Notes: generated by a model not told the origin, from the letters alone. A DNA stretch of 64,000 nt from an uncultured bacterium (GCA_963729625.1 CAVSOU010000011.1:576001-640000), one strand, 5' to 3'; shown: positions 1-64,000, counted from the stretch's first letter. Made by a program: numbers and translations.

Positions 1-1099
1 CGGGCACCGGCCGGCGGCCTGGGCCTCGCTGCGCTATCAATGCGCTCAAGAGATCGAGATCGAACCGCAGCCTCAGCATCACCGCGTTCCGACATGTCAG
101 GCTATACGCACTCATGCGGTCGAACGCGCCGCACGCGACCAGCAGCACGATGCCGAGCTTCGAGAGCGGGTCGAGCGCGCGCAGTGTTAGCACCGCCGCC
201 GCGCACGATGGCATCGGCACGCCGGTGGAGCGAGACAACAGCACGATCAGCGCGCCGTCGCGAACTCCAACGCCCGAAGGTATGAAGAAAGCCAGGGATC
301 CAAGTGCCGCTGCCACGGCCGAAGCGCCTACCACATCCATGAGATTGATGGCGCTGGCCGGTTCAAGTCCAGCGAGCATGGCATACAGAACCATCGTCCC
401 GACCAGCCATGCGGCCGCGGACCACGGTACCAAGCGAAGCATGCCCATCAGCCGAAGCCGCGAACCGCCCGCGGAGGCCGCGAGCTGCAGATTCCAGACC
501 GCCTTGCCGCGGACGCGGTGTGTGAGCCTCCAGGCGGTGCGGTCGGCCGAGGCCAGCAACCACAGGCTTACTAGCATGCAGACGCCAAGCCCGGCGAAGG
601 CCCAGGCCACGGCCGCCAGATCATGGCTGCCGACCAGGGGAAGTGCGTCGCGCATATCCGGTCGAGAGACAAGCATCAGCCCTATGGGCGCCCACACGAG
701 CACGCCGCATAGCCCTAACGCGTTGGCCATCAAGACAACTATCGCCGCGCGCCCGGGCTGCAGACCCTGGCGGCGCAAGTATACGACGCCGCCTACCGTG
801 GAACCAGCAGCGTTACCAACATAGCTTGCCAGGCCGGTTCCGGCGAACGCGCTCAAGCCCGTGCTGAGTGGCAGCGCGTGGCCCACCTGCCCCAGAAGCC
901 TGCACCACATGATGCCGCTCAAGATGGCTGACAGCATGGTCAACGAGAGCACTGCGATAACCGCTCCCGGACGAAGGCGGCGGAACGTCTCGGCCGTCGG
1001 GAGCGCGTACGATTGCAGGATCCCGCTCCGAAGCATTGCCACGGCTGCCACGAGGGCCAGGGATGCCAATACCATGCGGTACAATGCGCGCCGGGACAT
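1..1099 (-). CDS. Lysylphosphatidylglycerol synthase TM / flippase-like (UPF0104, YbhN-like) membrane protein, 3' end runs off window
   Basis: Manual translation of the minus strand from ATG 1099 (GGAG upstream) is open to the window edge. It has many hydrophobic helices and the motif FFIPSGVGVRDGALIVLL, typical of this family. Absent from the ORF track because no stop falls in the window. Confidence 0.7.
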   Translation of the reverse strand, partial: MSRRALYRMVLASLALVAAVAMLRSGILQSYALPTAETFRRLRPGAVIAVLSLTMLSAILSGIMWCRLLGQVGHALPLSTGLSAFAGTGLASYVGNAAGSTVGGVVYLRRQGLQPGRAAIVVLMANALGLCGVLVWAPIGLMLVSRPDMRDALPLVGSHDLAAVAWAFAGLGVCMLVSLWLLASADRTAWRLTHRVRGKAVWNLQLAASAGGSRLRLMGMLRLVPWSAAAWLVGTMVLYAMLAGLEPASAINLMDVVGASAVAAALGSLAFFIPSGVGVRDGALIVLLSRSTGVPMPSCAAAVLTLRALDPLSKLGIVLLVACGAFDRMSAYSLTCRNAVMLRLRFDLDLLSALIAQRGPGRRPVP

Positions 1100-1606
1100 G
1101 GTCAAATCTCCGAATCAATGCGCGTCGGCGGCCGGAGCACAACGCTTGGTCAACGTGCGGCTGTGAGGAGCTCTACAGCCCAACCGTAACACAGCAGGTG
1201 TTAATCGCCGGTGAACGTCGCCTGACTCTACGGTGAATACACGCGGCTGCGCGCGGCGTGGCCTCGTCCGGCACGCGCTCCTTGATTTGCGGGGGGTGTT
1301 GTCCACTGGATCCCCATCCAGCATCCTCCCCCGGCAAAGTACAATGGTGCCTGCTTGAGCTCTCGTCCTGAGACGTCCAGGGCTCGCGGCTCATCGTGGC
1401 GCCCCGGCCTGCCGCGGGCGCGCTCAGGCACAGCTCAATGGCAGATCGCTGGAGGCAGGGATGGCGCTCGACGTTGGAGCGATATGCGGTATGGCAGCTC
1501 TTGCGGAACCGCATGCCCGGGAAAACAGGAGGCTGCACCGGTCCGCTCACATGTGCTGCCCGATATCCCGGGCTGGAACCGGGTCTCGAGGGTTGGAGGA
1601 GGGATC

Positions 1607-4501
1607 GTGGCCGTCGCCCCACCGACCTATTCGCCGGGCTGCGTGATCTGCGGCTCAGAAGCGCGCTGCGATCAGCCGTTCCTTGAGGGCGTGGTCACGA
1701 GGACCGAACGCCGCGTGCACACCGGGAGCAAAGGCAGCGTGAACGGGGTGCGCATCACGCTTGAGACCGCGTACGGCACCTGCCGGATCGACCTGGGCGA
1801 GCGATTTGAGTACCTGCACGACGGTCTTGCCGCCGCGCCTGAGGGCTTGTGCCTTCGTGCGTACCATCTCCGCCGCGCACGATCTTCCGCCGCGCAGAAA
1901 GGGACACGCCAGACAGACGTAGCAACCTTCCTGAGCGGCACGTCGAGCCTCGTCGTGCTCGAGCCGGATTCGCTGCTGGACGTGACTGCTCTCGCGGGAA
2001 TCGACTACTGCCTGCGCCAGTGGCTCGCCAATCGTCTTGCCGCTCGCCCTGCCACGCTGCCACAGCTCCGAGGAACGGCGGTACACGGCGTTTTTCAGGC
2101 CCTATGCCGCGAGGGATCCGTGCCGGAGGACATGGTCGAATCGCTCATCACCGGGGCATCGTACGGGCTCGCACTCGCGGGTGTCTCGGCGCAGGCGCTG
2201 ATCGACGATGTGCGGCCGCACCTGGTTCGGCTTGCGCGATGGCACGCCACCTTTGGCGCGGACCTCTTTGGCGGGCAATACGGTGTCCCGGTTTTTGAGA
2301 GCACGCTGCTCTGTCCCGAGCTCGGACTCCGCGGCCGAACCGACCTGGTCTTTCGGCGAGCGGATGGTGGTGGCCGTCCCCTCGTCACGCGCATCGTCGA
2401 GCTGAAGACAAGCGCCTATAAGGAGCAGTGGCCGGACCCGGAATTCCAGGTCCGCGGCTACTACGCGATTCTCGCCAGCCAACAACGTCTGGCGCCTGAG
2501 TTTCGTGCACAGGTCATTTATACCGGGGGCGCGGCCGCGGCCTACCGCGAGGTTCAATGTGGACCAGGCGATCTCGACCACATTGTCACCAGGCGAAATC
2601 AGGCCGTACTGGCGTCGCTCTCGGGCTTCGCCCCGCCGTCAGACTCCATCAGTCGTTGTCGGCGCAGCGCGAATCGCGACGTGTGCGTGCGCCTCAGCGC
2701 GCTGCTAAACCTCGATCATTGCCGAGGTCGCGACCTGCAGGACGCCGCGAACGGTGGAGTCGATTCTCGAGATTCCGACTTCTATTCCACGCAATATCGC
2801 CTGCTGCGACTGGAGTCGCAGGCAACGAGCGGCACGCTGGCGGCGCTCTGGCGGATGTCGACGGCCGATAGAGAAGCTAACGGCACGGCTATCGTCGTGG
2901 CCGAAGAACTGGGTCGCGAGGGTTGTGCCGGCGGCGAGTGGAGTTATCGGTTGCGCTGCCACAACGGCTCCGAGCTACGGCTGGGTGAAACGGTTCTACT
3001 GAGCGACGGCGACCCTATTCGGGGCGAGGTAGCCATCGGCACGTTGAAGGCAGCGGGGACAGACTGCATTGACGTACTGACCAGAGAGCCTGTCACAGTC
3101 CCGAGGTTAGTCGATCGCTATGATTCCGGAGAGGCGCTGGATCGCACGGTGAGGGCGCTGCATGCGTGGATTGACGCCCCGAAGCGGACCCGTGCTCTGC
3201 TCTACGCTCAGCAGATTCCCGAGTTTTCGGCGCCGGACCGTCGTCAGCGCACCTCGAGCCACACCCCCAAGCTCAACAGGTCACAGGCAGCCGCGCTCGA
3301 CCTCGCGCTGAGGATGCGCGACTATCTCCTGGTGCAGGGACCTCCCGGCACCGGCAAGACGTACCTCGTTGCCTGCATGGTCAAGGCGTTGGCAGCGCGT
3401 GGCGAACGAATCATCATAGCAGCCTGGACGAACCAGGCTGTAGACACCATGCTCCGTGCATTGCTCGAGCAGGGGTTTGAGCAGTTTGCCAGGGTGGGCT
3501 CGGCGCGCGCGATGGACCCTGCGTTACAGCCATACGCGATAGCGGCCGCGTCGCTTGCACCCCCCGAATCGCTCGGCCCAGAAGCAATCGCCGAGCGCTT
3601 GAAGACGATACCAGTGCTCGCCGGCACGGTGAGCGGGTTAGCGGATTCCCGCATGAGCAGTGGCTCTATTCGACGCGACATGGCCATTATCGACGAGGCG
3701 GCACAGCTCAGCGTTGCAGCTGTTGCCGGAGTGCTTCGACACGTTTCGCGCTTCATATTGGTCGGCGACGACCAGCAGTTGCCGCCGGTGGTGCAAAGCG
3801 AGGAGGCGGCGCGCGAAGGACTCTCACTCTCTCCGTTCGCGTTGCTACGGCCCGAAGCGCAGGCACACGGCGCATTTGCACGCCTGCATGAGCAGTTCCG
3901 CATGCACTCCGCGGTCGCGGCCTGGCCCAATGAAGCCTTTTATGATGGGGCGCTCAGCGCACACAGTGCCGTGGCAGCACGGCGCCTTCCGCCGGCGACA
4001 GGTCCCGATCTCGACCCGATAGTGGCCCGGGACGTGCCACTCGTCGTAGTCGATTCGGGTCCGCTGGCCGCGACCGAGATAGAAGCTGCTGCGCGCGCGG
4101 CCGTGCTCCTGGTGCGCAGCGGCGTGCCGGCGGATCAGGTAGGTGTGGTGGCGCCATTCCGGGCCACGGTGGCCGCGGTCAGGCGGTTGCTCGAGAGCGC
4201 GCCTGATGCTGCAGGATGTACGGTGGATACCGTCGACCGTTTCCAGGGTGGCCAGCGCGAGGCGATGGTCGTCTGCCTCGGCCTTTCAGGTATCGAACGA
4301 CGGACTCACGCCTTCGTTGATGATCCTCGCCGACTGAATGTTGCGTTCACCCGCGCCCGTGCAAAGCTGGTGGTGATCGGTGACCTGACGAGAGCCCGCA
4401 CGCTGCCCACGATGGCCGGTTTTCTCCACCATTGTCTTGACCATGGAATGCCCGTTGTTGGCGCCGAACAGGCTATTGCAGCTTTGCCGCGTCTGTGCTA
4501 G
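1607..4501 (+). CDS. Dna2-like PD-(D/E)xK nuclease fused to SF1 (Upf1-like) helicase
   Basis: Nuclease motifs YCLRQW, GTAVHGVFQ, ESTLLCPELGLRGRTD, IVELKTS, QVRGY. Helicase motifs QGPPGTGKT, IIDEAAQ, LVGDDQQLPP, QFRMH, TVDRFQGGQRE, RLNVAFTRAR. Start set at GTG 1607 after GGAGGAGGG. Confidence 0.88.
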   Translation: MAVAPPTYSPGCVICGSEARCDQPFLEGVVTRTERRVHTGSKGSVNGVRITLETAYGTCRIDLGERFEYLHDGLAAAPEGLCLRAYHLRRARSSAAQKGTRQTDVATFLSGTSSLVVLEPDSLLDVTALAGIDYCLRQWLANRLAARPATLPQLRGTAVHGVFQALCREGSVPEDMVESLITGASYGLALAGVSAQALIDDVRPHLVRLARWHATFGADLFGGQYGVPVFESTLLCPELGLRGRTDLVFRRADGGGRPLVTRIVELKTSAYKEQWPDPEFQVRGYYAILASQQRLAPEFRAQVIYTGGAAAAYREVQCGPGDLDHIVTRRNQAVLASLSGFAPPSDSISRCRRSANRDVCVRLSALLNLDHCRGRDLQDAANGGVDSRDSDFYSTQYRLLRLESQATSGTLAALWRMSTADREANGTAIVVAEELGREGCAGGEWSYRLRCHNGSELRLGETVLLSDGDPIRGEVAIGTLKAAGTDCIDVLTREPVTVPRLVDRYDSGEALDRTVRALHAWIDAPKRTRALLYAQQIPEFSAPDRRQRTSSHTPKLNRSQAAALDLALRMRDYLLVQGPPGTGKTYLVACMVKALAARGERIIIAAWTNQAVDTMLRALLEQGFEQFARVGSARAMDPALQPYAIAAASLAPPESLGPEAIAERLKTIPVLAGTVSGLADSRMSSGSIRRDMAIIDEAAQLSVAAVAGVLRHVSRFILVGDDQQLPPVVQSEEAAREGLSLSPFALLRPEAQAHGAFARLHEQFRMHSAVAAWPNEAFYDGALSAHSAVAARRLPPATGPDLDPIVARDVPLVVVDSGPLAATEIEAAARAAVLLVRSGVPADQVGVVAPFRATVAAVRRLLESAPDAAGCTVDTVDRFQGGQREAMVVCLGLSGIERRTHAFVDDPRRLNVAFTRARAKLVVIGDLTRARTLPTMAGFLHHCLDHGMPVVGAEQAIAALPRLC

Positions 4502-4657
4502 GTAGTCATCTTCCGTTCATCTGGGCGGGACTATACTTCCATTGCTGGTATCGAGCGTGCGCTGAATGCCGGCGGTAGTCTTGCTCGAAGGTATCGCGGC
4601 GACAGCTTATTTATAGATACATGCTTATCACCGCCGTCGGTACCGAACCTTTGTGGG

Positions 4658-4686
4658 AGGCCCGGGGTCTATGCCCCGGGCCTTTT
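4658..4686 (+). terminator. Intrinsic terminator hairpin
   Basis: AGGCCCGGGG-TCTATG-CCCCGGGCCT perfect 10-bp stem followed by a T tract. Confidence 0.75.
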
Positions 4687-4693
4687 CGTTGCC

Positions 4694-4855
4694 GTCACGG
4701 TTTGCGAACAGTTCTAGACGGCCCCCGGATAAACGGGGTACCCGCCAGCCGGTCGAGAAGCAACGACAGGCCGGAGACATCCGATTGGGCTCGCAATCGC
4801 CACACCTGAATTCATCCGGCGGAACTCTTGCCATCCGCGACCCGCTTCGGCGGGT
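4694..4855 (-). ncRNA. Candidate structured non-coding RNA (rod-like, 6S-like possibility)
   Basis: Nested complementary segments 4694-4700/4835-4841, 4710-4714/4822-4826 and 4725-4733/4811-4819 pair better on the minus strand (G-U instead of A-C). Internal hairpins are present and there is no credible ORF. Confidence 0.35.
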
Positions 4856-4912
4856 GCCCCGAGCGGAGGCTCCATGACCATTTGCAGACCCTGCCGTGGC
4901 GCCGGTTCGATC

Positions 4913-4941
4913 TTGTCAGAACAACCGGCACATGCTACAGT
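4913..4941 (+). promoter_or_regulatory. Sigma70/SigA-type promoter of secG-tRNA-Leu
   Basis: TTGTCA-17 bp-TACAGT with an extended TG upstream of the -10. Confidence 0.6.
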
Positions 4942-4996
4942 ATCCGTTGCCCCCGGCAATGGAGGGGTTGTTTTCTGGCTGTGAGGTTGTTGCGAG

Positions 4997-5218
4997 TTGA
5001 AGACCTCCCTTCGCGTTATCCAGGCGATTCTGGCTATCTTTCTCATGATCTTGATCCTTATGCAATCGAGGGGCACTGGGCTAGGCAGCGTGTTTGGCGG
5101 AGACGCCAGCGTCTTTCAGACGCGACGTGGAATCGAGTTGACACTGTTCAAGTTCACCATTGGCGTTGCCGCGGTGTTCTTGCTCGTGTCTGTTGTCGTG
5201 ACCTCGAGGGCTGTCTGA
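4997..5218 (+). CDS. secG: Preprotein translocase subunit SecG
   Basis: 73 aa, two TM helices, motif ILMQSRGTGLGSVFGG...RRGIELTLFKFT; followed by tRNA-Leu as in many bacteria. Confidence 0.92.
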   Translation: MKTSLRVIQAILAIFLMILILMQSRGTGLGSVFGGDASVFQTRRGIELTLFKFTIGVAAVFLLVSVVVTSRAV

Positions 5219-5381
5219 TCACTGGACGACCTGGAACGCATGGTGTTGAGCCCGGACGGACCTGGATGGGTGGGGAGGAGTACACATCGACGGTTACCGC
5301 TTGTTGAGGCGCTGTGCCGGCGTCGGCCAATAAGCCCCGAGAGCGGGTGCGGCCCTGGTGGGCTAGCAGGCAGCACTACTT

Positions 5382-5465
5382 GCCGAAGTGGTGAAATTGG
5401 CAGACACGCGGTGTTCAGGACGCCGTGAGCTTATGCTCGTGTGGGTTCGAGTCCCTCCTTCGGCA
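5382..5465 (+). tRNA. tRNA-Leu (anticodon CAG)
   Basis: Acceptor stem GCCGAAG/CTTCGGC, D-arm GGTGAAATTGGCAGACAC, anticodon arm CGGTG-TTCAGGA-CGCCG, long variable arm, GTTCGAGTC T-loop; CCA not encoded. Confidence 0.96.
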
Positions 5466-5552
5466 CTACCCCGCAAGACCTCTGACCGGTATGTCCGGCA
5501 GGGGTCTTGCGCATTGTAAGCTCTTCCCGCCCGGGAACCAAGAGGGGATCGC

Positions 5553-6431
5553 ATGAAGAGCGTGATCAGTGCGTCGAGGCGTACCGACATACCAGCGTTC
5601 TACATGCGCTGGCTCGTGAAGCGGGTCGCGGCGGGATTCGTCGAGGTCGCTAACCCGCTCTTCCGGGAAAAGGTGACTCGCGTTTCTCTCCTGCCGGACA
5701 GTGTGGCATGGATTGTCTTCTGGTCCAAGAACTACGCGGTCTTCCGGAATTGGGCCGGCCGCTTTGACGACTACAACCTGTTCTTTCATTTCACGATCAA
5801 CACTCCGGATGCGTTTCTTGAGCCGGGCGTGCCGACAACTGAACAGGCCCTGCGCCAGGTCGAGTTCCTGGCGGGTCGCTACGGCGGGTGCCGTGTGACC
5901 TGGCGCTACGACCCGCTCGTCTGCTGGCGCGATGATGGCGTGATGCACACCAACTATAGTCCAGACTGGTTCGCGGGAATGTGCCGCCAGATCGCTCAGC
6001 TTGGCGTTGTGCGTTGCACGACGAGCTTTGTTACCCCATACGACAAAATCATGCAGCGGATGAGCAGACTGTGCCCGCGGATCTCCCTGGTCGATCCCCC
6101 GCCGGAGCAGAAGCGCGCCTGGGCGGTCACCCTCAGAGGCATTGCCGAGGCACACGGCATACGTCTCACGACCTGTTCGGACGCCACGCTCGACGGTACG
6201 CTGCCGAAGGGCTCGTGCGTGGATGGGAGCTTGCTCAACGCGCTTGGCACACCGCGTGTAAGTTGCGCGAGGGCGCCTGGACGGGGCGCTTGCGGCTGCA
6301 CACGCTCGATCGACATCGGTGACTACGAGGGACAGGAATGTGGCTACGCCTGTCTCTACTGCTATGCCAACCCAAACCACCGGCGGTTTGCCGTGGAACG
6401 AGCACCGCTCGCCGCTTCGCGCAAACCCTGA
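5553..6431 (+). CDS. DUF1848 family protein (radical-SAM-like, C-terminal CxxxCxxC)
   Basis: N-terminal ISASRRTDIPAFY, VFWSKN, WRYDP, CGCTRSIDIG and C-terminal CGYACLYCYAN are hallmarks of DUF1848. Confidence 0.88.
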   Translation: MKSVISASRRTDIPAFYMRWLVKRVAAGFVEVANPLFREKVTRVSLLPDSVAWIVFWSKNYAVFRNWAGRFDDYNLFFHFTINTPDAFLEPGVPTTEQALRQVEFLAGRYGGCRVTWRYDPLVCWRDDGVMHTNYSPDWFAGMCRQIAQLGVVRCTTSFVTPYDKIMQRMSRLCPRISLVDPPPEQKRAWAVTLRGIAEAHGIRLTTCSDATLDGTLPKGSCVDGSLLNALGTPRVSCARAPGRGACGCTRSIDIGDYEGQECGYACLYCYANPNHRRFAVERAPLAASRKP

Positions 6432-6610
6432 CGATCCGCTAGTGGGTCAGTTGTGTTGCCTATGGCTATTGCCGGCGCGCTTGAGACTCCGGCCTTCAGG
6501 CCGCGGGTACCCACAAGAGTGGGTGTGCTCACCTGCTCGCCTAGCCGTGGCCTTCAGGCCGCCTCGTCGCGCGGGCATCCCGAACGGCAACGACCTGGTC
6601 AACCGACCCA

Positions 6611-8927
6611 CTAGCTTCCGGCGCTGTAGTGCCGAGGATCGAGGGCAGGCACGTAGATGTCAAATGGGCTGCCGGCGTCGTTCACACCCGAAAGCTGATA
6701 GACAGGCTCGTAGAAGATACCCGCGGTGCCGTCCACCGGCACATAGACGATCGATACTGCCTTGATCGGGGTACCCACCTTCGGATAGGCACCGGAGGCA
6801 GTGATGAGCGCGCCGCCTCCCTGCACGATGGCGACAGCCTGTTCAAACGGAATCGCCTGGATGGCGGGAGCCAGCGATGTGTCGACCCACTGAATGTCCA
6901 GAGACGTCAGTACACCGAGCGCATTGAAAGAAAACGTCGCGTAGGCGCCGATAACGGGAAGCGGCTCGTTTTCGGTGCACGAGACCACCACGCTCCCATT
7001 TGGCAGAGGTGTCGCGCCGACGCACTGCGGAGTGGCCGAGGGATCCGTCAATTGATGCTTGTTCAAGAAGAGGTTGGCGGACGCAATTGCGTCGAAGCCT
7101 GCCGGCTGTCCCCCCTGAGCAGGTACCGGAGATACGATCGTGAGCTTGAGGTGGTAGCCGAAGCTCTTCGCCAGGTAGTCGGCATAATACGACCGATTGT
7201 CGGCAGTGACGAGCGCCACCAGGTGCGATTGTCCCGACGATCTGATGACCTTGGCGAGCTTGAGGTTGAATGCCGCTAGCGCGTCGAGCGCCGGCGTCGG
7301 GTGCGCCAGAGGTCTGTACACCGCGAGCTCACCTGCGTCAGGCGGTGGCACCGCCGGCATGACGAGCGACACCACCGGCGTGAATGCCTGCGTATGCGCC
7401 AGGATCGAATCCGCGGGTGCATTCTTCGTAGTGACTGCTGGGAATATTTGAGACGGATCCACCCTGGGCGTCGCCGAGCCGCCACTCGAGCCCGCGGGAT
7501 TCACCAGGGTACCGAACGTGCCCGTGGGAGAGGCCATTGCCAGCATCGTGCCGGCACTGGTCGGCGCCGGTTCAGGCGTGTCCGTCACGGTGGCAGCCAG
7601 CGATACAGTGTTGGCCGGCACGGCGGTAGCGGTCGCCTGCGTATCCGAGGGTCGCGCCGTCGGAGTCGCCTTCGGCGCGGTAACCGTCGCCGACGCCCGC
7701 GGAGTGGGACTCATGGTCACGGCGATGGTGCTGGTGGGCCGTACTGCGGTGCTCGTAGGCGGCGTCGTTGGTACGGCCGTGGCAGGCACGGTCGGTGTAG
7801 CGGTGGGTGGCAAAGGAGTAGCTGTATCCGTAGGAGCAGGCGTATCGGTATTCACCGCCGGGACCGGCGTGCTCGTTGGCACCGCTACAGTGCGCGTCGG
7901 TGACGCTGCGATCGCATTGTCGGCGGTAGCTGCGCCTCGTGCCGAGGTAGGCGTGGCCGCGACCTGTGCGTGCTGCACCACCCTGGCAGTGGCGGTGGGC
8001 GCCACACTCACGGTTGCGGTCGGAGTCGGCGGCACGACAATGGTCGCGGTTCGCGTTGGTGGCACGACAATGGTCGCGGTTCGCGTTGGTGGCACGACAA
8101 TGGTCGCGGTTCGCGTTGGTGGCACGACAATGGTCGCGGTTCGCGTTGGTGGCACGACAATGGTTGGAGTCGCGGTCGGTGGCACGATGATGGTCGGAGT
8201 CGCGGTCGGTGGCACGATGATGGTTGGAGTCGCGGTCGGTCGCACGAGTGATGGTTGGAGTCGCGGTCGGCGGCGGAGCGAGGGTTGCGGCGACCTGTGC
8301 ATGCTTGGTCACCACCGTACTTGTCGGCGGCCGTTCGCTCGGCGACGCAGCAGGCATTACCACGCGCGGAGTGGCGATTACGCGGTGGATCGGAACGTGC
8401 GTAGCAGTGCGCTTCGGCGTGGCGGCCACTGGATGCGCGCGCGTGCTCGTAGGTACGACAGGCGAAGCGGTATCGGACGGCTGCGGCGTGTCCGTTGGGA
8501 GCGAGCGCACGCCCTGCGGCGTTGCACCGTGGGGCGTCGCGGAGGGTCCCGCCACCTGCGCCAGCTTCGAACCCGACGTATCGACGTGGGCGCGCAGATC
8601 TGTATACCCGACAACCAGGGCTATGGAGGCTGCGGTGGCCAGCACCGCGGCTATCGCCGCACGGCGAACGCGGCGCCACCGGCCGATCGGCGTCACGGTC
8701 GCAGCCTGCGCGGGGAAGGGCCGCACATTGTCGGCAAACTTCTCAAGCAACTCCGCCTTGAGGCGCGCGCGAAACTCGGGATCGGGCGCGGCGCCCGGAG
8801 CCAGCCGGTCACGAAGCTCGAGCGATAGGCGCAGCAACGGGTCCTGCATCCTGTCTGGCGACGCGTCCGCGTCACCCACCAGGAGACGTTCGAGATCTTC
8901 GTCAAACCGATCCGAGCTATTTGGCAT
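6611..8927 (-). CDS. Putative anti-sigma factor with TM helix, long Pro/Thr-rich linker and C-terminal extracytoplasmic domain; frameshifted near 8248
   Basis: N-terminus (PDPEFRARLKAELL, TM AAIAAVLATAASIALVVG) lies in ORF 7572-8927. The PT-rich part and C-terminal domain lie in ORF 6611-8302. The frames join at a 31-bp copy of a 30-bp repeat. Directly downstream of an ECF sigma gene. Confidence 0.7.
8031..8271. repeat. Coding tandem repeat, eight ~30-bp units (PTRTATIVVP / PTATPTIIVP)
   Basis: GGCACGACAATGGTCGCGGTTCGCGTTGGT x4 exact (8031-8150), then four variant units; the last has an extra G at 8248. Confidence 0.95.
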
Positions 8928-8936
8928 TGCCGCCGG

Positions 8937-9500
8937 CTATTCCTCGGGGGAAACCAGCCGCCGGTGCAAAGAAGCCAGCGCTCGATGCAGCAGAGCTTTG
9001 ACCGCGCCCTCGCTACGCTGCATTATTCGAGCAATCTCCTTGTTTCGCAGGTCCTGGCCAAATCGCAGCAGAATCACTTGCTGTTGTTCGGCCGGAAGCG
9101 CGCGCACCGCAGCCAGCATATCCGATTTCCACTCTAGCGCCGTCACGACTTGCTCGGGCCCGGGGTCCGGCTCCAGAATCTGATCGAGATCGTCGTCAGT
9201 CGTGGTGGCCGGATCGCGCCTGAACTTCGCCGCGATGGCATTGCTCGCGATGCGATACAGCCAAGCTGAGAATGCCACCCCGCGCCACTCGAACCCATGG
9301 ATGTTCTCGAGCGCGCGATGGAAAGTCTCGGACACAATATCTTCAGCCATCGCCCTATCGCCCACTCGATTGAAAGCGTAGCTGTACATCGCATCCACAT
9401 ATCGCTCGTACAGGGCGCCAAAGGCGACCGGGTTCGAACGAGCGGCCTCGACCAGTTTCCGTTCAGCTTCGAGCTGCTGTGGCGACGGTGGCAGACTCAT
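8937..9500 (-). CDS. ECF-type RNA polymerase sigma factor
   Basis: Region 2 (AFGALYERY, AEDIVSETF, FSAWLYRIASN) and region 4 (LPAEQQQVILLRF, EIARIM, GAVKALLHRA); ATG 9500 after GGAGGG. Confidence 0.93.
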   Translation of the reverse strand: MSLPPSPQQLEAERKLVEAARSNPVAFGALYERYVDAMYSYAFNRVGDRAMAEDIVSETFHRALENIHGFEWRGVAFSAWLYRIASNAIAAKFRRDPATTTDDDLDQILEPDPGPEQVVTALEWKSDMLAAVRALPAEQQQVILLRFGQDLRNKEIARIMQRSEGAVKALLHRALASLHRRLVSPEE

Positions 9501-9825
9501 GCCCTCCGCGCCGGATGCATCGCACACATCCTACTAGTACAACGCACCGGCATCACTTTAGATACGCACCTGGCTCGACGTCTTTCAGCCAAATGATCGA
9601 TCGCTGATCGCACGCAACCTCTACGTGAGTCGAGCGCCGCAACCACTGCATCCGAGGCCCGGTAGAGACACCTGTGTCCGGCATATCCACGCACGACTGC
9701 TCAGGCAAGCCAACGACAGATCCACTCTTGCTTTGACTGGCTCTTCAGGCCCGCGGTATGCTACAAGCCGTTACACTGACCAATGCGGGACGAGCATCCC
9801 CGACTCGGAAGGAACAGAAGTCAGC

Positions 9826-10233
9826 ATGCGAACCGTGGTCACCGTCCTGCTGAGTGGGTTGTTTGCCTACGGCCTTGCGCTCTGGTTCAGCCTGGTGATC
9901 TGGACGTTCAACGACGTGAGGGCACGGTCTCAAAACATTGTCACGCAACTCGTGGGCACCACGATCGTGCTCATGTTCAACGTGTTCGGGCTCCTCCTAT
10001 ATTACATTATTCGCCCCAAGCAAACGCTTGCGGAAGCGTATGAAAAGTCACTGGAGGAGGAAACTCTTCTCCAGGAGATCGAGAACCGGCATCTCTGCCC
10101 CACCTGCAGCCAGCGCATCGAAGACGACTATATGATCTGTCCGACCTGCTTCACAAAGCTGCGCAACCAGTGTCACTTCTGCAGCCATCTGCTCGCGCCT
10201 GAATGGAGCCTCTGTCCGTTCTGCGGCCGGTAG
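9826..10233 (+). CDS. Membrane protein with double zinc ribbon
   Basis: Two N-terminal TM helices, then CPTC..CPTC..CHFC..CPFC; RBS GGAAGGA. Confidence 0.85.
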   Translation: MRTVVTVLLSGLFAYGLALWFSLVIWTFNDVRARSQNIVTQLVGTTIVLMFNVFGLLLYYIIRPKQTLAEAYEKSLEEETLLQEIENRHLCPTCSQRIEDDYMICPTCFTKLRNQCHFCSHLLAPEWSLCPFCGR

Positions 10234-10250
10234 TCCGGTAGGACTGTACG

Positions 10251-10945
10251 ATGGCTGAATATCGCCTGACGGTTCGCGAGTGGCCGGCTAGCGAACAGCC
10301 ACGTGAGAAGCTGCAGCTGTACGGCCCCGGCGCCCTTTCCAATGCAGAGCTGATTGCGATTCTGCTCCGCGTGGGCAGCACGCGGGAAGACGTGGTGGCG
10401 CTATCGCAGCGTTTGCTCGTACAGTATGGCGGTCTCGCGGGTCTGCACAGGGCAACCGTGATCACGCTGACCGACGAGCACGGCATGGGCCTGGCAAAGA
10501 CGTGCGCGCTGAAAGCGGCCCTCGAGCTTGGCCGTCGCCTGCTGCTGGATCCCGGTCAGGAGCGCATGCGCATCGCCTCTCCCGACGACGTGGCCCAGCT
10601 GTTGATGATGGAGATGCATGGCCTCGAGCAGGAGTGCATGCGCACCGTGCTCTTGAACACCAAGAACATGGTGCTCGGTGCGCCGACGATCTATCAGGGA
10701 TCGATGAACAGCACGTCATTTCGGGTGGGCGAGCTATTCAGGGAAGCCATCCGCCAGAACGCCGCTTCCATGATTCTCGTGCACAACCACCCCAGCGGCG
10801 ATCCCACACCAAGCCCCGAGGACATCCAGGTCACTCGCGTCGTGGTCGAGGCGGGCAAGATGCTCGACGTCGAGGTGCTCGACCACCTGGTGATCGGCAA
10901 CGGCAAGTACGTCAGCCTCAAGGAGCGCTGCTGGGCTTCGTGTGA
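10251..10945 (+). CDS. radC: RadC / JAB-domain protein (UPF0758); apparent 1-nt deletion near 10929
   Basis: PREKL..GPGALSNAELIAILL, HNHPSGDPTPSPED, LDHLVIG, YVSLKER. The usual terminal LGF* is present in a shifted frame, ending at TGA 10943-10945. Confidence 0.88.
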
Positions 10946-11069
10946 GCCCGTTCTCGAGCGGAACTACTCGAAAGCGCTTGCGGTACCCGCGCCAGGCGCG
11001 ATAGGCTGCCGTCGGCCTAGCCGAGCGGGACAAGCGGCTGAGCTGGTAGAAGATTTCAGCCCTGCACCA

Positions 11070-11478
11070 CGCCGGCTCTGCAGGTTGGTGCCAACGCCTG
11101 GCCAGTGCCCGGCCCGCGCCATGAGGTACAACTCTGCGAGCACATGGCGGCGCTCAGGCTCGTGGCGCACGGCGGACTCGCGGAGTTCCGCCTGGCTCCG
11201 GCGCGAATGTGCGCGCCTGTACCTGACAGTGGCGCCGCTCGATCACGCGGCGCTGGCAGAGCCGCTCTACGTCGGCATCCACGCCCTGGCGTCGGGGACG
11301 CCCGGCGCCCGTTGAGACCGTAGCCGTGGTGGGCGCCGGTACGGTGGGTCTTTGCACGCTCCAGGCAGCGCTGCACGCCGGTGCTCGCCGCGTCGTGGCG
11401 ATCGAACCGGAGCCGCAACGGCGTCGCCTGGCGCTATCGCTCGGCGCGTCGGCCGCCCAAGACCCGATCATCGCCTGA
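11070..11478 (+). pseudogene. Zn-dependent (MDR) dehydrogenase remnant with several frameshifts
   Basis: Fragments in different frames: GGLAEFRLAPARMCAPVPD, DHAALAEPLYVGIHAL, ETVAVVGAGTVGLCTLQAALHAGARRVVAIEPEPQRRRLALSLGA. Confidence 0.7.
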
Positions 11479-11634
11479 TTCCTGCATGATGCGTCGCGAA
11501 ACGGTCTGGCATGCTGCAGGCTGCGGCACCTTTGACCAGTGGGGCGCTTCCGAGCAGGCCCTCGACCTGCTATGTTCGTACTTGCCAGGGAACCGTCGGA
11601 TTGCAGCGCTATAGAATGAGGTGAAAGCAGCGCG

Positions 11635-11856
11635 ATGCCTCGCAAAGTGCGACAGCTCAAGGCGGAACTCCGGCTGGCAGGCGCGAGCATCGTGCGACAA
11701 CGTGGTTCCCATTCGACCTGGCAGCACCCAGGAATCCCCGGGGTCTTGGTCGAATTGGCCGGGAACGATGGCGACGACGCCCGGTCCTATCAGGAGCGTG
11801 ATGTGCGCGAAGCGCTGGCGAGGATCGCCGCAGCGTCCAAAGAGGAGGAGTCGTGA
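11635..11856 (+). CDS. hicA: Type II toxin HicA
   Basis: 73 aa, MPRKVRQLKAEL...RQRGSHSTWQHP...DARSYQERDV (GSH motif). Confidence 0.88.
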   Translation: MPRKVRQLKAELRLAGASIVRQRGSHSTWQHPGIPGVLVELAGNDGDDARSYQERDVREALARIAAASKEEES

Positions 11857-12089
11857 ACGCGCAGTCCCAGTACTCCATGGTCATTCAATGGTCTGCCCAG
11901 GATGAGGCCTATGTCGTCAGCTTTCCTGAATGGGAGGCTGCTGGACACATCGCCCACACCCACGGCACCACCTACGAGGAAGCCGTGGGCCGCGGCCGCG
12001 AGGCGCTTGAGTTGCTGATCGAGAGCGCAGCTGATGCCGGTGCTCAGCTACCCCCGCCACGTACGTTCGCGGCCGACAGGGCCGTATAA
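11853..12089 (+). CDS. hicB: Type II antitoxin HicB (short form)
   Basis: YSMVIQWSAQDEAYVVSFPE...THGTTYEEAV...ALELLIE; overlaps the hicA stop (GTGA). Confidence 0.88.
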   Translation: MNAQSQYSMVIQWSAQDEAYVVSFPEWEAAGHIAHTHGTTYEEAVGRGREALELLIESAADAGAQLPPPRTFAADRAV

Positions 12090-12183
12090 TAACCCGAGAT
12101 CAGCCCGGCGTCTGTGGCTCCCAAACCAGGCGCGACGCTGCGGCGCCCCTGCCGGCTGACAGCCAGACCAAGAGCCTCCGGCA

Positions 12184-12726
12184 TCAGATGGGTACGGTCA
12201 GCCTTGCCGTCCCACTGAAATGCCTGCCCGCGACCACGAAATCCATCGCTGCGTTGTACGTGCCAATCATGGTCAGGCGGACCGGTCCCGTGTAGTCGGC
12301 TCCGTGAGACGTCAGCCTGGCGCGCACAGGCGCCATGAGCATGCCCGGCATCGACACCGAGACGTCGATCTGGCGGACGCCGGCGAACAACGAAGATACG
12401 CTAGCTGCCGGGCTCAGTCGAAGGGTGTTCAACCCAGGCAAGCTCGGGCTGAGCGTCCCGCGCAGGCTCACAGCGTGCGCCGCTTCCGCTGCCAGCGTTG
12501 CTGTAACTGCAAGCGTCTGAGGTCGAAGAATGAATCGGGGATCGATCGTCGGAGTGGCGCCGGCCTGCTGCCGGGCAGTGCTCTGGGCGCTTGACTGGGA
12601 AGACACGGCGACGAATCCGGCGATGCCGAGGCACAAGCAACATCACGCCCCCGATGATCAGCGGCCTCAGCCGGCGTGGCGTTAAGCGACGGGAAGGGAC
12701 ACGAGAACGTCGACGCTTGGACACTG
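12184..12726 (-). CDS. Exported YtkA/FixH-like Ig-fold protein; probable frameshift near 12637
   Basis: C-terminal SPSLPGLNTL, VSMPGMLMAPV, YTGPVRLTMIGTY. The signal/TM segment is split between frames (RRLRPLIIGGVML | CLGIAGFVAVS). Confidence 0.5.
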
Positions 12727-12886
12727 AAATCCAGACCCCCATCGGAGCAAGTGGATCGCACCGAAGTAAAGGTTCGCGCGGGCGGACAATCCGGACTGCC
12801 TGCTCCTGGCCGTCATACGATCGCACGTACGCGTCCAGCCCTTCGCCGCACGCGCGATGACCGAGTGCGCCAACAGGCTGAGCGGC

Positions 12887-12927
12887 CGAAGGGGGGCATC
12901 ACGGAGTCGACGGGATGCCCCCCTTCG
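12887..12927. terminator. Inverted repeat downstream of cupredoxin gene
   Basis: CGAAGGGGGGCATC ... GATGCCCCCCTTCG, perfect 14-bp stem; no clear T tract. Confidence 0.55.
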
Positions 12928-12956
12928 CCTTCAGGCGCGCGCGGACACGGAAGGGC

Positions 12957-13931
12957 CTACTGCACGACGGTCACCGTGCCGTCCATGTCAGGATGCATCA
13001 GGCAGTCGTAGGCGAACGTGCCGGCCGCGGTGAACGTCAGCTTGAATGACGGAGGAGCCTTGGAGTTCGGAGGCGCCTCGAAGACCAGGACGCCGGAGTT
13101 GACGAAACCCGTGCCGTCGTAGGTTGGGCCGCCGGCAGGAGTGGTGATTTTGGGGTTCAACATGAGCTTCGGCGGTCCGTTGGGCTGTGGCACCGGCACG
13201 ACCAGATTCTTCTCGATCTGGGTGAGCATGGAGTCGGGACCGAAGGTGACGGTGTGGATAATGCCGATCCACTCCACCGTGTCGCCCACGTGAATGGTGA
13301 GGTGACGGGGATAGAACTGGTCCTCCATCGTCGTATTGGCCTGGTCGTTCCCGGCCAGTTGCCCGTCACCGGCCTGTACGATCCAGGTCTTGCCCATCGG
13401 AGCCGCGGCAGGGTGCACGACGACCGTGCCGTTCATGGCCGGGCCGTGCACGAGGCAGATGTATTGGAAGTTGCCGGCCTTGGTGAAAGTCAGCTTCCAG
13501 GTCTGGCCCGGCTTCGCCATGAATCCCGAATTCGCCAGGCCCGTTCCGTCGTAGGTGTGACCGGCAGTCGGCATCGCAGCTTGTGAGCTGACCTGGATGA
13601 GCGGCGGACCGTTCTTCTGCATGACCGGCACCAGGAAGTCCTGGTTCAGCTTCTTGAGCTCGGCCATCGGTCCGAAGGAGACGGTATGTGGCTCGAGCGA
13701 GTCGTTCATCTTGAAGACCACGGTGTCGCCAACGGTGATGTCGATGTACTTGGGGGAGAAGCCGAGCCACGAGCCGCTGGAGACTCCGGCCTGGCCTGAA
13801 CCCACGAGTACGGTCACCGTCGCCGGCTTCGCGCCGGTCATGGCCTGGGCATGTGACCCGGTCACAGCGTGGAATGGGGCAATACCGGCCAGTATCAGGC
13901 CGGTGACGGCAAGCGCCATTATGCGTTTCAC
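12957..13931 (-). CDS. Secreted two-domain cupredoxin (plastocyanin/azurin-like)
   Basis: Signal peptide; two repeats each with HTV(S/T)FG and a C-terminal type-1 Cu loop (YICLVHGPAMNG; YDCLMHPDMDG). Confidence 0.88.
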   Translation of the reverse strand: MKRIMALAVTGLILAGIAPFHAVTGSHAQAMTGAKPATVTVLVGSGQAGVSSGSWLGFSPKYIDITVGDTVVFKMNDSLEPHTVSFGPMAELKKLNQDFLVPVMQKNGPPLIQVSSQAAMPTAGHTYDGTGLANSGFMAKPGQTWKLTFTKAGNFQYICLVHGPAMNGTVVVHPAAAPMGKTWIVQAGDGQLAGNDQANTTMEDQFYPRHLTIHVGDTVEWIGIIHTVTFGPDSMLTQIEKNLVVPVPQPNGPPKLMLNPKITTPAGGPTYDGTGFVNSGVLVFEAPPNSKAPPSFKLTFTAAGTFAYDCLMHPDMDGTVTVVQ

Positions 13932-14464
13932 TGCGAGCGCACTCCTTACTACTCACATTGTTCGACGATCGAGCATGACGATAAGAAGGCCGCCAAGGCG
14001 GCCGCCCTGCTTCTTCGGGGCACTGCGGCAACCGGCTAGACGACCTTCATGACCCCTGTGTTGCTGAGATTCCTGGATGTTGCGCCGATGACTCCCACCT
14101 CCTCCTGGCTAGTGTCAGACCGTTGAGCCCGCAGGCCTCTAATTCAGTGTAGGCAGCCAAATTCTAAGAAACAAGATTTAGCTGTTTATTATTTGGTATC
14201 GATGCAATTGGGGCTTGCACAGCGGACTGGACAGGGGGAATCCCGCCGCTTTCAGGGCTGAACCTGTCACGCGGCCTGTGTCAGTCTGGTTGATCGCGCC
14301 ATACTCCGGACTGCCCAGGACAGTGATCCGCTCCCAATATGCGCGCCGGCATGCGCGCGGACCTGCCTGGATGGGGTCTTCCAAATGAGCGCGTTGACAC
14401 GATCCGCGCCACAGGTATCACGAGCCCATCGGCTACGACGCCGGCCCTTTCCAGAGCCTGCGCT

Positions 14465-15202
14465 TCAGACGGCGCCGGCTATGACCTGGCGGTCATGAGT
14501 CGCGACGATGCGCTGGCCCGGCTGTACGACGAGGAAGTCGTCGTCCCAGTCACCTGCCAACAGCCGGCGGACGAGCGTCATGTTCCCCACAAGCTGCTCA
14601 AAGCGCCAGCCGTATTTGGCGGCATCCTCCTGAGCCTGAGCGCGATAGCGGCCGTCTGTCTCGGATCCTGTCTCGATGTACGCTGCTCGCTGGTAGTGCT
14701 GTTGCCACCCGCCCATCACTTCCAGCAGATACTGCGCATTGTCCTCGCCGTACTTGGCCACCAGCGCCTCGTAATCGTCCTCAATACCCGTGCCCACACC
14801 CATGCTGATGCGTCTGCCCTTCGCGCTGCTGACGCTCTGGCGTTCGAGGTAGTCGTCCGAGTAGTAATACGTGCCCGGCGTCGCCGAGAACTCGGCGTTG
14901 TAGCGGTCCCGCGAGCCCAGGTAAATGGTGATGCAATCGTGCGCGCGCGGTATCGCGATGGGAATGTCCCGTGCCTGCAGACCTTCCAGGGATCGGTTGC
15001 ATAACCCGAAGGCCAGCACGATGGCCTGGTATGCAGCTGCGTCGACGGCGTCGATCTGGCGCTGCAATTCCGTCCTGAGCACGCGCGCATTGTCATGCAG
15101 GCCCTGGTCGACCAGTTCCACGTCGACTATGTGCGGTGAGCTCGCGGCCTGCAGGTACACCAGGCGCGCAAATACACTGCAGGATAGTACCTTGATACGC
15201 AC
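14465..15202 (-). CDS. DUF1638 family protein (associated with corrinoid systems)
   Basis: LSCSVF, GLHD, FGLCNRSLEG, PRAHDCITIYLGS, PGTYY, YEALVAKYGEDNAQYL motifs; next to the RACo gene. Confidence 0.85.
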   Translation of the reverse strand: MRIKVLSCSVFARLVYLQAASSPHIVDVELVDQGLHDNARVLRTELQRQIDAVDAAAYQAIVLAFGLCNRSLEGLQARDIPIAIPRAHDCITIYLGSRDRYNAEFSATPGTYYYSDDYLERQSVSSAKGRRISMGVGTGIEDDYEALVAKYGEDNAQYLLEVMGGWQQHYQRAAYIETGSETDGRYRAQAQEDAAKYGWRFEQLVGNMTLVRRLLAGDWDDDFLVVQPGQRIVATHDRQVIAGAV

Positions 15203-15316
15203 GGATCATGTCCCCCATTCATCGGCATGCAGCATGGATGATATGTACCGGTAAGAGCAGCCAATTCTACTTCCCGCGGGGAAGTCTCGCCCAAGTCGCT
15301 TGGAGACCTCGACACG

Positions 15317-17173
15317 TCAGTCCTCTCCAGCATGCTCGAAACTCAGGGCTCGCACAAACGCGTCGACGAACTGCGCGTGTGCCGTGAGCTCCACATAGTG
15401 CACTGTTCGGGCCAGGTCTCGTGCTGTCGCTCGCCGCTCCCTCGACAGCAGCAAATGCTGCGCTCCCTGGCCCGCCGCGTTACCCACCTGACGAAACCGC
15501 TCACGCGGCAGGGCCGGCAGCATGCCGACTCGCATGGCGCTGTCCAGATCGAGGTACGTACCAAAGGCGCCGGCCACGATCACGTCCTGCAGCGCCTCGG
15601 AACGTATGTGAGCCGCGTCGAGGAGCAGCTCGGTGCCTGCCCGAATCGCGCCCTTGGCCAGTTGAATCTCGTTCACGTCGGACCGCGTGAGTATGAGATC
15701 GCGATCGTGCCCGGTTCGCGCCGCGGGGACGAGAAGGCAGAAGAACCCGGCCGCTCCTCGGTGCACCAGCGGATGGCTCTTGCTCAACGCGCCGCGAGCA
15801 TCGATGATTCCGGCGTTCAGTCCTTCCGCCACGGCATCCAGAATGCCTGATCCACAGATGCCGACCGGTGGCAGGCCGCCGATGGTGTGCACGAGGAATC
15901 CGCCGTTCTGAAACCGCACGCGCTCGATTGCTCCGGGGACGGCCCGCATCCCGTCGCGAATGTGGGCGCCCTCGAATGCGGGGCCTGAGGCGGTGGAGCA
16001 GCTCCAAAGCCGCCCATCGTGGGCAAGGGTGATCTCCGTGTTGGTGCCGATATCGAGCAGAAGCTTCGTGCGAACGCCTTTGCCGATATCGCTAGCCAGC
16101 AAGGCTGACACATGGTCCGCCCCCACATAACCTGCGATGTTGGGCGGCAGGTACAGCGTGGCGCCAGCCGCCAGCTGAAGCCCCACATCCGAAGCGTGTA
16201 TGTCCAGCGCCGCGGTCACCGTCGCAATGTAGGGCGCCTCGCCCAGCGGTCGCACCGGCAGTCCCACGAAGAGATGGTGCATGGCGGTATTGCCAACCAC
16301 CACCGCGTCGACAATGCTCGCGCGGTCGGCGCCAATCTGGGCGCAGAGCTCCTCGACCAGCTTGTTCACGGTATCGACGATACGCTCGTGCAGCACGCCG
16401 GCAGCGGCAGCCGAGGTGTTCGCATGGGTGATACGGCTGACGACGTCTTCGCCGTATGCGATCTGCGGGTTCATCGCTCCGGCACGGGCCACCGTTTGCC
16501 CCGTGGCGAGATCCACGAGATAACCCGCGACTTTGGTCGTGCCAACATCCACTGCGAGGCCCAGCAATCGTGCCTCGATCGGCAGCACTGCCACGATCTC
16601 GTTTGGCGCACTGGCCCGGTGAACCGCTAGCCGAGCAGACCACTGCTGAGCACGGAGAACGTGCGAACCCTCTTGCAGCGCCGACAAGCTCAGACGCACG
16701 TCCCGCACGCCCGCGGCCTGGACCGCGTCGGCCAGACGCGTGCCATCTGCCCGCAGGTCGTCGAGCGCAGGCTGGGCCAGGACCACGTCAATCCCAAACA
16801 CCGGGGGGTCAAGAGCGACTCCGTCCGACTGCCCCTCGACCTGGAGACGCTGCGTGGTCGACAGTGAGTCGGGTGGAATCTCGATACGCACATCGCTCAA
16901 CACAGCGGCCTGGCAAGCCAGGCGCAAACCAGATCGTATCTCCGGATCGGTGAATAGGTCTTCCTCTATGGGAGTCGGGTCGGACAACATGCCATCGACA
17001 TGGCGGACTCTGCAGGTGCCGCACGTGCCCTGGCCACCGCAGACAGCCACCAACTCCACACCCGAGGCCTGTGCAGCCGCGAGAATGGTGGTCTCCCTGG
17101 GCACGCGCGCTCTACGGCCTACAGGCTGCAGATCCACGCTCACAAAGTCCGTGCCGGCGGGATCAGCCATCAC
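15317..17173 (-). CDS. RACo: ATP-dependent reductive activator of corrinoid proteins ([2Fe-2S] + ASKHA/DUF4445)
   Basis: CGGQGTCGTC...RLACQ ferredoxin, DVGTTKV, NPQIAYGEDVVSRI, DIGTNTE, GPAFEG, GICGSG, QLAKGAI, AGAFG, GNAAGQGA. Confidence 0.93.
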   Translation of the reverse strand: MMADPAGTDFVSVDLQPVGRRARVPRETTILAAAQASGVELVAVCGGQGTCGTCRVRHVDGMLSDPTPIEEDLFTDPEIRSGLRLACQAAVLSDVRIEIPPDSLSTTQRLQVEGQSDGVALDPPVFGIDVVLAQPALDDLRADGTRLADAVQAAGVRDVRLSLSALQEGSHVLRAQQWSARLAVHRASAPNEIVAVLPIEARLLGLAVDVGTTKVAGYLVDLATGQTVARAGAMNPQIAYGEDVVSRITHANTSAAAAGVLHERIVDTVNKLVEELCAQIGADRASIVDAVVVGNTAMHHLFVGLPVRPLGEAPYIATVTAALDIHASDVGLQLAAGATLYLPPNIAGYVGADHVSALLASDIGKGVRTKLLLDIGTNTEITLAHDGRLWSCSTASGPAFEGAHIRDGMRAVPGAIERVRFQNGGFLVHTIGGLPPVGICGSGILDAVAEGLNAGIIDARGALSKSHPLVHRGAAGFFCLLVPAARTGHDRDLILTRSDVNEIQLAKGAIRAGTELLLDAAHIRSEALQDVIVAGAFGTYLDLDSAMRVGMLPALPRERFRQVGNAAGQGAQHLLLSRERRATARDLARTVHYVELTAHAQFVDAFVRALSFEHAGED

Positions 17174-17242
17174 GTGCCATCCACCGGCTCACCGCTCAGC
17201 CGGGGCGTCACGCGTTCGAGCGAACTCATCAGTGCCTCCGTG

Positions 17243-18475
17243 CTACGACCGATATGCGCCGACGGCCGGCATCATGGCACTACTCCCAGGCCCGAAATAC
17301 CGCAGCAGGACGAGCGGTTCGTGGCCGGTGTTCGCAACCGTGAAGCCGGCGCGTGCGCGCTCATTGCTGACAAAGAATTCGTCCCAGGTATCCTCGCCGT
17401 AGCGCGTGGAGGTGAGCGCTTCCACGGCAAATGGCCCGACGGTCCCGTGTCCCTGGATGACGATCACGCCGCTCGCCCCGGTATCACGCAAGGTTACTGA
17501 CGCTCCCGCCTGAACGCGCAGCTCGCGTGCCGAGAAGAGATCCTGTCCCTCGATCAGGCCATAGATCACCCAGCAATCCTCGAAGCCATCCCTGCCGGTG
17601 TCGCCGATGGTAATGGGTTCGAGGTAGTGGTGTTGCTTGAACGCCGGGTCGAGATTCGCGCTCCAGTCGATCATGCTGACCAGGAAGTCCAGGTCGCGGT
17701 GCTTCTCCGGCGACACGCTTTTGACCAGCGAGCTCCACGGGTTCACACGCCCGTCGACCAGGGATTGGAACTCCGCGCTCACATCCGAGCCCCACTGTAC
17801 CTCGTAGGTGCACAGCGAACCCGGGGCATGCATGATGCCCGGAGGAATGATCCAGCCCGTGCCGGGCCTCAAGCGGTAGGCTCGCGACAGATCCAGGATG
17901 CCGTTGTCACCCTGGTCCCAGCGCTCGAGGCAACGGTAGATATCCTTCTCCGTCGTGCCCGATTCCAGCCCGAAGAACGTGTACGGAAACAAGTTGGTGG
18001 CAGCGTTCAGCTGTGTGGGAAAGTAATAGGCTTCCGGTTTCTGTTGCTGCCCGACGAGGCTGGCGTGCTCCTGCTTCTGGTGCAGATGCAGGGGGATCGC
18101 GCCCAGGTTGTCGAAGAACTTGCAGAGCGCCGGCCAGCGACCCCAGGCGGCCATCATGTCCTTGCCGATCAGCGCTGCACCTGCCGCGGAGACGGCTTCG
18201 CGCAACAGGAAGCGCCGAGCGTCGACGCCGACCACGTGGCTCAAACCCTCCTCCGCCGGCGTATTCGGTCCGTTGTCTGCCTCGGTCGTCGAGGCAATCC
18301 AGCGCTCGTTGATGCCGCCACGTGATGCGCCGAGCGCATAGAGGTCCTGCTCGGCCAGGCGCAGCCGTCTCCCAGGGATCATGCCGACCCGCGGTACCCA
18401 CGTGGGCGCCAGGTGGAGGATGCCGTCGCCGGCTTCCAGTGCGTCCTCGACACACCGCGAGATGTTTGGCTCCAT
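17243..18475 (-). CDS. Cupin protein related to type I phosphomannose isomerase (putative sugar-phosphate isomerase)
   Basis: KFFDNLGAIPLHLHQ, KPEAYY, PPGIMHAPG and YEVQWGSD parallel the PMI metal-binding motifs. Confidence 0.7.
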   Translation of the reverse strand: MEPNISRCVEDALEAGDGILHLAPTWVPRVGMIPGRRLRLAEQDLYALGASRGGINERWIASTTEADNGPNTPAEEGLSHVVGVDARRFLLREAVSAAGAALIGKDMMAAWGRWPALCKFFDNLGAIPLHLHQKQEHASLVGQQQKPEAYYFPTQLNAATNLFPYTFFGLESGTTEKDIYRCLERWDQGDNGILDLSRAYRLRPGTGWIIPPGIMHAPGSLCTYEVQWGSDVSAEFQSLVDGRVNPWSSLVKSVSPEKHRDLDFLVSMIDWSANLDPAFKQHHYLEPITIGDTGRDGFEDCWVIYGLIEGQDLFSARELRVQAGASVTLRDTGASGVIVIQGHGTVGPFAVEALTSTRYGEDTWDEFFVSNERARAGFTVANTGHEPLVLLRYFGPGSSAMMPAVGAYRS

Positions 18476-18493
18476 TGCGGCCCTCCTTCTCCG

Positions 18494-19438
18494 TCAGCCG
18501 CGCTCGGGACCGACCGGCGCTGCGCCCGCCCCTACGGCGGTGCTGTACACGTCGATGGCTCGGCAATATTGGTCGGCAATCTGACGCGCCGCTGCCGGCC
18601 GGTCAAGCGATCCGGCCAGGTAGCCCTTGATAGCCTCCCACCAGAGTGTCCGGCCGATGGCGAACCCGATATAGCCCGGAACACCCGCCGCCTGCCGCAG
18701 CCAGTGCTCTACACGTGGCTGATCCGCCGCGCGGCCGAGTACGACGCACCCCACGTGCGCACGTCCCTCGCCCCGAATTGCGGCCGCCACGCGCGCGCAA
18801 TCCGCGCGCTGCTCGAGGCCTTCTATTTTCCAGACATCGGTCTCCACGCCCGCCTCCTGGAGCGCATCGATCATCCGCAGCGTCAACGCCGGCCGCACTT
18901 CGGCGTCAAAGCGAAAGGCGTCACCGCCAACTGTTGCCAGCTGCGGAGCGGTGGGCGGGATGACCACCTCAAGAAGCAGCTTGCGATCGTGATCGTGCAG
19001 CCAGTCCGCCAGAAGCCGGAGACGAGAGGCCTGGCGCGCGTTGAGGGCCGCATCCCCGTCCGGATTGTAGCGCACGAGGACCTTGGCGAAGGGTGTCCCC
19101 ACCGCGGCTAGATGCTCGCCGAATTCGTCTCCGTACGCGAACTCCAACTCCGCTCCCCCGCTCTTCTCCACGCAAACCGCGGAGATCTCACCCGCGGCCA
19201 CTGCTCGCTTCGCGATACCGATGCCAAACTGCTCGTCCACCAGAATGCCGGCCTCATCCTTCGAGACACCCCGCGCCAGCGCGAGGTGGAACCCGTCGTA
19301 GATGACCTCTTTCGCGTCGAGCATGCGTGCGCTAACGTCAGGCGTGGCCTCGCCCGTGCTGTTGAGAAGTCCTTTCTGCAGCGTCCCGCGATGGTCGAAC
19401 GCAAGAATATACAGCGGACGGTCGTACCCAAGGGTCAT
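18494..19438 (-). CDS. DUF2090 class I aldolase (IolC-associated / LacD-like)
   Basis: LYILAFDHR, GILVDEQFG, KVLVRYNP, LLLEV, DVWKIEG, CVVLGR, GFAIGRTLW. Confidence 0.85.
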   Translation of the reverse strand: MTLGYDRPLYILAFDHRGTLQKGLLNSTGEATPDVSARMLDAKEVIYDGFHLALARGVSKDEAGILVDEQFGIGIAKRAVAAGEISAVCVEKSGGAELEFAYGDEFGEHLAAVGTPFAKVLVRYNPDGDAALNARQASRLRLLADWLHDHDRKLLLEVVIPPTAPQLATVGGDAFRFDAEVRPALTLRMIDALQEAGVETDVWKIEGLEQRADCARVAAAIRGEGRAHVGCVVLGRAADQPRVEHWLRQAAGVPGYIGFAIGRTLWWEAIKGYLAGSLDRPAAARQIADQYCRAIDVYSTAVGAGAAPVGPERG

Positions 19439-19502
19439 GAACTCGTTCTCCTACTCAACTACGTGCCATGGATGCGCTCTGTTCCGACTCGACCAGCCGC
19501 AC

Positions 19503-20033
19503 TCATGCCTCTACCAGTCCGCGCAGGTACGCAATGCACTGCGCCACACAGTCGGCGAAAGGTGCCTCGGTGTCGACGACCAGCCGCTCCTCCTGCAGTG
19601 GTTCAAGGTTTGCCTTGAGCCGCAAATACAACTCGAAATTCCGATTTCCGGCCGGGTGCCGCGCATCGCTTTCGTCCTGATCCAGCCGTAGTCTCGCGGA
19701 CTGCTCAGAGCAGACACACTCTATGAAACGCAGCGGTAGCGCATGTTTCGTAGCGAACGACACGACGTCCTGGCGCTGATAGCGCCAGATAAACGGCCGG
19801 CCGTCGAGAATGATGCGCTTCTCTGGATCCTTGGCAGACAAGTAGCCTGCTACCTGGAGCATGATCGACAGGCAGAAATCGTCCTGGGGCGTCGAATACT
19901 CGATCTCGCCCGGTGGGAACAAAGCAGCACGGATCGCGTCTTTGTCAAGCAGGACGGCCGGCAGTTGTTTGGCCAGCTCGCGCCCCAGCGCGCTCTTCCC
20001 GGCTCCCGGCAGTCCTGCCATCGCAATGAGCAT
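19503..20033 (-). CDS. P-loop small-molecule kinase (AAA_33, gluconate-kinase-like)
   Basis: Walker A AGLPGAGKS, LLDKDAIRAALF, IILDG, lid region RLRL. Confidence 0.78.
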   Translation of the reverse strand: MLIAMAGLPGAGKSALGRELAKQLPAVLLDKDAIRAALFPPGEIEYSTPQDDFCLSIMLQVAGYLSAKDPEKRIILDGRPFIWRYQRQDVVSFATKHALPLRFIECVCSEQSARLRLDQDESDARHPAGNRNFELYLRLKANLEPLQEERLVVDTEAPFADCVAQCIAYLRGLVEA

Positions 20034-20110
20034 GTCCGTCTTCTCCCGCTATCGGGTTGGCTTGGCGCTGATTCCGCCTACCGGACCGTCAGCTCGCCTG
20101 TCTCGCCGGT

Positions 20111-21079
20111 TCACTTGCGTATCTCCCGCCCTGCCGGGTTGCGCGCGTCAAGAAAGGCCTCGACGTCCGAACGGCCCGGTATCCCCGCCTGGCCGCCGGG
20201 GCGCGTAGCCTTCAGCGCGGCGGCAGCCGAGGCGAAGTGAATTCGGTCGCCCACGGGCGCGCCGCGGGCCAACGCCGAAGCATAGGCGCCGTGAAAGACA
20301 TCGCCGCACCCGGTCGTGTCCACGGCGCTCACGGGGTATGCCGGCACATGTTCAACATGAGGATACAGGGCACGCGACGTATACCAGCAGCCGTCGACGC
20401 CGCAGGTTACGACGACCACGTCGCACGCGTCGGCCCACAGAGCGGAAACCGCGCGGCTGGGGTCGGATTCGCCTGTGAGCTTCTCGGCATAGTCACGTGA
20501 CACAATGAGATGGTTCACCAGCGCTTGCAGAGCCGGCAATCCGGAGGCGACCACGTCGCCCTCGAAATCGGCGACCACGGGGATACCCGCGTCTCGCGCG
20601 ATCGTTGCCGCGCCGACCATCCCTTCCAGGCCATACGGATCGACGAAGAGCACCCGCGACGAACGGACAGCCTCAGCCACATGGGTCGCGTCTGGAGCGC
20701 CGAGGGCGCCGGCCGGATCAAAGAACAGGGTGCGCGTCGCGCGCCCGATCTCCACGATGACGGTCGAGTGGATTGGCCGCGCGTCTGTCAAGCGCACCAA
20801 GCGCGTGAGATCGATGCCTTCCGCGGCCAGCCTCGCGACGACGAACGACGACAGATCGTCATAGCCCAGGATGCCCGCATACATGCAGCGAGAGCCGAGT
20901 CGGGCAGCGGCCACCAACGCGGTTGCCGTCAGCCCGCCACAGTGCCGCTCCTGACGTTGCACCCGTATCTTCGAATCGACAGGCGGATATGCCTCGACGT
21001 AGAGCAGGTCGTCGACCGCAGCGGAGCCCAGACCAAGCACATCGATCATGCCATCGGGCGAAAGAGAGATGTCAGTCAT
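20111..21079 (-). CDS. PfkB/ribokinase-family carbohydrate kinase
   Basis: GGLTATALVAAARLG, VVVTCGVDG, VDTTGCGDVFHGAY anion-hole motif. Confidence 0.92.
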   Translation of the reverse strand: MTDISLSPDGMIDVLGLGSAAVDDLLYVEAYPPVDSKIRVQRQERHCGGLTATALVAAARLGSRCMYAGILGYDDLSSFVVARLAAEGIDLTRLVRLTDARPIHSTVIVEIGRATRTLFFDPAGALGAPDATHVAEAVRSSRVLFVDPYGLEGMVGAATIARDAGIPVVADFEGDVVASGLPALQALVNHLIVSRDYAEKLTGESDPSRAVSALWADACDVVVVTCGVDGCWYTSRALYPHVEHVPAYPVSAVDTTGCGDVFHGAYASALARGAPVGDRIHFASAAAALKATRPGGQAGIPGRSDVEAFLDARNPAGREIRK

Positions 21080-21109
21080 GATGTGTGTCCCACGACGTAC
21101 TGAGTTCTG

Positions 21110-22537
21110 TCATCCCAATTTCCCCGGATAGCGCTGGTTGAGGGCAATGACCAACGCAGCCAGGCCCCGGCGGCGTGCCGTCTCCGCGAAGCGCGTCACA
21201 TAGCTTTCCAGCGGTGCCACCGAGACTTCGCCTGTGCGATGCAGGTCGATGGCCTGCAGCATCGCCTCGGCGCCAAGCTGCGAATCGGGATGGCCCTCGG
21301 CATTCCTGATCGAGTTAATGGCCGATCCGGCCAGGAAGAGAACGCTCTCGGCCAGACCGTGCTCTTCGGCGTCAGCCAGGTTCGGTCCGATATTGCCCTG
21401 GTCGAGAGCGCCTGCACGGGCCACCATGGTCGGCCGAATCCCGGGCACCGCGTGCGTAAGCGCATGCTCGGAGGCCCGCCATTCGGCGCCATAGGGGCGG
21501 ATGTACGGCGCACCCGGGCGCACCGGCGCCGTCTGGCGGAGATCGATGCCGTCCAGACGCGCCAGGTAATCTATTATCTCGCGCCACATGCCGCGGGTCT
21601 TGACGCAGATACCGGCGTTGTGCCCGTAGATGACCGGCGGGTGCTCCATGTGCCGCGTGGCGTCACGGACCATGCGCACGGTTCCACCCGCGAAGGATTC
21701 GCTGAACATCACGCCGGTGGCCCCCGCGGCGCATACCGCGTGTACCGTCTCCAGAATCTCGTGGGGCGCGCCGGTGATATGAGGCGCGAAGATCAGCCCG
21801 TGACCACCCCTGGCGTCCCGTGTTCGCTCGATGGCCGCGACGGCACGTCGCGTCCGTTCCGCCACCGGGGAGTATGGAAGATCGGGATAAAGGTTCTCAT
21901 CTTCCTTGACGAAGATGAAGAGCGGACAGGCGGCAACATCGTCCATCAGGGCCCCGACGTCCTCGGCCGTAATCCCCGCGGTCGGCTTGAGGATGGTGCC
22001 AAAGGCCGGCTGTTCGGGCGCTATACCGGTCAGTTTGCGGATGCCCCCTGGACCGTATGCCGGGCCGGGGAAGCTGGAGAGGACCTGCTGCGGGATCTGC
22101 AACCCGACCAGGCGAGCGTCCATGTGCTCGTAGAAATCGAAAATGACGGCGTTGCAGACCGTGTGCAGCACGTCAACAGAGGTGAGATGACCATCGGGGT
22201 GCAGCAGCATCTTGAGCGGAAACGCCATGTGCACGACGCCAATGCGCCCGCTGGGGTCGAATGCATCGATGCCGACCCCGCGCCCGGTGCACTGCTCCAA
22301 CAGCGAGCCCGGTGGCACATGCCGCGTGCCGCTGGTCGCGTGGTAGCTGATCTCCGGAACGGCCTCGGCGAGCGTTATCGACCGCAAAGCGAAGAAATAG
22401 GTCGCTACGATCGCATCGTCCAGCTTGGGCGCGGGCTGAGCGTCCAGGCTCGCCTGCACAACCTGCCGAAGCTGGGACTCGGAAGCGTCGAAATCGTGTG
22501 ACAGTGCCTCGATCGTCTGTGTGTTCAGCGATGTCAC
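21110..22537 (-). CDS. RuBisCO-like protein (form IV RLP)
   Basis: FPGPAYGPGGIRKL, GTILKPTAG, FVKEDENL (KDDE-like), GHNAG, LARLDGID. No small subunit gene, and several RuBisCO catalytic residues are substituted. Confidence 0.9.
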   Translation of the reverse strand: MTSLNTQTIEALSHDFDASESQLRQVVQASLDAQPAPKLDDAIVATYFFALRSITLAEAVPEISYHATSGTRHVPPGSLLEQCTGRGVGIDAFDPSGRIGVVHMAFPLKMLLHPDGHLTSVDVLHTVCNAVIFDFYEHMDARLVGLQIPQQVLSSFPGPAYGPGGIRKLTGIAPEQPAFGTILKPTAGITAEDVGALMDDVAACPLFIFVKEDENLYPDLPYSPVAERTRRAVAAIERTRDARGGHGLIFAPHITGAPHEILETVHAVCAAGATGVMFSESFAGGTVRMVRDATRHMEHPPVIYGHNAGICVKTRGMWREIIDYLARLDGIDLRQTAPVRPGAPYIRPYGAEWRASEHALTHAVPGIRPTMVARAGALDQGNIGPNLADAEEHGLAESVLFLAGSAINSIRNAEGHPDSQLGAEAMLQAIDLHRTGEVSVAPLESYVTRFAETARRRGLAALVIALNQRYPGKLG

Positions 22538-22609
22538 TCTGTCCCTCTTTTCTCTGTCAACAATGTGCTGGCTGCCTCACACACCGGGCATCCTTGTTCC
22601 CGAGACACG

Positions 22610-22640
22610 ATTCATGAAACGGAAGCTTGTATTCATGAAA
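22610..22640. promoter_or_regulatory. Tandem palindromic operator upstream of the RLP gene
   Basis: ATTCATGAAA occurs twice; palindromic cores TTCATGAA at 22611-22618 and 22632-22639 are 21 bp apart in an AT-richer intergenic stretch. Confidence 0.6.
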
Positions 22641-22696
22641 ATACCGGCATAACCACCTATTGCCCCGCCAACGAGAATGTCGGCTCCGCGGGCATG

Positions 22697-23329
22697 TCAT
22701 GCGGCGAGCACCTGGCGTGCCACCCGCACCGCACTGGAAGCATCCGTCGCGTAGCCGTCCGCCCCAATCTCATCCGCGTAGGCCTTGGTGATCGGCGCCC
22801 CACCTACCAGAATCCGCACCTGCCCCCGCAGCCCCGCCGCCTCAATCGCCGCGATGATCACCTTCATGTTCGTCATCGTGGTCGTCAGCAACGCCGACAT
22901 CGCCACCACGTTGGCCCCGTCGTGGATGGCTTGCACGAACTTCTCCGGCGCCACGTCCACCCCCAGGTCCATAATCTCAAAGCCCGAGCCTTCCAGCATC
23001 ATGGCGACCAGGTTCTTGCCAATGTCGTGCAAGTCCCCCTGCACCGTGCCGATGGCCACTTTGCCGCTCGATGCCACCCCTTCCTCCACCAGGTGCGGCT
23101 TGAGCACCGCCAACGCCCCGCTCATGGCCCGTGCGGCCACCAGCATCTCGGGCACGAAGACTTCTCCCTCTTCGTACAACTGGCCGACCTTGGCCATGGC
23201 CGCGATCAGCCCCTCGCGCAGCAGCGTGCCTGCATCGATGCCCTCGGCCAGTCCCTGCGTGACCTTGGCCACGGCGACCTTCGCCTGTCCCTCGACGACC
23301 GCCTCACGTAGCTCCTCGAGTACTGCCAT
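22697..23329 (-). CDS. Methyltransferase corrinoid protein (MtbC/MttC-like, B12-binding)
   Basis: Cap domain (GLIAAMAKVGQLYEEGEVFVPEML) plus GTVQGDLHDIGKNLV (DxHxxG), SALLTTT, VGGAP. Confidence 0.95.
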   Translation of the reverse strand: MAVLEELREAVVEGQAKVAVAKVTQGLAEGIDAGTLLREGLIAAMAKVGQLYEEGEVFVPEMLVAARAMSGALAVLKPHLVEEGVASSGKVAIGTVQGDLHDIGKNLVAMMLEGSGFEIMDLGVDVAPEKFVQAIHDGANVVAMSALLTTTMTNMKVIIAAIEAAGLRGQVRILVGGAPITKAYADEIGADGYATDASSAVRVARQVLAA

Positions 23330-23521
23330 GATGTTTCAACTCCACCTTCTACGCTTCATAATCCCGATCCGATAGGAACGGCCACAAGCAGCCGCGACCA
23401 TCTCACGATCGCCAAATGCCTGAGGACCGTTCCTGGTTCGAAGTATATTGTAGTCACCGCCGCCTCACTTCCTCCAGTTTCTCCACCTGCTGTCGTGACG
23501 AGGAATCCGCGCACATGCTGG

Positions 23522-24301
23522 TCACGTTCCGTCCGCCAGCACCAGCACGCACTGGCGACGCGGATGCGTCGTCACATAGATCGGAGTTCGGTAGATCTCC
23601 GAGAGCAGGGGCGCGGTGAGTGTCTCGGCGGGCGATCCCACCGCCGCCAGACGGCCGTGGTGCATGAGGGCAATGTCGTCCGCATAGGCCGAAGCAAGGT
23701 TGAGGTCATGCAGGATCACCAGGATCGCTTTGCCGTGCTCGGCCAGCTTGCGGCTCAAACGCATCACCAGTTCCTGGTGCCCGATGTCCAGGCTTGCCGT
23801 GGGCTCGTCGAGCAGCAACACGCCAGTCTCCTGAGCCAGGGCGCGGGCCAGCAACGTACGCGAGGCCTCGCCGCCGGAGAGCGTCGGATAGGCGCGCGCT
23901 CGGAACGGCTCCATTTCCGTGCTTGCCAGTGCCTGCCGGACGATCCGCCGATCTTCAACGGGCGAGATATCGCGGCGGGCAGCATGGGGATAGCGCCCCA
24001 TGCCCACCACATGCTCTACCTGGAAGGCGAAATAGATCAGCGCGTGCTGGGTCATTACAGCCCGCAGGCGCGCCAAATGGAGCGCGGAGTACGACCGTAG
24101 CGGACGACCCTCGAGCAGAATCTTTCCCGCGGTCGGCTGCAAATCGCCGGCCAGCAGGCGGAGCAGTGTCGATTTGCCGGCGCCGTTCGGCCCTACAAGC
24201 GCCAGGACACGGCCGGGCGTGAGCGAGAGGCTCACGTCACTGACCAGCGGGCTCGGCCCCGCGTGATAGGTGACGTGGTCGGCAGCCAATGCTGGCATCA
24301 T
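23522..24301 (-). CDS. hmuV: Heme/cobalamin-type ABC transporter ATP-binding subunit
   Basis: GPNGAGKST, YPTLSGGE, LLLDEPTASLD, ILHDLNLASAYAD. Confidence 0.8.
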   Translation of the reverse strand: MMPALAADHVTYHAGPSPLVSDVSLSLTPGRVLALVGPNGAGKSTLLRLLAGDLQPTAGKILLEGRPLRSYSALHLARLRAVMTQHALIYFAFQVEHVVGMGRYPHAARRDISPVEDRRIVRQALASTEMEPFRARAYPTLSGGEASRTLLARALAQETGVLLLDEPTASLDIGHQELVMRLSRKLAEHGKAILVILHDLNLASAYADDIALMHHGRLAAVGSPAETLTAPLLSEIYRTPIYVTTHPRRQCVLVLADGT

Positions 24302-25398
24302 ATCCGGCGACCGCTGAGTGTGCTCTTGTGACGGACGAGCCAGAGGAAATAGGGACAGCCGGCCAGTGCGGTCAGCGATCCAACCGGTATCTCCGCGGGC
24401 GAGGCAATGGTGCGTGCCAGCACATCGGCGAGCACCACCAGCAGCGCCCCGACCAATGCGCTCGCTGGTAGAACTACGGCATGGTCGGGCCCCAGCAGCA
24501 TGCGCATGAGGTGCGGGACAAGCAATCCGACGAACCCCACGATACCGACAACGGCCACTGCGGTCGCCGTGAGCAGCGAGGTGGCAGCAAGGAGGATGAG
24601 CCGTGACCGCGCCACGTGGACGCCGAGGTAGTACGCGTCACGATCGCCGAGAGAAAGGAGATCCAGTGCCCGTGTCCAGCGCGACAAGAAGAGTATGCCA
24701 ATCAAGGCAAGTGGCGCCGCGACAGCCACGTCATTCCAGACTGCCCCGCTCAGACTGCCGAGCTCCCAGAACGATACGCTGTTGAGCGCGGCGTTGTTTG
24801 TAGCGGCGATGAGCAGCCCAACCGCCCCGGCGACGATTGCGTTGACCGCAATGCCGGCAAGCACCATGGTCAGCATGTCGGCCTGGCCATCGTGGACCGC
24901 CAGCATGTAGACGATGCCGGTTGCCGCCAGACTGCCGCAGGCAGCCGCCGGCAACATAGCCACCAGGCCAAGGCTTGATCCGCCGATCCACAGCATCAGC
25001 ACAGTGCCCAGAGAGGCGCCGGCCGAGCTGCCAAGCACCGCGGGATCTGCCAGGGGATTGCGCAGGAGACCCTGCAGCGTCGCCCCGGATAGGCCCAGAC
25101 AACAGCCGACTAACGCGCCGAGCAGCACCCGCGGCAGGCGAAGGGACCACAGCACGCCGTCCTGAATGCCATCGGGTGAGGCGATGCCCGGCCACCCCGC
25201 GTGGCGCAGAAGAATGCCGGCAACCTGAGGCACGCTGATCGCCACATCTCCTATGCAGAGGCTCAGGAGCATTGCGAACAGCAGGGCGGCAACCAGCGCA
25301 ATGAATGTGAGCCAACGCCTTGACGTCGAGACCGCGCTGTGCGGTGGGTCCAGGCGTTGGCTCATCTCTCCCGCGTCGTCGCCGGCCAATGCGGGCAC
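24298..25398 (-). CDS. hmuU: FecCD/BtuC-family ABC permease
   Basis: LRLPRVLL, LRNPLADP, LGDRDAYYLGV, GFVGLLVPH, EIPVGSLTALAG. Confidence 0.8.
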   Translation of the reverse strand: MPALAGDDAGEMSQRLDPPHSAVSTSRRWLTFIALVAALLFAMLLSLCIGDVAISVPQVAGILLRHAGWPGIASPDGIQDGVLWSLRLPRVLLGALVGCCLGLSGATLQGLLRNPLADPAVLGSSAGASLGTVLMLWIGGSSLGLVAMLPAAACGSLAATGIVYMLAVHDGQADMLTMVLAGIAVNAIVAGAVGLLIAATNNAALNSVSFWELGSLSGAVWNDVAVAAPLALIGILFLSRWTRALDLLSLGDRDAYYLGVHVARSRLILLAATSLLTATAVAVVGIVGFVGLLVPHLMRMLLGPDHAVVLPASALVGALLVVLADVLARTIASPAEIPVGSLTALAGCPYFLWLVRHKSTLSGRRI

Positions 25399-26402
25399 TA
25401 CTTCAACTCGGGATGCAGTCCATGGACCAGCTGGGCGAGAGCCTGGCCGGTTCGCGGGCCCATGTTGCCCAGGAAGTCATCCTCATAAATGAGCACGCGA
25501 TGTGCGCGACCGGCCGGAGTCAGAGAGACCCCCGGCAATTTGAGCAGCCCCGCCATGCCGCCGACAGAAGCGGCACCGGACTTGAAGACCAGCAGGATGT
25601 CGGGACGGGCCTTCACGAGCGCTTCGGGGGTGAGAGGGACGTAGCCGAAGATGCCGGATGCGCCGGCGGAATCCACGCCGCCGGCGGCGGTAATCAGCGT
25701 GCTAAAGCTGCTGCCCTTTCCCGCGATCAGGTACGTGTTGGCCTGCGCTTGCACGAGCATGAACACGACGCGCGGCCTGCTCGTGGCCCGTTTGGCGAGG
25801 GCTTCCGCGGCGGCGATCTGGGCGCCGACCACTTTGTCCAATCGCTGTCCCGCCGCGACAACGCCGAGTGCCGCTGCCACCTCGGCTATGCGCCCTTGCA
25901 CTGCCTGTATCAGGTTGCCGGTGATCGTCGTATCGCCTGACTTGATGATCACGACTCGCACGCCGGAGCTGCGCAACTGGGAGATCACGGACGGTGGTCC
26001 GGCGTCGGGAGTGCCGATGATTATGGAGGGCTTGAGCGCAAGAATAGGCTCTGCCGTGAGCTGGCGCTGATAGCCGATGTTGTGGAGCCGCGCCGCCGCG
26101 GCCGGGTAGGTCGCGCTGAGATCGGTACCCACCACGTCGTTGCCCAGGCCAAGTGCCCAGATGATTTCCGCCACATCCCCATTCAGAGCTACGATGCGCA
26201 TTGGGCTCGGCGCCACCGCGACAGCATCACTGTGGGACGCGTGGGCCGCGGGCGCGGGGTTATATATGGGGGCGGCAGCGCCAAGAGCCAGCAGCACCAG
26301 GAGCGTGCCGATAGCACTTGCCCGTCCGACGCCGCCCAACTTCGAGAAGCGCCGCGGCGTCTTTGCGATAGGGGACGGCACGCCAGAAATGGAGTAGTGC
26401 AT
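25398..26402 (-). CDS. hmuT: Heme-type class III substrate-binding protein
   Basis: RIVALNGDVAEIIWALG, IGYQRQLTAEPILALKP (Tyr at the heme-ligand position of HmuT/PhuT/ShuT), MGPRTG; ATG after GGAGG. Confidence 0.75.
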   Translation of the reverse strand: MHYSISGVPSPIAKTPRRFSKLGGVGRASAIGTLLVLLALGAAAPIYNPAPAAHASHSDAVAVAPSPMRIVALNGDVAEIIWALGLGNDVVGTDLSATYPAAAARLHNIGYQRQLTAEPILALKPSIIIGTPDAGPPSVISQLRSSGVRVVIIKSGDTTITGNLIQAVQGRIAEVAAALGVVAAGQRLDKVVGAQIAAAEALAKRATSRPRVVFMLVQAQANTYLIAGKGSSFSTLITAAGGVDSAGASGIFGYVPLTPEALVKARPDILLVFKSGAASVGGMAGLLKLPGVSLTPAGRAHRVLIYEDDFLGNMGPRTGQALAQLVHGLHPELK

Positions 26403-26450
26403 GTGTTCCTCCTTTGCCATTCACGAGCCCTCACTCAGCTTCGACAACTC

Positions 26451-26477
26451 GAAATGCGAAGCCTGATTCCTCATTTC
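26451..26477. promoter_or_regulatory. Imperfect inverted repeat, candidate metal-regulator operator
   Basis: GAAATGCGAA-GCCTGA-TTCCTCATTTC just downstream of a minus-strand TTGACA, upstream of the ABC operon. Confidence 0.35.
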
Positions 26478-26704
26478 ACATGGCGCCTGTCAACTCGAGG
26501 GCTACACGTATCGTATCCTGTCAGGGGGTCTGCGTGACGCGTCCGCCCGTGGAGACATTGTCCCGATGACTGAAGTGCTACTCCAGAGCAGACAGTCCCC
26601 GCCCGTGAGAAAATGAGCACGTCCGCACTCGTTGTCGGTCCGAACTCACGATGGACCGGTGACGAACGGTTGAGGCGCGAATCTGTTTTTCGTGGAGCGT
26701 AGAG

Positions 26705-27709
26705 TTGGGCTTCTGGCTTGTCGGCTTCTTCATCAGCTTGGCCGGCGTGCTCGTCGCCAGCGACCGGTTAGTCGCCGCTGTCGAAGCGGCTGGAGATCGA
26801 TATCGCTGGTCGACTGGCTTGGTTGGGCTGCTGGCGGCCGCCGGCGCCGATGGCCCTGAGGTCAGCGCAGCCATAATCGCACTGGCCGCCGGCGCCCACG
26901 AGGTCAGCCTGGGAGTGATTCTCGGCTCCAATCTGTTCAATCTCGCCGCGGTCCTTGCATTGCCCGTTCTGATAGTAGGCTTCGTCAAAGTGCGGCATTC
27001 CAGCCTTCAGGCAGATGGCAGTGCGCTGCTGATCGTAACTTGTCTGGTTGAAGCAATGCTTCTCCGGTTCGTTTCGGCCGTCGCCGGCCTCCTGGCCGTG
27101 GCCGCGGTGGTCGCGGCGTACCTGTACATCATTTCCCGCAAGGAGAAAGATGTGCCAACCGGCGCGTTAACCTGCAGTGATGACGCTGTGAGTCCACGTG
27201 GAGATGTGACCTGGGAGGAACGAGAACGAGAACGAGAGGAAGATATCAGGCAGGGACTCCCCGCCGGAATAGTCCTGCTGATGCGAGGACTGGCGGCGAC
27301 CGCCGTGATCATCGGCGGTTGCGACGTGCTTGTCAACGCCACGCTCTATCTGGGACCACATCTGAGCCTGCCCTCGACGTTCACCGGAACCTTTGTCCTG
27401 GCTGCTTTGACTAGTCTGCCGAACGTCTGGGTGGCGATGAGTCTGGCGCGCAGGCATCGCGGCGCGGTCCTGATGAGCGCTGTCTGCAACAGCAACCTGA
27501 TCAACCTGGTGTTTGGCGTGTGCGTGCCGATGCAGTTCAGCGCTCAGCGGCTGATTGGCGTGCAACGGACAGTTGATCTGCCGTGGCTGGCAATTCTCAC
27601 ATCGCTGGCGATCGCATTGGTTTGGACCCGTGAGGGAATGGGACGGCTAGGCGCCGGTGTCATTGTCGCGCTCTACACAGTATTTGCGATCGTGCGCCTT
27701 ACGTCCTGA
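26705..27709 (+). CDS. Na+/Ca2+ exchanger family (CaCA, YrbG-like) antiporter
   Basis: Alpha repeats GADGPE...LGSNLFN and LTSLPN...NSNLIN; about 10 TM helices. Confidence 0.85.
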   Translation: MGFWLVGFFISLAGVLVASDRLVAAVEAAGDRYRWSTGLVGLLAAAGADGPEVSAAIIALAAGAHEVSLGVILGSNLFNLAAVLALPVLIVGFVKVRHSSLQADGSALLIVTCLVEAMLLRFVSAVAGLLAVAAVVAAYLYIISRKEKDVPTGALTCSDDAVSPRGDVTWEEREREREEDIRQGLPAGIVLLMRGLAATAVIIGGCDVLVNATLYLGPHLSLPSTFTGTFVLAALTSLPNVWVAMSLARRHRGAVLMSAVCNSNLINLVFGVCVPMQFSAQRLIGVQRTVDLPWLAILTSLAIALVWTREGMGRLGAGVIVALYTVFAIVRLTS

Positions 27710-27844
27710 CTGCGTGGCCCATCAGCTGCATGCGGCAGACCCGCGTGGCTATGCGATAACCGGCGAATGGGCTCGCTACCAGGTTCCATCGACCCGGCGC
27801 CTCGCTGATGGGTTCCCTGCGCTGCGGCGAGCCATCGGCGCTGC

Positions 27845-28321
27845 TCACACTTGCCTGGGAACCTTGCCCGTCAGCGTGCACACGAACCGGAAGGCTTTGT
27901 GAAAAGAGTCCGCGGCGGGATCAAACATCAAGGGACAGCCTCCGTCGATTACCGTTATGCCCTGGCTGCGGCCGTACTCGGTCGCTGCCGCGGAGAAGCT
28001 GCCGGCTCCGAAAGCGCGATGCATCCATACGTGCTTGATGCCCAGCGCGGCGCACTCGCGCATCGTGCTTTCCGCCGTGGCGGGCCTGGTTCCGATCACG
28101 ACCGCATCCACTCCGCCGGGGATCGCGCTGAGGTCTCGATAGCAGTCGTCACCTTCGACTTTATCCGCGTTCGGATTGACGGCAAAGACCGTGTAGCCAC
28201 GCGCTCGGAGGCGCTGATACACTGCGTTACTGCCGTGGCCTTTCGGGTTCCTGGATACCCCGGTCACCGCGATACGCTTCTTCGCCAGGAATTCCGCCGC
28301 GGCCATCTTTACGCTCGCCAT
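27845..28321 (-). CDS. CoA-binding protein (YccU-like)
   Basis: KRIAVTGVSRNP, VFAVNP, DAVVIGT, VWMH, DGGCPLM. Confidence 0.88.
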   Translation of the reverse strand: MASVKMAAAEFLAKKRIAVTGVSRNPKGHGSNAVYQRLRARGYTVFAVNPNADKVEGDDCYRDLSAIPGGVDAVVIGTRPATAESTMRECAALGIKHVWMHRAFGAGSFSAAATEYGRSQGITVIDGGCPLMFDPAADSFHKAFRFVCTLTGKVPRQV

Positions 28322-28361
28322 AGCTTACTCCTCGCTGCATTTGCCGGCACCACGACCAATT

Positions 28362-28393
28362 ATAGATGACGACGTGAATAGATGACGACGTGA
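28362..28393. repeat. Exact 16-bp tandem duplication
   Basis: ATAGATGACGACGTGA x2 in the divergent promoter region. Confidence 0.9.
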
Positions 28394-28527
28394 AACGCCA
28401 TGAACCCATATCGTCGCTGGGATTCCGCGGCGCGTTCCAGGCACCGCAACAGGGGATTGCGTCGCATCGCTCCATTGCACCAGAATGGGTCATTGAGGCG
28501 CCGCTAAATCTCGGAGAACCATGCATC

Positions 28528-30978
28528 GTGCCTGAAACGTGTAACCGAATACATCCGGTTATCGGCATGATCAGCCCACGGCTCGGCGACGAGTTCTTTG
28601 GCAACCTGGCCTTCGGTAGCCAGCGCGTGGCGCTCGAGGCCGGTGGTCAAGTCATCGGCCTGCAGACGCCGAGCCAGTGGCAGGACACGCCCTCGTTACC
28701 CGTTGCGGGTGCCGCGGTCTCGTTCGGACATGAGCTGGTCGATGCCTTCATAGTCGTCCTGGACGCCGTCAGCGCGCATGAGCTCCAGCACCTCGGGCGT
28801 TCTAGGAAGCCCATAGTCACCGTGTGCGCCGACCATGTCGATTTGGGCATACCCGCGGTCTTCCCTGATAATCGCGCCGGCATCACCGAGATGGTTCGGC
28901 ACCTTGTGCAGCACGGGCATGTGCGTATTGGCTTCGCGGGGTGCATGAAGTTCGCGGACACGCTCGAACGGCACGCCGCATATGAAGCGGCGTTGCGCGA
29001 TGCGGGCTTGGAACCCGATCCGCGCCTCATCTTCCACGCAACCGACATGGATCAGCCAGGCGGTGAGGCGGCGGCCGCGGAGTTGTTGGCCGCCGGGATG
29101 CCGTGTACCGCTCTGTGCGTGGCAACCGACCAAAACGCCATTAGTCTCGTCGACGCTATTCGGCGCGATGGCTACGCGGTGCCGAGGGATCTCGCCGTTA
29201 CTGCGTTCGACGACCTGGACATCTGTGCCCTGGTCGCCCCGTCCCTCACCACGGTCCAGCAGGACAACGCCGAGATTGGCGCGGCGGCCGCCAGACTGGT
29301 ACTGGCCATGCTCGAGGGCGAGGCTGTGCAGGTGCGTCGCTACTATGTTCCGACCGTGCCGGTGTTTCGGCAGTCGTGTGGGTGTTGGGTCTCCAAGGGT
29401 GCAGAAGCGACCGAGCTTACCGCGACGTCGTCACCCGAATCCTGGGCCACGAATCTGGGCGACGCGATGGTCCGAGCCGCACTTCAGGGCACGTCCACCT
29501 CGTCCGATCGCGACGCTGCTCGGTTACGCGACGGCATTGACCGGTGTATTGCCGTGCTCGATGCAGTGCTTGGCGGGTCCGTGCAGCCACCGCCCGGCGC
29601 CATGGCTGGCGCGCTGCGCGCGATATGTGTGGCCGCAAACAGTGTCGAGACTGTCAACCGCGCGTTTGGAGTGTTCCAAAGGGAAGCGGCGGGTCGCGCC
29701 TCCCAGACCAAGGATGCCGTGCTGGCGAGTCGAGTGGCCGACCTGATCGACGATCTGCGCGCCGAGCTGATCTATGCGGTCCGGTTGCCATACGTCAAGA
29801 GCTTCGTCGAGGCGCAGGACAGCGCTCGCTCCAATTACCACAGCACGCTGGCGTTGCTCGAGCCGCAGTATGGCAGCCCGCGCGATCTTGCGTGGCTGTG
29901 CCAGACACCGGTGCTGGCTGGCTATCTTGGCCTCTGGAGAGACGACGTCCCGGGCTCCGCGCTGACTGTCGTCGGCGGCTATCAGCGCCGGGCGACCGCG
30001 CGGACTCAACTGGGCGAAGTGCAGCGGCCCGAGGCCTTTCCAGCCCTGGAAATGTTTGGCGTGATACCGGACGATCCGAGCACCATGATCATGGTAATTC
30101 CGGTGCACACTGCTGAGCACGATTGGGGTGCGCTCGCCGTGCTTTGCGAGATTGAGCGGCAGTCGACATTGGATGCGTCTGCCGTGAGACAGTGGTCGGT
30201 CCTGCTGGCGGCCGCCCTGGAACGCGAACGGCTGCAATCAGTGCAGGTGGCGGCGCGGGAAGCCGCGGAGCGACTAGCCCAAACGCACACCGAGTTTCTG
30301 GCCTCGATCAGCCATGAGCTGCGCACACCTCTCACGATCATGCTCGGCTATTCGGACCTCCTCCTGGCGCGCTGGGATGCTCTGGCCGAGAATACGCGCC
30401 GGGACTATGTTCGGCGAGTCGTGGCATCAGCGACGCGTCAACAGCGGCTCGTCGAGGATCTGCTGTTGGTCAGCAAGGTCGAGGCCAACGCCCTCGACGT
30501 ACGCCGCGAGCTGGTGGATATTCCCGTACTGATTGCGCAGGCTGCCGATGACCTGCAGGTAGCCTACGCCGGGCAAACAGTGACGGCTCATGGACCCGAC
30601 GATCTGCACGTCATCGGCGATTCAATGCGCCTCGGCCAAATCATCACGAACCTCCTCGACAACGCGGCCAAGTACTCCGAAGAAGGTAGCCCTGTCGAAG
30701 TCACCTGGTCTCGAGAGGGCACTATGGTCGTGGTGCGTGTACGCGATCGCGGCAGGGGCGTGCCGCAGAGTGGCCGGGAACACCTCTTCAGCCGATTTGG
30801 ACGGATGCCGGGCAGCAAGATCCGCGGTGGCAGGGTGGGAACGGGCCTCGGCCTCTTCCTTGGCCGCCAGCTCGCCGAGCTCATGGGTGGCCGGCTCGAG
30901 CTCGAGGATACCGGACCGGATGGCAGCTGTTTTCGCCTTGCCATCCCGGCGATAGAGGACTTGGCCGCACGAAGCTGA
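28528..30978 (+). CDS. Histidine kinase with N-terminal LacI-type sugar-binding domain
   Basis: DNRAGITEMVRHLVQHGHVRIGF, VPRDLAVTAFDD, PSLTTVQQ (Peripla_BP_3); H-box SHELRTPLT; N-box NLLDNAAKYS; G2 GTGLGL. Start uncertain. Confidence 0.88.
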   Translation: MPETCNRIHPVIGMISPRLGDEFFGNLAFGSQRVALEAGGQVIGLQTPSQWQDTPSLPVAGAAVSFGHELVDAFIVVLDAVSAHELQHLGRSRKPIVTVCADHVDLGIPAVFPDNRAGITEMVRHLVQHGHVRIGFAGCMKFADTLERHAAYEAALRDAGLEPDPRLIFHATDMDQPGGEAAAAELLAAGMPCTALCVATDQNAISLVDAIRRDGYAVPRDLAVTAFDDLDICALVAPSLTTVQQDNAEIGAAAARLVLAMLEGEAVQVRRYYVPTVPVFRQSCGCWVSKGAEATELTATSSPESWATNLGDAMVRAALQGTSTSSDRDAARLRDGIDRCIAVLDAVLGGSVQPPPGAMAGALRAICVAANSVETVNRAFGVFQREAAGRASQTKDAVLASRVADLIDDLRAELIYAVRLPYVKSFVEAQDSARSNYHSTLALLEPQYGSPRDLAWLCQTPVLAGYLGLWRDDVPGSALTVVGGYQRRATARTQLGEVQRPEAFPALEMFGVIPDDPSTMIMVIPVHTAEHDWGALAVLCEIERQSTLDASAVRQWSVLLAAALERERLQSVQVAAREAAERLAQTHTEFLASISHELRTPLTIMLGYSDLLLARWDALAENTRRDYVRRVVASATRQQRLVEDLLLVSKVEANALDVRRELVDIPVLIAQAADDLQVAYAGQTVTAHGPDDLHVIGDSMRLGQIITNLLDNAAKYSEEGSPVEVTWSREGTMVVVRVRDRGRGVPQSGREHLFSRFGRMPGSKIRGGRVGTGLGLFLGRQLAELMGGRLELEDTGPDGSCFRLAIPAIEDLAARS

Positions 30979-31176
30979 CCGCGTCAGCCCGCAAGCGCGG
31001 TACAGCCCAGCCCCTCCCGCTCACGCCGGCTGTCCGCGATCATCGGCAATCCGCCCGCCGACGCGTGGGTGCGTGCCCATGTCCACGCTACGCGCCGCGA
31101 CCCACGCAAGTGCCCCCCGGACAAGGAGGGCACATGCTGAGTCTTGGTGTTGACCGGAAGCGACAGCATCGTCGAC

Positions 31177-32904
31177 CTACTGAGCGATTACCCCAAAGCG
31201 AAGCGAAACCGGGCCAGCATGAAGCGTGCCCTTTACCCCTGTGGCGGAGACGTACGCTACCGTCGAGGGCTGCCCGTGTCTCGCGCTCAGAGGTGGGCGG
31301 TACGCCACGTTGAATAGGAAGTGTGCCAGTCCCTGGGAGTCCGTTGTACCGGTGAAGGTCAGGGTCGTGCCGCCGGGATATCTCACCGTGAAGGCAAGCG
31401 CAGCACCGGGCAGCCAGCCAACTGACACAAGCATGCAGCCCGGCAGCCTGCCTTTCAGGTTCTTGACAGCGCCGCATGAGCTCATCCTGCCGCCTACCAC
31501 GGTCAGGGGCTGATTCTGCATGATCAGCACGGGCGCCCTAGGTGCGAGTTCCGTGCCGCGCGTGGGGAGAGGAGGTATGCCGATAAACTGCCACGCCGCA
31601 TGAGTTCCCACTCCGGAGACCTTGTAGATAGAAAAGGTATGGCTGGTCGGGTCGCCGTTAGCGTCAAAGGTGATTGACCCGGCGGCGCCACCCGACGCGG
31701 CCTTGAAATCCTTTGTCACGCCGACAAACCTGGCGATGGCGCTGCGCGTGTTCATCGTCATGGGATCGCCCACGGTCACGAAGTGCGTGGTTACTGCTTC
31801 GGCATACGAAGCAAGCAAGATGTTGGCTGCGTCGTAGGCTTCGACGTCGAACGGTCCGATCTGCGAGCCGGGGAACTGCTGCAGCTCCGAAGCGCGAAAA
31901 CTCGCCGCCCCACTGAACGATATAGGGTCGGGGCCGAGATTACTGGCGTAAGCACCCTGCACGCCGCCGTTCACACTGCTTGTAATGAATCCGGACTCAT
32001 CGATACCATCACCGCCCATGAACATGGCGTTCACGCCGGCGGCCTTGAGGGCGTCGGCAAGGACCGTCCCACCGCCGGTTGACGCTGCCCATTCGCCGCC
32101 AAAGAACACCAGATCCACTTTGCCGCCGGCAGCATGGGCGATGCTCCGGGCGATTGCGTCCGTGTTCAGCTTGGGCTTCCGCAGATCGAGCTGAGCATAG
32201 CCCGCGACGGTGGCGCCCAATCTGAGGGCTTCCGACCTGAACGCCTGCGCGAGTCCTACGCCGTAGGCGCCGGTGTTGTCAACAATAAAGATTCGTGCAG
32301 CATGCAGGACATGGACCGCATAGTACGCGTCGGTAGGTCCCTGAAACGCGTCGGTGGGCACCGTGCGGAAGAACGTCAGCGGCCCCAGCCCGGCGGCAGT
32401 CCGCGGCTCGTACGTGGCACGCAAGCTGGGATCCGTCAGCTTTGGGCTCGAACAGGAGGGCGTGATTTGGGTTAGGCCGGCGGCATTGTCAACCGGTTCC
32501 GAGGCCATCGCGGCACTGCTGTTGGCGGGACCGACCTCACCGATCACCGTGGGATCGGCGATAAATGCCTTCGCGATCGCCACGTCCTGCGCTGGGCTAT
32601 ACGCGCCGCCCACAGCGTCGTCCTTTACGAGCACTCTGAAGGCCACGCCGCCAACGATACCGGCCTGGTTGGCCTGCGCAACAGCCACTTCCACACCATG
32701 GACGATGCCGACGGATATTCCTTTCAATTCGCCCATGGGCACGCTGACGCCGATCGTGGCTACTGCACCGGTGTGTGCGGTGCCCGCGTAGGCGGAGCGC
32801 GGCACGACAGTGCCGGCACTGGCGATCAGGAGGGCTGTGAACGCAAGACACGATAGCACTGCAGCAAACTCGGAATGCCTATGATTTGAATGTGTCGAAT
32901 ACAT
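31177..32904 (-). CDS. Branched-chain amino acid ABC substrate-binding protein (LivJ/K-like) with extra C-terminal domain
   Basis: Signal peptide, VGPANSS, FFRTVPTDAFQG, YGVGLA, FMGGDG, YDAANILL, ITFDANGD; about 120-aa extension; no permeases nearby. Confidence 0.8.
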   Translation of the reverse strand: MYSTHSNHRHSEFAAVLSCLAFTALLIASAGTVVPRSAYAGTAHTGAVATIGVSVPMGELKGISVGIVHGVEVAVAQANQAGIVGGVAFRVLVKDDAVGGAYSPAQDVAIAKAFIADPTVIGEVGPANSSAAMASEPVDNAAGLTQITPSCSSPKLTDPSLRATYEPRTAAGLGPLTFFRTVPTDAFQGPTDAYYAVHVLHAARIFIVDNTGAYGVGLAQAFRSEALRLGATVAGYAQLDLRKPKLNTDAIARSIAHAAGGKVDLVFFGGEWAASTGGGTVLADALKAAGVNAMFMGGDGIDESGFITSSVNGGVQGAYASNLGPDPISFSGAASFRASELQQFPGSQIGPFDVEAYDAANILLASYAEAVTTHFVTVGDPMTMNTRSAIARFVGVTKDFKAASGGAAGSITFDANGDPTSHTFSIYKVSGVGTHAAWQFIGIPPLPTRGTELAPRAPVLIMQNQPLTVVGGRMSSCGAVKNLKGRLPGCMLVSVGWLPGAALAFTVRYPGGTTLTFTGTTDSQGLAHFLFNVAYRPPLSARHGQPSTVAYVSATGVKGTLHAGPVSLRFGVIAQ

Positions 32905-32971
32905 TGCCCTGCCTTTCGTACCAGTTTGGCCGATGACGTGTGGTCTTGCCGACTCGTGCTTCCAGGTTCAG

Positions 32972-33817
32972 TCAGCGCCCCGGCTTTCCCCCTTTCCTGG
33001 CATGGAGCTCCTCGGCCACTCGGGCTTGCACCTTGGCTTGCTCGACGTGCCCGGCTTCGAGATAGGCGATGCTCAGGTCACGGCGCAGCCTTGAGTTCTC
33101 GGGGTCCTCCCCAACTTGGGATTCGAGCAACCCAAGATGGCCGGCGTTGCCTACAGAATCGCGATGCCGACGGGACGACAGGGTGCGAATAGTGAGCCAG
33201 GCAAGCAGGACGACGAGTAGAACCGCGCAGGCCAGTGCCAGGGCAAGCACGCTCAGGCCCGTCCCGGAAGCACCCTTGCCCTGCGGCGCGCTCGCGGCTT
33301 GATTCAGCTGAATGAGCTGGTTGAGACTGGTCATCAGTGTGGTGGTCGCCGTGATCTCCTGTCCGTGGGACAAGCTACTCGCGGCCAGAGAGTTGACGAG
33401 CCCTAGCGCGCCGACCCTGGCATCCAGGTCTATCCAGTCCTGCAGCTTTTGCAGCGTGCGATCGGCGAGGGTGGTCTCGGTCGCTTCGGCCCCAGGAAGG
33501 TGTTGGTAGGCCTCGAACTCCCTCAGAGCATCGGCACGGGCGGATGCCGCCTGGCGAAGCAGGGCGTTGCTCGTCGTCAGAGTGTCCGATGTGGCGACGC
33601 CACGGGACTCACCGACTGCCGCGTTGACGCGACCTTCAACCTGGGAGAGATACGCGATGCTGGTGCTTGATCGACTACCCTCTGGCGGACTCTGACCGGC
33701 GCTCCGCGCAACCGGAATGGCGCTACCCATCACGGGGAGGAGCACCACTACCAGGGCGAACGGCACTTTTCTCAGCCCAATGTATGCCAGTCGCGACACA
33801 AACCTATCGCCTGCCAT
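32972..33817 (-). CDS. Hypothetical membrane protein with C-terminal TPR-like helix pair
   Basis: RBS GAGGAGG; two hydrophobic segments; DPENSRLRRDLSIAYLEAGHVEQA. Confidence 0.6.
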   Translation of the reverse strand: MAGDRFVSRLAYIGLRKVPFALVVVLLPVMGSAIPVARSAGQSPPEGSRSSTSIAYLSQVEGRVNAAVGESRGVATSDTLTTSNALLRQAASARADALREFEAYQHLPGAEATETTLADRTLQKLQDWIDLDARVGALGLVNSLAASSLSHGQEITATTTLMTSLNQLIQLNQAASAPQGKGASGTGLSVLALALACAVLLVVLLAWLTIRTLSSRRHRDSVGNAGHLGLLESQVGEDPENSRLRRDLSIAYLEAGHVEQAKVQARVAEELHARKGGKPGR

Positions 33818-34615
33818 GCTCCCCTCCTCGTGCGAGCCGCGGATCGTGACCACATTGTGCGTTCAACCCGTCGACCCGCGCCTTCACTGGGTGCGTGTCG
33901 CCGTTGGCACGCTAGCTACGGAGTCACGACCAACGAGGCTGGACCGGCCAGCGGGCATTGGTCATTGGCTGGCTGTGCTTCCCTTTTTGCCCCACCATAT
34001 TACAACACGGTCGGTTCGCTTCGAGATAGCCGAATGGAGGGATAATGAGCACACTTTTGGCTAAAGGCATGACCGTGGAGGCCACACGGCGCTCAGCCTC
34101 ACTGACTGCGCTGGACCTGTCGAGCGGTATTCCGCGCCAGCGGTCAAGTCAGGTCATCACAAGGACATCGACCGGAATCCACTGCGGATCGAACTTCCAC
34201 AGGAATTGACACGCAGCCGGTCGCACACTGGCAAGGACCGGCACATTTTCGCGCCGGCGATGTCCACAACACAGCCGCCTGCCTCCAGGCGCTGGCGTAC
34301 CATGCAGGCAACTACGAACCGCAAGCAACGACTTCGGGAGGCTTCCTCATGATCGAACATCGGCAACGGCCGACTGGCTATCGCCCCCACGCTGTGCGGA
34401 TACCGGAACAGACAGAGCTGTATGCGCGTCCCATGGCCGTGCGGGTCGGGACTCCGCTCGCCGGACCAAGTTCACGTCGGGACTGGCGGTCATCCGAGGT
34501 GCGCGGATTTCGAATGGTGCTTTGGCGCGCCGTGCTGAGCATGGTGCACACTATGTGGGCAGATTAGGGGCAGCTTTCCGCCCCAGCGCGTAACCTGCAG
34601 CGCCGATCAGCCACA

Positions 34616-34655
34616 TGTCATCGATTTGTCATGGCTGCCGTCATCGATTTGTCAT
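34616..34655 (+). promoter_or_regulatory. Direct-repeat array resembling OmpR/PhoB-family binding boxes
   Basis: (T/C)GTCAT at 34616, 34627, 34639 and 34650 (11/12/11 spacing; GTCATCGATTTGTCAT twice), followed by TACGGT. Confidence 0.55.
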
Positions 34656-35032
34656 TGCCGGGCTGTACGGTTGAAAGACGGGTGGCTCCGCCGCCCCGCC
34701 AGCACCATGATGGAGCAGATCTCCGCGGACTGCGCAGGCGGCGCACGACGACGACGACGTCGTCAAGGCGCCGATACGCTCGGCCTGTGATCATCGGACC
34801 ACGTGGTGGATCGTGAGGACGCCGCACTGCTGGCCGGCAATGCGGCGTCCCCTGCCATATCGCACGCATACCCAGGGTTGCAAGATCCTCACGTCGTAGG
34901 ACGGCATGGCCGTTTTTCATGGGCGGCGAACGAAGTGCCATGAACAGCGCTATGAGCCGGACGTTGGCGCCTTCTGCCAGATTGTCATGCTGTTTCCCGG
35001 TGTCGAACCCGAACATGGTGGAGTGACTAACA

Positions 35033-36418
35033 ATGAGCGTCGAACTCGCACAGGATTGGCGGGATACCGTGCTTCTCAGTGCGCGCCGGCGGCGCCCAGG
35101 GTTTCAGACAGCGTCGGCATGGGCGTTCACGGCAATCGTCGTGGCCAACGCGCTGGCGATCGTCGGCCTGTGGGTTTACGGCAAGAATATCTCGGGCGTG
35201 CACGGCTGGGGCGATCTTTGGACCAGTATCGGGCGGCTGACCGGGCTGCTCAGTGCCTACCTGGCCCTGATCCAGGTGCTGTTATTGGCCCGGCTGCCCT
35301 GGATTGAGCGCGTCCTGGGCTTCGACCGGCTGACCGTCTGGCATCGGCTCAACGGCAAGATCTGCCTGTATCTGGTACTTGCACATGTGGCGTTCATCAC
35401 CGTTGGCTATGCGTCCATGGACAAAGTCGTGGTCCCGACGGAAGTCTCGCGGCTTGTCCTCGACTATCCTGGCATGGTCGCGGCCACGATCGGCACGCTG
35501 GTGATGATCGGCACGGTGGTCACCTCACTGGTCGTCGTCCGCCGCCACTTCCGCTACGAGGCATGGTATGCCGTACACCTGCTGGTGTATTTGGGCATCG
35601 CCCTGGCCTGGTTCCACCAGATCCCGACCGGGAATGAGCTGACAGCAGACCCAACTGCCGCAAGCTACTGGACCTCACTCTATGTGGCTACGGCAGTGCT
35701 GCTTCTGTGGTTCCGGTTCCTGCTGCCGATCATCCAGGCGATGCGGTACCAGATGCGCGTGGAGGCGGTGACGGTCGATGGTCCGGGTGTCGTGTCGCTG
35801 CGTGTCACGGGTCGGCACCTGGAGCGGCTTCACGCGCGCGCGGGCCAATTCTTGCTCTGGCGCTTTCTCAGCCGGGACCGCTGGTGGGAGTCCCACCCCT
35901 TCTCGCTCTCAGAGGCCCCAGGCAGGCGATCGCTGCGCATCACCGTCAAAGCGTCGGGCAACTTCACCGCGCGCATGGGCGAGATCCGACCCGGCACGCG
36001 CGTTGTGACCGAGGGACCCTTCGGCGTCTTCACCGACGCGGCGCGGCGTCATGAACGAGTGCTGTTCATCGCGGGTGGCATCGGCATCACCCCGATCCGC
36101 TCCATGCTGGAGGAGATGCCTGGTGACCTCACCCTTGTCTATCGCGCGATCGCGGCCGACGATGTGGTGTTCCGGGCGGAACTTGAACGGTTGGCGCGCG
36201 ATCGCGGCTTCACGCTCTGTTTCGTGCTCGGAGACCACGCCCGGCCAGAAAACAAAGATCTGCTGTCTGCCGCGCACCTGCACCGATTGGTGCCCGACAT
36301 CGTCGAACGCGATGTCTATCTCTGTGGTCCGCCGCCTATGATGCGTCTCGTCGAGCGCAACCTGCGCAGCGCAAACGTGCCGCGCAACCACATCCACACC
36401 GAACGCTTCGCGCTCTAG
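35033..36418 (+). CDS. Ferric reductase-like TM domain + FAD/NAD-binding oxidoreductase
   Basis: Heme His pairs (WHRLNG..LAHV; AVHLLVY..WFHQ), HPFSLS, EGPFG, AGGIGITP, YLCGPP, ERF. Confidence 0.92.
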   Translation: MSVELAQDWRDTVLLSARRRRPGFQTASAWAFTAIVVANALAIVGLWVYGKNISGVHGWGDLWTSIGRLTGLLSAYLALIQVLLLARLPWIERVLGFDRLTVWHRLNGKICLYLVLAHVAFITVGYASMDKVVVPTEVSRLVLDYPGMVAATIGTLVMIGTVVTSLVVVRRHFRYEAWYAVHLLVYLGIALAWFHQIPTGNELTADPTAASYWTSLYVATAVLLLWFRFLLPIIQAMRYQMRVEAVTVDGPGVVSLRVTGRHLERLHARAGQFLLWRFLSRDRWWESHPFSLSEAPGRRSLRITVKASGNFTARMGEIRPGTRVVTEGPFGVFTDAARRHERVLFIAGGIGITPIRSMLEEMPGDLTLVYRAIAADDVVFRAELERLARDRGFTLCFVLGDHARPENKDLLSAAHLHRLVPDIVERDVYLCGPPPMMRLVERNLRSANVPRNHIHTERFAL

Positions 36419-36460
36419 CAGTCGCCGAAGCACAGAGCCAACCAGACGGAGAAGAAGACC

Positions 36461-36922
36461 ATGCAGAACAAGATCCGCACCGCACTGTATGCCACGGCCA
36501 TCGTCGCCCTTCCGGCAGGCGTCGCCGTTGCCTGGCAAGGGCCCGCCCACGGCTACATCGCTGGCGCGGCGAGCAAGCCCAAGGTCACGGCCACGCGGAC
36601 GCCCGTGGCAAAGACGACGGCGAAACCGGTTGCCGCGCACAAGTACGTGGGACCCAGCGTGAACATGCAGTGGGGGCCGGTGCAGGTGACCCTGGTGGTG
36701 AAGGGCAAGACGATCACCGACCTCTCGGCCACGGCTCCTACGGAGCGAGCGCGTTCCGCCTTCATCAACAACCAGGCGATCCCGATGCTGCGCCAGGAAG
36801 TGCTGCAAGCCAAGACTGCGGCCAAAATCAAGAACATCTATGGCATCTCGGGTGCCACCATGACCAGCCAGGCGTTCTATCAGTCGCTGCTCTCCGCGCT
36901 GACGGCCGCGCACCTGGCCTGA
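36461..36922 (+). CDS. Exported FMN-binding domain protein
   Basis: Signal peptide, WGPVQV, flavinylation motif ISGATMTS ([ST]GA[ST]). Confidence 0.88.
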   Translation: MQNKIRTALYATAIVALPAGVAVAWQGPAHGYIAGAASKPKVTATRTPVAKTTAKPVAAHKYVGPSVNMQWGPVQVTLVVKGKTITDLSATAPTERARSAFINNQAIPMLRQEVLQAKTAAKIKNIYGISGATMTSQAFYQSLLSALTAAHLA

Positions 36923-37083
36923 CGGAATACCAGCAGCCAGCGCACGGGTTCGCCACACGCGTGCTGCTGCGGACCCGCGCGAGGCCCGCGGGCGTACCTC
37001 ACAGGACACATGTCGGCTGTCGCGCCTGCAGTGTTTGACCGGCCCATCGAAGCATCACCGTTCCTGAGAGGAATCCAGACAGC

Positions 37084-37830
37084 ATGAACACGATGACCAG
37101 AGAGCCCCAGAACGTACCCGGAAGGCCCTGTCGGCGTGCAGCGCGGCGGCGAACGCTGACTCTCGTCGGGATAGCGACGATTGGCTGCCTGCTCGGTGCT
37201 CCGCCGGCATGGGCGGCAGGCATTACCAGTCCGCCTGCCTCCTCTGGCCGTTTGTTGGCAGTCGGCCAAAGTACGCTGACCGTTCAGACGCGGGGTGGCC
37301 AGGGCACAATTACCACGTCGTCGAGCACGCGTTACTACCAAGCCCTGCCGACGACTCTCCGCGCATTCAGTAGCGGCCAGACGGTAGCGATCGTCACGTC
37401 GCGCGCGTCGACGGCTGCGGTCAGTGTGACCATTGCTGCCACAGGCACGGCCGTGTTTGTCCGCCCGTCCGGGCGCATCGGTGGCAGCCAACGTGGAGGC
37501 GGCGATGACGCCGGCACGGGCGATGGCGGTGAAGGACGCGGCATCGGGCAGGGCCTGACGGGCAGAATTGCCACGGTTGCATCCGGCGCGTTCACCATCG
37601 TGCTGAGCGGCGGCGCCAAGCAGACGGTCATGCTCTCCACGTCTACCAAGCTGTACCGTGTCGCGTCCATTACCCGCGCGCAACTGCGAACCGGCTCGTA
37701 TGTGACCGCGCGCGTTGGGTTGGGAGTGGGTGCTCCGGCCGGCATGGTCGTCGCGGCCGCCCCCGGGGCCACGGTCTCCTTTGCTGGCGCCGTGCTCGGC
37801 GCGAACCTTGGCGCGGGAGCGACCGGTTGA
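37084..37830 (+). CDS. Secreted protein with two DUF5666-like beta repeats
   Basis: Signal peptide; repeats GRLLAVGQSTLTV..TSSSTRY and GRIATVASGAFTI..STSTKLY separated by a Gly-rich linker. Confidence 0.55.
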   Translation: MNTMTREPQNVPGRPCRRAARRRTLTLVGIATIGCLLGAPPAWAAGITSPPASSGRLLAVGQSTLTVQTRGGQGTITTSSSTRYYQALPTTLRAFSSGQTVAIVTSRASTAAVSVTIAATGTAVFVRPSGRIGGSQRGGGDDAGTGDGGEGRGIGQGLTGRIATVASGAFTIVLSGGAKQTVMLSTSTKLYRVASITRAQLRTGSYVTARVGLGVGAPAGMVVAAAPGATVSFAGAVLGANLGAGATG

Positions 37831-38057
37831 GCAGGTGGAGCGGACCCCGTCTGGCCAGGATCCATGTAGAAATCACTGCGCCTTGTCCACGACAATCCAA
37901 GGATTCACCTGCCTCCTGCAGGTGTCGCAGTCCTGACGGCCCAGCGCATGCCGAACTGCTTAACAGATGTGTGCCTTGGGGCAAGCGGCCACCCTGGCTC
38001 ATGGTGTACGCTAGGCCGGTAAGGTTCGAGTTGTGACCTAGGAAGGAGCCCAGACCG

Positions 38058-38585
38058 ATGCCTGATGGTGCGCCGCCTGAGGAGACAAACTCCAGCGAAG
38101 GCAACTCTGGAGGTAGCGGTGTAGCCTGGTACACGCCATGGTTGCGTCCCAAGAGCGTGCTACTCGTCCTGCTCGGGCTGTTTGTGCTCGCACAGCTCGT
38201 GCCGGTCTGGCTCCTGCAGACTAATCCTCCTGTGTCGGGTCAGCCAGCGTGGGACAGCGCGCGCACTGCCACGCTGGTGCGGGACGCCTGCTACGACTGC
38301 CACAGCAATGCCACGACCTGGCCTTGGTACAGCCACGTCGCACCGGTCTCCTGGCTGGTCACCTATGACGTCGTCAGGGGCAGGAATCGCCTGAACTTTA
38401 CCGAATGGAAAGCCGGCGTTGGCTTTGGTGGCAGGTCGCCGGCCCGACAGGCGAGCAGAGCGGCGGAGGCGGTGACGCGGGGCAATATGCCGCCCAGCTA
38501 CTACGTGCTTATGCATCCCAAGGCGTCACTGAGCACCGCTGAGCGACAGGAACTGGCGGCCGGACTGCTCAAGTCGCTGCACTAG
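38058..38585 (+). CDS. Membrane-anchored c-type heme-binding protein (Haem_bd family)
   Basis: TM helix, TNPP, ACYDCHSNATTWPWYS, RLNFTEW, MPPSYYVLMHP. Confidence 0.88.
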   Translation: MPDGAPPEETNSSEGNSGGSGVAWYTPWLRPKSVLLVLLGLFVLAQLVPVWLLQTNPPVSGQPAWDSARTATLVRDACYDCHSNATTWPWYSHVAPVSWLVTYDVVRGRNRLNFTEWKAGVGFGGRSPARQASRAAEAVTRGNMPPSYYVLMHPKASLSTAERQELAAGLLKSLH

Positions 38586-38629
38586 CGTCACGAGCGGCGC
38601 ATGCCCAACATTGCCGTCAGTGGCGAGGT

Positions 38630-39075
38630 GCGACCGTGTGAGCGCGAACGCCAGGCAGACCAGCGCCCTGGCCCGTACCGTGGTGCGCGCTGCCGCCGCC
38701 GGTTGGGCCAGCAAGTCGGCCAGCCACTGCCGCCCTTCGCCCAGGTACGCACGCTGATGCCAGTACCACATGAGCGCCCCCGCCAGCCGCAACCCCTCCT
38801 GCGCGTCCCCCACATCGAGCGCCCAGCGCAACCCCTGGCGGATATTGGTGCTCTCGGCGTCCAGTCGGTCGAGCCAGGCCGCCTGCTGCGGGCCGAGCAA
38901 GGCCGGCTCCGCCTCCTCCGCCATCGCGCGATAGTAGCCGGCGTTCCGCAGATACAGCTCCTCAGCCTCGCCTCCGGCCAGGAGCCGTTCGCGCCCATAC
39001 TGGCGCAGCATCTCCAGCAGTCTGTAGCGCGTGAGCGTCCCCTCGTGCTCCTCAACCGCTACCAGCGACCGCTCC
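38630..39075 (-). pseudogene. Internal fragment of NB-ARC/TPR (LuxR-type) regulator
   Basis: RSLV...[16 protein letters not shown]...[20 protein letters not shown]...[12 protein letters not shown]; both ends missing. Confidence 0.8.
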
Positions 39076-39077
39076 AC

Positions 39078-39689
39078 TTCACGACCCTCGACACACATGA
39101 TGGGATCGGCGTCGTTGAGGTGCAGGATCTTTTGACTGGGGACGAGATCGAGGAAACCAAGCACTGCGTCTTCGCTCGCGGGACGAACGTGAAGCACTCG
39201 TACAGCACGACGGCCTACGAGAACCTCGACATCTATCAGCTGAACAGCACGTACTACTGAGCCATCGGCAACGATGACGCGGCGTATCTGCTGGCGCGGG
39301 CCGCGCAGTTCTTCACGCCCGGCATGCAGGTGTACTACGTGGGCTTGCTGGCTGGAGAGAACGATGTCGACTTGGTAGAACGGACGCTGGTCGGGCCAGA
39401 TATCAACCGCCACGCGTACACGCGGGAGGAGATCGAGCGCAGTCTGTCCAGGCCGGTCGTGAAGCAGTTGTTCTCGCTAATGCGCTTCAGGAATAGTTAT
39501 CTGGCGTTCGATGGGACGTGCGATGTGCAGGAGGAAGGCCCGGACGAGAATTTGCAGATCGAATGGCAGCATGGAGTGTCCACCGCAGCGCTGCACGCCG
39601 ATCTCAAGAGGCGCAGCTATGTGATAACGTACTTTGAGCCCGGGCTTGACAGGCGTGTGCAGCTGGCCGATGTGTGGGGTGACAATTGA
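39078..39689 (+). pseudogene. gtfA: Sucrose phosphorylase (GH13_18) 3' remnant with internal stop
   Basis: [26 protein letters not shown] (TGA 39258-39260), QVYYVGLLAGEND, DINRH, RFRN; the 5' half is missing. Confidence 0.85.
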
Positions 39690-40188
39690 CTGGCCAAGCC
39701 CACGTCCAGAGATCCGGGCTGTCCCAATCCGCGTGCACATCGGTGAGCAGGGTCGTAACACGCACGTCACTGCTATGCGGTATCGGGCTGAGCACAGGAA
39801 GCAGGCCCTGAGGCCCCGGACGGACCGCTCCGATCACTATCGCGAAGTCAACAGTCTCCGCATCCACATAAAGGCGGAAGCCGCCTGCCACTGTGGCTGT
39901 CGGTGCGGGCGTGCAACCAGACTGTGCGCCGCCATGTTGCGATCGCGTGTTTCATCTAGCGGCAGTGGCACGACTGTCGTAGCGCCAGCTGTGTTTGCGT
40001 GGACCTGCGACGTACTATTGCGTGCGGACTGTGCGTGCATCTTCGTCGACACGTCGCTGATCGCATGGCGATAATGCGCAGGTAGGGTGGGCTTTCCGCA
40101 CATACGATGCGCCATACGAGATTCCATGCGACGGGCATGCGGATAGTTGCCTCGAGAATATGTCGTGCGAGGTCGGTGGAGGACCGAA

Positions 40189-41322
40189 ATGAAGGATGTG
40201 CTAGGAGTTGGTGTCCTCGGATGCGGCGATATCGCGCAGACCATGTACCTACAGGGCATTAATGCGCTCGAAGATGAAGGCGTTTGCCGGCTGGTGGCAA
40301 TCTGCGATACGGACGCCTCGCGGCTGTCGCAAGCAGCGGCGCGGTTTGCCGGCGCGCGAGCCTACGCAGATTGCGATGGGATGCTTGCCGATCCGAACGT
40401 TCACGTGGTCGTTAATCTGACGCCTAATCAGGCCCATGCCGCCTGCTCGCTGAAAGCGATTGCCTCTGGCAGACATCTCTATACCGAGAAGCCGATCGCG
40501 ACGACGATGGACGACGCAGACCGCGTGATTGACTCCGCCGCCGAACAGGGCATAACGCTGGTGTGCGCGCCGGTGATCCTCCTCCATCCGGAAGTGCGCC
40601 AAGCGGTAGAGTGGGTCAAGAATGGCAGCCTGGGCAAGGTGGCGCTTGCCCGTGCTCGTGCCTCGCACGGTGGGCCCGCACGGCTCTACGATTTCACAAC
40701 TGATCCGACCTGGTTCTACAAGGAAGGGGGCGGACCACTGTTCGACCTAGCGGTATACCCGATCTCGGTATTGTGCGCGATGCTCGGGCCCGTGCGCCAC
40801 GTCTCGGCATTCGCTGGTATCTCTTCACCAGAGCTTACCGTGCGGTCCGGCATTGCGAAAGGAAAGACGATTCATGTCGAAGTCCCGGACAACGTCCCGA
40901 TGATGCTCGATTTCGGCAACGCGACCTTCGCCATTATAGATGCGGCGTTCACCGTACTCTCAGCGAAAGGGCCGCGAATGGAGATCTACGGCGATAAGGG
41001 AACTCTCAATCTCTATTCGCGCCCAGAGGACCCTCCATACGAGCGGTACGTGGACGATCCGGAGAAAGGTGTGCGCGGCTGGCTCCAGCACGAGCTGTCG
41101 TACCGCGGCTCAGCGATTCCATATTTCGGTGCGCCGACGCATACTTCGTGGTCATTCGCCCAGGGCGTGCGGCACCTGATCGAGTGCGTGGTTGGTAACG
41201 CCAAGCCGATCCCAAGCGGCGAGCTGGCCCGCCACGTCCTCGAGATCATTCTGGCTGCCATGGAATCGGCACGCTCCGGTCGTGCAGTGGAACTGCGGAC
41301 GCGCTTTGACTTGGCATGGTGA
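40189..41322 (+). CDS. Gfo/Idh/MocA family oxidoreductase
   Basis: GVLGCGDIA, LTPNQAH, YTEKP, GGGPLFDLAVY. Confidence 0.9.
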   Translation: MKDVLGVGVLGCGDIAQTMYLQGINALEDEGVCRLVAICDTDASRLSQAAARFAGARAYADCDGMLADPNVHVVVNLTPNQAHAACSLKAIASGRHLYTEKPIATTMDDADRVIDSAAEQGITLVCAPVILLHPEVRQAVEWVKNGSLGKVALARARASHGGPARLYDFTTDPTWFYKEGGGPLFDLAVYPISVLCAMLGPVRHVSAFAGISSPELTVRSGIAKGKTIHVEVPDNVPMMLDFGNATFAIIDAAFTVLSAKGPRMEIYGDKGTLNLYSRPEDPPYERYVDDPEKGVRGWLQHELSYRGSAIPYFGAPTHTSWSFAQGVRHLIECVVGNAKPIPSGELARHVLEIILAAMESARSGRAVELRTRFDLAW

Positions 41323-41329
41323 AGCGTGG

Positions 41330-44300
41330 CTACTCACCCAGCATTCTGGGCAGGTCGCCCGCAATGGTCTTCGCGATACGATCGGCTTCCAACCGGGCCC
41401 CCAGCCGCTCGAAGATACCAAGACTCGCTTCAAGACATTGCCGTGCCTTGTGCGGCTCTCCCCGGTCAGCATAGTACAGCGCATACACCTGCAACGTGCG
41501 TGCCTCGACGTGAGCGTACGGCATGCTGCGCGTCAGAGACAGGGCTTCGGACAGCGATCGCTCTGCCTCAACCCAGTTGCGCGAGCGTGTCAAGACAAGT
41601 GCCTGAACCTGCAACGCATGGGCCAGCGCGATCCGATCGTTGCCAGCGCGTGCGGTCGACAGAGCCTTAGCTGCGATGTCTACTGCGCGCCCAATCTCGC
41701 CCACCTCTGCGCTCGCCCAAGCCAAGGTCTTGAGCAGGATCGGATCCTCCAGCTCCTCCAGGCCCGGCCGCTCCAGCAGCGGGACCAGCCGCGCGTACGC
41801 CGCCTGACTGTTTCCCGAAATCAGATCGCGCTCAGCAAGCATCCACTGTGCCATATGCAGCAAGGCGAGATCATCGCTAGTCGCCGCTACGGCCCAGCAC
41901 TCGTCCAAGTAGCGTGACGCCTCTTCAGACCGTCCTTCAAGTGCGCAAAGGAGTCCGAGCGAGGCGAGGGGTGCAGTGAACCCCCATGACACGCCGATGT
42001 GCCGGTTGATAGCTACTGCTCTCTCAAAATCCGTGCGTGCTTGGGGCCAGTCGCCGCAAAACAGCGCAATGCATCCACGATTGCGCACGGCGTAAGCGAT
42101 TTGCACGGGGTCGCCTAGCTTGTCGGCAACCGCAAGGGCACGATCCGTACTCACCCTGGCTCGATACACGTCGCCTAGATACATACACACTACAGCCTGG
42201 CTACTGAGAGCGCGACTCAGCGTGTCAACGTCGTTCACGTCCTCGGCTAGGCGGCCTGCGTCCTCAAGTACCGGCAGCGCCTCTTCGAGGCGGTCCATCA
42301 TCCAGAGCGCGTACCCTCTGCTAGCCAACGCCCTGGCTAGAACCACCTTGTCATGCACAGCGCGCGCGAGAGCGGCCGCCCGGTCCGCCGCTACTAGCTG
42401 TTCTTTGTATTGACCGCTCCCATATAACAGCCGCGCAAGGGCCACATAGAGCGCTGCTAGGCCCCGCGAGGGCTCGCTGGCTTCAAGCAAATGCAGCAGC
42501 GGTTTCAACCGCAGGACTCCCTCCTCTGGGTACCCGCGCTCTGCATGCACCCAGCCGATTTGCGCCGCTACGCGCCGCATGCCCTCTATGCCTCCTGCCC
42601 TACGATAGCTGTCTTCGGCCTCCCCGAGCACGTGCAACGCTGCCGTATACTGCGCAACAGTAGAAAGCACTGCGCCGAGCTTCTCCCTCACGCGCGCTGC
42701 ATCGAGGGGCCGATTCATCGCGTCCAGCCGATGCACTAGTTCCCGGAAGTGGGCTTCTGCCGTACCGTTGGCACCCTGTGACTGTGCATGGTCACCGGCG
42801 CGCTCAAGATAAAGCGCTGCTTCAGCATGAGCGTCACTGCTCATGAAGTGATATGCCAATAGCTCAGAGGACGGCCGAATCTGGCTCCGCGCCAGGATTT
42901 CAGCCAAACGCTGGTGCAGGACCTTCTGCCGCGCCACACCGAGATCGGCCTCGACAACCTCGCGGATGACGTCATGTGCAAACTCGCATCCATCCTCCCC
43001 AGCGTATTTGAGCAAGCGTGCGTGCTGTGCTGCATCCAGAGCATTTACGACGTCTTCCTGTGGTCGGTTCACCATGGCAAAGAGCAGTTCATATGGCACC
43101 GTTCGCCCCACCGTCGCCGCCACAGCGAGCACCTCGCGTCCCGTTGCTGACAGTGCAGCAACACGCTGACGGATGCTCTGACGTAGGTCCCATGGCACAC
43201 TTTCTTCGCCATGTCCATTGGCCGTGCTCATTTGCAGGTTTTGCGCATAACTCACGAGGAAGAACGGAATGCCTCCGGACCGACCCAGTACACTGTTGCG
43301 GAGCTTTCGTTGCTGTTCCGGCAAGCCACGCACCAGGTGGTCCAACAGCTGACCAGCCGCCGCACCATCCAGAGGCAGCACGGCAGTGTGTGCGGCCAAC
43401 CCGGCCTGTGCTAGCTCGCCAAGAGTGTTCCAAAGCGGATCGCTGTCATGCACCTCAGTGTCACGATACGTCCCGATCACTCGTAGAGGAATCTCGGGCG
43501 CAGAGCGGGCCAGTGCCCCGAGCAACGCGAGCGCATCCAGTCCCGCCCACTGCAGATCATCCAGAAGCAGAAGGGCGCCGGTCGCCCCTGCAATATTGGA
43601 CAGAAATCGTGCTACCGCTGCGAACAGCAAACGGCGCACCTGCTCGGATGGCAGCGAATCGGTCGTGTACGGAGCGGTGTCGAAAACCCCATCCGCTAGC
43701 TCGGGCAGCAACTGCCAAAGCCAGAAGCACCCACATAGATCCGCACGTAGTTTGGTTGGATTCTGGCAGCGGATGTAGGACTCAAGTGCTTCCAAGACTG
43801 GCGCGTACGGTCCTTGACCCCCAGGGCGTTGACATCCACCCCGAAGTACCCGCATATTTCGACGCGTCGCTAAGTGTGCCACCTCGTCTAGCAGACGCGT
43901 CTTTCCAATACCTGGTTCCCCTGCAAGGAGAAGGATAGGTGGGCCCTCCCCTCGAACGTGGTGCTCCAGCCGAGCCATCTCGTATGTACGCCCAACCAAC
44001 GGGAGAGCGCTGAAGCTGGGTCGCAGCCCAGAGGACGCCTCCGGCACTCGTGCCACCGACTCTCCGTAGCCCTGGACAGCGACCTTGGTTGTCGAGCGTG
44101 ATGAAGGGGACTGACGCCTTGGGCGCTGCGCCGCGTCCTCGAGAGCTAGGCGATCCAACCCGGGTATTGGAAGCGCCGTGGCAAGACGAGCAACCGTGCT
44201 CTTCTGGGGAACGCTCCGACGTCCGCACTCGAGATCGCTAATACCGCGTGCGCTCATTCCGGACCGTTCGGCAAGCTCCTGCTGCGTTAGGCGAGAAGCG

Positions 44301-44371
44301 ATCCGGTATCGCTTCAGCAAGTCTCCGAACGCGGGGGAAGAATTGGGACCAGTGTCTAGTCGGATCTCCAT
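41330..44371 (-). CDS. XRE HTH + AAA_16 ATPase + TPR transcriptional regulator
   Basis: LTQQELAERSGMSARGISDLECG (HTH), GEPGIGKTRL, LLDDLQWA, GGIPFF, FAHDVIRE, C-terminal TPR array. Confidence 0.9.
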   Translation of the reverse strand: MEIRLDTGPNSSPAFGDLLKRYRIASRLTQQELAERSGMSARGISDLECGRRSVPQKSTVARLATALPIPGLDRLALEDAAQRPRRQSPSSRSTTKVAVQGYGESVARVPEASSGLRPSFSALPLVGRTYEMARLEHHVRGEGPPILLLAGEPGIGKTRLLDEVAHLATRRNMRVLRGGCQRPGGQGPYAPVLEALESYIRCQNPTKLRADLCGCFWLWQLLPELADGVFDTAPYTTDSLPSEQVRRLLFAAVARFLSNIAGATGALLLLDDLQWAGLDALALLGALARSAPEIPLRVIGTYRDTEVHDSDPLWNTLGELAQAGLAAHTAVLPLDGAAAGQLLDHLVRGLPEQQRKLRNSVLGRSGGIPFFLVSYAQNLQMSTANGHGEESVPWDLRQSIRQRVAALSATGREVLAVAATVGRTVPYELLFAMVNRPQEDVVNALDAAQHARLLKYAGEDGCEFAHDVIREVVEADLGVARQKVLHQRLAEILARSQIRPSSELLAYHFMSSDAHAEAALYLERAGDHAQSQGANGTAEAHFRELVHRLDAMNRPLDAARVREKLGAVLSTVAQYTAALHVLGEAEDSYRRAGGIEGMRRVAAQIGWVHAERGYPEEGVLRLKPLLHLLEASEPSRGLAALYVALARLLYGSGQYKEQLVAADRAAALARAVHDKVVLARALASRGYALWMMDRLEEALPVLEDAGRLAEDVNDVDTLSRALSSQAVVCMYLGDVYRARVSTDRALAVADKLGDPVQIAYAVRNRGCIALFCGDWPQARTDFERAVAINRHIGVSWGFTAPLASLGLLCALEGRSEEASRYLDECWAVAATSDDLALLHMAQWMLAERDLISGNSQAAYARLVPLLERPGLEELEDPILLKTLAWASAEVGEIGRAVDIAAKALSTARAGNDRIALAHALQVQALVLTRSRNWVEAERSLSEALSLTRSMPYAHVEARTLQVYALYYADRGEPHKARQCLEASLGIFERLGARLEADRIAKTIAGDLPRMLGE

Positions 44372-44827
44372 TATTCGTGCTGCCGACTGCCTGCGTTATC
44401 CTGGTCAGAACGACTAAGCCACACGCCGTCGCTTGTCGGATCATACCATGCGAATCGCGCAACTCGTGTTTGCGTGCATCCGCCTCGTGCAATTGCGTGG
44501 GGCAAGTGCGTGTATCTTCGTCGACCTACCGCACTCAGCGCAGCGATAATTGGGTGATAGGCTGGACTGTCCACGGCTGCATGCTGGCATCCGACATGCT
44601 GCAATCGGACGGGACAGCATTCGAGGCCATCACTAGAATGAGCAGAGGAGGTGTATCACAGCCACAGTTCGGCTAGGTCAGCACAGACAACGCTGTAGAG
44701 ACAGCCTTCTAAGGCAGTAATCGCAATCTTGAGGAGGCCCTTGACCGTGGAGCACAATGAGCGCATCACATCGTCGTCTTCCCTGATTCCGTCGCACGGG
44801 CCCGAAGAGCTAACCGGCGACAACGAC

Positions 44828-46174
44828 ATGACTTCTTCCACCTCAATCAGCCGGCGCGCGCTCTTGACCACCGGCGCCAAGGTTGCCGCTGGGCTGGCAG
44901 GTGGAGGCGTAGCATTGGCCGCCATGCCGCCCTCGGTGCTCGCGGACCGAGATCGCATGCGTAGCATCGCTGTCCTCCGCAAGCCGGCGGTAACACTGAA
45001 TTTCACGTTCTTCGGCAACGTTGGCGAGGGTGGAACCTGGGAGCAACTCGCGAAAATGTTCCACGCGCAGAATCCGAACATCACCGTGAAAGTTGTCCCG
45101 GTTCCTGCCACGGCGTGGAGCGAGTACTTTCAGAAGGTCTTGACCATGATCGCCGGCGGAAACTCGCCGGATATCTGCCGCATCGCCACGGAAGGGGCCA
45201 AGCTCTTCGCGGCGAAAGATCTTGCGTTGCCGCTGGATGACTTCATCAAGCGCGACGCCAAAGTGATGGACGACTACCTCAGCGATGTGAGTCCGAAGCT
45301 GACCGAAACGTTCAAGTACAACGGCAAGACGTTGGCACTGCCATTCGAGTGGAACGACTGGCTGATCACCTACAATACTAAGGTCTTTCGGCAGGCCGGT
45401 GTCGCCGCCCCCAAGGCCAACTGGACTAGCGATGATTTTCTTGCCGCCGCAAAGAAGATCACCAAAGGTAGTGTCTACGGCTGCAATCTGTGGCAAGCCC
45501 CTGGCACGTTCTATATTTCGGGCTGGCTGACCGCTGCGGGCGGGGGGCTGCTAAACAAGGATTGGACTAAGTCCAACGCTACGAACCCGGTTAACATCAA
45601 GGCGATGCAGTTCGTACAGGATCTGGTCTGGAAAAATAAGGTCGCGCCGCGCCCCGGCTCACCGGACTTCCCGCTGCTGGAGGCCGGAAGGGTCGGCATG
45701 ATTACAGCCGGCCGCTGGGCAGTGAACACCTTCATTCTGGCGAAATGGAATGACTACAACGTGCAGCTCGCGCCGATCCTCGGGCCCGGGCGCAAAACGA
45801 CGTTCGGCGTGGGTGCCCACCCCATCCTGAAGAATGCCAAGTATCCCGAGGAGGCGTGGACCTTCCTGAAGTACCTCTCGACACGGCCCGCCATGGCCTA
45901 CACGACGAAGAATGGGTACAGCAATCCGTCCCGCCGCTCAGTGGCGAACGACCCCAGCCTGATGGTCCCGCCCGGCAACCCTGGCGAGAATTGGCGTGCC
46001 TATTACGGTGCGCTGGATTCGGCCGAGTCTCTCCCGGCCCCAGCACAGTTCAATGAGATGGAGTCGGCACTCATCGCCGCATACACCAAGATGATCGCGA
46101 ATGAGACGACCCCAGCCCAGATGCTGCAGAGCCTCGATTCGCAGATCAACACTATCCTGGCAAAGCCGGTCTAG
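44828..46174 (+). CDS. Sugar ABC transporter substrate-binding protein, Tat-exported
   Basis: SRRALL twin-arginine signal; GNSPDI, LALP, YNTKVFRQAGV, WTSDDF, EEAWTFLKYL. Confidence 0.9.
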   Translation: MTSSTSISRRALLTTGAKVAAGLAGGGVALAAMPPSVLADRDRMRSIAVLRKPAVTLNFTFFGNVGEGGTWEQLAKMFHAQNPNITVKVVPVPATAWSEYFQKVLTMIAGGNSPDICRIATEGAKLFAAKDLALPLDDFIKRDAKVMDDYLSDVSPKLTETFKYNGKTLALPFEWNDWLITYNTKVFRQAGVAAPKANWTSDDFLAAAKKITKGSVYGCNLWQAPGTFYISGWLTAAGGGLLNKDWTKSNATNPVNIKAMQFVQDLVWKNKVAPRPGSPDFPLLEAGRVGMITAGRWAVNTFILAKWNDYNVQLAPILGPGRKTTFGVGAHPILKNAKYPEEAWTFLKYLSTRPAMAYTTKNGYSNPSRRSVANDPSLMVPPGNPGENWRAYYGALDSAESLPAPAQFNEMESALIAAYTKMIANETTPAQMLQSLDSQINTILAKPV

Positions 46175-46319
46175 CCGTCCGGCGCCATCGGTTATCGGTG
46201 CCATAGGCAACACTCGCAAGCGTCGCTACGCAAAACCTGCTTGAGGCGGCGAACTCTGATGCTGCAAGCGAGGTGGCGAGTGTTGCCTATGGCGGGGTCA
46301 ATCGAGGTCAGGCAGGGGT

Positions 46320-47270
46320 GTGGGAGGAAGAGCTGTGGGGTCCGACGTTCACGCACACCAGATTAGACCCGTTGGTGCTCCCAATGGCAGCCGTCGAGGG
46401 TGGCGAGCGTCGATCCGGCCTTATCTCTTCATTGTGCCCAGCGCGCTGCTCTTCCTGGCGTTCGTGGCCGGCCCCATGGTAGCCAGTTTTGTGATCTCGT
46501 TCTTCAGCTGGGACGGCATGTCGGCGGCTCATTTTGTCGGATTAGATAACTACGCGACTTTCCGCGGCGATGCACTGCTCCATACTGTGCTGGTCAACAC
46601 CTTTGTCTTCGTGATCGGCTCCGTTGCACTGAAAATGGTGCTGGCACTCCTGTCGGCTGTGCTAATCAACCGCTACGTGCCCCGGATTCTGCGTGCAGCA
46701 TTCCGAGCAGTCGTGTTCTTCCCAGTGATCATTTCCGGAGTGGCGATTGGCCTGATCTGGCTCTGGCTGATGAATACCAGCCTGGGGATCATCAATTACG
46801 TGCTCGGCATGGCTGGTGTGCCCGGTGTTGCGTGGTTGGACTCAAGCGACCATGCCCTCGGTTCCCTCATCCTGGTGGACGTATGGCGCAGTGTAGGATT
46901 CTCCTTCGTGATCTTTACTGCTGGACTGCAGGGTATTCCAGCCCAGCTGTATGAAGCGGCTGCAATTGACGGGGCTAATGGCTGGCAGCAGTTTCGCACC
47001 GTCACACTGCCCCTGTTGTCGCCCACAACGTTCTTCCTGTTGGTGATTAATCTGATTGGTGCATTTCAGTTCTTCGATCTCTCCTACGTGATGACGCACG
47101 CAGGACCGGGAGACGCCACGCGCACCATTGTGTACTACATCTACGACACTGCCTTTCAGTATTTCCGGTTCGGCTACGGCTCGGCGGTTGCCATGCTACT
47201 CTTCGCGATCCTCATCGTGTTGACATTCCTCCAAGTGGGAATGAGTCGCCGCTGGGTGTTTTACCATTAG
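46320..47270 (+). CDS. Carbohydrate ABC permease (MalF-like)
   Basis: FVGLDNY, EAA motif GIPAQLYEAAAIDGA, TLPLLSPT, GYGSA. Confidence 0.92.
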   Translation: MGGRAVGSDVHAHQIRPVGAPNGSRRGWRASIRPYLFIVPSALLFLAFVAGPMVASFVISFFSWDGMSAAHFVGLDNYATFRGDALLHTVLVNTFVFVIGSVALKMVLALLSAVLINRYVPRILRAAFRAVVFFPVIISGVAIGLIWLWLMNTSLGIINYVLGMAGVPGVAWLDSSDHALGSLILVDVWRSVGFSFVIFTAGLQGIPAQLYEAAAIDGANGWQQFRTVTLPLLSPTTFFLLVINLIGAFQFFDLSYVMTHAGPGDATRTIVYYIYDTAFQYFRFGYGSAVAMLLFAILIVLTFLQVGMSRRWVFYH

Positions 47271-47314
47271 AAAGCCGCGACACGCGTTCGCGCCCGTGCT
47301 GGGGGACAATTCCG

Positions 47315-48202
47315 ATGAGCACCTCTGTTCCCGGTGGCCACACCGCGCACCGATGGGGTACCTCGAGCGCCGCCGCAGCTCTTCGCCTGCTGCGTGCCGC
47401 TCCGGTGTACCTGGTATTGGCGCTGATTATTGCGCTTATCGTGGCACCCTTCCTGTGGATGGTGTCTAGCGCGTTCAAGGACCAGACGGCGATCTATGCA
47501 AGCCCGCCGGAATGGATCCCTTCAGCGCCGACCACGGTAAATTTCTTCGACGCTTGGACACAAGTTCCGTTTGGCTGGTTCTTGACCAACAGCTTGAAAG
47601 TGGCCACATCGATCACCGTCGGGCAGTTGATTACCTGCTCCCTGGCGGCCTATGCCTTCGCACGCCTACGCTTTCCCGGAAGGGAGATCATCTTCGGCAT
47701 CTACTTGTCGTCGCTGATGGTGCCTAGCCAGGTGACCATCATTCCTCAATTCATCCTGATGCGTCACCTAGGCTTGATCGATAACCATGCGTCACTGATA
47801 CTCCCGGGACTTGCGAGCGCCTTCGGCACGTTCCTGCTGCGCCAGTTCTTCATGACCGTGCCGAGAGAGCTGGAAGAGGCGGCAATCATAGACGGCTGCG
47901 GACTGCTGGGCGTGTTGCTGTATGTAATTCTGCCTCTCTCTGTATCGGCGCTGGCGGCTTTAGCGATATTTACGTTCAATGGTGCCTGGAACGACTTCTT
48001 CAATCCCCTGATCTTTCTAAGCTCGCCTCAGAACCTTACGCTTCCAGCCGGCCTGGCGTTGCTGCAGGGGCAGTTCTCAGCGACCAGCCCTGCGATCATG
48101 CTGGCGGGCGTTTGTATGGCTGTCCTCCCCGTGCTGTTTGTATTCATGATCGGCCAGCGCTACATCGTGGAAGGAATCACTATGACAGGACTCAAAGGCT
48201 GA
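47315..48202 (+). CDS. Carbohydrate ABC permease (MalG-like)
   Basis: AAYAFARLRFPG, VPRELEEAAIIDG, WNDFF, QRYIVEGI. Confidence 0.92.
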   Translation: MSTSVPGGHTAHRWGTSSAAAALRLLRAAPVYLVLALIIALIVAPFLWMVSSAFKDQTAIYASPPEWIPSAPTTVNFFDAWTQVPFGWFLTNSLKVATSITVGQLITCSLAAYAFARLRFPGREIIFGIYLSSLMVPSQVTIIPQFILMRHLGLIDNHASLILPGLASAFGTFLLRQFFMTVPRELEEAAIIDGCGLLGVLLYVILPLSVSALAALAIFTFNGAWNDFFNPLIFLSSPQNLTLPAGLALLQGQFSATSPAIMLAGVCMAVLPVLFVFMIGQRYIVEGITMTGLKG

Positions 48203-48357
48203 AGGAGCTGGCCGGCGGCCTGCTTGACGCCTGAACCCGGCACGGGGATGCCGAGAGATCGCGCAGTCAGTCAAATCCGGCGCCTAGCGGAGGTTCTTCG
48301 GCTTAGGCTGCCCTGCACCTGAGTCGACCGAGGAAGCAGGAATCTGGTGAGGCATAG

Positions 48358-49308
48358 ATGACGTACATGGCAGCACAAACGCTACCGCTCCAGGCCATTG
48401 GTCGCGATGGACAGTTGGTGTCGCGGATTGCACTTGGATGCATGGGCCTCTCTGGAACGCAGAATCCTGCGGGTATCACGCAGGGCCTCAGACGCAACGC
48501 CATCTTGGCCTTTGAAGCGGCGTTGGATGCTGGCATCACCTTCTTTGATCATGCGGATATCTACGGTGGCGGCAGTTGCGAGGAGGTATTCAAGGAATGC
48601 TTGGCTGCTGTTCCAGGGTCCCGACAGCGTATTGTCATAGCCACCAAGGGCGGCATTCGCTCCGGCTATTACGACCTTAGTGCTCCTTGCATTACGTCAT
48701 GCGTAGAGCAGTCGCTTACTCGCATGGGCATCGACTACATCGACCTATACCAGCTTCATCGGCCGGACCCGCTCACGCACCCGGGCGAGGCCGCCGGTGC
48801 CTTAAACGATCTGTTACGCCGCGCACTCATTCGGTCCGTGGGTGTGAGCAATTACTATCCTGAGCAGGTGCGTGCACTTCAGGGTTTCCTCGACGTACCC
48901 TTATGCAGCAATCAGATCGAGATCAGCCTCCTCCGCCTGGATCCCCTCTACGAGGGTGTGGATGGCGGCGATGGCACCCTCGACTATTGTATGGCGACGG
49001 GCATGACACCATTGGCGTGGAGCCCACTGGGGGGCGGCGCGCTGATGGGGGGCACCAGGCGTGAAGCCGACCAGTCACGTGTCGAGCGCGTTCGCGCTGC
49101 GCTTACCGCGCTCGCACCGACCTACGACGCTACACCAGCTCAACTGGCATTGGCGTGGCTGTTGGCCCATCCCTCCGGCATTCTGCCCCTCGTGGGTAGT
49201 ACCAGTCCTCGCCATATCGGCGAGGCAGCTGGAGCGGCCAAACTCGTTCTGACCCGCGAGGACTGGTATCGCCTGTGGATCGCTGCACGGGGGCGTGAGG
49301 TGCCATAG
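48358..49308 (+). CDS. Aldo/keto reductase (YdhF-like)
   Basis: FDHADIYGGG, ATKGG, DYIDLYQLHRPD, GVSNY, NQIE, AWSPLGGG. Confidence 0.92.
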   Translation: MTYMAAQTLPLQAIGRDGQLVSRIALGCMGLSGTQNPAGITQGLRRNAILAFEAALDAGITFFDHADIYGGGSCEEVFKECLAAVPGSRQRIVIATKGGIRSGYYDLSAPCITSCVEQSLTRMGIDYIDLYQLHRPDPLTHPGEAAGALNDLLRRALIRSVGVSNYYPEQVRALQGFLDVPLCSNQIEISLLRLDPLYEGVDGGDGTLDYCMATGMTPLAWSPLGGGALMGGTRREADQSRVERVRAALTALAPTYDATPAQLALAWLLAHPSGILPLVGSTSPRHIGEAAGAAKLVLTREDWYRLWIAARGREVP

Positions 49309-49528
49309 AGAGGATCGGCGTGTGAAGAAGGCGCGCACCGACACCAGCAATCGTTACATGCACCGGCATCCTGTTTGTCGACAGACTATGTGACGAGACG
49401 CGACTTCTCTGGCGTGGCGACATAGCTGTCGACTCCGTGATCGTGTCACACGTGAGCGGTGTCTGTTTGGACTACTGATTCGCAGGGTACTGGGGTGATT
49501 CGAGGAAGTGTCTCATAAGAGGTTATCC

Positions 49529-50695
49529 ATGGAACAGCGTTCGACTACGACACAACCTGTTCGCGTAGCAATCATCGGCGCATCCGCGCGTTCCGACTAC
49601 ATATACGGCCCAATACTCAAGGCACTACCGAAGGACGTAGAATTGGTAGCGGTCTGGGGCCGCAGCGAGGAATCGGCGCGGCGGCGCGGTGCGAGCCTCC
49701 AGGTGCCCTGGTACACCGACATGGATCGCTTGGCTCGCGAAACGGAGCCGCAGATCGGCGTAGTGTCCGTGGCCGCCGAGGCGAATGGCCAGGTGGGCCT
49801 CATGGCCGTCGAGCACGGCTTGCACGTACTCCTGGAGACGCCTATCGCCCACAAGCTTCGCGAGGCTGACAACATTATCGCCGCCGCTGCGCACCGCGGC
49901 GTCAAGATCGAGGTTGCTGAACAGTTCCACCGTCGGCCTCTCGAGCAGATCAAGTTACGGCTGATCGCCTCAGGACTCTTCGGGCGCGTCTATACAGCGT
50001 TTAATGACTTTGCAGGCCATGGCTACCATGGTGTAAGCGTGCTGCGCAGCTACTTGGGATTCGACGCTGTGCCGGCCCAGGTGACCGGTGCGGTGCGCTC
50101 CTTCGACCTGGCGCCACACTGGTCGCGACTGGCCGAAACCAGGGGGCCACGTACGGAAACACAGGAGTATGGCCTTATCGAATTCGCCGACGATCGGTTA
50201 GGCATTTTCCAATGGACCGACGTGGGCTATGACTCGGCACTGCGGTGGTGGCGCAGTAGCCGGTTCTTGGCGGAGAAGGGTATGGGTATCAGCGTGGGCG
50301 TCGGAATTGAGGTGGACGAGCGCTTATCGCTCCTGGCACCGGGCGATGAGGCACCACGTTTCATCACGCTGGAACGACGGTGGGAGCGGAATGATGGCGG
50401 TGCCCTCGTGGCACTTGTCGCACACACAGGCGATCCCGATCAGCCTCTCGTACGATGGGACAATCCGTTCGCCTCGAAGGTCAGGGGCCACGGTGTGCAA
50501 TGGCATGATGACGAGATCGGCGTCGCCAGTTGTCTGATGAGCCTGATCACAGCGGTGCGGGAAGGCGTCAAGCCGAGCTACGGTGCGGACCAGGCACGGC
50601 TGGATCAGGAGATTGTCCTGGCTATACGCCAATCGTCATGTGACGGTGGCCGGCCGGTCGCCCTCCCCTTGGATCCGGACACGGAGATCCTGTAA
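49529..50695 (+). CDS. Gfo/Idh/MocA family oxidoreductase
   Basis: VAIIGAS, VLLETP, VAEQF, HGYHGVS. Confidence 0.82.
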   Translation: MEQRSTTTQPVRVAIIGASARSDYIYGPILKALPKDVELVAVWGRSEESARRRGASLQVPWYTDMDRLARETEPQIGVVSVAAEANGQVGLMAVEHGLHVLLETPIAHKLREADNIIAAAAHRGVKIEVAEQFHRRPLEQIKLRLIASGLFGRVYTAFNDFAGHGYHGVSVLRSYLGFDAVPAQVTGAVRSFDLAPHWSRLAETRGPRTETQEYGLIEFADDRLGIFQWTDVGYDSALRWWRSSRFLAEKGMGISVGVGIEVDERLSLLAPGDEAPRFITLERRWERNDGGALVALVAHTGDPDQPLVRWDNPFASKVRGHGVQWHDDEIGVASCLMSLITAVREGVKPSYGADQARLDQEIVLAIRQSSCDGGRPVALPLDPDTEIL

Positions 50696-50943
50696 GGCAG
50701 CTCGATGGAAAGCTGTGTGACTGCCGATTCGCGCAAACGCTGTGCACTTGCAGGGCAAGGGCCAGGCGTTCACCTATTTTGGTCAGCGGCGCACGGTTCT
50801 TACTGACTGATGGCCTGGTTCTCGCTCCATATCGGCTGCTGTGGTTGGTCCCCAGTGACGCTCTGTGATCGATGCCGCGTGATGCAGACGGACGCAACCG
50901 GCTCCAATACGCGGGTAAAGAAACACAATGAGGAGACGCAAGC

Positions 50944-52308
50944 ATGGAAACCGGAACGAGGGGCGACCTTCTAGCGGGTCTCACCCACTGGCGCGAGGCA
51001 CGCAGCGCCCGTGCCTCAAGCTGGGATCCTAGCGGTCGTAACCAGGACAACTGGATCATTCCGCCTGGAGAAAGCATCGTACTGGCCGACATTGAAGGGC
51101 CTGGTTGCATCACGCACATCTGGATGACACAGTTCTGTCGCCGTGTGCTTGGGCCTAGCCTACTCAACCCGGTGCAGGTGGGTCAGACGGTACCTGTTTT
51201 GGAGATACATAACGCGCTTGGTCTGAACTGGGAGGCACCTGATCCCGACTACTATCGCAAGGTGCTTTTCAAGATCTATTGGGACGACCAGGAGCACCCA
51301 GGCGTGCTGGCTCCCTTGGGCGACTTTTTCTGTATCGGGCACTCAGTGCCCGGGAACTTCGCCTCGACCCCCTTCACGGTCTCTTCCAAAGAAGGGGAGC
51401 GGCACACTTTCGGCGGGACTGCGGCGCTCAACTGCTACCTACAGATGCCGTTCAATGCGCGTGCGCGAATCGAGATCGAGAACCAGAACGACATCCCGTA
51501 CGGACAGTACTTTTACATTGACTACGAACTGTACAAGGAGCCGCTGGCGGCCGACGTTGTCTATTTGCACGCGCAGTGGCGACGCGAGAATCCGTGCTCG
51601 GGATGGGCTCCAGATATCCAGGTCAACAGTCCCGAGGCCAATGTCGTGAACCTCGACGGCAAAGACAACTATGTGCTTCTGGAAGCAGAAGGTCGTGGCC
51701 ACTACATCGGGTGCAATCTCTCGGTGAACCACTTCCAGGGCAGCTGGTGGGGTGAAGGCGACGACATGATCTTCATCGATGGCGAAGACTGGCCGCCCAG
51801 TCTACATGGCACCGGCAGCGAGGACTACTTCGGCCATGCCTGGGGTATGCAAACGAACGCGTATCCTACGAATGGGTCCATCCTGCACGAGAGCGTCATG
51901 CCCGGCTATCAGGTGAGCTATCGCTTCCACTTGGCGGACCCAGTGCGGTTCCAGAGAGGCATCCGCGTCACGATGGAACACGGACACGGCAATCACTTAT
52001 CCGATGACTGGTCATCCACCGCGTATTGGTATCAGTCACTGCCGTCCAAACCATTTACCATTCTTCCAGTTGAACAACGCCTGCCTATCCACCCGACCTT
52101 TTCGGCAGTGCCCGCAGGCGGGGCCGGCCCGATCGGCACTGTGGAACTGAATGACGAGATGCGCAGAATGCGTGCCAGCCAGCAAGAGCGCTACGCCACG
52201 TATCTGGAAAACCGCAATGCCGTGCTTGATAGACGGATCGAGGACACACGCATGCGGTCAGAGTTGAACCGCGAACATGCTCAGCGGATCCGGCGCGCGT
52301 TCCGCTGA
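50944..52308 (+). CDS. GH172 (DUF2961) alpha-D-fructofuranosidase/arabinofuranosidase, difructose dianhydride I hydrolase-like
   Basis: SSWDPSGRNQD, GPGCITHIWMT, PLGDFF, WWGEGDDM, GTGSEDYF, YRFHLADP, EHGHGN, AYWYQ, long C-terminal helix. Confidence 0.9.
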   Translation: METGTRGDLLAGLTHWREARSARASSWDPSGRNQDNWIIPPGESIVLADIEGPGCITHIWMTQFCRRVLGPSLLNPVQVGQTVPVLEIHNALGLNWEAPDPDYYRKVLFKIYWDDQEHPGVLAPLGDFFCIGHSVPGNFASTPFTVSSKEGERHTFGGTAALNCYLQMPFNARARIEIENQNDIPYGQYFYIDYELYKEPLAADVVYLHAQWRRENPCSGWAPDIQVNSPEANVVNLDGKDNYVLLEAEGRGHYIGCNLSVNHFQGSWWGEGDDMIFIDGEDWPPSLHGTGSEDYFGHAWGMQTNAYPTNGSILHESVMPGYQVSYRFHLADPVRFQRGIRVTMEHGHGNHLSDDWSSTAYWYQSLPSKPFTILPVEQRLPIHPTFSAVPAGGAGPIGTVELNDEMRRMRASQQERYATYLENRNAVLDRRIEDTRMRSELNREHAQRIRRAFR

Positions 52309-52546
52309 GGTCTTCCAGCAACGAGTCTAGACCGAATGCCCCCATCCCACGTGTCGGCCCTGCTGTATGAACGCGAATCCAGAGTATACCCGGTAGACGA
52401 TGCGGTTGCCGTACGTTGGGCAATTCATGTAGCAATGACTGACCAGAGGGCACCGTGCGCAGGAATATGCCTCGAATTACTATGGGCGGAGATTCTGACG
52501 GGTGAGCGCAGACCGCGTCGACTCGGCTCGATGGTAGGAGGAATCT

Positions 52547-54064
52547 ATGATTGATGCTGATAGACCTCGTTGTCACCTCACAGCGCCGGCCGGGTGGATG
52601 AACGATCCAAACGGCGCAATTCAGTGGAAGGGCCGCTACCACATCTTCTACCAGCACAACCCAGAGGGTCCGTATTGGGGGTCCATCCACTGGGGACATG
52701 CGGTGAGCTACGATCTCGCCCACTGGACGCATCTTCCCGTGGCTTTAGCGCCAACGCCCAACAGTCCTGATGCGAACGGATGCTGGTCGGGTTACGCGGT
52801 GGTGCAGGATGGCGTTCCGCATCTGATGTACACGGGCGTTCGCAAGAGCCCAACCGGGGACTACTGCCAATCGCAGTGCATCGCCAGCAGTAACGACGAC
52901 CTACTTACCTGGAACAAGGCGCCCGACAACCCGGTCATCGCCGCGCCCCCAGACGGGATGAAGGTCCTGGGCTTCCGAGACCCCTTTGTATGGAGAGAAG
53001 GCGCTCACTGGTACTGTATTCTAGGCACAAGCGTCTTGGGCGTGGGGCCAGCCGCCTTCCTGTACACGTCGACTGACCTGCGTCATTGGGACTATCTCAA
53101 GCCCCTGCTTGTGGGCGACGTCAGGCAGACTTCGCCAGTCTGGACTGGCTCCCAATGGGAGTGTCCTCAGTTCATTCCTCTGGGCGAAAAGTATGTCCTC
53201 CTTGTCGGAATCTGTGACGACGTTGGCCCGCGCTTCAGCACTGCCTACTTCGTTGGCACGTATGCCAATCAGACGTTCGTGCCGGAGGCGGTGAGGAGGT
53301 TCGACCTTGGCCCGGACTATTACGCTCCAATGGCCATGCGCGACGACACCGGGAGAACACTCCTTTGGGGCTGGGTGCGCGAGGCCCGATCTACGCGCGA
53401 CCAGCAGGTTCTCTGGCAGGACAGTCCGGCCCAGCGGCAAGCGGGCTGGGCTGGCGTGCTAAGTGTGCCCCGCGTGCTCACCTTACGCACCGATGGTCTG
53501 CTTGGGGTGGCGCCTGCGCCCGAGCTGGAGTTGCTGCGCGCCCACCACTGGCGACGCACCCACCTCGACCTGACCCCAGCTTCGCGCCATCTACTCCAAG
53601 ACATCAGCGGAGACTGCCTGGAGATAGCTGCGGTCATCGACATGGGTGAGGCTGACGTGTGCGGCATGAAGGTGCGGTGCTCGCCCGATGACGAGGAGCA
53701 AACCGTGATCTCGTACTCCAAATCTGCACAGGAACTTAGTATTGATAGGACCCGGTCGAGCCGCAACCTCGAGGCCGTGGGCGCTCGCGAGGGCGGCACG
53801 CTCGTGCTATATGACCATGAGCCTTTGACCCTGCGCGTGTTTCTCGACCGCTCGATCATTGAGGTGTTTGCCAACGAGCGCGCGTGCCTGACCGCACGCA
53901 TCTACCCCACGCGGCCCGATAGCCTCGGCTTCGATCTGTTTGCCGTAGGTAGGCGCGCCCACGCCGAGTACATCGACGTCTGGACTCTAGAGGTTGGCGA
54001 TGACGCTAACTCAAGAGGCGCCGATAAAGCGACTGCAGGCAGCGCAGGTTCGGTCGATATCTGA
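52547..54064 (+). CDS. GH32 beta-fructofuranosidase
   Basis: WMNDPNG, WSG, FRDP and WECP catalytic motifs, plus C-terminal beta-sandwich (DRSIIEVFAN). Confidence 0.95.
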   Translation: MIDADRPRCHLTAPAGWMNDPNGAIQWKGRYHIFYQHNPEGPYWGSIHWGHAVSYDLAHWTHLPVALAPTPNSPDANGCWSGYAVVQDGVPHLMYTGVRKSPTGDYCQSQCIASSNDDLLTWNKAPDNPVIAAPPDGMKVLGFRDPFVWREGAHWYCILGTSVLGVGPAAFLYTSTDLRHWDYLKPLLVGDVRQTSPVWTGSQWECPQFIPLGEKYVLLVGICDDVGPRFSTAYFVGTYANQTFVPEAVRRFDLGPDYYAPMAMRDDTGRTLLWGWVREARSTRDQQVLWQDSPAQRQAGWAGVLSVPRVLTLRTDGLLGVAPAPELELLRAHHWRRTHLDLTPASRHLLQDISGDCLEIAAVIDMGEADVCGMKVRCSPDDEEQTVISYSKSAQELSIDRTRSSRNLEAVGAREGGTLVLYDHEPLTLRVFLDRSIIEVFANERACLTARIYPTRPDSLGFDLFAVGRRAHAEYIDVWTLEVGDDANSRGADKATAGSAGSVDI

Positions 54065-54376
54065 AAAGTGATGGCTTTCTCGACGAGGCTATGAGGCATC
54101 AGCAGGGAGCCGCCGGCGGCAAGGCCGCCAGCCGCCTTGGCTACGTGGAGAGGAAGGTGCGACGATCCATGCGGTTCCCGCTAATGGAGGGCACGCTCGG
54201 CGGAATAGAACGCTGAGGCAGAGCTTTCATGTCCAGTCCCCCAATACCTACTGGTGGCCGACCAGGAATCTTGCTGCCGCGCGTGGGTGCTGAGTGCGGC
54301 GCCCGGCACGGGTCGATCGCTGCAGTGCGGCCACTTGGCGATGGGCGTCCTCAAGCTCACCCTCAACCCGCACTAG

Positions 54377-55719
54377 CGTAGATTGGACAATTGAGCCTCG
54401 CAATAAGGAAGGATCGCGCATCCTGGAAGGTAGTATCAAAGCCAAAACCAGGAAGGCGATCCCATGGCAAGTGTACCAAGCGGCCGGATGTCGGCGAGCG
54501 GACCGACCAATGTCGTGCAACTGCCCGCGCTCTTGGCGTATGCGCAAGGGCTGGGTTTGGAGCGGTATTTGCACCGTGCCAAGCGGGGGCTGTCCAGTCT
54601 GAGCCTGGCGTTGCTCTGGCTGGTGTTGGCCTGGCGGGGCAGCGGGCGGCCGTACCATCTGCGGCTGCTGGCGGAGCCCTTACTGCCGGTGCTGCTGGGA
54701 CTGCGCCGCCTGCCCTGTGCGCGGACCCTGGCACGGAGTGTGCGAGCGTTCTCCGCCCACGACCTGCGCCGGGCGGTGGAGGCCACCTACCAGGCCAGTC
54801 TGACGCGCCGCTGCGGGCGGGTGTGGGTGGCCCTGGATGCCCACCAGCTGCCGTACTGGGGCCGGGGCAAGCTGACGCGCTTCCTCAAAGGGTGGGCGGG
54901 CGGACGCAGTCGGCGGCTACGCGGCTATCGCCTCTACCTGGCCGTGGACACCGGCACGGGCCAGGTGATCACCTACGTCCTGGGGCGGGGCCGGCACCGG
55001 GAAGCGGCCTTGGCTGCCGTGCTCGCCCGCCGCGTGCGCCCGGTGCTGGGACAGCGGCGACTGGCCGGCATCGTCGCCGATTGCGGCTTTACCAGTCGCG
55101 CCTCGGTGGCCGCGCTCGCTGCCACCCGCATCCCCTGCATCGTGGGTTTCGCCCGCTCCAAACCCATTCGTGCTCGTCTGGCCGCACTCGGGCCGCAGCA
55201 GTGGCGCTGGCTGCGCCGGGGCGGTGCGGTGCGCCTGGGTGCCTGCCCCTGGGATGACCGCCTGCAGCTCTTCGCCTTAGGTGCCCGCACCGGCAGCGAC
55301 CGCCGGGGACCATGGGTCTACTGCACCAGCCTGCGCACCGTGGGTCCCCAGCGCCTGGCTGACCTCTATCGCCAGCGCTGGCGGGTCGAGCAAACGTTCG
55401 AGGAACTCCTGCACGGCCATGACCTCGACCACCTGGTCAGCTACCGCCTCCATCCCAACCGCATCGCCGTCGGCTTTCGCCTCCTGGCCCGCAGCCTGGC
55501 CCTGGGTTACCAACTCCACCAGCAGGCTGGCCGCGCCGCTCCCCTGGCCGAACCCTTGGCCTTCCGGGCTCGCTGTGTCGACGGCCTCGGCATCTTCACG
55601 CTCGAGCAGCACGCCATCACCCTTGTCGCCTGGGATGGGGCGCAGGTGCCCTCCTGCCACTTGCCTTGGTCCGGCGTCACCATCGCGGCCGCCGCCTGAC
55701 CCCAAATGTCCAATCTACG
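54377..55719 (+). mobile_element. Insertion sequence, IS4-superfamily (IS701-like targeting), 1343 bp
   Basis: Terminal IRs CGTAGATTGGACAATTG / CAAATGTCCAATCTACG (16 of 17 match), flanked by CTAG on both sides (54373-54376, 55720-55723). Confidence 0.9.
54464..55699 (+). CDS. DDE transposase
   Basis: VALDAHQ, IVADCGF and YRQRWRVEQTF (Y-2-R-3-E signature), inside the IRs. Confidence 0.88.
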   Translation: MASVPSGRMSASGPTNVVQLPALLAYAQGLGLERYLHRAKRGLSSLSLALLWLVLAWRGSGRPYHLRLLAEPLLPVLLGLRRLPCARTLARSVRAFSAHDLRRAVEATYQASLTRRCGRVWVALDAHQLPYWGRGKLTRFLKGWAGGRSRRLRGYRLYLAVDTGTGQVITYVLGRGRHREAALAAVLARRVRPVLGQRRLAGIVADCGFTSRASVAALAATRIPCIVGFARSKPIRARLAALGPQQWRWLRRGGAVRLGACPWDDRLQLFALGARTGSDRRGPWVYCTSLRTVGPQRLADLYRQRWRVEQTFEELLHGHDLDHLVSYRLHPNRIAVGFRLLARSLALGYQLHQQAGRAAPLAEPLAFRARCVDGLGIFTLEQHAITLVAWDGAQVPSCHLPWSGVTIAAAA

Positions 55720-55815
55720 CTAGCCGCGCGCAAGCACATGGGCTACCAGACGCTGCTCAAGCAGTTCATCAACGAACGCCTCTACGAGGAGGAGAAGCGG
55801 GCGGGTATCCGCTGA
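55720..55815 (+). pseudogene. 3' half of a CopG/BrnA-type RHH antitoxin interrupted by the IS
   Basis: Removing the IS and one CTAG gives ALAARKHMGYQTLLKQFINERLYEEEKRAGIR*; the part upstream of the IS is degenerate. Confidence 0.65.
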
Positions 55816-56404
55816 GGACGACACGAAATGCAGGCTCCCTCAGCTATTCGCGCTGCGGGACCAATACTGGCACTCTGCGCCGCCTGTTGCCATTTGCACG
55901 GAACTCTGTGCCGCCCGTTGCTTGAGTCACGGCTTGTCGAGTGATCGGTGGCCAAGAAGCACCTTATGCCAACTTGTCCTACGCCGAAGCGCCAACTCAT
56001 CTCCGCGCGCAAGAGCGGCACATGCTGGTCGTGAAGCAGCTTGAGGACCGCGCGCAGCTCCTTCACCAACCATAGATCATCCAGCAGGATCGTGCACAAC
56101 TGATTAGGCGTTGCCTTGAGCAAGCCACGCCGGTCACGTTGCGCATGAATACGAAGCGTACGGCCAGGGTAGCGCGGTGCGCGCGTCCTGAAGGACGATG
56201 CCGGCCCGGGCAGAAGTGTGCCCGGATCAGCTCAACGCCGACAGTCCATGCTGATACGAGTGCGCGGTGCCTGAGCTCCCCGCTTGTGACGTCCAACCCC
56301 CTCACAATGTACTGTCAGTAATATCCTATGTACTGATGGTCATGCACTTGCTATCATGAGTGCCTGATGGATGCGCCCCGCAGACGAGAGACAAGGCGAG
56401 GACC

Positions 56405-56620
56405 ATGGTCAACGAGACAGCGATACAGGCACGTTTGCGACAGACCGAACAGCAACTGGAGGCTATCCACGCGCGCATAGGCCCGCTGCAGCAAGCGGTA
56501 AGCTGCGGCTCGGCCGGCTGGGAGGCGGCGCTCGAAGCGCTGGCATTCTTCTACAAACGCCGGCGAGCGCTGGAAGCCGAGCGGGAGAGCCTGCACTGGG
56601 TGCTTGCGCCCGAGCAGTAG
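56405..56620 (+). CDS. Small hypothetical coiled-coil protein
   Basis: RBS GAGGA before ATG; helical heptad-like sequence ARLRQTEQQLEAIHARI. Confidence 0.45.
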   Translation: MVNETAIQARLRQTEQQLEAIHARIGPLQQAVSCGSAGWEAALEALAFFYKRRRALEAERESLHWVLAPEQ

Positions 56621-57119
56621 GTACCAAGGCTGGACGCCGTCATCGGGCGCATTGAGTCCGAGGTCGGCAGCCTGAGCGCGCACACCGTCATGCACATGGC
56701 TGGCGCGCTGTGCGTCCAGTCGCAACGCTGATCATGCATGCACACGAACGGTCTGCGTCCCGAACACGGCCCAACCCATCGAACCGGTGTACACCTGCGG
56801 CACTGCTCACGCGCGAAACAACAGGTCCATGGCCTCACGATCGCTGCTTGGCGCCATCCGCCGTTCGACCGGGCCCAAGCAACTCGTCGTGGTCGGCCAA
56901 TCCGTGGCTGTCGATGCGTGCGCCTATCGGCAAGGATGAGCGCTCGGCCATAAGTTCTATCTTCTCACAGGTCGCTTCGAGAGCATGCTATGTTCAAGCG
57001 TGTCCCGCGCGCAAGCTGTGGCCCGTGCAGATCGCCAGGTCCGTGGCCCGCGCTTGACGGAGCGACTGGCAGCCGGGACGCAGGCGATGCCGGTAGAGGT
57101 AGCCCTTTGGCCCCCCGCC

Positions 57120-57201
57120 GCCACCGCTTGCCGCCAGCCCATTTGAGCGGCGGCTTCAGGCTGCCAGCGCCCGCTGACGTGGGCTCAGTGGTCTTCGGCA
57201 T
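57120..57201 (-). pseudogene. N-terminal fragment of Dam/D12-class DNA adenine methyltransferase
   Basis: LKPPLKWAGGKRW motif, then unrelated sequence. Confidence 0.65.
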
Positions 57202-57318
57202 GTCGCGCACGAACAGATTGATCGCCGTGCCGCCCTTGACCGCGAACGTGTCGTCGACGAGCACCAGCGGCACGACGCGCGTCAACAGCCGCGCGCTGTC
57301 GAGATAGACCTGGTTCAT
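57196..57318 (-). pseudogene. N-terminal fragment of AbiEii nucleotidyltransferase toxin
   Basis: MNQVYLDSARLL...FAVKGGTAINLFVRDMP, truncated before the RxSxDID motif. Confidence 0.8.
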
Positions 57319-57500
57319 GGCTTCAACACCAGAAGCCTGTCAGCCGAGCGCGACACCCAAGGCCGGTCGCTGCCCTTCGGCCATTGCGACGGATCGAGCT
57401 TGCCGGCCCAGGGCTGGGAGAGCTCGCGGCCGAGCTGTAGGCAGAGGCGGACAGTCTTGCTTGCGTTTAGCGAACGGAACGGTGAGGCGCGCGGCACGCG
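57315..57500 (-). pseudogene. C-terminal fragment of AbiEi antitoxin
   Basis: KTVRLCLQLGRELSQPWAGKLD...SDRPWVSRS; its stop overlaps the AbiEii ATG (ATGA). Confidence 0.65.
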
Positions 57501-57546
57501 GTCCCAGTCGTCGCACAATGCAGCCAGCGATGTGTGCGGCCGCGCC

Positions 57547-59298
57547 TCAGCCGACGACGAACGGCGCTTTGAAGCTCGTGACGTTCTCGCCATCGCTGGC
57601 GATCAGCCGCAGCAGATAATGGCCGGGTTTCATGGGCGACGCAGGCTGCACGATGACGGTCCTCCCCTTGACAATCGGGTCCTTCATCTCCGGCAGCTCT
57701 GCCGCGACCGGCGCGCCAGACGCATCCGTCGCGAGCACCACCGCTTCCACGCTCGCGTCGGCCGGTAGCGGCGCCGCGAATGTGACTACGATCGGCGACG
57801 TGGGCGACATGCGGCCTCCAGGAGGCGGGCTCATCTGCACAACGGTCGGGAAGGTCCCGATAATTGTCACACCCGGCAGTGGTTTCGTCGGCAGGACGGT
57901 CGGCCCGACGACGGGCGTGGGAGCGGCGCGCACGGTATAGGTCGCCTTGTAGAACACGCTGCCGCCCGAGAGCGTGGTCACGCCGACGCTAAGGATGTAC
58001 GTGCCCGGCTTCAGGGACTGCTGCGGCAACAGCGCGATCGTCGCCGTGTTGCCGCGCACCACCGGATCGGCCACCGGGCCCGGCTTGCTCGAGCTACGCA
58101 GCATGATCACGATACTGGCTCCCGTGGGGAGCGGCAGCGCGAACGTAACCGTCAAGGTGGGTGATGGGGACAGCACCGCGCCGGGCGGCGGCGTCACGCT
58201 GGTAATGCCCGGCACGTTGCCGCTGCCGATCGCGGGCAGCGGATCCGATTGCGCGGCAGCCGACAGCGCCCGTCCATAGGTGAGGATCGCGCCGCGGTCG
58301 CCGGCCGCAAACGTTGCCTGCCGTAGCCCGCATGCCGCCATGGCCAGCGAGCCCTGCACCGAGGCGTCCGACAGCTGTTCGCTCACCGTCGTGGCGTCTT
58401 GCGTGCTGGCGCCCGAACACCGACCGATCACGCTCACAGTGCGGGGGATGCCGGTGCCAGTGAACACCAGGTGTGCCTTGCCCAGGTGACCGGAGTACGC
58501 GAGCGTGACTGTCCCGGTCGCGTCGGTAGTGAGGCCGGTTGACGGCAGTGCGTCTCCGGCGAAGGTCCGGTAGGCGACGAGCCCGAGCGCCGCATTGCTG
58601 CCGGCGTACGCGGTGAGACGGACCGTGCCGCCGCCGCTCGATGCCCCTGCGTCAATCGACACGCCCGCGGAAGGCGCCGCTGCTTTCGCCGCGCTTACAT
58701 TTGTCGCGTAGGTCGCGAGCTGCGAGACGTCGCCAGATCGCGGCAGGGACACATTCGTGCCGCTGTAGAGATACGATGCCTGCGACCCCAGTGTAGCATG
58801 CAACGCGCCTTCGCAGGGGAGGCTGAGGTCAAGCTTTGCCGCCGCCACGGAGACCGCGCGCGTGACCGTTGTGGCAGCGAGGCCTAGGCAGGGATCCGCG
58901 GGCATGCTTATATACGCGGGCCTGCCGGTGGTGGTCCAGCGCACGGCGATATGTCCATAGCGTCCGAGGTCGGCGTGCGTGTCGAGCGTGGCGCCAGTGG
59001 CGCTCAGCACGAGATCGGCCGCGGGCACCAAAAACGTGAAGCTGCCGCCGGACAGGCCCGACGATTCGCCGAGGGACACGACGATGGACACGGTCTTGTC
59101 GTCGTTGGCGCGGCGGACTGCCAGTGACACTGCTCGTGGGGCCGCTACGCCGGGCAGCGAGCCCTGGAGCGACGCGGCGAAGTCGCTGCCGGCAGGCGAT
59201 GCCGGCGCGGCATGCGATCGTGCCGGCGACGGCATGCCGGGCAACAACGCCGCCAGGACGGCAGCGCATCCGATGCGGAGTAATCGTCGATCAGCCAC
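57547..59298 (-). CDS. Secreted protein with two C-terminal Ig-like (Big_5/CopC-like) repeats
   Basis: Signal peptide; duplicated SVTPPPGAVL..TVTFALPL..LKPGTY / QMSPPPGGRM..VVTFAAPL..MKPGHY. Confidence 0.7.
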   Translation of the reverse strand: MADRRLLRIGCAAVLAALLPGMPSPARSHAAPASPAGSDFAASLQGSLPGVAAPRAVSLAVRRANDDKTVSIVVSLGESSGLSGGSFTFLVPAADLVLSATGATLDTHADLGRYGHIAVRWTTTGRPAYISMPADPCLGLAATTVTRAVSVAAAKLDLSLPCEGALHATLGSQASYLYSGTNVSLPRSGDVSQLATYATNVSAAKAAAPSAGVSIDAGASSGGGTVRLTAYAGSNAALGLVAYRTFAGDALPSTGLTTDATGTVTLAYSGHLGKAHLVFTGTGIPRTVSVIGRCSGASTQDATTVSEQLSDASVQGSLAMAACGLRQATFAAGDRGAILTYGRALSAAAQSDPLPAIGSGNVPGITSVTPPPGAVLSPSPTLTVTFALPLPTGASIVIMLRSSSKPGPVADPVVRGNTATIALLPQQSLKPGTYILSVGVTTLSGGSVFYKATYTVRAAPTPVVGPTVLPTKPLPGVTIIGTFPTVVQMSPPPGGRMSPTSPIVVTFAAPLPADASVEAVVLATDASGAPVAAELPEMKDPIVKGRTVIVQPASPMKPGHYLLRLIASDGENVTSFKAPFVVG

Positions 59299-59494
59299 CT
59301 GTCGATCCCTTCGCTATGCCGCAACATTCCCCGCGTTCTCCCGCGCGACGTGTGCCGGTGCCCGGGCCGCGGAACGCACGTCGCGGCAGCCGGCCAGGGA
59401 GAGCCGACGGCGTCTGTGTGTTGGCCCAAGCGTCCGGAAGCGCCGGCCGGCAAGGCGCCGCGAGCCAGCTCACCTGCGCGGGTTGATTGCGCGC

Positions 59495-60709
59495 TCACGG
59501 CGTGCCGGACCTGCGCGGGTTCCTGAGCGTGAGCGACCACGACTCGTTCACGGTAATGGTACCTGCCTCGTCTTCGTACTTCTTCTCCGGCGGCTTGCCC
59601 TCTAATTTGTATGGATTCTTGGGATCAACTTCCCCGCTAAGCTCGGCACCGGCGATTTGGCTCAGGCCGGATGTGAAAGCCGGCGGGTGCTGCTCCACCT
59701 TGCCGCAGGGCTTCTTGGAGAAATTGGATGCACGGGACGTGGCTATCTGCTGCGTCGGCACATCATGTCCGTTCAGATGTATGACGTATTTGCCGGTCGA
59801 CCGATTCACAGCGACGCCGATCGTGTCACGCCACGTGTCCTGCTGCGATATCTTCAGCGTTCCTTCATTGGTGTAGGCAATGTTCTGCAGCGCGCCTTTG
59901 CAGGAGTCGAGCAAGAACAGCGTGCCTATGCTGTGGAACTCTGTCCTGGCTTGGTATTCGTACGCAGCCCTCGGCTCGCTGAGGTCGCCAGGATTGCTCA
60001 TGAGGCTTTTTGGCGGCGACAAGGATACTGACTCGTAGGTATACTTTGTGACCGTCATGGTGCCGGAGTCCGCGCTCTTCCCGGCTTTGCTCGAGCCGCC
60101 GGACTCATGCGTGATAATGCTCACCATGCCGGTCCAGTATGACCGGCATAGGCCTATCGACAGCTTGTCGACGGCTCCTTTGGCTAAGTCGAAGAGCGTA
60201 AAGGGATCGTTGCCCGCTGCGGACTCCATGTCCGCGTCCACCGTCGTGCCAGAAGCGGCGTCCTCGACCAACACGGTGACAGACAGCGTGTTACCGATCA
60301 GCTCGTACCGGCCCAATACGATGGTGCTTGACCCCAACGCCCCGGCGACGCCGTGCATCAGCTCTTCCTGCTGCTCCGGCGTGGTCGCACCGAGCAGGTC
60401 ACGCTGTTTGTTGAAGCCAATGATCGCGGCAAGGGCTTGCGAGTCGCTGATATCCGCGCAGGGGTACTTCTGCAGCATCGCGCTTGTCACCATGTCCTGG
60501 ATTTTGTTCGCCAGACTCTGTGCGCCACCAGGCCAGGCGTCGGGCGGGCTCATGACGCCCGTGAACGGTGCGATATAGACCTGCTCCGCAGGCGCGGCGC
60601 CGGCCTGGACTGCCGCCTGGCTCGCCAGTGCGTTGCCGGGGCACAGGACAAACACCGTGACCAGACAGGCAGTCAGGCGCAGCGATGCACGATACCACAG
60701 TTGGCACAT
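59495..60709 (-). CDS. Secreted hypothetical protein with CsgG/TolB_N-like N-terminal domain
   Basis: Signal peptide after AGGGAG; VYIAPF...VAGALGSSTIVLGRYELIGNTLSVTVLVEDAASGT pattern. Confidence 0.55.
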   Translation of the reverse strand: MCQLWYRASLRLTACLVTVFVLCPGNALASQAAVQAGAAPAEQVYIAPFTGVMSPPDAWPGGAQSLANKIQDMVTSAMLQKYPCADISDSQALAAIIGFNKQRDLLGATTPEQQEELMHGVAGALGSSTIVLGRYELIGNTLSVTVLVEDAASGTTVDADMESAAGNDPFTLFDLAKGAVDKLSIGLCRSYWTGMVSIITHESGGSSKAGKSADSGTMTVTKYTYESVSLSPPKSLMSNPGDLSEPRAAYEYQARTEFHSIGTLFLLDSCKGALQNIAYTNEGTLKISQQDTWRDTIGVAVNRSTGKYVIHLNGHDVPTQQIATSRASNFSKKPCGKVEQHPPAFTSGLSQIAGAELSGEVDPKNPYKLEGKPPEKKYEDEAGTITVNESWSLTLRNPRRSGTP

Positions 60710-60757
60710 CGACTGTACTCCCTTGTACTCTCTCACGCACGGCACGCGGCGTGTGGT

Positions 60758-62013
60758 CAGGGTTATATAGTTCTCCGGAGGGTGAGGCCCAGCAGGGCCA
60801 GGGTGTGGCGAGGATGTGCTGCGGTACGGCGGCAAGCACTCGCGATGTTCGTCTCGCCGGCTAAGCGGTGCAGAGCGATGGCGGCGTTGCGCAGGGCGGC
60901 CATCACCTGGGGCGTGTTCCCGACACGCACCTGAGAGTGGTCCTCGTCGAAGGTGACATCGCGCACATGGTGCGATCGGTTTTCAATCGCCCAGTGCCGG
61001 CGGACGTAGGCGAGGAGGCGGCGGGCATCGGCCTGGCTGGGGAGCAGGCTGGTAATGCCGTAGAGCGTCTCCATCTGCACGACTCCCGTCTTGAGGATGG
61101 TCCGCTGGCGCACGAGCTGGAAGACCTGCCGGTGACCGGGCCAGGCCAGGAAGCCGACGAGCGCGCTGCTCAGGGTGAGGGTGCGCCGCTCCAGCCGGCC
61201 GTGGCCACGATCCAGGCTGGAGGCACGGCTCAGGCTGTGTTGGGCCAGGAGGGCGGGGTCGGCGAAGGCGGTGGCGATGGCCTCGCGCAGGGCGGGCTGG
61301 TTGTCTTTCACGACCATGACGTAGTCGGCGCCGGCGGCCAACACGGCGCGGGCGATGGCCTGCTGCGTGAGCAGCGCATCCATGGTCACGACCTGCCCGC
61401 GCAGGGGCAGCTGGCGCAGCAGCGTGTGGATGGCGGTGGTCTCGTTGGTCTTGGCGGGGACGGCGACCTGGCCCAGCGTCAGGCCCAGGTGGTGGCTGAC
61501 CGCGCTCAGGAGGTGGGTGAGCGCGGCACCTTGTTGCCGACTGCCGCGTAAGGTCTTGCCATCGATCGCCAGCCCGATGCGGGCCCTGGTCCTGGCTGTG
61601 GAGTGCTGCGCCAGCACCAGCGCCGCCCAGCGGCCCAGACACCCCTCCAGCACCGTCCGGTCCAACCGCCGAAAGAGCAGGGAGAAGGTCGCGGCACAGG
61701 GCATGCGCTCGCCGGAGAAGCCCAGCGCCTGACGCACCACCGCCCCTTGGAGGCGCCCCCACTCGGCGATGGCGCTGTAGCTGGAACAGCCGGCAAGTGT
61801 CGCCGCCACCGCCAAGGACAGCAGGGCGACCAGGGAATAGCGCCGTCCACTCCTGGACCGTGGATCGGGCAGGGCCGCGATAGACTGGACGAACGGGAGA
61901 CCGGGGGCCATTGACGTTCTCCTCACTGCTGGACGTAGGAATCTCAGTGAGTGAGAGGATGGCTTCCTGTCTCCCGCGTTTTTACCTCAACTGTGGAGAA
62001 CTAAATGCCCCTG
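60758..62013 (-). mobile_element. ISAs1-family insertion sequence, 1256 bp
   Basis: IRs CAGGGTTATATAGTTCTCC / GGAGAACTAAATGCCCCTG (16 of 19 match, CAGGG ends); no flanking direct repeat. Confidence 0.88.
60763..61911 (-). CDS. ISAs1 transposase
   Basis: LPDPRS..GRRY, AIDGKTLRGS, KTNE, VTMDALLTQ, VKDNQP, GHGRLERR, RRHWAIEN..HHVRDVTFDED. Confidence 0.95.
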   Translation of the reverse strand: MAPGLPFVQSIAALPDPRSRSGRRYSLVALLSLAVAATLAGCSSYSAIAEWGRLQGAVVRQALGFSGERMPCAATFSLLFRRLDRTVLEGCLGRWAALVLAQHSTARTRARIGLAIDGKTLRGSRQQGAALTHLLSAVSHHLGLTLGQVAVPAKTNETTAIHTLLRQLPLRGQVVTMDALLTQQAIARAVLAAGADYVMVVKDNQPALREAIATAFADPALLAQHSLSRASSLDRGHGRLERRTLTLSSALVGFLAWPGHRQVFQLVRQRTILKTGVVQMETLYGITSLLPSQADARRLLAYVRRHWAIENRSHHVRDVTFDEDHSQVRVGNTPQVMAALRNAAIALHRLAGETNIASACRRTAAHPRHTLALLGLTLRRTI

Positions 62014-62146
62014 CGCAAGGCCAGGCAGGGATTGACATGCCAAAGCGCCCAGTGCATGCCGGCACCTTTCAGGCGGGCTTCCACGAGCAGCTTGTTCGCA
62101 CTCTCCACCGCCCCGCTGCCAATCGTGTAGCCCGCCGCCCGAAATG
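62014..62146 (-). pseudogene. ISKra4/ISLre2-like transposase C-terminal remnant
   Basis: FRAAGYTIGSGAVESANKLLVEARLKGAGMHW. Confidence 0.75.
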
Positions 62147-62280
62147 GCACTGCAGATGTACAGTGTTCGTGAAGACACTGCGCGCGATCATCTTGGCACG
62201 TTGGAGGCTGCAACCGACATCGGCTACCGCGCCGTAGAGTTTGCCGGCTTCGCCGACCTGCCCGTCAGGCAACTGCGTGG
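62147..62280 (+). pseudogene. Sugar-phosphate isomerase/epimerase (IolE/xylose-isomerase-like TIM barrel) N-terminal remnant
   Basis: ALQMYSVRED...GTLEAATDIGYRAVEFAG; similarity is then lost. Confidence 0.7.
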
Positions 62281-62463
62281 GACGAGGAGACCGAGTGGCG
62301 AACTGGGCAGTCCCGATTCCAACGCACGTATGGCTGCGGCCCAGTCTGGCCGGGCAGGCTTTGGAGGCTACGATCTAGCGCGAGGTGTCGCTCATGCTGC
62401 ACGGCTCTGGTGCCGGGTAGAACACGACGATCGATGCACTACGCACAGTGGAAGGAGTTAGCC

Positions 62464-63576
62464 ATGGTCCAACGAGCGGCGAGCGAGGTAGCGGCTCCGG
62501 CGATCCCGCGCACCATGCGTGCAGTGGTAGCGCACGCTCCTGGAGACTACCGGCTTGAAGAGGTTCCCGTACCCGCGCCGGGTTTCCAGGAGGTGTTGGT
62601 CAAGGTCGAAGCCTGTGGGATCTGTGCCGGGGACATCAAGGCGTTGCACGGCGCGCCTTCCTTCTGGGGACTTGAGGGGCAGCCGCCCTACATCAAGGCG
62701 CCCATGATTCCCGGTCACGAGTTTGTTGGCCGTGTTGTCCTCGCCGGGCCCGGCGGTGCCGAGAAGCAGCATGTCGCTCTCGGGGACCGCGTGATCTCCG
62801 AACAGATTGTCCCCTGCTGGGCATGCCGCTTCTGCCTGAGCGGGCGCTATTGGATGTGTGAGAAGCACGACGTCTACGGCTTCCAGAAGAACGTCAACGG
62901 CGGTATGGCCGAGTACATGCTGTTCCCTCAAGAGTCGCTCACGCACCGTGTGCCGGACGACATCCCCATCGAAGAAGCCGTACTGATCGAGCCGTTGTCG
63001 TGTTCGCTGCACGCGGTGCAGCGAGCGCATATCGAACTCGGCGACGTCGTGGTGGTTGCCGGCGCAGGCACGCTCGGTCTTGGCATTATCGGTGCGGTGC
63101 GCCTCAAGAATCCCGGCACACTGATCGCTCTCGACGTGCGGCCCATGCGCCTCGAGCTGGCGCGCCGCCTCGGCGCGGACCTCGTTCTGAATCCGCTGGA
63201 GGATGACGTACTGGGCGTCGTCAAGCGGCTCACCGGCGGCTATGGCTGCGACACGTTTATTGAGGCGACTGGAGCGGCGCCTGCGGTCGCCCAGGGTCTT
63301 CACATGCTGCGCAAGCTCGGGACGTTCGTTGAGTTCAGCGTGTTCAACGAGGATGTCAAGGTCGACTGGTCAATCATCAGCGACCGCAAGGAGCTGAACA
63401 TCCTGGGAGCGCATCTGGGCCCGTACTGCTACCCACTGGCGATCGACTTGATCGGCAAACGGCGCATCGATCTGCGCGGTGTGGTTACGCACACCTTCCC
63501 CTTGGCGGACTTCGCGAAGGGATTCGAACTCATGGAGGCAGGGAAGGACTCCTTGAAAGTCGCGTTGGTTCCCTGA
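62464..63576 (+). CDS. eltD: Zn-dependent polyol dehydrogenase, erythritol/L-threitol dehydrogenase-like
   Basis: CGICAGD, PSFWG..PPYIKAPMIPGHEF, CWACRFC..C, GAGTLG, DWSIISDRKEL; RBS AAGGAG. Confidence 0.72.
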   Translation: MVQRAASEVAAPAIPRTMRAVVAHAPGDYRLEEVPVPAPGFQEVLVKVEACGICAGDIKALHGAPSFWGLEGQPPYIKAPMIPGHEFVGRVVLAGPGGAEKQHVALGDRVISEQIVPCWACRFCLSGRYWMCEKHDVYGFQKNVNGGMAEYMLFPQESLTHRVPDDIPIEEAVLIEPLSCSLHAVQRAHIELGDVVVVAGAGTLGLGIIGAVRLKNPGTLIALDVRPMRLELARRLGADLVLNPLEDDVLGVVKRLTGGYGCDTFIEATGAAPAVAQGLHMLRKLGTFVEFSVFNEDVKVDWSIISDRKELNILGAHLGPYCYPLAIDLIGKRRIDLRGVVTHTFPLADFAKGFELMEAGKDSLKVALVP

Positions 63577-63788
63577 ACTTCGCAGGCGCCAGTTCCAAAT
63601 GGGCGGACGCAGGTTCGACAACCTGAAGGCTGATCCGATCATGAGGTCCGCCGCCAATTCCTTGCCGGTGGTGCCAGACACCTCGTAGGCGCAGTTGGCA
63701 GCGGGAGCCGTCCACACGGCGTCGCGATCCCACCAAGGGTTCCGAGACAATCGACGTTGAGTTCCACTACCCCTCTCCGAGCGGTTCC

Positions 63789-64000
63789 TCAGCGAGTGGC
63801 CAAGAAGCCGCCGTCGATGGGAAGCGTCACGCCGTGGATCATGCTCGCCGCGTCACTCAACAGGAAAGCAACCACGTTTGCCACTTCACGCGGCGTGGCA
63901 AAACGTCGGAGCGGTATCTTGCTCAGCATCGCCGCGCTCTTTGTCGGGTCGCTCCACGCTTTCCTGCCCAAAGGAGTCATGGTCACGGTAGGGTTGACTG
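63789..64000 (-). CDS. SDR oxidoreductase (L-xylulose/erythrulose reductase-like), 5' part outside window
   Basis: VNPTVTMTPLGRKAWSDP..IPLRRFA..FLLSDAASMIHGVTLPIDGG. Confidence 0.8.
   Translation of the reverse strand, partial: VNPTVTMTPLGRKAWSDPTKSAAMLSKIPLRRFATPREVANVVAFLLSDAASMIHGVTLPIDGGFLATR

Follow-up and report, generated by a model that had tools for sequence, protein, structure and literature searches.

A run of eight genes in the genome of a Chloroflexota bacterium from soil or sediment (assembly of 5.4 Mb, 87% complete) interleaves two systems and is probably one operon. The run occupies positions 14465-23329 of the 64-kb window, the whole stretch of 64,000 nucleotides that was analysed, and all its genes are co-oriented on the minus strand. 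One system is generic corrinoid support, consisting of a methyl-carrier protein together with the sole RACo activase and the sole DUF1638 protein of the genome. The other is a five-gene sugar-phosphate cassette, comprising a RuBisCO-like protein (RLP), a PfkB kinase, an AAA_33 kinase, a DUF2090 aldolase and an isomerase resembling type-I phosphomannose isomerase (PMI), and it sits between the carrier gene and the RACo and DUF1638 genes. Our preferred reading, to which we give a probability of about 40%, is that the two systems sit together because a B12-dependent methyl-removal system is co-regulated with the catabolism of methylated carbohydrates. The gene set hints at, without proving, an oxygen-free use of methylated sugars.

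Gene content of the run

The eight co-oriented genes reported by the first-pass annotation were confirmed, and its gene calls and family assignments, including that of the PMI-like cupin, were borne out. A co-oriented FecCD/BtuCD-type ABC importer (23522-26420), located directly upstream of the run across a gap of 192 nt, was absent from that annotation. From upstream to downstream, the genes are:

25398..26420, minus strand: periplasmic substrate-binding protein (Peripla_BP_2, 4.8e-28; BtuF model, 36 bits, below cut-off)
24298..25398, minus strand: FecCD/BtuC-type permease (FecCD, 8.7e-90; top NCBIfam model BtuC, 255.9 bits, cut-off 461)
23522..24301, minus strand: ABC ATPase of the importer (ABC_tran, 3.3e-30)
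22697..23329, minus strand: small corrinoid methyl-carrier protein (B12-binding_2, 3.2e-19; B12-binding, 3.4e-26)
21110..22537, minus strand: form-IV RLP (PF00016, 1.8e-9, 37.8 bits, cut-off 30.1)
20111..21079, minus strand: PfkB-family sugar or keto-acid kinase (PfkB, 2.6e-40; DTTGCGD motif at residue 254)
19503..20033, minus strand: AAA_33 P-loop small-molecule kinase (AAA_33, 1.5e-15; Walker A GLPGAGKS)
18494..19438, minus strand: DUF2090 class-I-aldolase-like protein (DUF2090, 1.3e-31)
17243..18475, minus strand: putative type-I-PMI-like metal cupin of 410 aa, uncatalogued family (fold match and metal ligands)
15317..17173, minus strand: RACo-type ATP-dependent reductive activase (Fer2, RACo_linker, Raco_middle, RACo_C_ter)
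14465..15202, minus strand: DUF1638 protein (DUF1638, 3e-37; one match in the genome)

The intergenic gaps from the carrier to DUF1638 are 159, 30, 77, 64, 18, 69 and 114 nt, of which the carrier/RLP gap (159 nt) and the PMI-like/RACo gap (69 nt) are the two junctions between the systems. Such short gaps are compatible with a single transcription unit. RACo, DUF1638, RLP, DUF2090 and AAA_33 are each single-copy in the assembly.

The carrier has the cap, the Rossmann domain and the DxHxxG motif (DLHDIG at residue 99) of three-component corrinoid systems. It resembles MtgC and MtbC, with scores under their cut-offs (MtgC, 213 vs 370), and has one paralogue in the genome (C10:939054-939683, 85% identical). 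The RACo protein contains all four RACo domains, scores 425.8 bits against the AcsV model, below its cut-off of 800, and gave one full-length tblastn match in the genome. Its gene lies 114 nt from that of DUF1638, a linked arrangement like the RamA-like/DUF1638 reactivation pair; PMC12478193 and bioRxiv 10.1101/192971 describe DUF1638 as a genetic partner of activases of the RamA/RACo type. No methyltransferase is encoded with the carrier: searches of the genes called in the 64-kb window for URO-D, MTTB, MtaB and pterin-binding genes returned none, and no homocysteine methyltransferase gene was present there. A self-contained demethylation pathway was rejected on this ground. The importer appears to be of the FecCD/BtuCDF type, and B12, haem and siderophores are all candidate ligands; its ATPase scored 295 bits with a haem ABC ATPase model (cut-off 261) and 257 bits with a corrinoid ATPase model (cut-off 537).

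The RLP matches 45 RuBisCO or RLP sequences in the PDB at E <= 1e-3. Alignment to 8dht and 1geh showed that it keeps K184, H306 and the metal site K211-x-D213-E214, that the equivalents of K177, R295 and H327 are T186, N307 and Q335, that the loop-6 lysine (K334 equivalent) is missing, and that the SGG/GGG motifs read AGA/GSA. The catalytic set of RuBisCO, which we take to be K175, K177, K201, D203, E204, H294, R295, H327, K334 and S379 in spinach numbering, is not fully kept, and a bona fide RuBisCO (forms I-III) was therefore rejected. With a catalytic domain, a KxDE motif and an incomplete RuBP-binding set, the protein is, judged by its sequence, form IV and a member of a large uncharacterised clade; 1633 relatives were found. 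Membership in the characterised MtnW/YkrW enolase and OiaX decarboxylase subfamilies was also rejected, all scores being far under the NCBIfam cut-offs: 65.5 against 700 bits for OiaX (model NF042437; second-best NCBIfam match, 3.8e-18), 49.4 against 409 and 27.7 against 513.6 for MtnW, and 75.1 against 497 for type III.

Among the other cassette proteins, the PfkB kinase scores 116 bits with a ribokinase-like model, below its cut-off, and the DUF2090 protein shows weak matches to the aldolase half of an IolC-aldolase fusion and to tagatose-bisphosphate aldolase. An IolC/IolJ-type 5-dehydro-2-deoxygluconate kinase and aldolase pair was rejected (iolC_N, 76.5 vs 300; myo_kin_aldol, 54.9 vs 600). 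The 410-aa protein has no Pfam or NCBIfam match, PMI models included. Its AlphaFold model (pLDDT 77.7) retrieved 1zx5, 3h1m, 1qwr and 1pmi in Foldseek (1e-16 to 1e-12) at 12-17% sequence identity to PDB PMIs, and an HxH..E..H set (H130, H132, E148 and H216) is invariant in 8/8 aligned homologues, which suggests a type-I-PMI-like metal cupin by fold.

Candidate methyltransferases and comparative gene context

The genome contains 44 URO-D-family matches, all outside the 64-kb window, and about 40 of these are divergent MtaA-like paralogues. All 15 of the URO-D-like proteins submitted scored higher against MtaA/CmuA than against HemE models, with every score under the curated cut-offs. At the position that we take to be the MtaA zinc site, 20 of 28 aligned proteins carry H-x-C and six carry H-x-D. 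A carbohydrate marker was found within 3 kb of 20/44 URO-D matches, compared with 756/5000 random sites, an approximately threefold enrichment; the URO-D-like genes are numerous and clustered, so neither this comparison nor the adjacency counts consist of independent trials. URO-D-like genes adjoin glycoside hydrolases (fucosidase, GH38, arabinofuranosidase) and sugar ABC transporters, and many lie within sugar-acid operons that have no hydrolase. Sugar transport or catabolic genes or URO-D-like genes are neighbours of the second carrier of this genome and of two of the three carriers of the sister genome G001; the remaining G001 carrier is next to a URO-D-like gene and has a GH4 gene at a distance of about 1.3 kb.

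Comparison with G001 shows that the eight-gene arrangement is species-specific, being seen in this genome only. The corresponding parts in G001 are dispersed over seven separate loci with rearranged flanks: RACo is isolated, DUF1638 follows a Melibiase/GH31-like gene, and AAA_33, DUF2090 and PfkB form a trio of their own at a different syntenic site. The RLP (83% identity) is followed there on the same strand by the PMI-like gene (75%), an MtaA-like methyltransferase gene and a gene for a 455-aa protein, with gaps of about 95, 39 and 132 nt. An orthologue of this RLP-adjacent methyltransferase (C11:555424-556545) is located about 40 kb from the RLP in the genome studied here. Within the genus, the two genomes have 44 and 36 URO-D matches and both have carriers, RACo, DUF1638 and RLP, while three others (G002-G004, 83-92% complete) have two URO-D matches each and no small carrier, RACo, DUF1638 or RLP. 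RACo and DUF1638 are thereby both present or both absent in each genome of the genus.

The first-pass annotation had proposed testing whether RLPs of this clade are recurrently linked to corrinoid, RACo and URO-D-like genes. Linkage to URO-D-like genes does recur, and a methyltransferase gene or remnant adjoins the RLP in three other lineages. Besides G001, an Anaerolineaceae MAG has an RLP operon (uronate-isomerase-like, cupin, Mannitol_dh and RLP genes) that is preceded by three URO-D-like genes, and at three loci of a Verrucomicrobiota lineage the RLP is followed after 70 nt by a C-terminal remnant of an MtaA-like gene, in which a GPGC motif is present. Linkage to carrier or RACo does not: a carrier, RACo or DUF1638 gene was found at 0/31 other RLP loci, several of which are redundant and many on contigs of <4 kb. 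The usual RLP neighbours are GFO_IDH_MocA, AP_endonuc_2, alpha/beta hydrolase and Rpe genes, or a cupin and Mannitol_dh, with corrinoid genes absent; the RLP-cupin pairing recurs across loci. One metagenome contig has a 76%-identical RLP gene immediately preceded by an AAA_33 homologue (59% identity). Genes for a PMI-like homologue, a carrier and an MtaA/URO-D-like protein occur together in a sugar operon of a different Chloroflexota family.

In other Chloroflexota, a corrinoid protein lies directly beside DUF1638 at 8/29 loci and RACo at 6/29, and 15/29 have a carrier, RACo or URO-D-like neighbour. DUF1638 occurs in five of seven Chloroflexota genomes with a PMI-like homologue vs 63/401 overall, and in five of the nine RLP-bearing genomes checked, with none detected in the other four.

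Explanations for the linkage

Under co-regulation, the B12-type importer, carrier, RACo and DUF1638 would make up the common part of a corrinoid methyl-transfer network, the substrate-specific methyltransferases of which would be among the 44 URO-D-family matches scattered through the carbohydrate loci of the genome. From an O-methylated sugar of the methyl-uronate or methyl-hexose kind, an MtaA-like enzyme would transfer the methyl group to the carrier in its Co(I) state, and a full-length MtaA-like enzyme would pass it from the carrier to an acceptor. The demethylated sugar would enter routes such as the RLP cassette, which is predicted to break down a phosphorylated sugar or acid sugar. There, the two kinases would phosphorylate the substrate, the PMI-like cupin would interconvert aldose and ketose, the RLP would act on a keto-sugar phosphate through enolate chemistry (an isomerisation, or a beta-keto-acid decarboxylation like that of OiaX), and the DUF2090 aldolase would cleave the product. 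In this scheme we infer every reaction, the methyl donor, the methyl acceptor and co-transcription. The earlier proposal of methylated-sugar catabolism thus survives as a live hypothesis on gene context, through the recurrent URO-D-like linkage, and is weakened by the window having no methyltransferase. A stricter version, in which the RLP-PMI pair, kinases, aldolase, MtaA-like enzyme and carrier/RACo/DUF1638 form one pathway that uses an O-methylated (acid) sugar, for example a methyl-uronate, independently of oxygen, appears rather unlikely. Its zinc MtaA-like step would be the first case known of an aliphatic sugar methyl ether being cleaved in a corrinoid-dependent way, and the RLP reaction would be new for the family. 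A literature search returned no biochemical precedent for corrinoid demethylation of such an ether, and we know of none.

Chance juxtaposition, in which fluid gene order placed an independently functioning sugar cassette between B12 housekeeping genes and read-through is meaningless, is somewhat improbable and is the rival that fares best. The arrangement has no counterpart at the other RLP loci, its parts are scattered in G001, DUF1638 is normally found by a carrier or RACo, the 64-kb window has no methyltransferase, and the choice of this window for its unusual look is a selection effect. With only one RACo-DUF1638 pair to serve all pathways, the location of the pair cannot be cassette-specific, which argues against co-regulation. 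The first-pass annotation had named RLP cassettes without corrinoid genes, together with relatives in which the corrinoid protein and RACo are adjacent, as the mark of a chance insertion; half of this picture was seen, in the RLP loci above and in the DUF1638 neighbourhoods. Chance is opposed by the independent recurrence of RLP/MtaA-like adjacency in three other lineages, the sugar operon with carrier and URO-D-like gene in a separate Chloroflexota family, the shortness of both junction gaps and the enrichment of URO-D-like genes near carbohydrate markers.

It is improbable that the corrinoid genes demethylate aryl methyl ethers of plant phenolic glycosides or lignin-carbohydrate fragments, with the sugar genes, RLP cassette included, merely consuming the released sugar. 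OdmB and VdmB, as presented in PMC10418091, are URO-D-superfamily phenolic O-demethylases that work with a carrier and an ATP-dependent activase, and the hydrolases and sugar transporters beside URO-D-like genes would suit this reading. However, no aromatic ring-cleavage or aglycone-handling genes were found among the approximately 300 neighbouring proteins scanned, many URO-D-like genes belong to hydrolase-free sugar-acid operons, and uronate-isomerase-like and Mannitol_dh genes occur at RLP-linked loci.

Very unlikely is a methylthio-sugar route, in which the RLP and cupin would act on a methylthio-pentulose phosphate, following the Rhodospirillum rubrum MTA-isoprenoid shunt, and would set free methanethiol, whose methyl group MtsA/MtaA-like enzymes and the carrier would take. 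The recurrent RLP-cupin pairing and the MtaA-family models, which are the top matches of the URO-D-like genes, point this way, and PMC10418091, in its reference list, places the papers on the R. rubrum RLP and methylsulfurylase in a corrinoid methyl-sulfur context. Against it, the MtnW score is only 49 bits vs 409, MtnK, MtnA and MtnP-type genes were not seen in the 64-kb window, and the contexts are those of glycan and uronate catabolism. The R. rubrum methylsulfurylase is reportedly a small cupin, whereas the cupin in the run has a 410-aa PMI-type fold.

We consider it highly improbable that carrier, RACo and DUF1638 form a split cobalamin-dependent methionine synthase or a glycine-betaine demethylase unrelated to sugars, as in Phaeobacter and Ruegeria, even though RamA-like and DUF1638 proteins are reported to be needed by a three-part synthase for B12 reactivation (bioRxiv 10.1101/192971) and to be present at higher abundance, along with MtgC, on N-osmolytes (PMC12478193), and even though MtgC models are the carrier's top NCBIfam matches: those matches are under the cut-offs, the 87%-complete genome has no MTTB/MtgB family member, a 1153-aa open frame (C7:401604-403001) with B12-binding and Pterin_bind matches is probably full-length MetH, and the 64-kb window has no homocysteine methyltransferase or pterin-binding gene.

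Comparison with known systems

The occurrence of a form-IV RLP in a kinase and dehydrogenase sugar-acid context is shared with the OiaX/OiaC pathways. OiaX/OiaC is the 3-oxo-isoapionate-4-phosphate decarboxylase of RLP-based D-apionate pathways; the RLP partners here are instead PfkB, AAA_33, DUF2090 and the PMI-like protein, and a DUF1537-type kinase was not seen. The R. rubrum RLP is a 5-methylthioribulose-1-phosphate isomerase that acts with a cupin methylsulfurylase. That system likewise pairs an RLP with a cupin and has a methyl-heteroatom group leaving the sugar, but the RLP described here showed no sequence membership, its partner is a 410-aa PMI-type cupin, and its loci are those of glycans and uronates.

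The adjacent and co-oriented RACo and DUF1638 genes are like the RamA-like (DUF4445) and DUF1638 pair of Phaeobacter inhibens and Ruegeria pomeroyi, families that co-occur across genomes according to PMC12478193 and bioRxiv 10.1101/192971. In those bacteria the pair works for a split methionine synthase or for glycine-betaine demethylation that depends on MtgC, whereas this genome lacks MTTB and appears to have full-length MetH. Type 1 mlp clusters, in which Mlp2 and Mlp3 genes lie next to a carrier, mostly in Firmicutes, with methyl-sulfur or methyl-selenium substrates proposed (Kountz and Balskus, PMC10418091), share MtaA-like proteins, a corrinoid protein, a RACE-type activase and the lack of a folate methyltransferase; assignment to this class was rejected, the 64-kb window having no Mlp or any other URO-D-family gene.

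The O-demethylases of acetogens and Desulfitobacterium consist of a URO-D-superfamily methyltransferase I (OdmB/VdmB), a corrinoid protein, a methyltransferase II and an ATP-dependent activase (PMC10418091). The small DxHxxG carrier, the RACo/RamA-type activase and candidate methyltransferases of the same superfamily are common to both. The present operon differs in having no methyltransferase and in placing five sugar genes between carrier and activase. Two carriers and one activase serve about 40 methyltransferase paralogues in this genome, and the known substrates of those enzymes are aromatic methyl ethers, not sugars. The sole sugar-demethylation route returned by our literature search is the oxidative demethylation of 6-O-methyl-D-galactose by a cytochrome P450, which, according to PMC6292453, needs oxygen and the P450 and no corrinoid. 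As in that route, removal of the sugar methyl ether would be a prerequisite for catabolism in the system proposed here.

Genes of the run and their predicted functions

The run lies in G000, the genome under study (5.4 Mb in 21 contigs, 87% complete), where the window spans C11:576001-640000, and is preceded on the same strand by three importer genes. Its relatives, and the Anaerolineaceae label carried by the closest RLP locus with a name, point to Chloroflexota as the phylum. In transcription order, with window coordinates, the genes are:

25398-26420, minus strand, Peripla_BP_2 binding protein of the importer, first in transcription order
24298-25398, minus strand, FecCD permease of the importer
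23522-24301, minus strand, ABC ATPase of the importer
22697-23329, minus strand, corrinoid protein (the methyl carrier), 210 aa, DxHxxG present
21110-22537, minus strand, form-IV RuBisCO-like protein (RLP), 475 aa, PF00016
20111-21079, minus strand, PfkB kinase, DTxGxGD present
19503-20033, minus strand, AAA_33 kinase, Walker A motif
18494-19438, minus strand, DUF2090 protein, weak aldolase matches
17243-18475, minus strand, 410-aa phosphomannose isomerase (PMI)-like protein, without Pfam or NCBIfam match
15317-17173, minus strand, reductive activase of corrinoid proteins (RACo)
14465-15202, minus strand, DUF1638 protein

Gene calls and domain searches bore out the eight genes from the carrier onwards, in the order and with the names that the first-pass annotation had given; the importer genes were absent from its description. 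From the carrier to DUF1638, successive genes are separated by 159, 30, 77, 64, 18, 69 and 114 nt, and a cupredoxin gene is set off from the end of the run by a 533-nt gap. No terminator above chance level was found inside the run, and a consensus scan for promoters and terminators was uninformative, with counts not above those of shuffled sequences. No Rfam family, including the cobalamin riboswitch, was detected at E <= 0.1 between 12000 and 29000 of the window. The GC content (0.63-0.66) and GC3 (0.71-0.85) of the run resemble those of its flanks, so there is no compositional signal of foreign insertion. Two DDE transposases are encoded elsewhere in the window (54464-55699 and 60763-61926), as is a fructan-type utilisation cluster on the plus strand (44729-54064; SBP_bac_1, two BPD_transp_1, aldo-keto reductase, GFO_IDH_MocA, DUF2961 and GH32). 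An 862-aa fusion of a LacI-type periplasmic sugar-binding domain (Peripla_BP_3/1) with HisKA and HATPase_c (28390-30978, plus strand), at a distance of 2 kb from the importer, is a possible sugar-sensing histidine kinase.

The RLP scored just over the cut-off of PF00016, and in all NCBIfam models for RuBisCO or RLP it fell far short of the curated threshold. Alignment to solved RuBisCOs, in spinach numbering, showed that the equivalents of K175, K201, D203, E204 and H294 are retained and that those of K177, R295, H327 and the loop-6 lysine are lost. These active-site residues rule out a bona fide RuBisCO and CO2 fixation, and on sequence comparison the protein is assigned to form IV, outside every characterised subfamily. 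The PMI-like cupin of the first-pass annotation held at the level of fold: the AlphaFold model of the 410-aa protein (pLDDT 77.7, pTM 0.80) matched type-I phosphomannose isomerases in Foldseek with E values of 1e-16 to 1e-12, and a PDB sequence search returned nothing below E 0.27. H130, H132, E148 and H216 are invariant between this protein and seven homologues. G000 encodes a second intact paralogue (51% identity) before a sugar ABC transporter (C17:36967-38142) and a third copy interrupted by stop codons (C10:1250193-1250868). The DUF2090 protein gave weak matches to the aldolase half of IolC-aldolase fusions and to tagatose-bisphosphate aldolase, and the AAA_33 kinase gave weak NCBIfam matches, including one to a gluconokinase model (E 0.0078).

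The run's genes in the sister genome and at other RLP loci

The run as such is absent from G001, a sister genome in the genus, whose syntenic blocks are about 75% identical to those of G000 at the nucleotide level. There, the RLP (83% identical) and PMI-like (75%) genes are adjacent and are followed on the same strand by an MtaA/URO-D-like gene, a candidate corrinoid-linked methyltransferase, and by a gene for a 455-aa protein; in G000 the blocks on either side of this 12-kb segment adjoin each other, immediately to the left of the window. The AAA_33 (54%), DUF2090 (65%) and PfkB (59%) genes form a trio elsewhere, between flanks that are adjacent in G000 at about 149 kb of contig C11. The different order and orientation of this trio, and its identity of only 54-65%, rule out that a single block was simply translocated. 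RACo (68%) is isolated, flanked by a luciferase-like gene and an amidase gene, and DUF1638 (84%) lies behind a Melibiase/GH31-like gene. Three carrier paralogues, about 83% identical, are also dispersed: one lies behind two URO-D-family genes, one adjoins a URO-D-like gene and has GH4 at a distance of about 1.3 kb, and one precedes a sugar ABC transporter with PfkB and KDPG aldolase genes nearby. With its parts dispersed in this way in G001, the arrangement in the window is therefore specific to this species and brings together five units or more. One of the G001 carriers (L058:9601-10231) aligns in two overlapping frames, owing to a frameshift or an assembly error. The 455-aa protein (L016:7669-9036), which closes the RLP-PMI-MtaA-like operon, has no Pfam or PDB sequence match. 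It carries H-x-H in its N-terminal part and TEHN in its C-terminal part and is possibly a metal hydrolase. Its G000 homologue (contig C9, L117:10938-12242) and another URO-D-like gene are three called genes, or about 3.5 kb, apart.

Among 8000 candidates scored, 1633 relatives of the RLP were found at E <= 0.001. Identity reaches 64-75% in the best of them, and those few with names belong to Planctomycetota and Verrucomicrobiota. The clade is rare by species, occurring in 4 of 401 Chloroflexota genomes and in 1 of 331 genomes from the phylum of an Isosphaeraceae MAG, where the centre genome itself was the sole match. We compared 31 other RLP loci (12 genome contigs, 16 metagenome contigs and one locus each in G001 and two further comparison genomes, G007 and G298), of which 11 are shorter than 7 kb, L008 equals L033, and L002, L024 and L036 are near-identical. 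Pfam scans of the neighbours, covering the 67 of 136 called ORFs closest to the RLP plus extra loci, showed three contexts: RLP with GFO_IDH_MocA, AP_endonuc_2, an alpha/beta hydrolase and ribulose-phosphate 3-epimerase; a small cupin, a Mannitol_dh-family reductase and RLP, at times with GH28, a rhamnosidase or an SSF transporter; and E1_dh/transketolase with SIS. Recurrent partners were Rpe, GFO-type dehydrogenases, uronate-isomerase-like proteins, Mannitol_dh reductases and the P-loop AAA_33 kinase. Together with a weak similarity to OiaX, these partners suggest an acid-sugar route, in which the predicted reactions of the cassette would include decarboxylation or isomerisation of a keto-sugar phosphate by the RLP.

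The first-pass annotation had called for a test of recurrent linkage between the RLP and corrinoid genes, and had named two observations that would instead point to a chance insertion: RLP cassettes without corrinoid genes, and relatives in which the genes for corrinoid protein and RACo are adjacent. The first was made throughout, because none of the 31 other RLP loci has a carrier, RACo or DUF1638 nearby (tblastn, E <= 1e-5). The second was largely made through the neighbours of DUF1638, a gene found in 63 of 401 Chloroflexota genomes, because 15 of 29 loci outside the window have at least one of the three partners next to it within 1.5-kb flanks (carrier 8/29, RACo 6/29, URO-D-like gene 2/29). 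The single RACo-DUF1638 pair of G000 cannot be dedicated to the RLP cassette alone. Chance juxtaposition of the corrinoid genes and the sugar cassette is, on this evidence, a serious but still improbable explanation. Against it, the RLP-PMI module is repeatedly associated, in differing arrangements, with parts of the corrinoid system, and these parts are the carrier and activase in G000 and the methyltransferase in G001.

Methyltransferases and carbohydrate genes

No methyltransferase gene is present among the called genes of the 64-kb window, and the run is not a self-contained pathway. Membership in a type 1 mlp cluster was rejected, the window being without an Mlp or URO-D-family gene. Genome-wide, G000 has only two carriers and 44 URO-D-family matches, a count that may be one or two too high, since one locus was probably assembled twice: the contig ends L116 (C7:1-10000) and L123 (C2:1-10000) carry seemingly the same URO-D-like and ABC permease genes with identical Pfam scores. 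For all 15 URO-D-like proteins submitted, MtaA, CmuA or methylcobalamin:CoM models outscored HemE, all under their curated cut-offs. Taking the MtaA zinc motif as H-x-C...C, we found its His in 27 of 28 aligned proteins (H-x-C in 20, H-x-D in 6); full-length forms have Cys as the third ligand, and 13 divergent ones have His. G001 has 36 URO-D matches, and both genomes also have carriers, RACo, DUF1638 and RLP. In each of three further members of the genus (83-92% complete), two URO-D matches were found, and small carrier protein, RACo, DUF1638 and RLP were all absent. This profile, across only five related genomes, supports corrinoid dependence of the URO-D paralogues.

When we went through the Pfam tables ourselves, 29 of the 44 matches proved to have, at most two called genes away, a sugar transporter, glycoside hydrolase, sugar kinase, isomerase or sugar-acid dehydratase; a further six lie within the same sugar-acid island or cluster, and nine have no carbohydrate neighbours. 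We also used 47 marker proteins from outside the URO-D neighbourhoods, marking 198 genes genome-wide. A carbohydrate marker lay within 3 kb of 20/44 URO-D matches versus 756/5000 random sites, and within 5 kb of 28/44 versus 1067/5000, in trials that are not independent because the URO-D-like genes are clustered. The second G000 carrier occurs with URO-D-like genes, a GntR regulator, a sugar ABC transporter, an MR_MLE dehydratase and an SDR. Of the URO-D-family matches, 11 fall in an 88-kb island of sugar and sugar-acid genes (C10:1104001-1192000, L041-L045; MR_MLE, 2-Hacid_dh, DHDPS, SDR, GntR/FCD, PfkB, FGGY, Dak and a glycyl-radical enzyme), and five more in a locus with a fucosidase and a sugar ABC transporter (C8:1-20000, L107).

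Similar associations occur beyond G000. The gene order in G001 is RLP, PMI-like, MtaA-like. In L013, a locus of an Anaerolineaceae MAG (RLP 64% identical), an operon encoding a uronate-isomerase-like protein, a cupin, Mannitol_dh and RLP has three URO-D-family genes on its upstream side. The uronate-isomerase-like protein (L013:4064-5422; PDB 4i6v at 2e-21, Bacillus halodurans uronate isomerase at 5e-7) belongs to a set of 452-468 aa without Pfam match at 1e-5, and it adjoins URO-D-like genes both in this genome and in G000 (homologue L108:5589-6995). In one Verrucomicrobiota lineage (L002, L024 and L036), an open fragment 70 nt past the RLP (L002:11490-11669) corresponds to the final 60-70 residues of an MtaA-like protein, GPGC included, with 43% identity to the full-length form of L013; it looks like a gene remnant. 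G337, from another Chloroflexota family, has a co-oriented sugar cluster (L073:3317-16554) that starts with two MalK, class-II FBP aldolase, FGGY kinase, GH4 and a PMI-like homologue (35%), continues with AP_endonuc_2, Zn-ADH, AP_endonuc_2 and a 238-aa protein, and ends in a carrier (44%) and a URO-D-like gene, 170 nt before the contig end. DUF1638 is present in five of seven Chloroflexota genomes with a PMI-like homologue and in five of nine RLP-bearing genomes checked (absent in four), a co-occurrence that points the same way as the link between RLP-PMI and methyl transfer.

Proposed coupling of methyl transfer to carbohydrate catabolism

Functional coupling of the corrinoid network to carbohydrate catabolism in this lineage is, in our view, somewhat probable (about 0.55-0.6). 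More tentatively, the methyl donor may be an O-methylated sugar, with the RLP cassette as one downstream route. Methoxy-aromatic glycosides would be an unlikely donor, and methylthio-sugars, which the first-pass annotation had also considered, a still less likely one. A role of the corrinoid genes with methionine synthase or betaine is the least probable. In Phaeobacter inhibens, according to a preprint (Price et al., bioRxiv 10.1101/192971), a RamA-like ferredoxin-DUF4445 protein and DUF1638 are both required for methionine synthesis by a three-part, B12-dependent methionine synthase, and DUF4445 and DUF1638 have nearly identical phyletic patterns; the preprint assigns DUF1638 no function. 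RamA and DUF1638, along with the carrier MtgC, are described as more abundant on N-osmolytes in another study (PMC12478193). In G000 (87% complete), Pterin_bind was found only in the probable MetH frame and one other 345-aa frame, and no MTTB gene was found, on which ground a glycine-betaine (MtgBC) reading was rejected.

Coupling of the two systems would be of wider significance. Many plant, algal and microbial sugars carry methyl ethers that block their catabolism, and the sole sugar demethylation route that the literature searches returned requires oxygen and a P450. If true, a B12-based route would explain the use of methylated sugars in anoxic soils and sediments and would give a role to the large, unexplained MtaA-like families of non-methanogens. 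If the link is merely positional, the window is a clear case of fluid gene order mimicking a pathway. The RLP clade is large and its reaction unassigned, and the window and the sister locus supply concrete, testable partner enzymes.

The literature searched yielded no report of RLP and corrinoid genes joined in one pathway, and the search returned none tying corrinoids to methylated sugars or RLPs to uronates. Both halves have known counterparts, corrinoid carriers with their activases on one side and RLP sugar operons on the other; new here are the physical union of both halves in the window and the adjacency of the RLP to MtaA-like genes.
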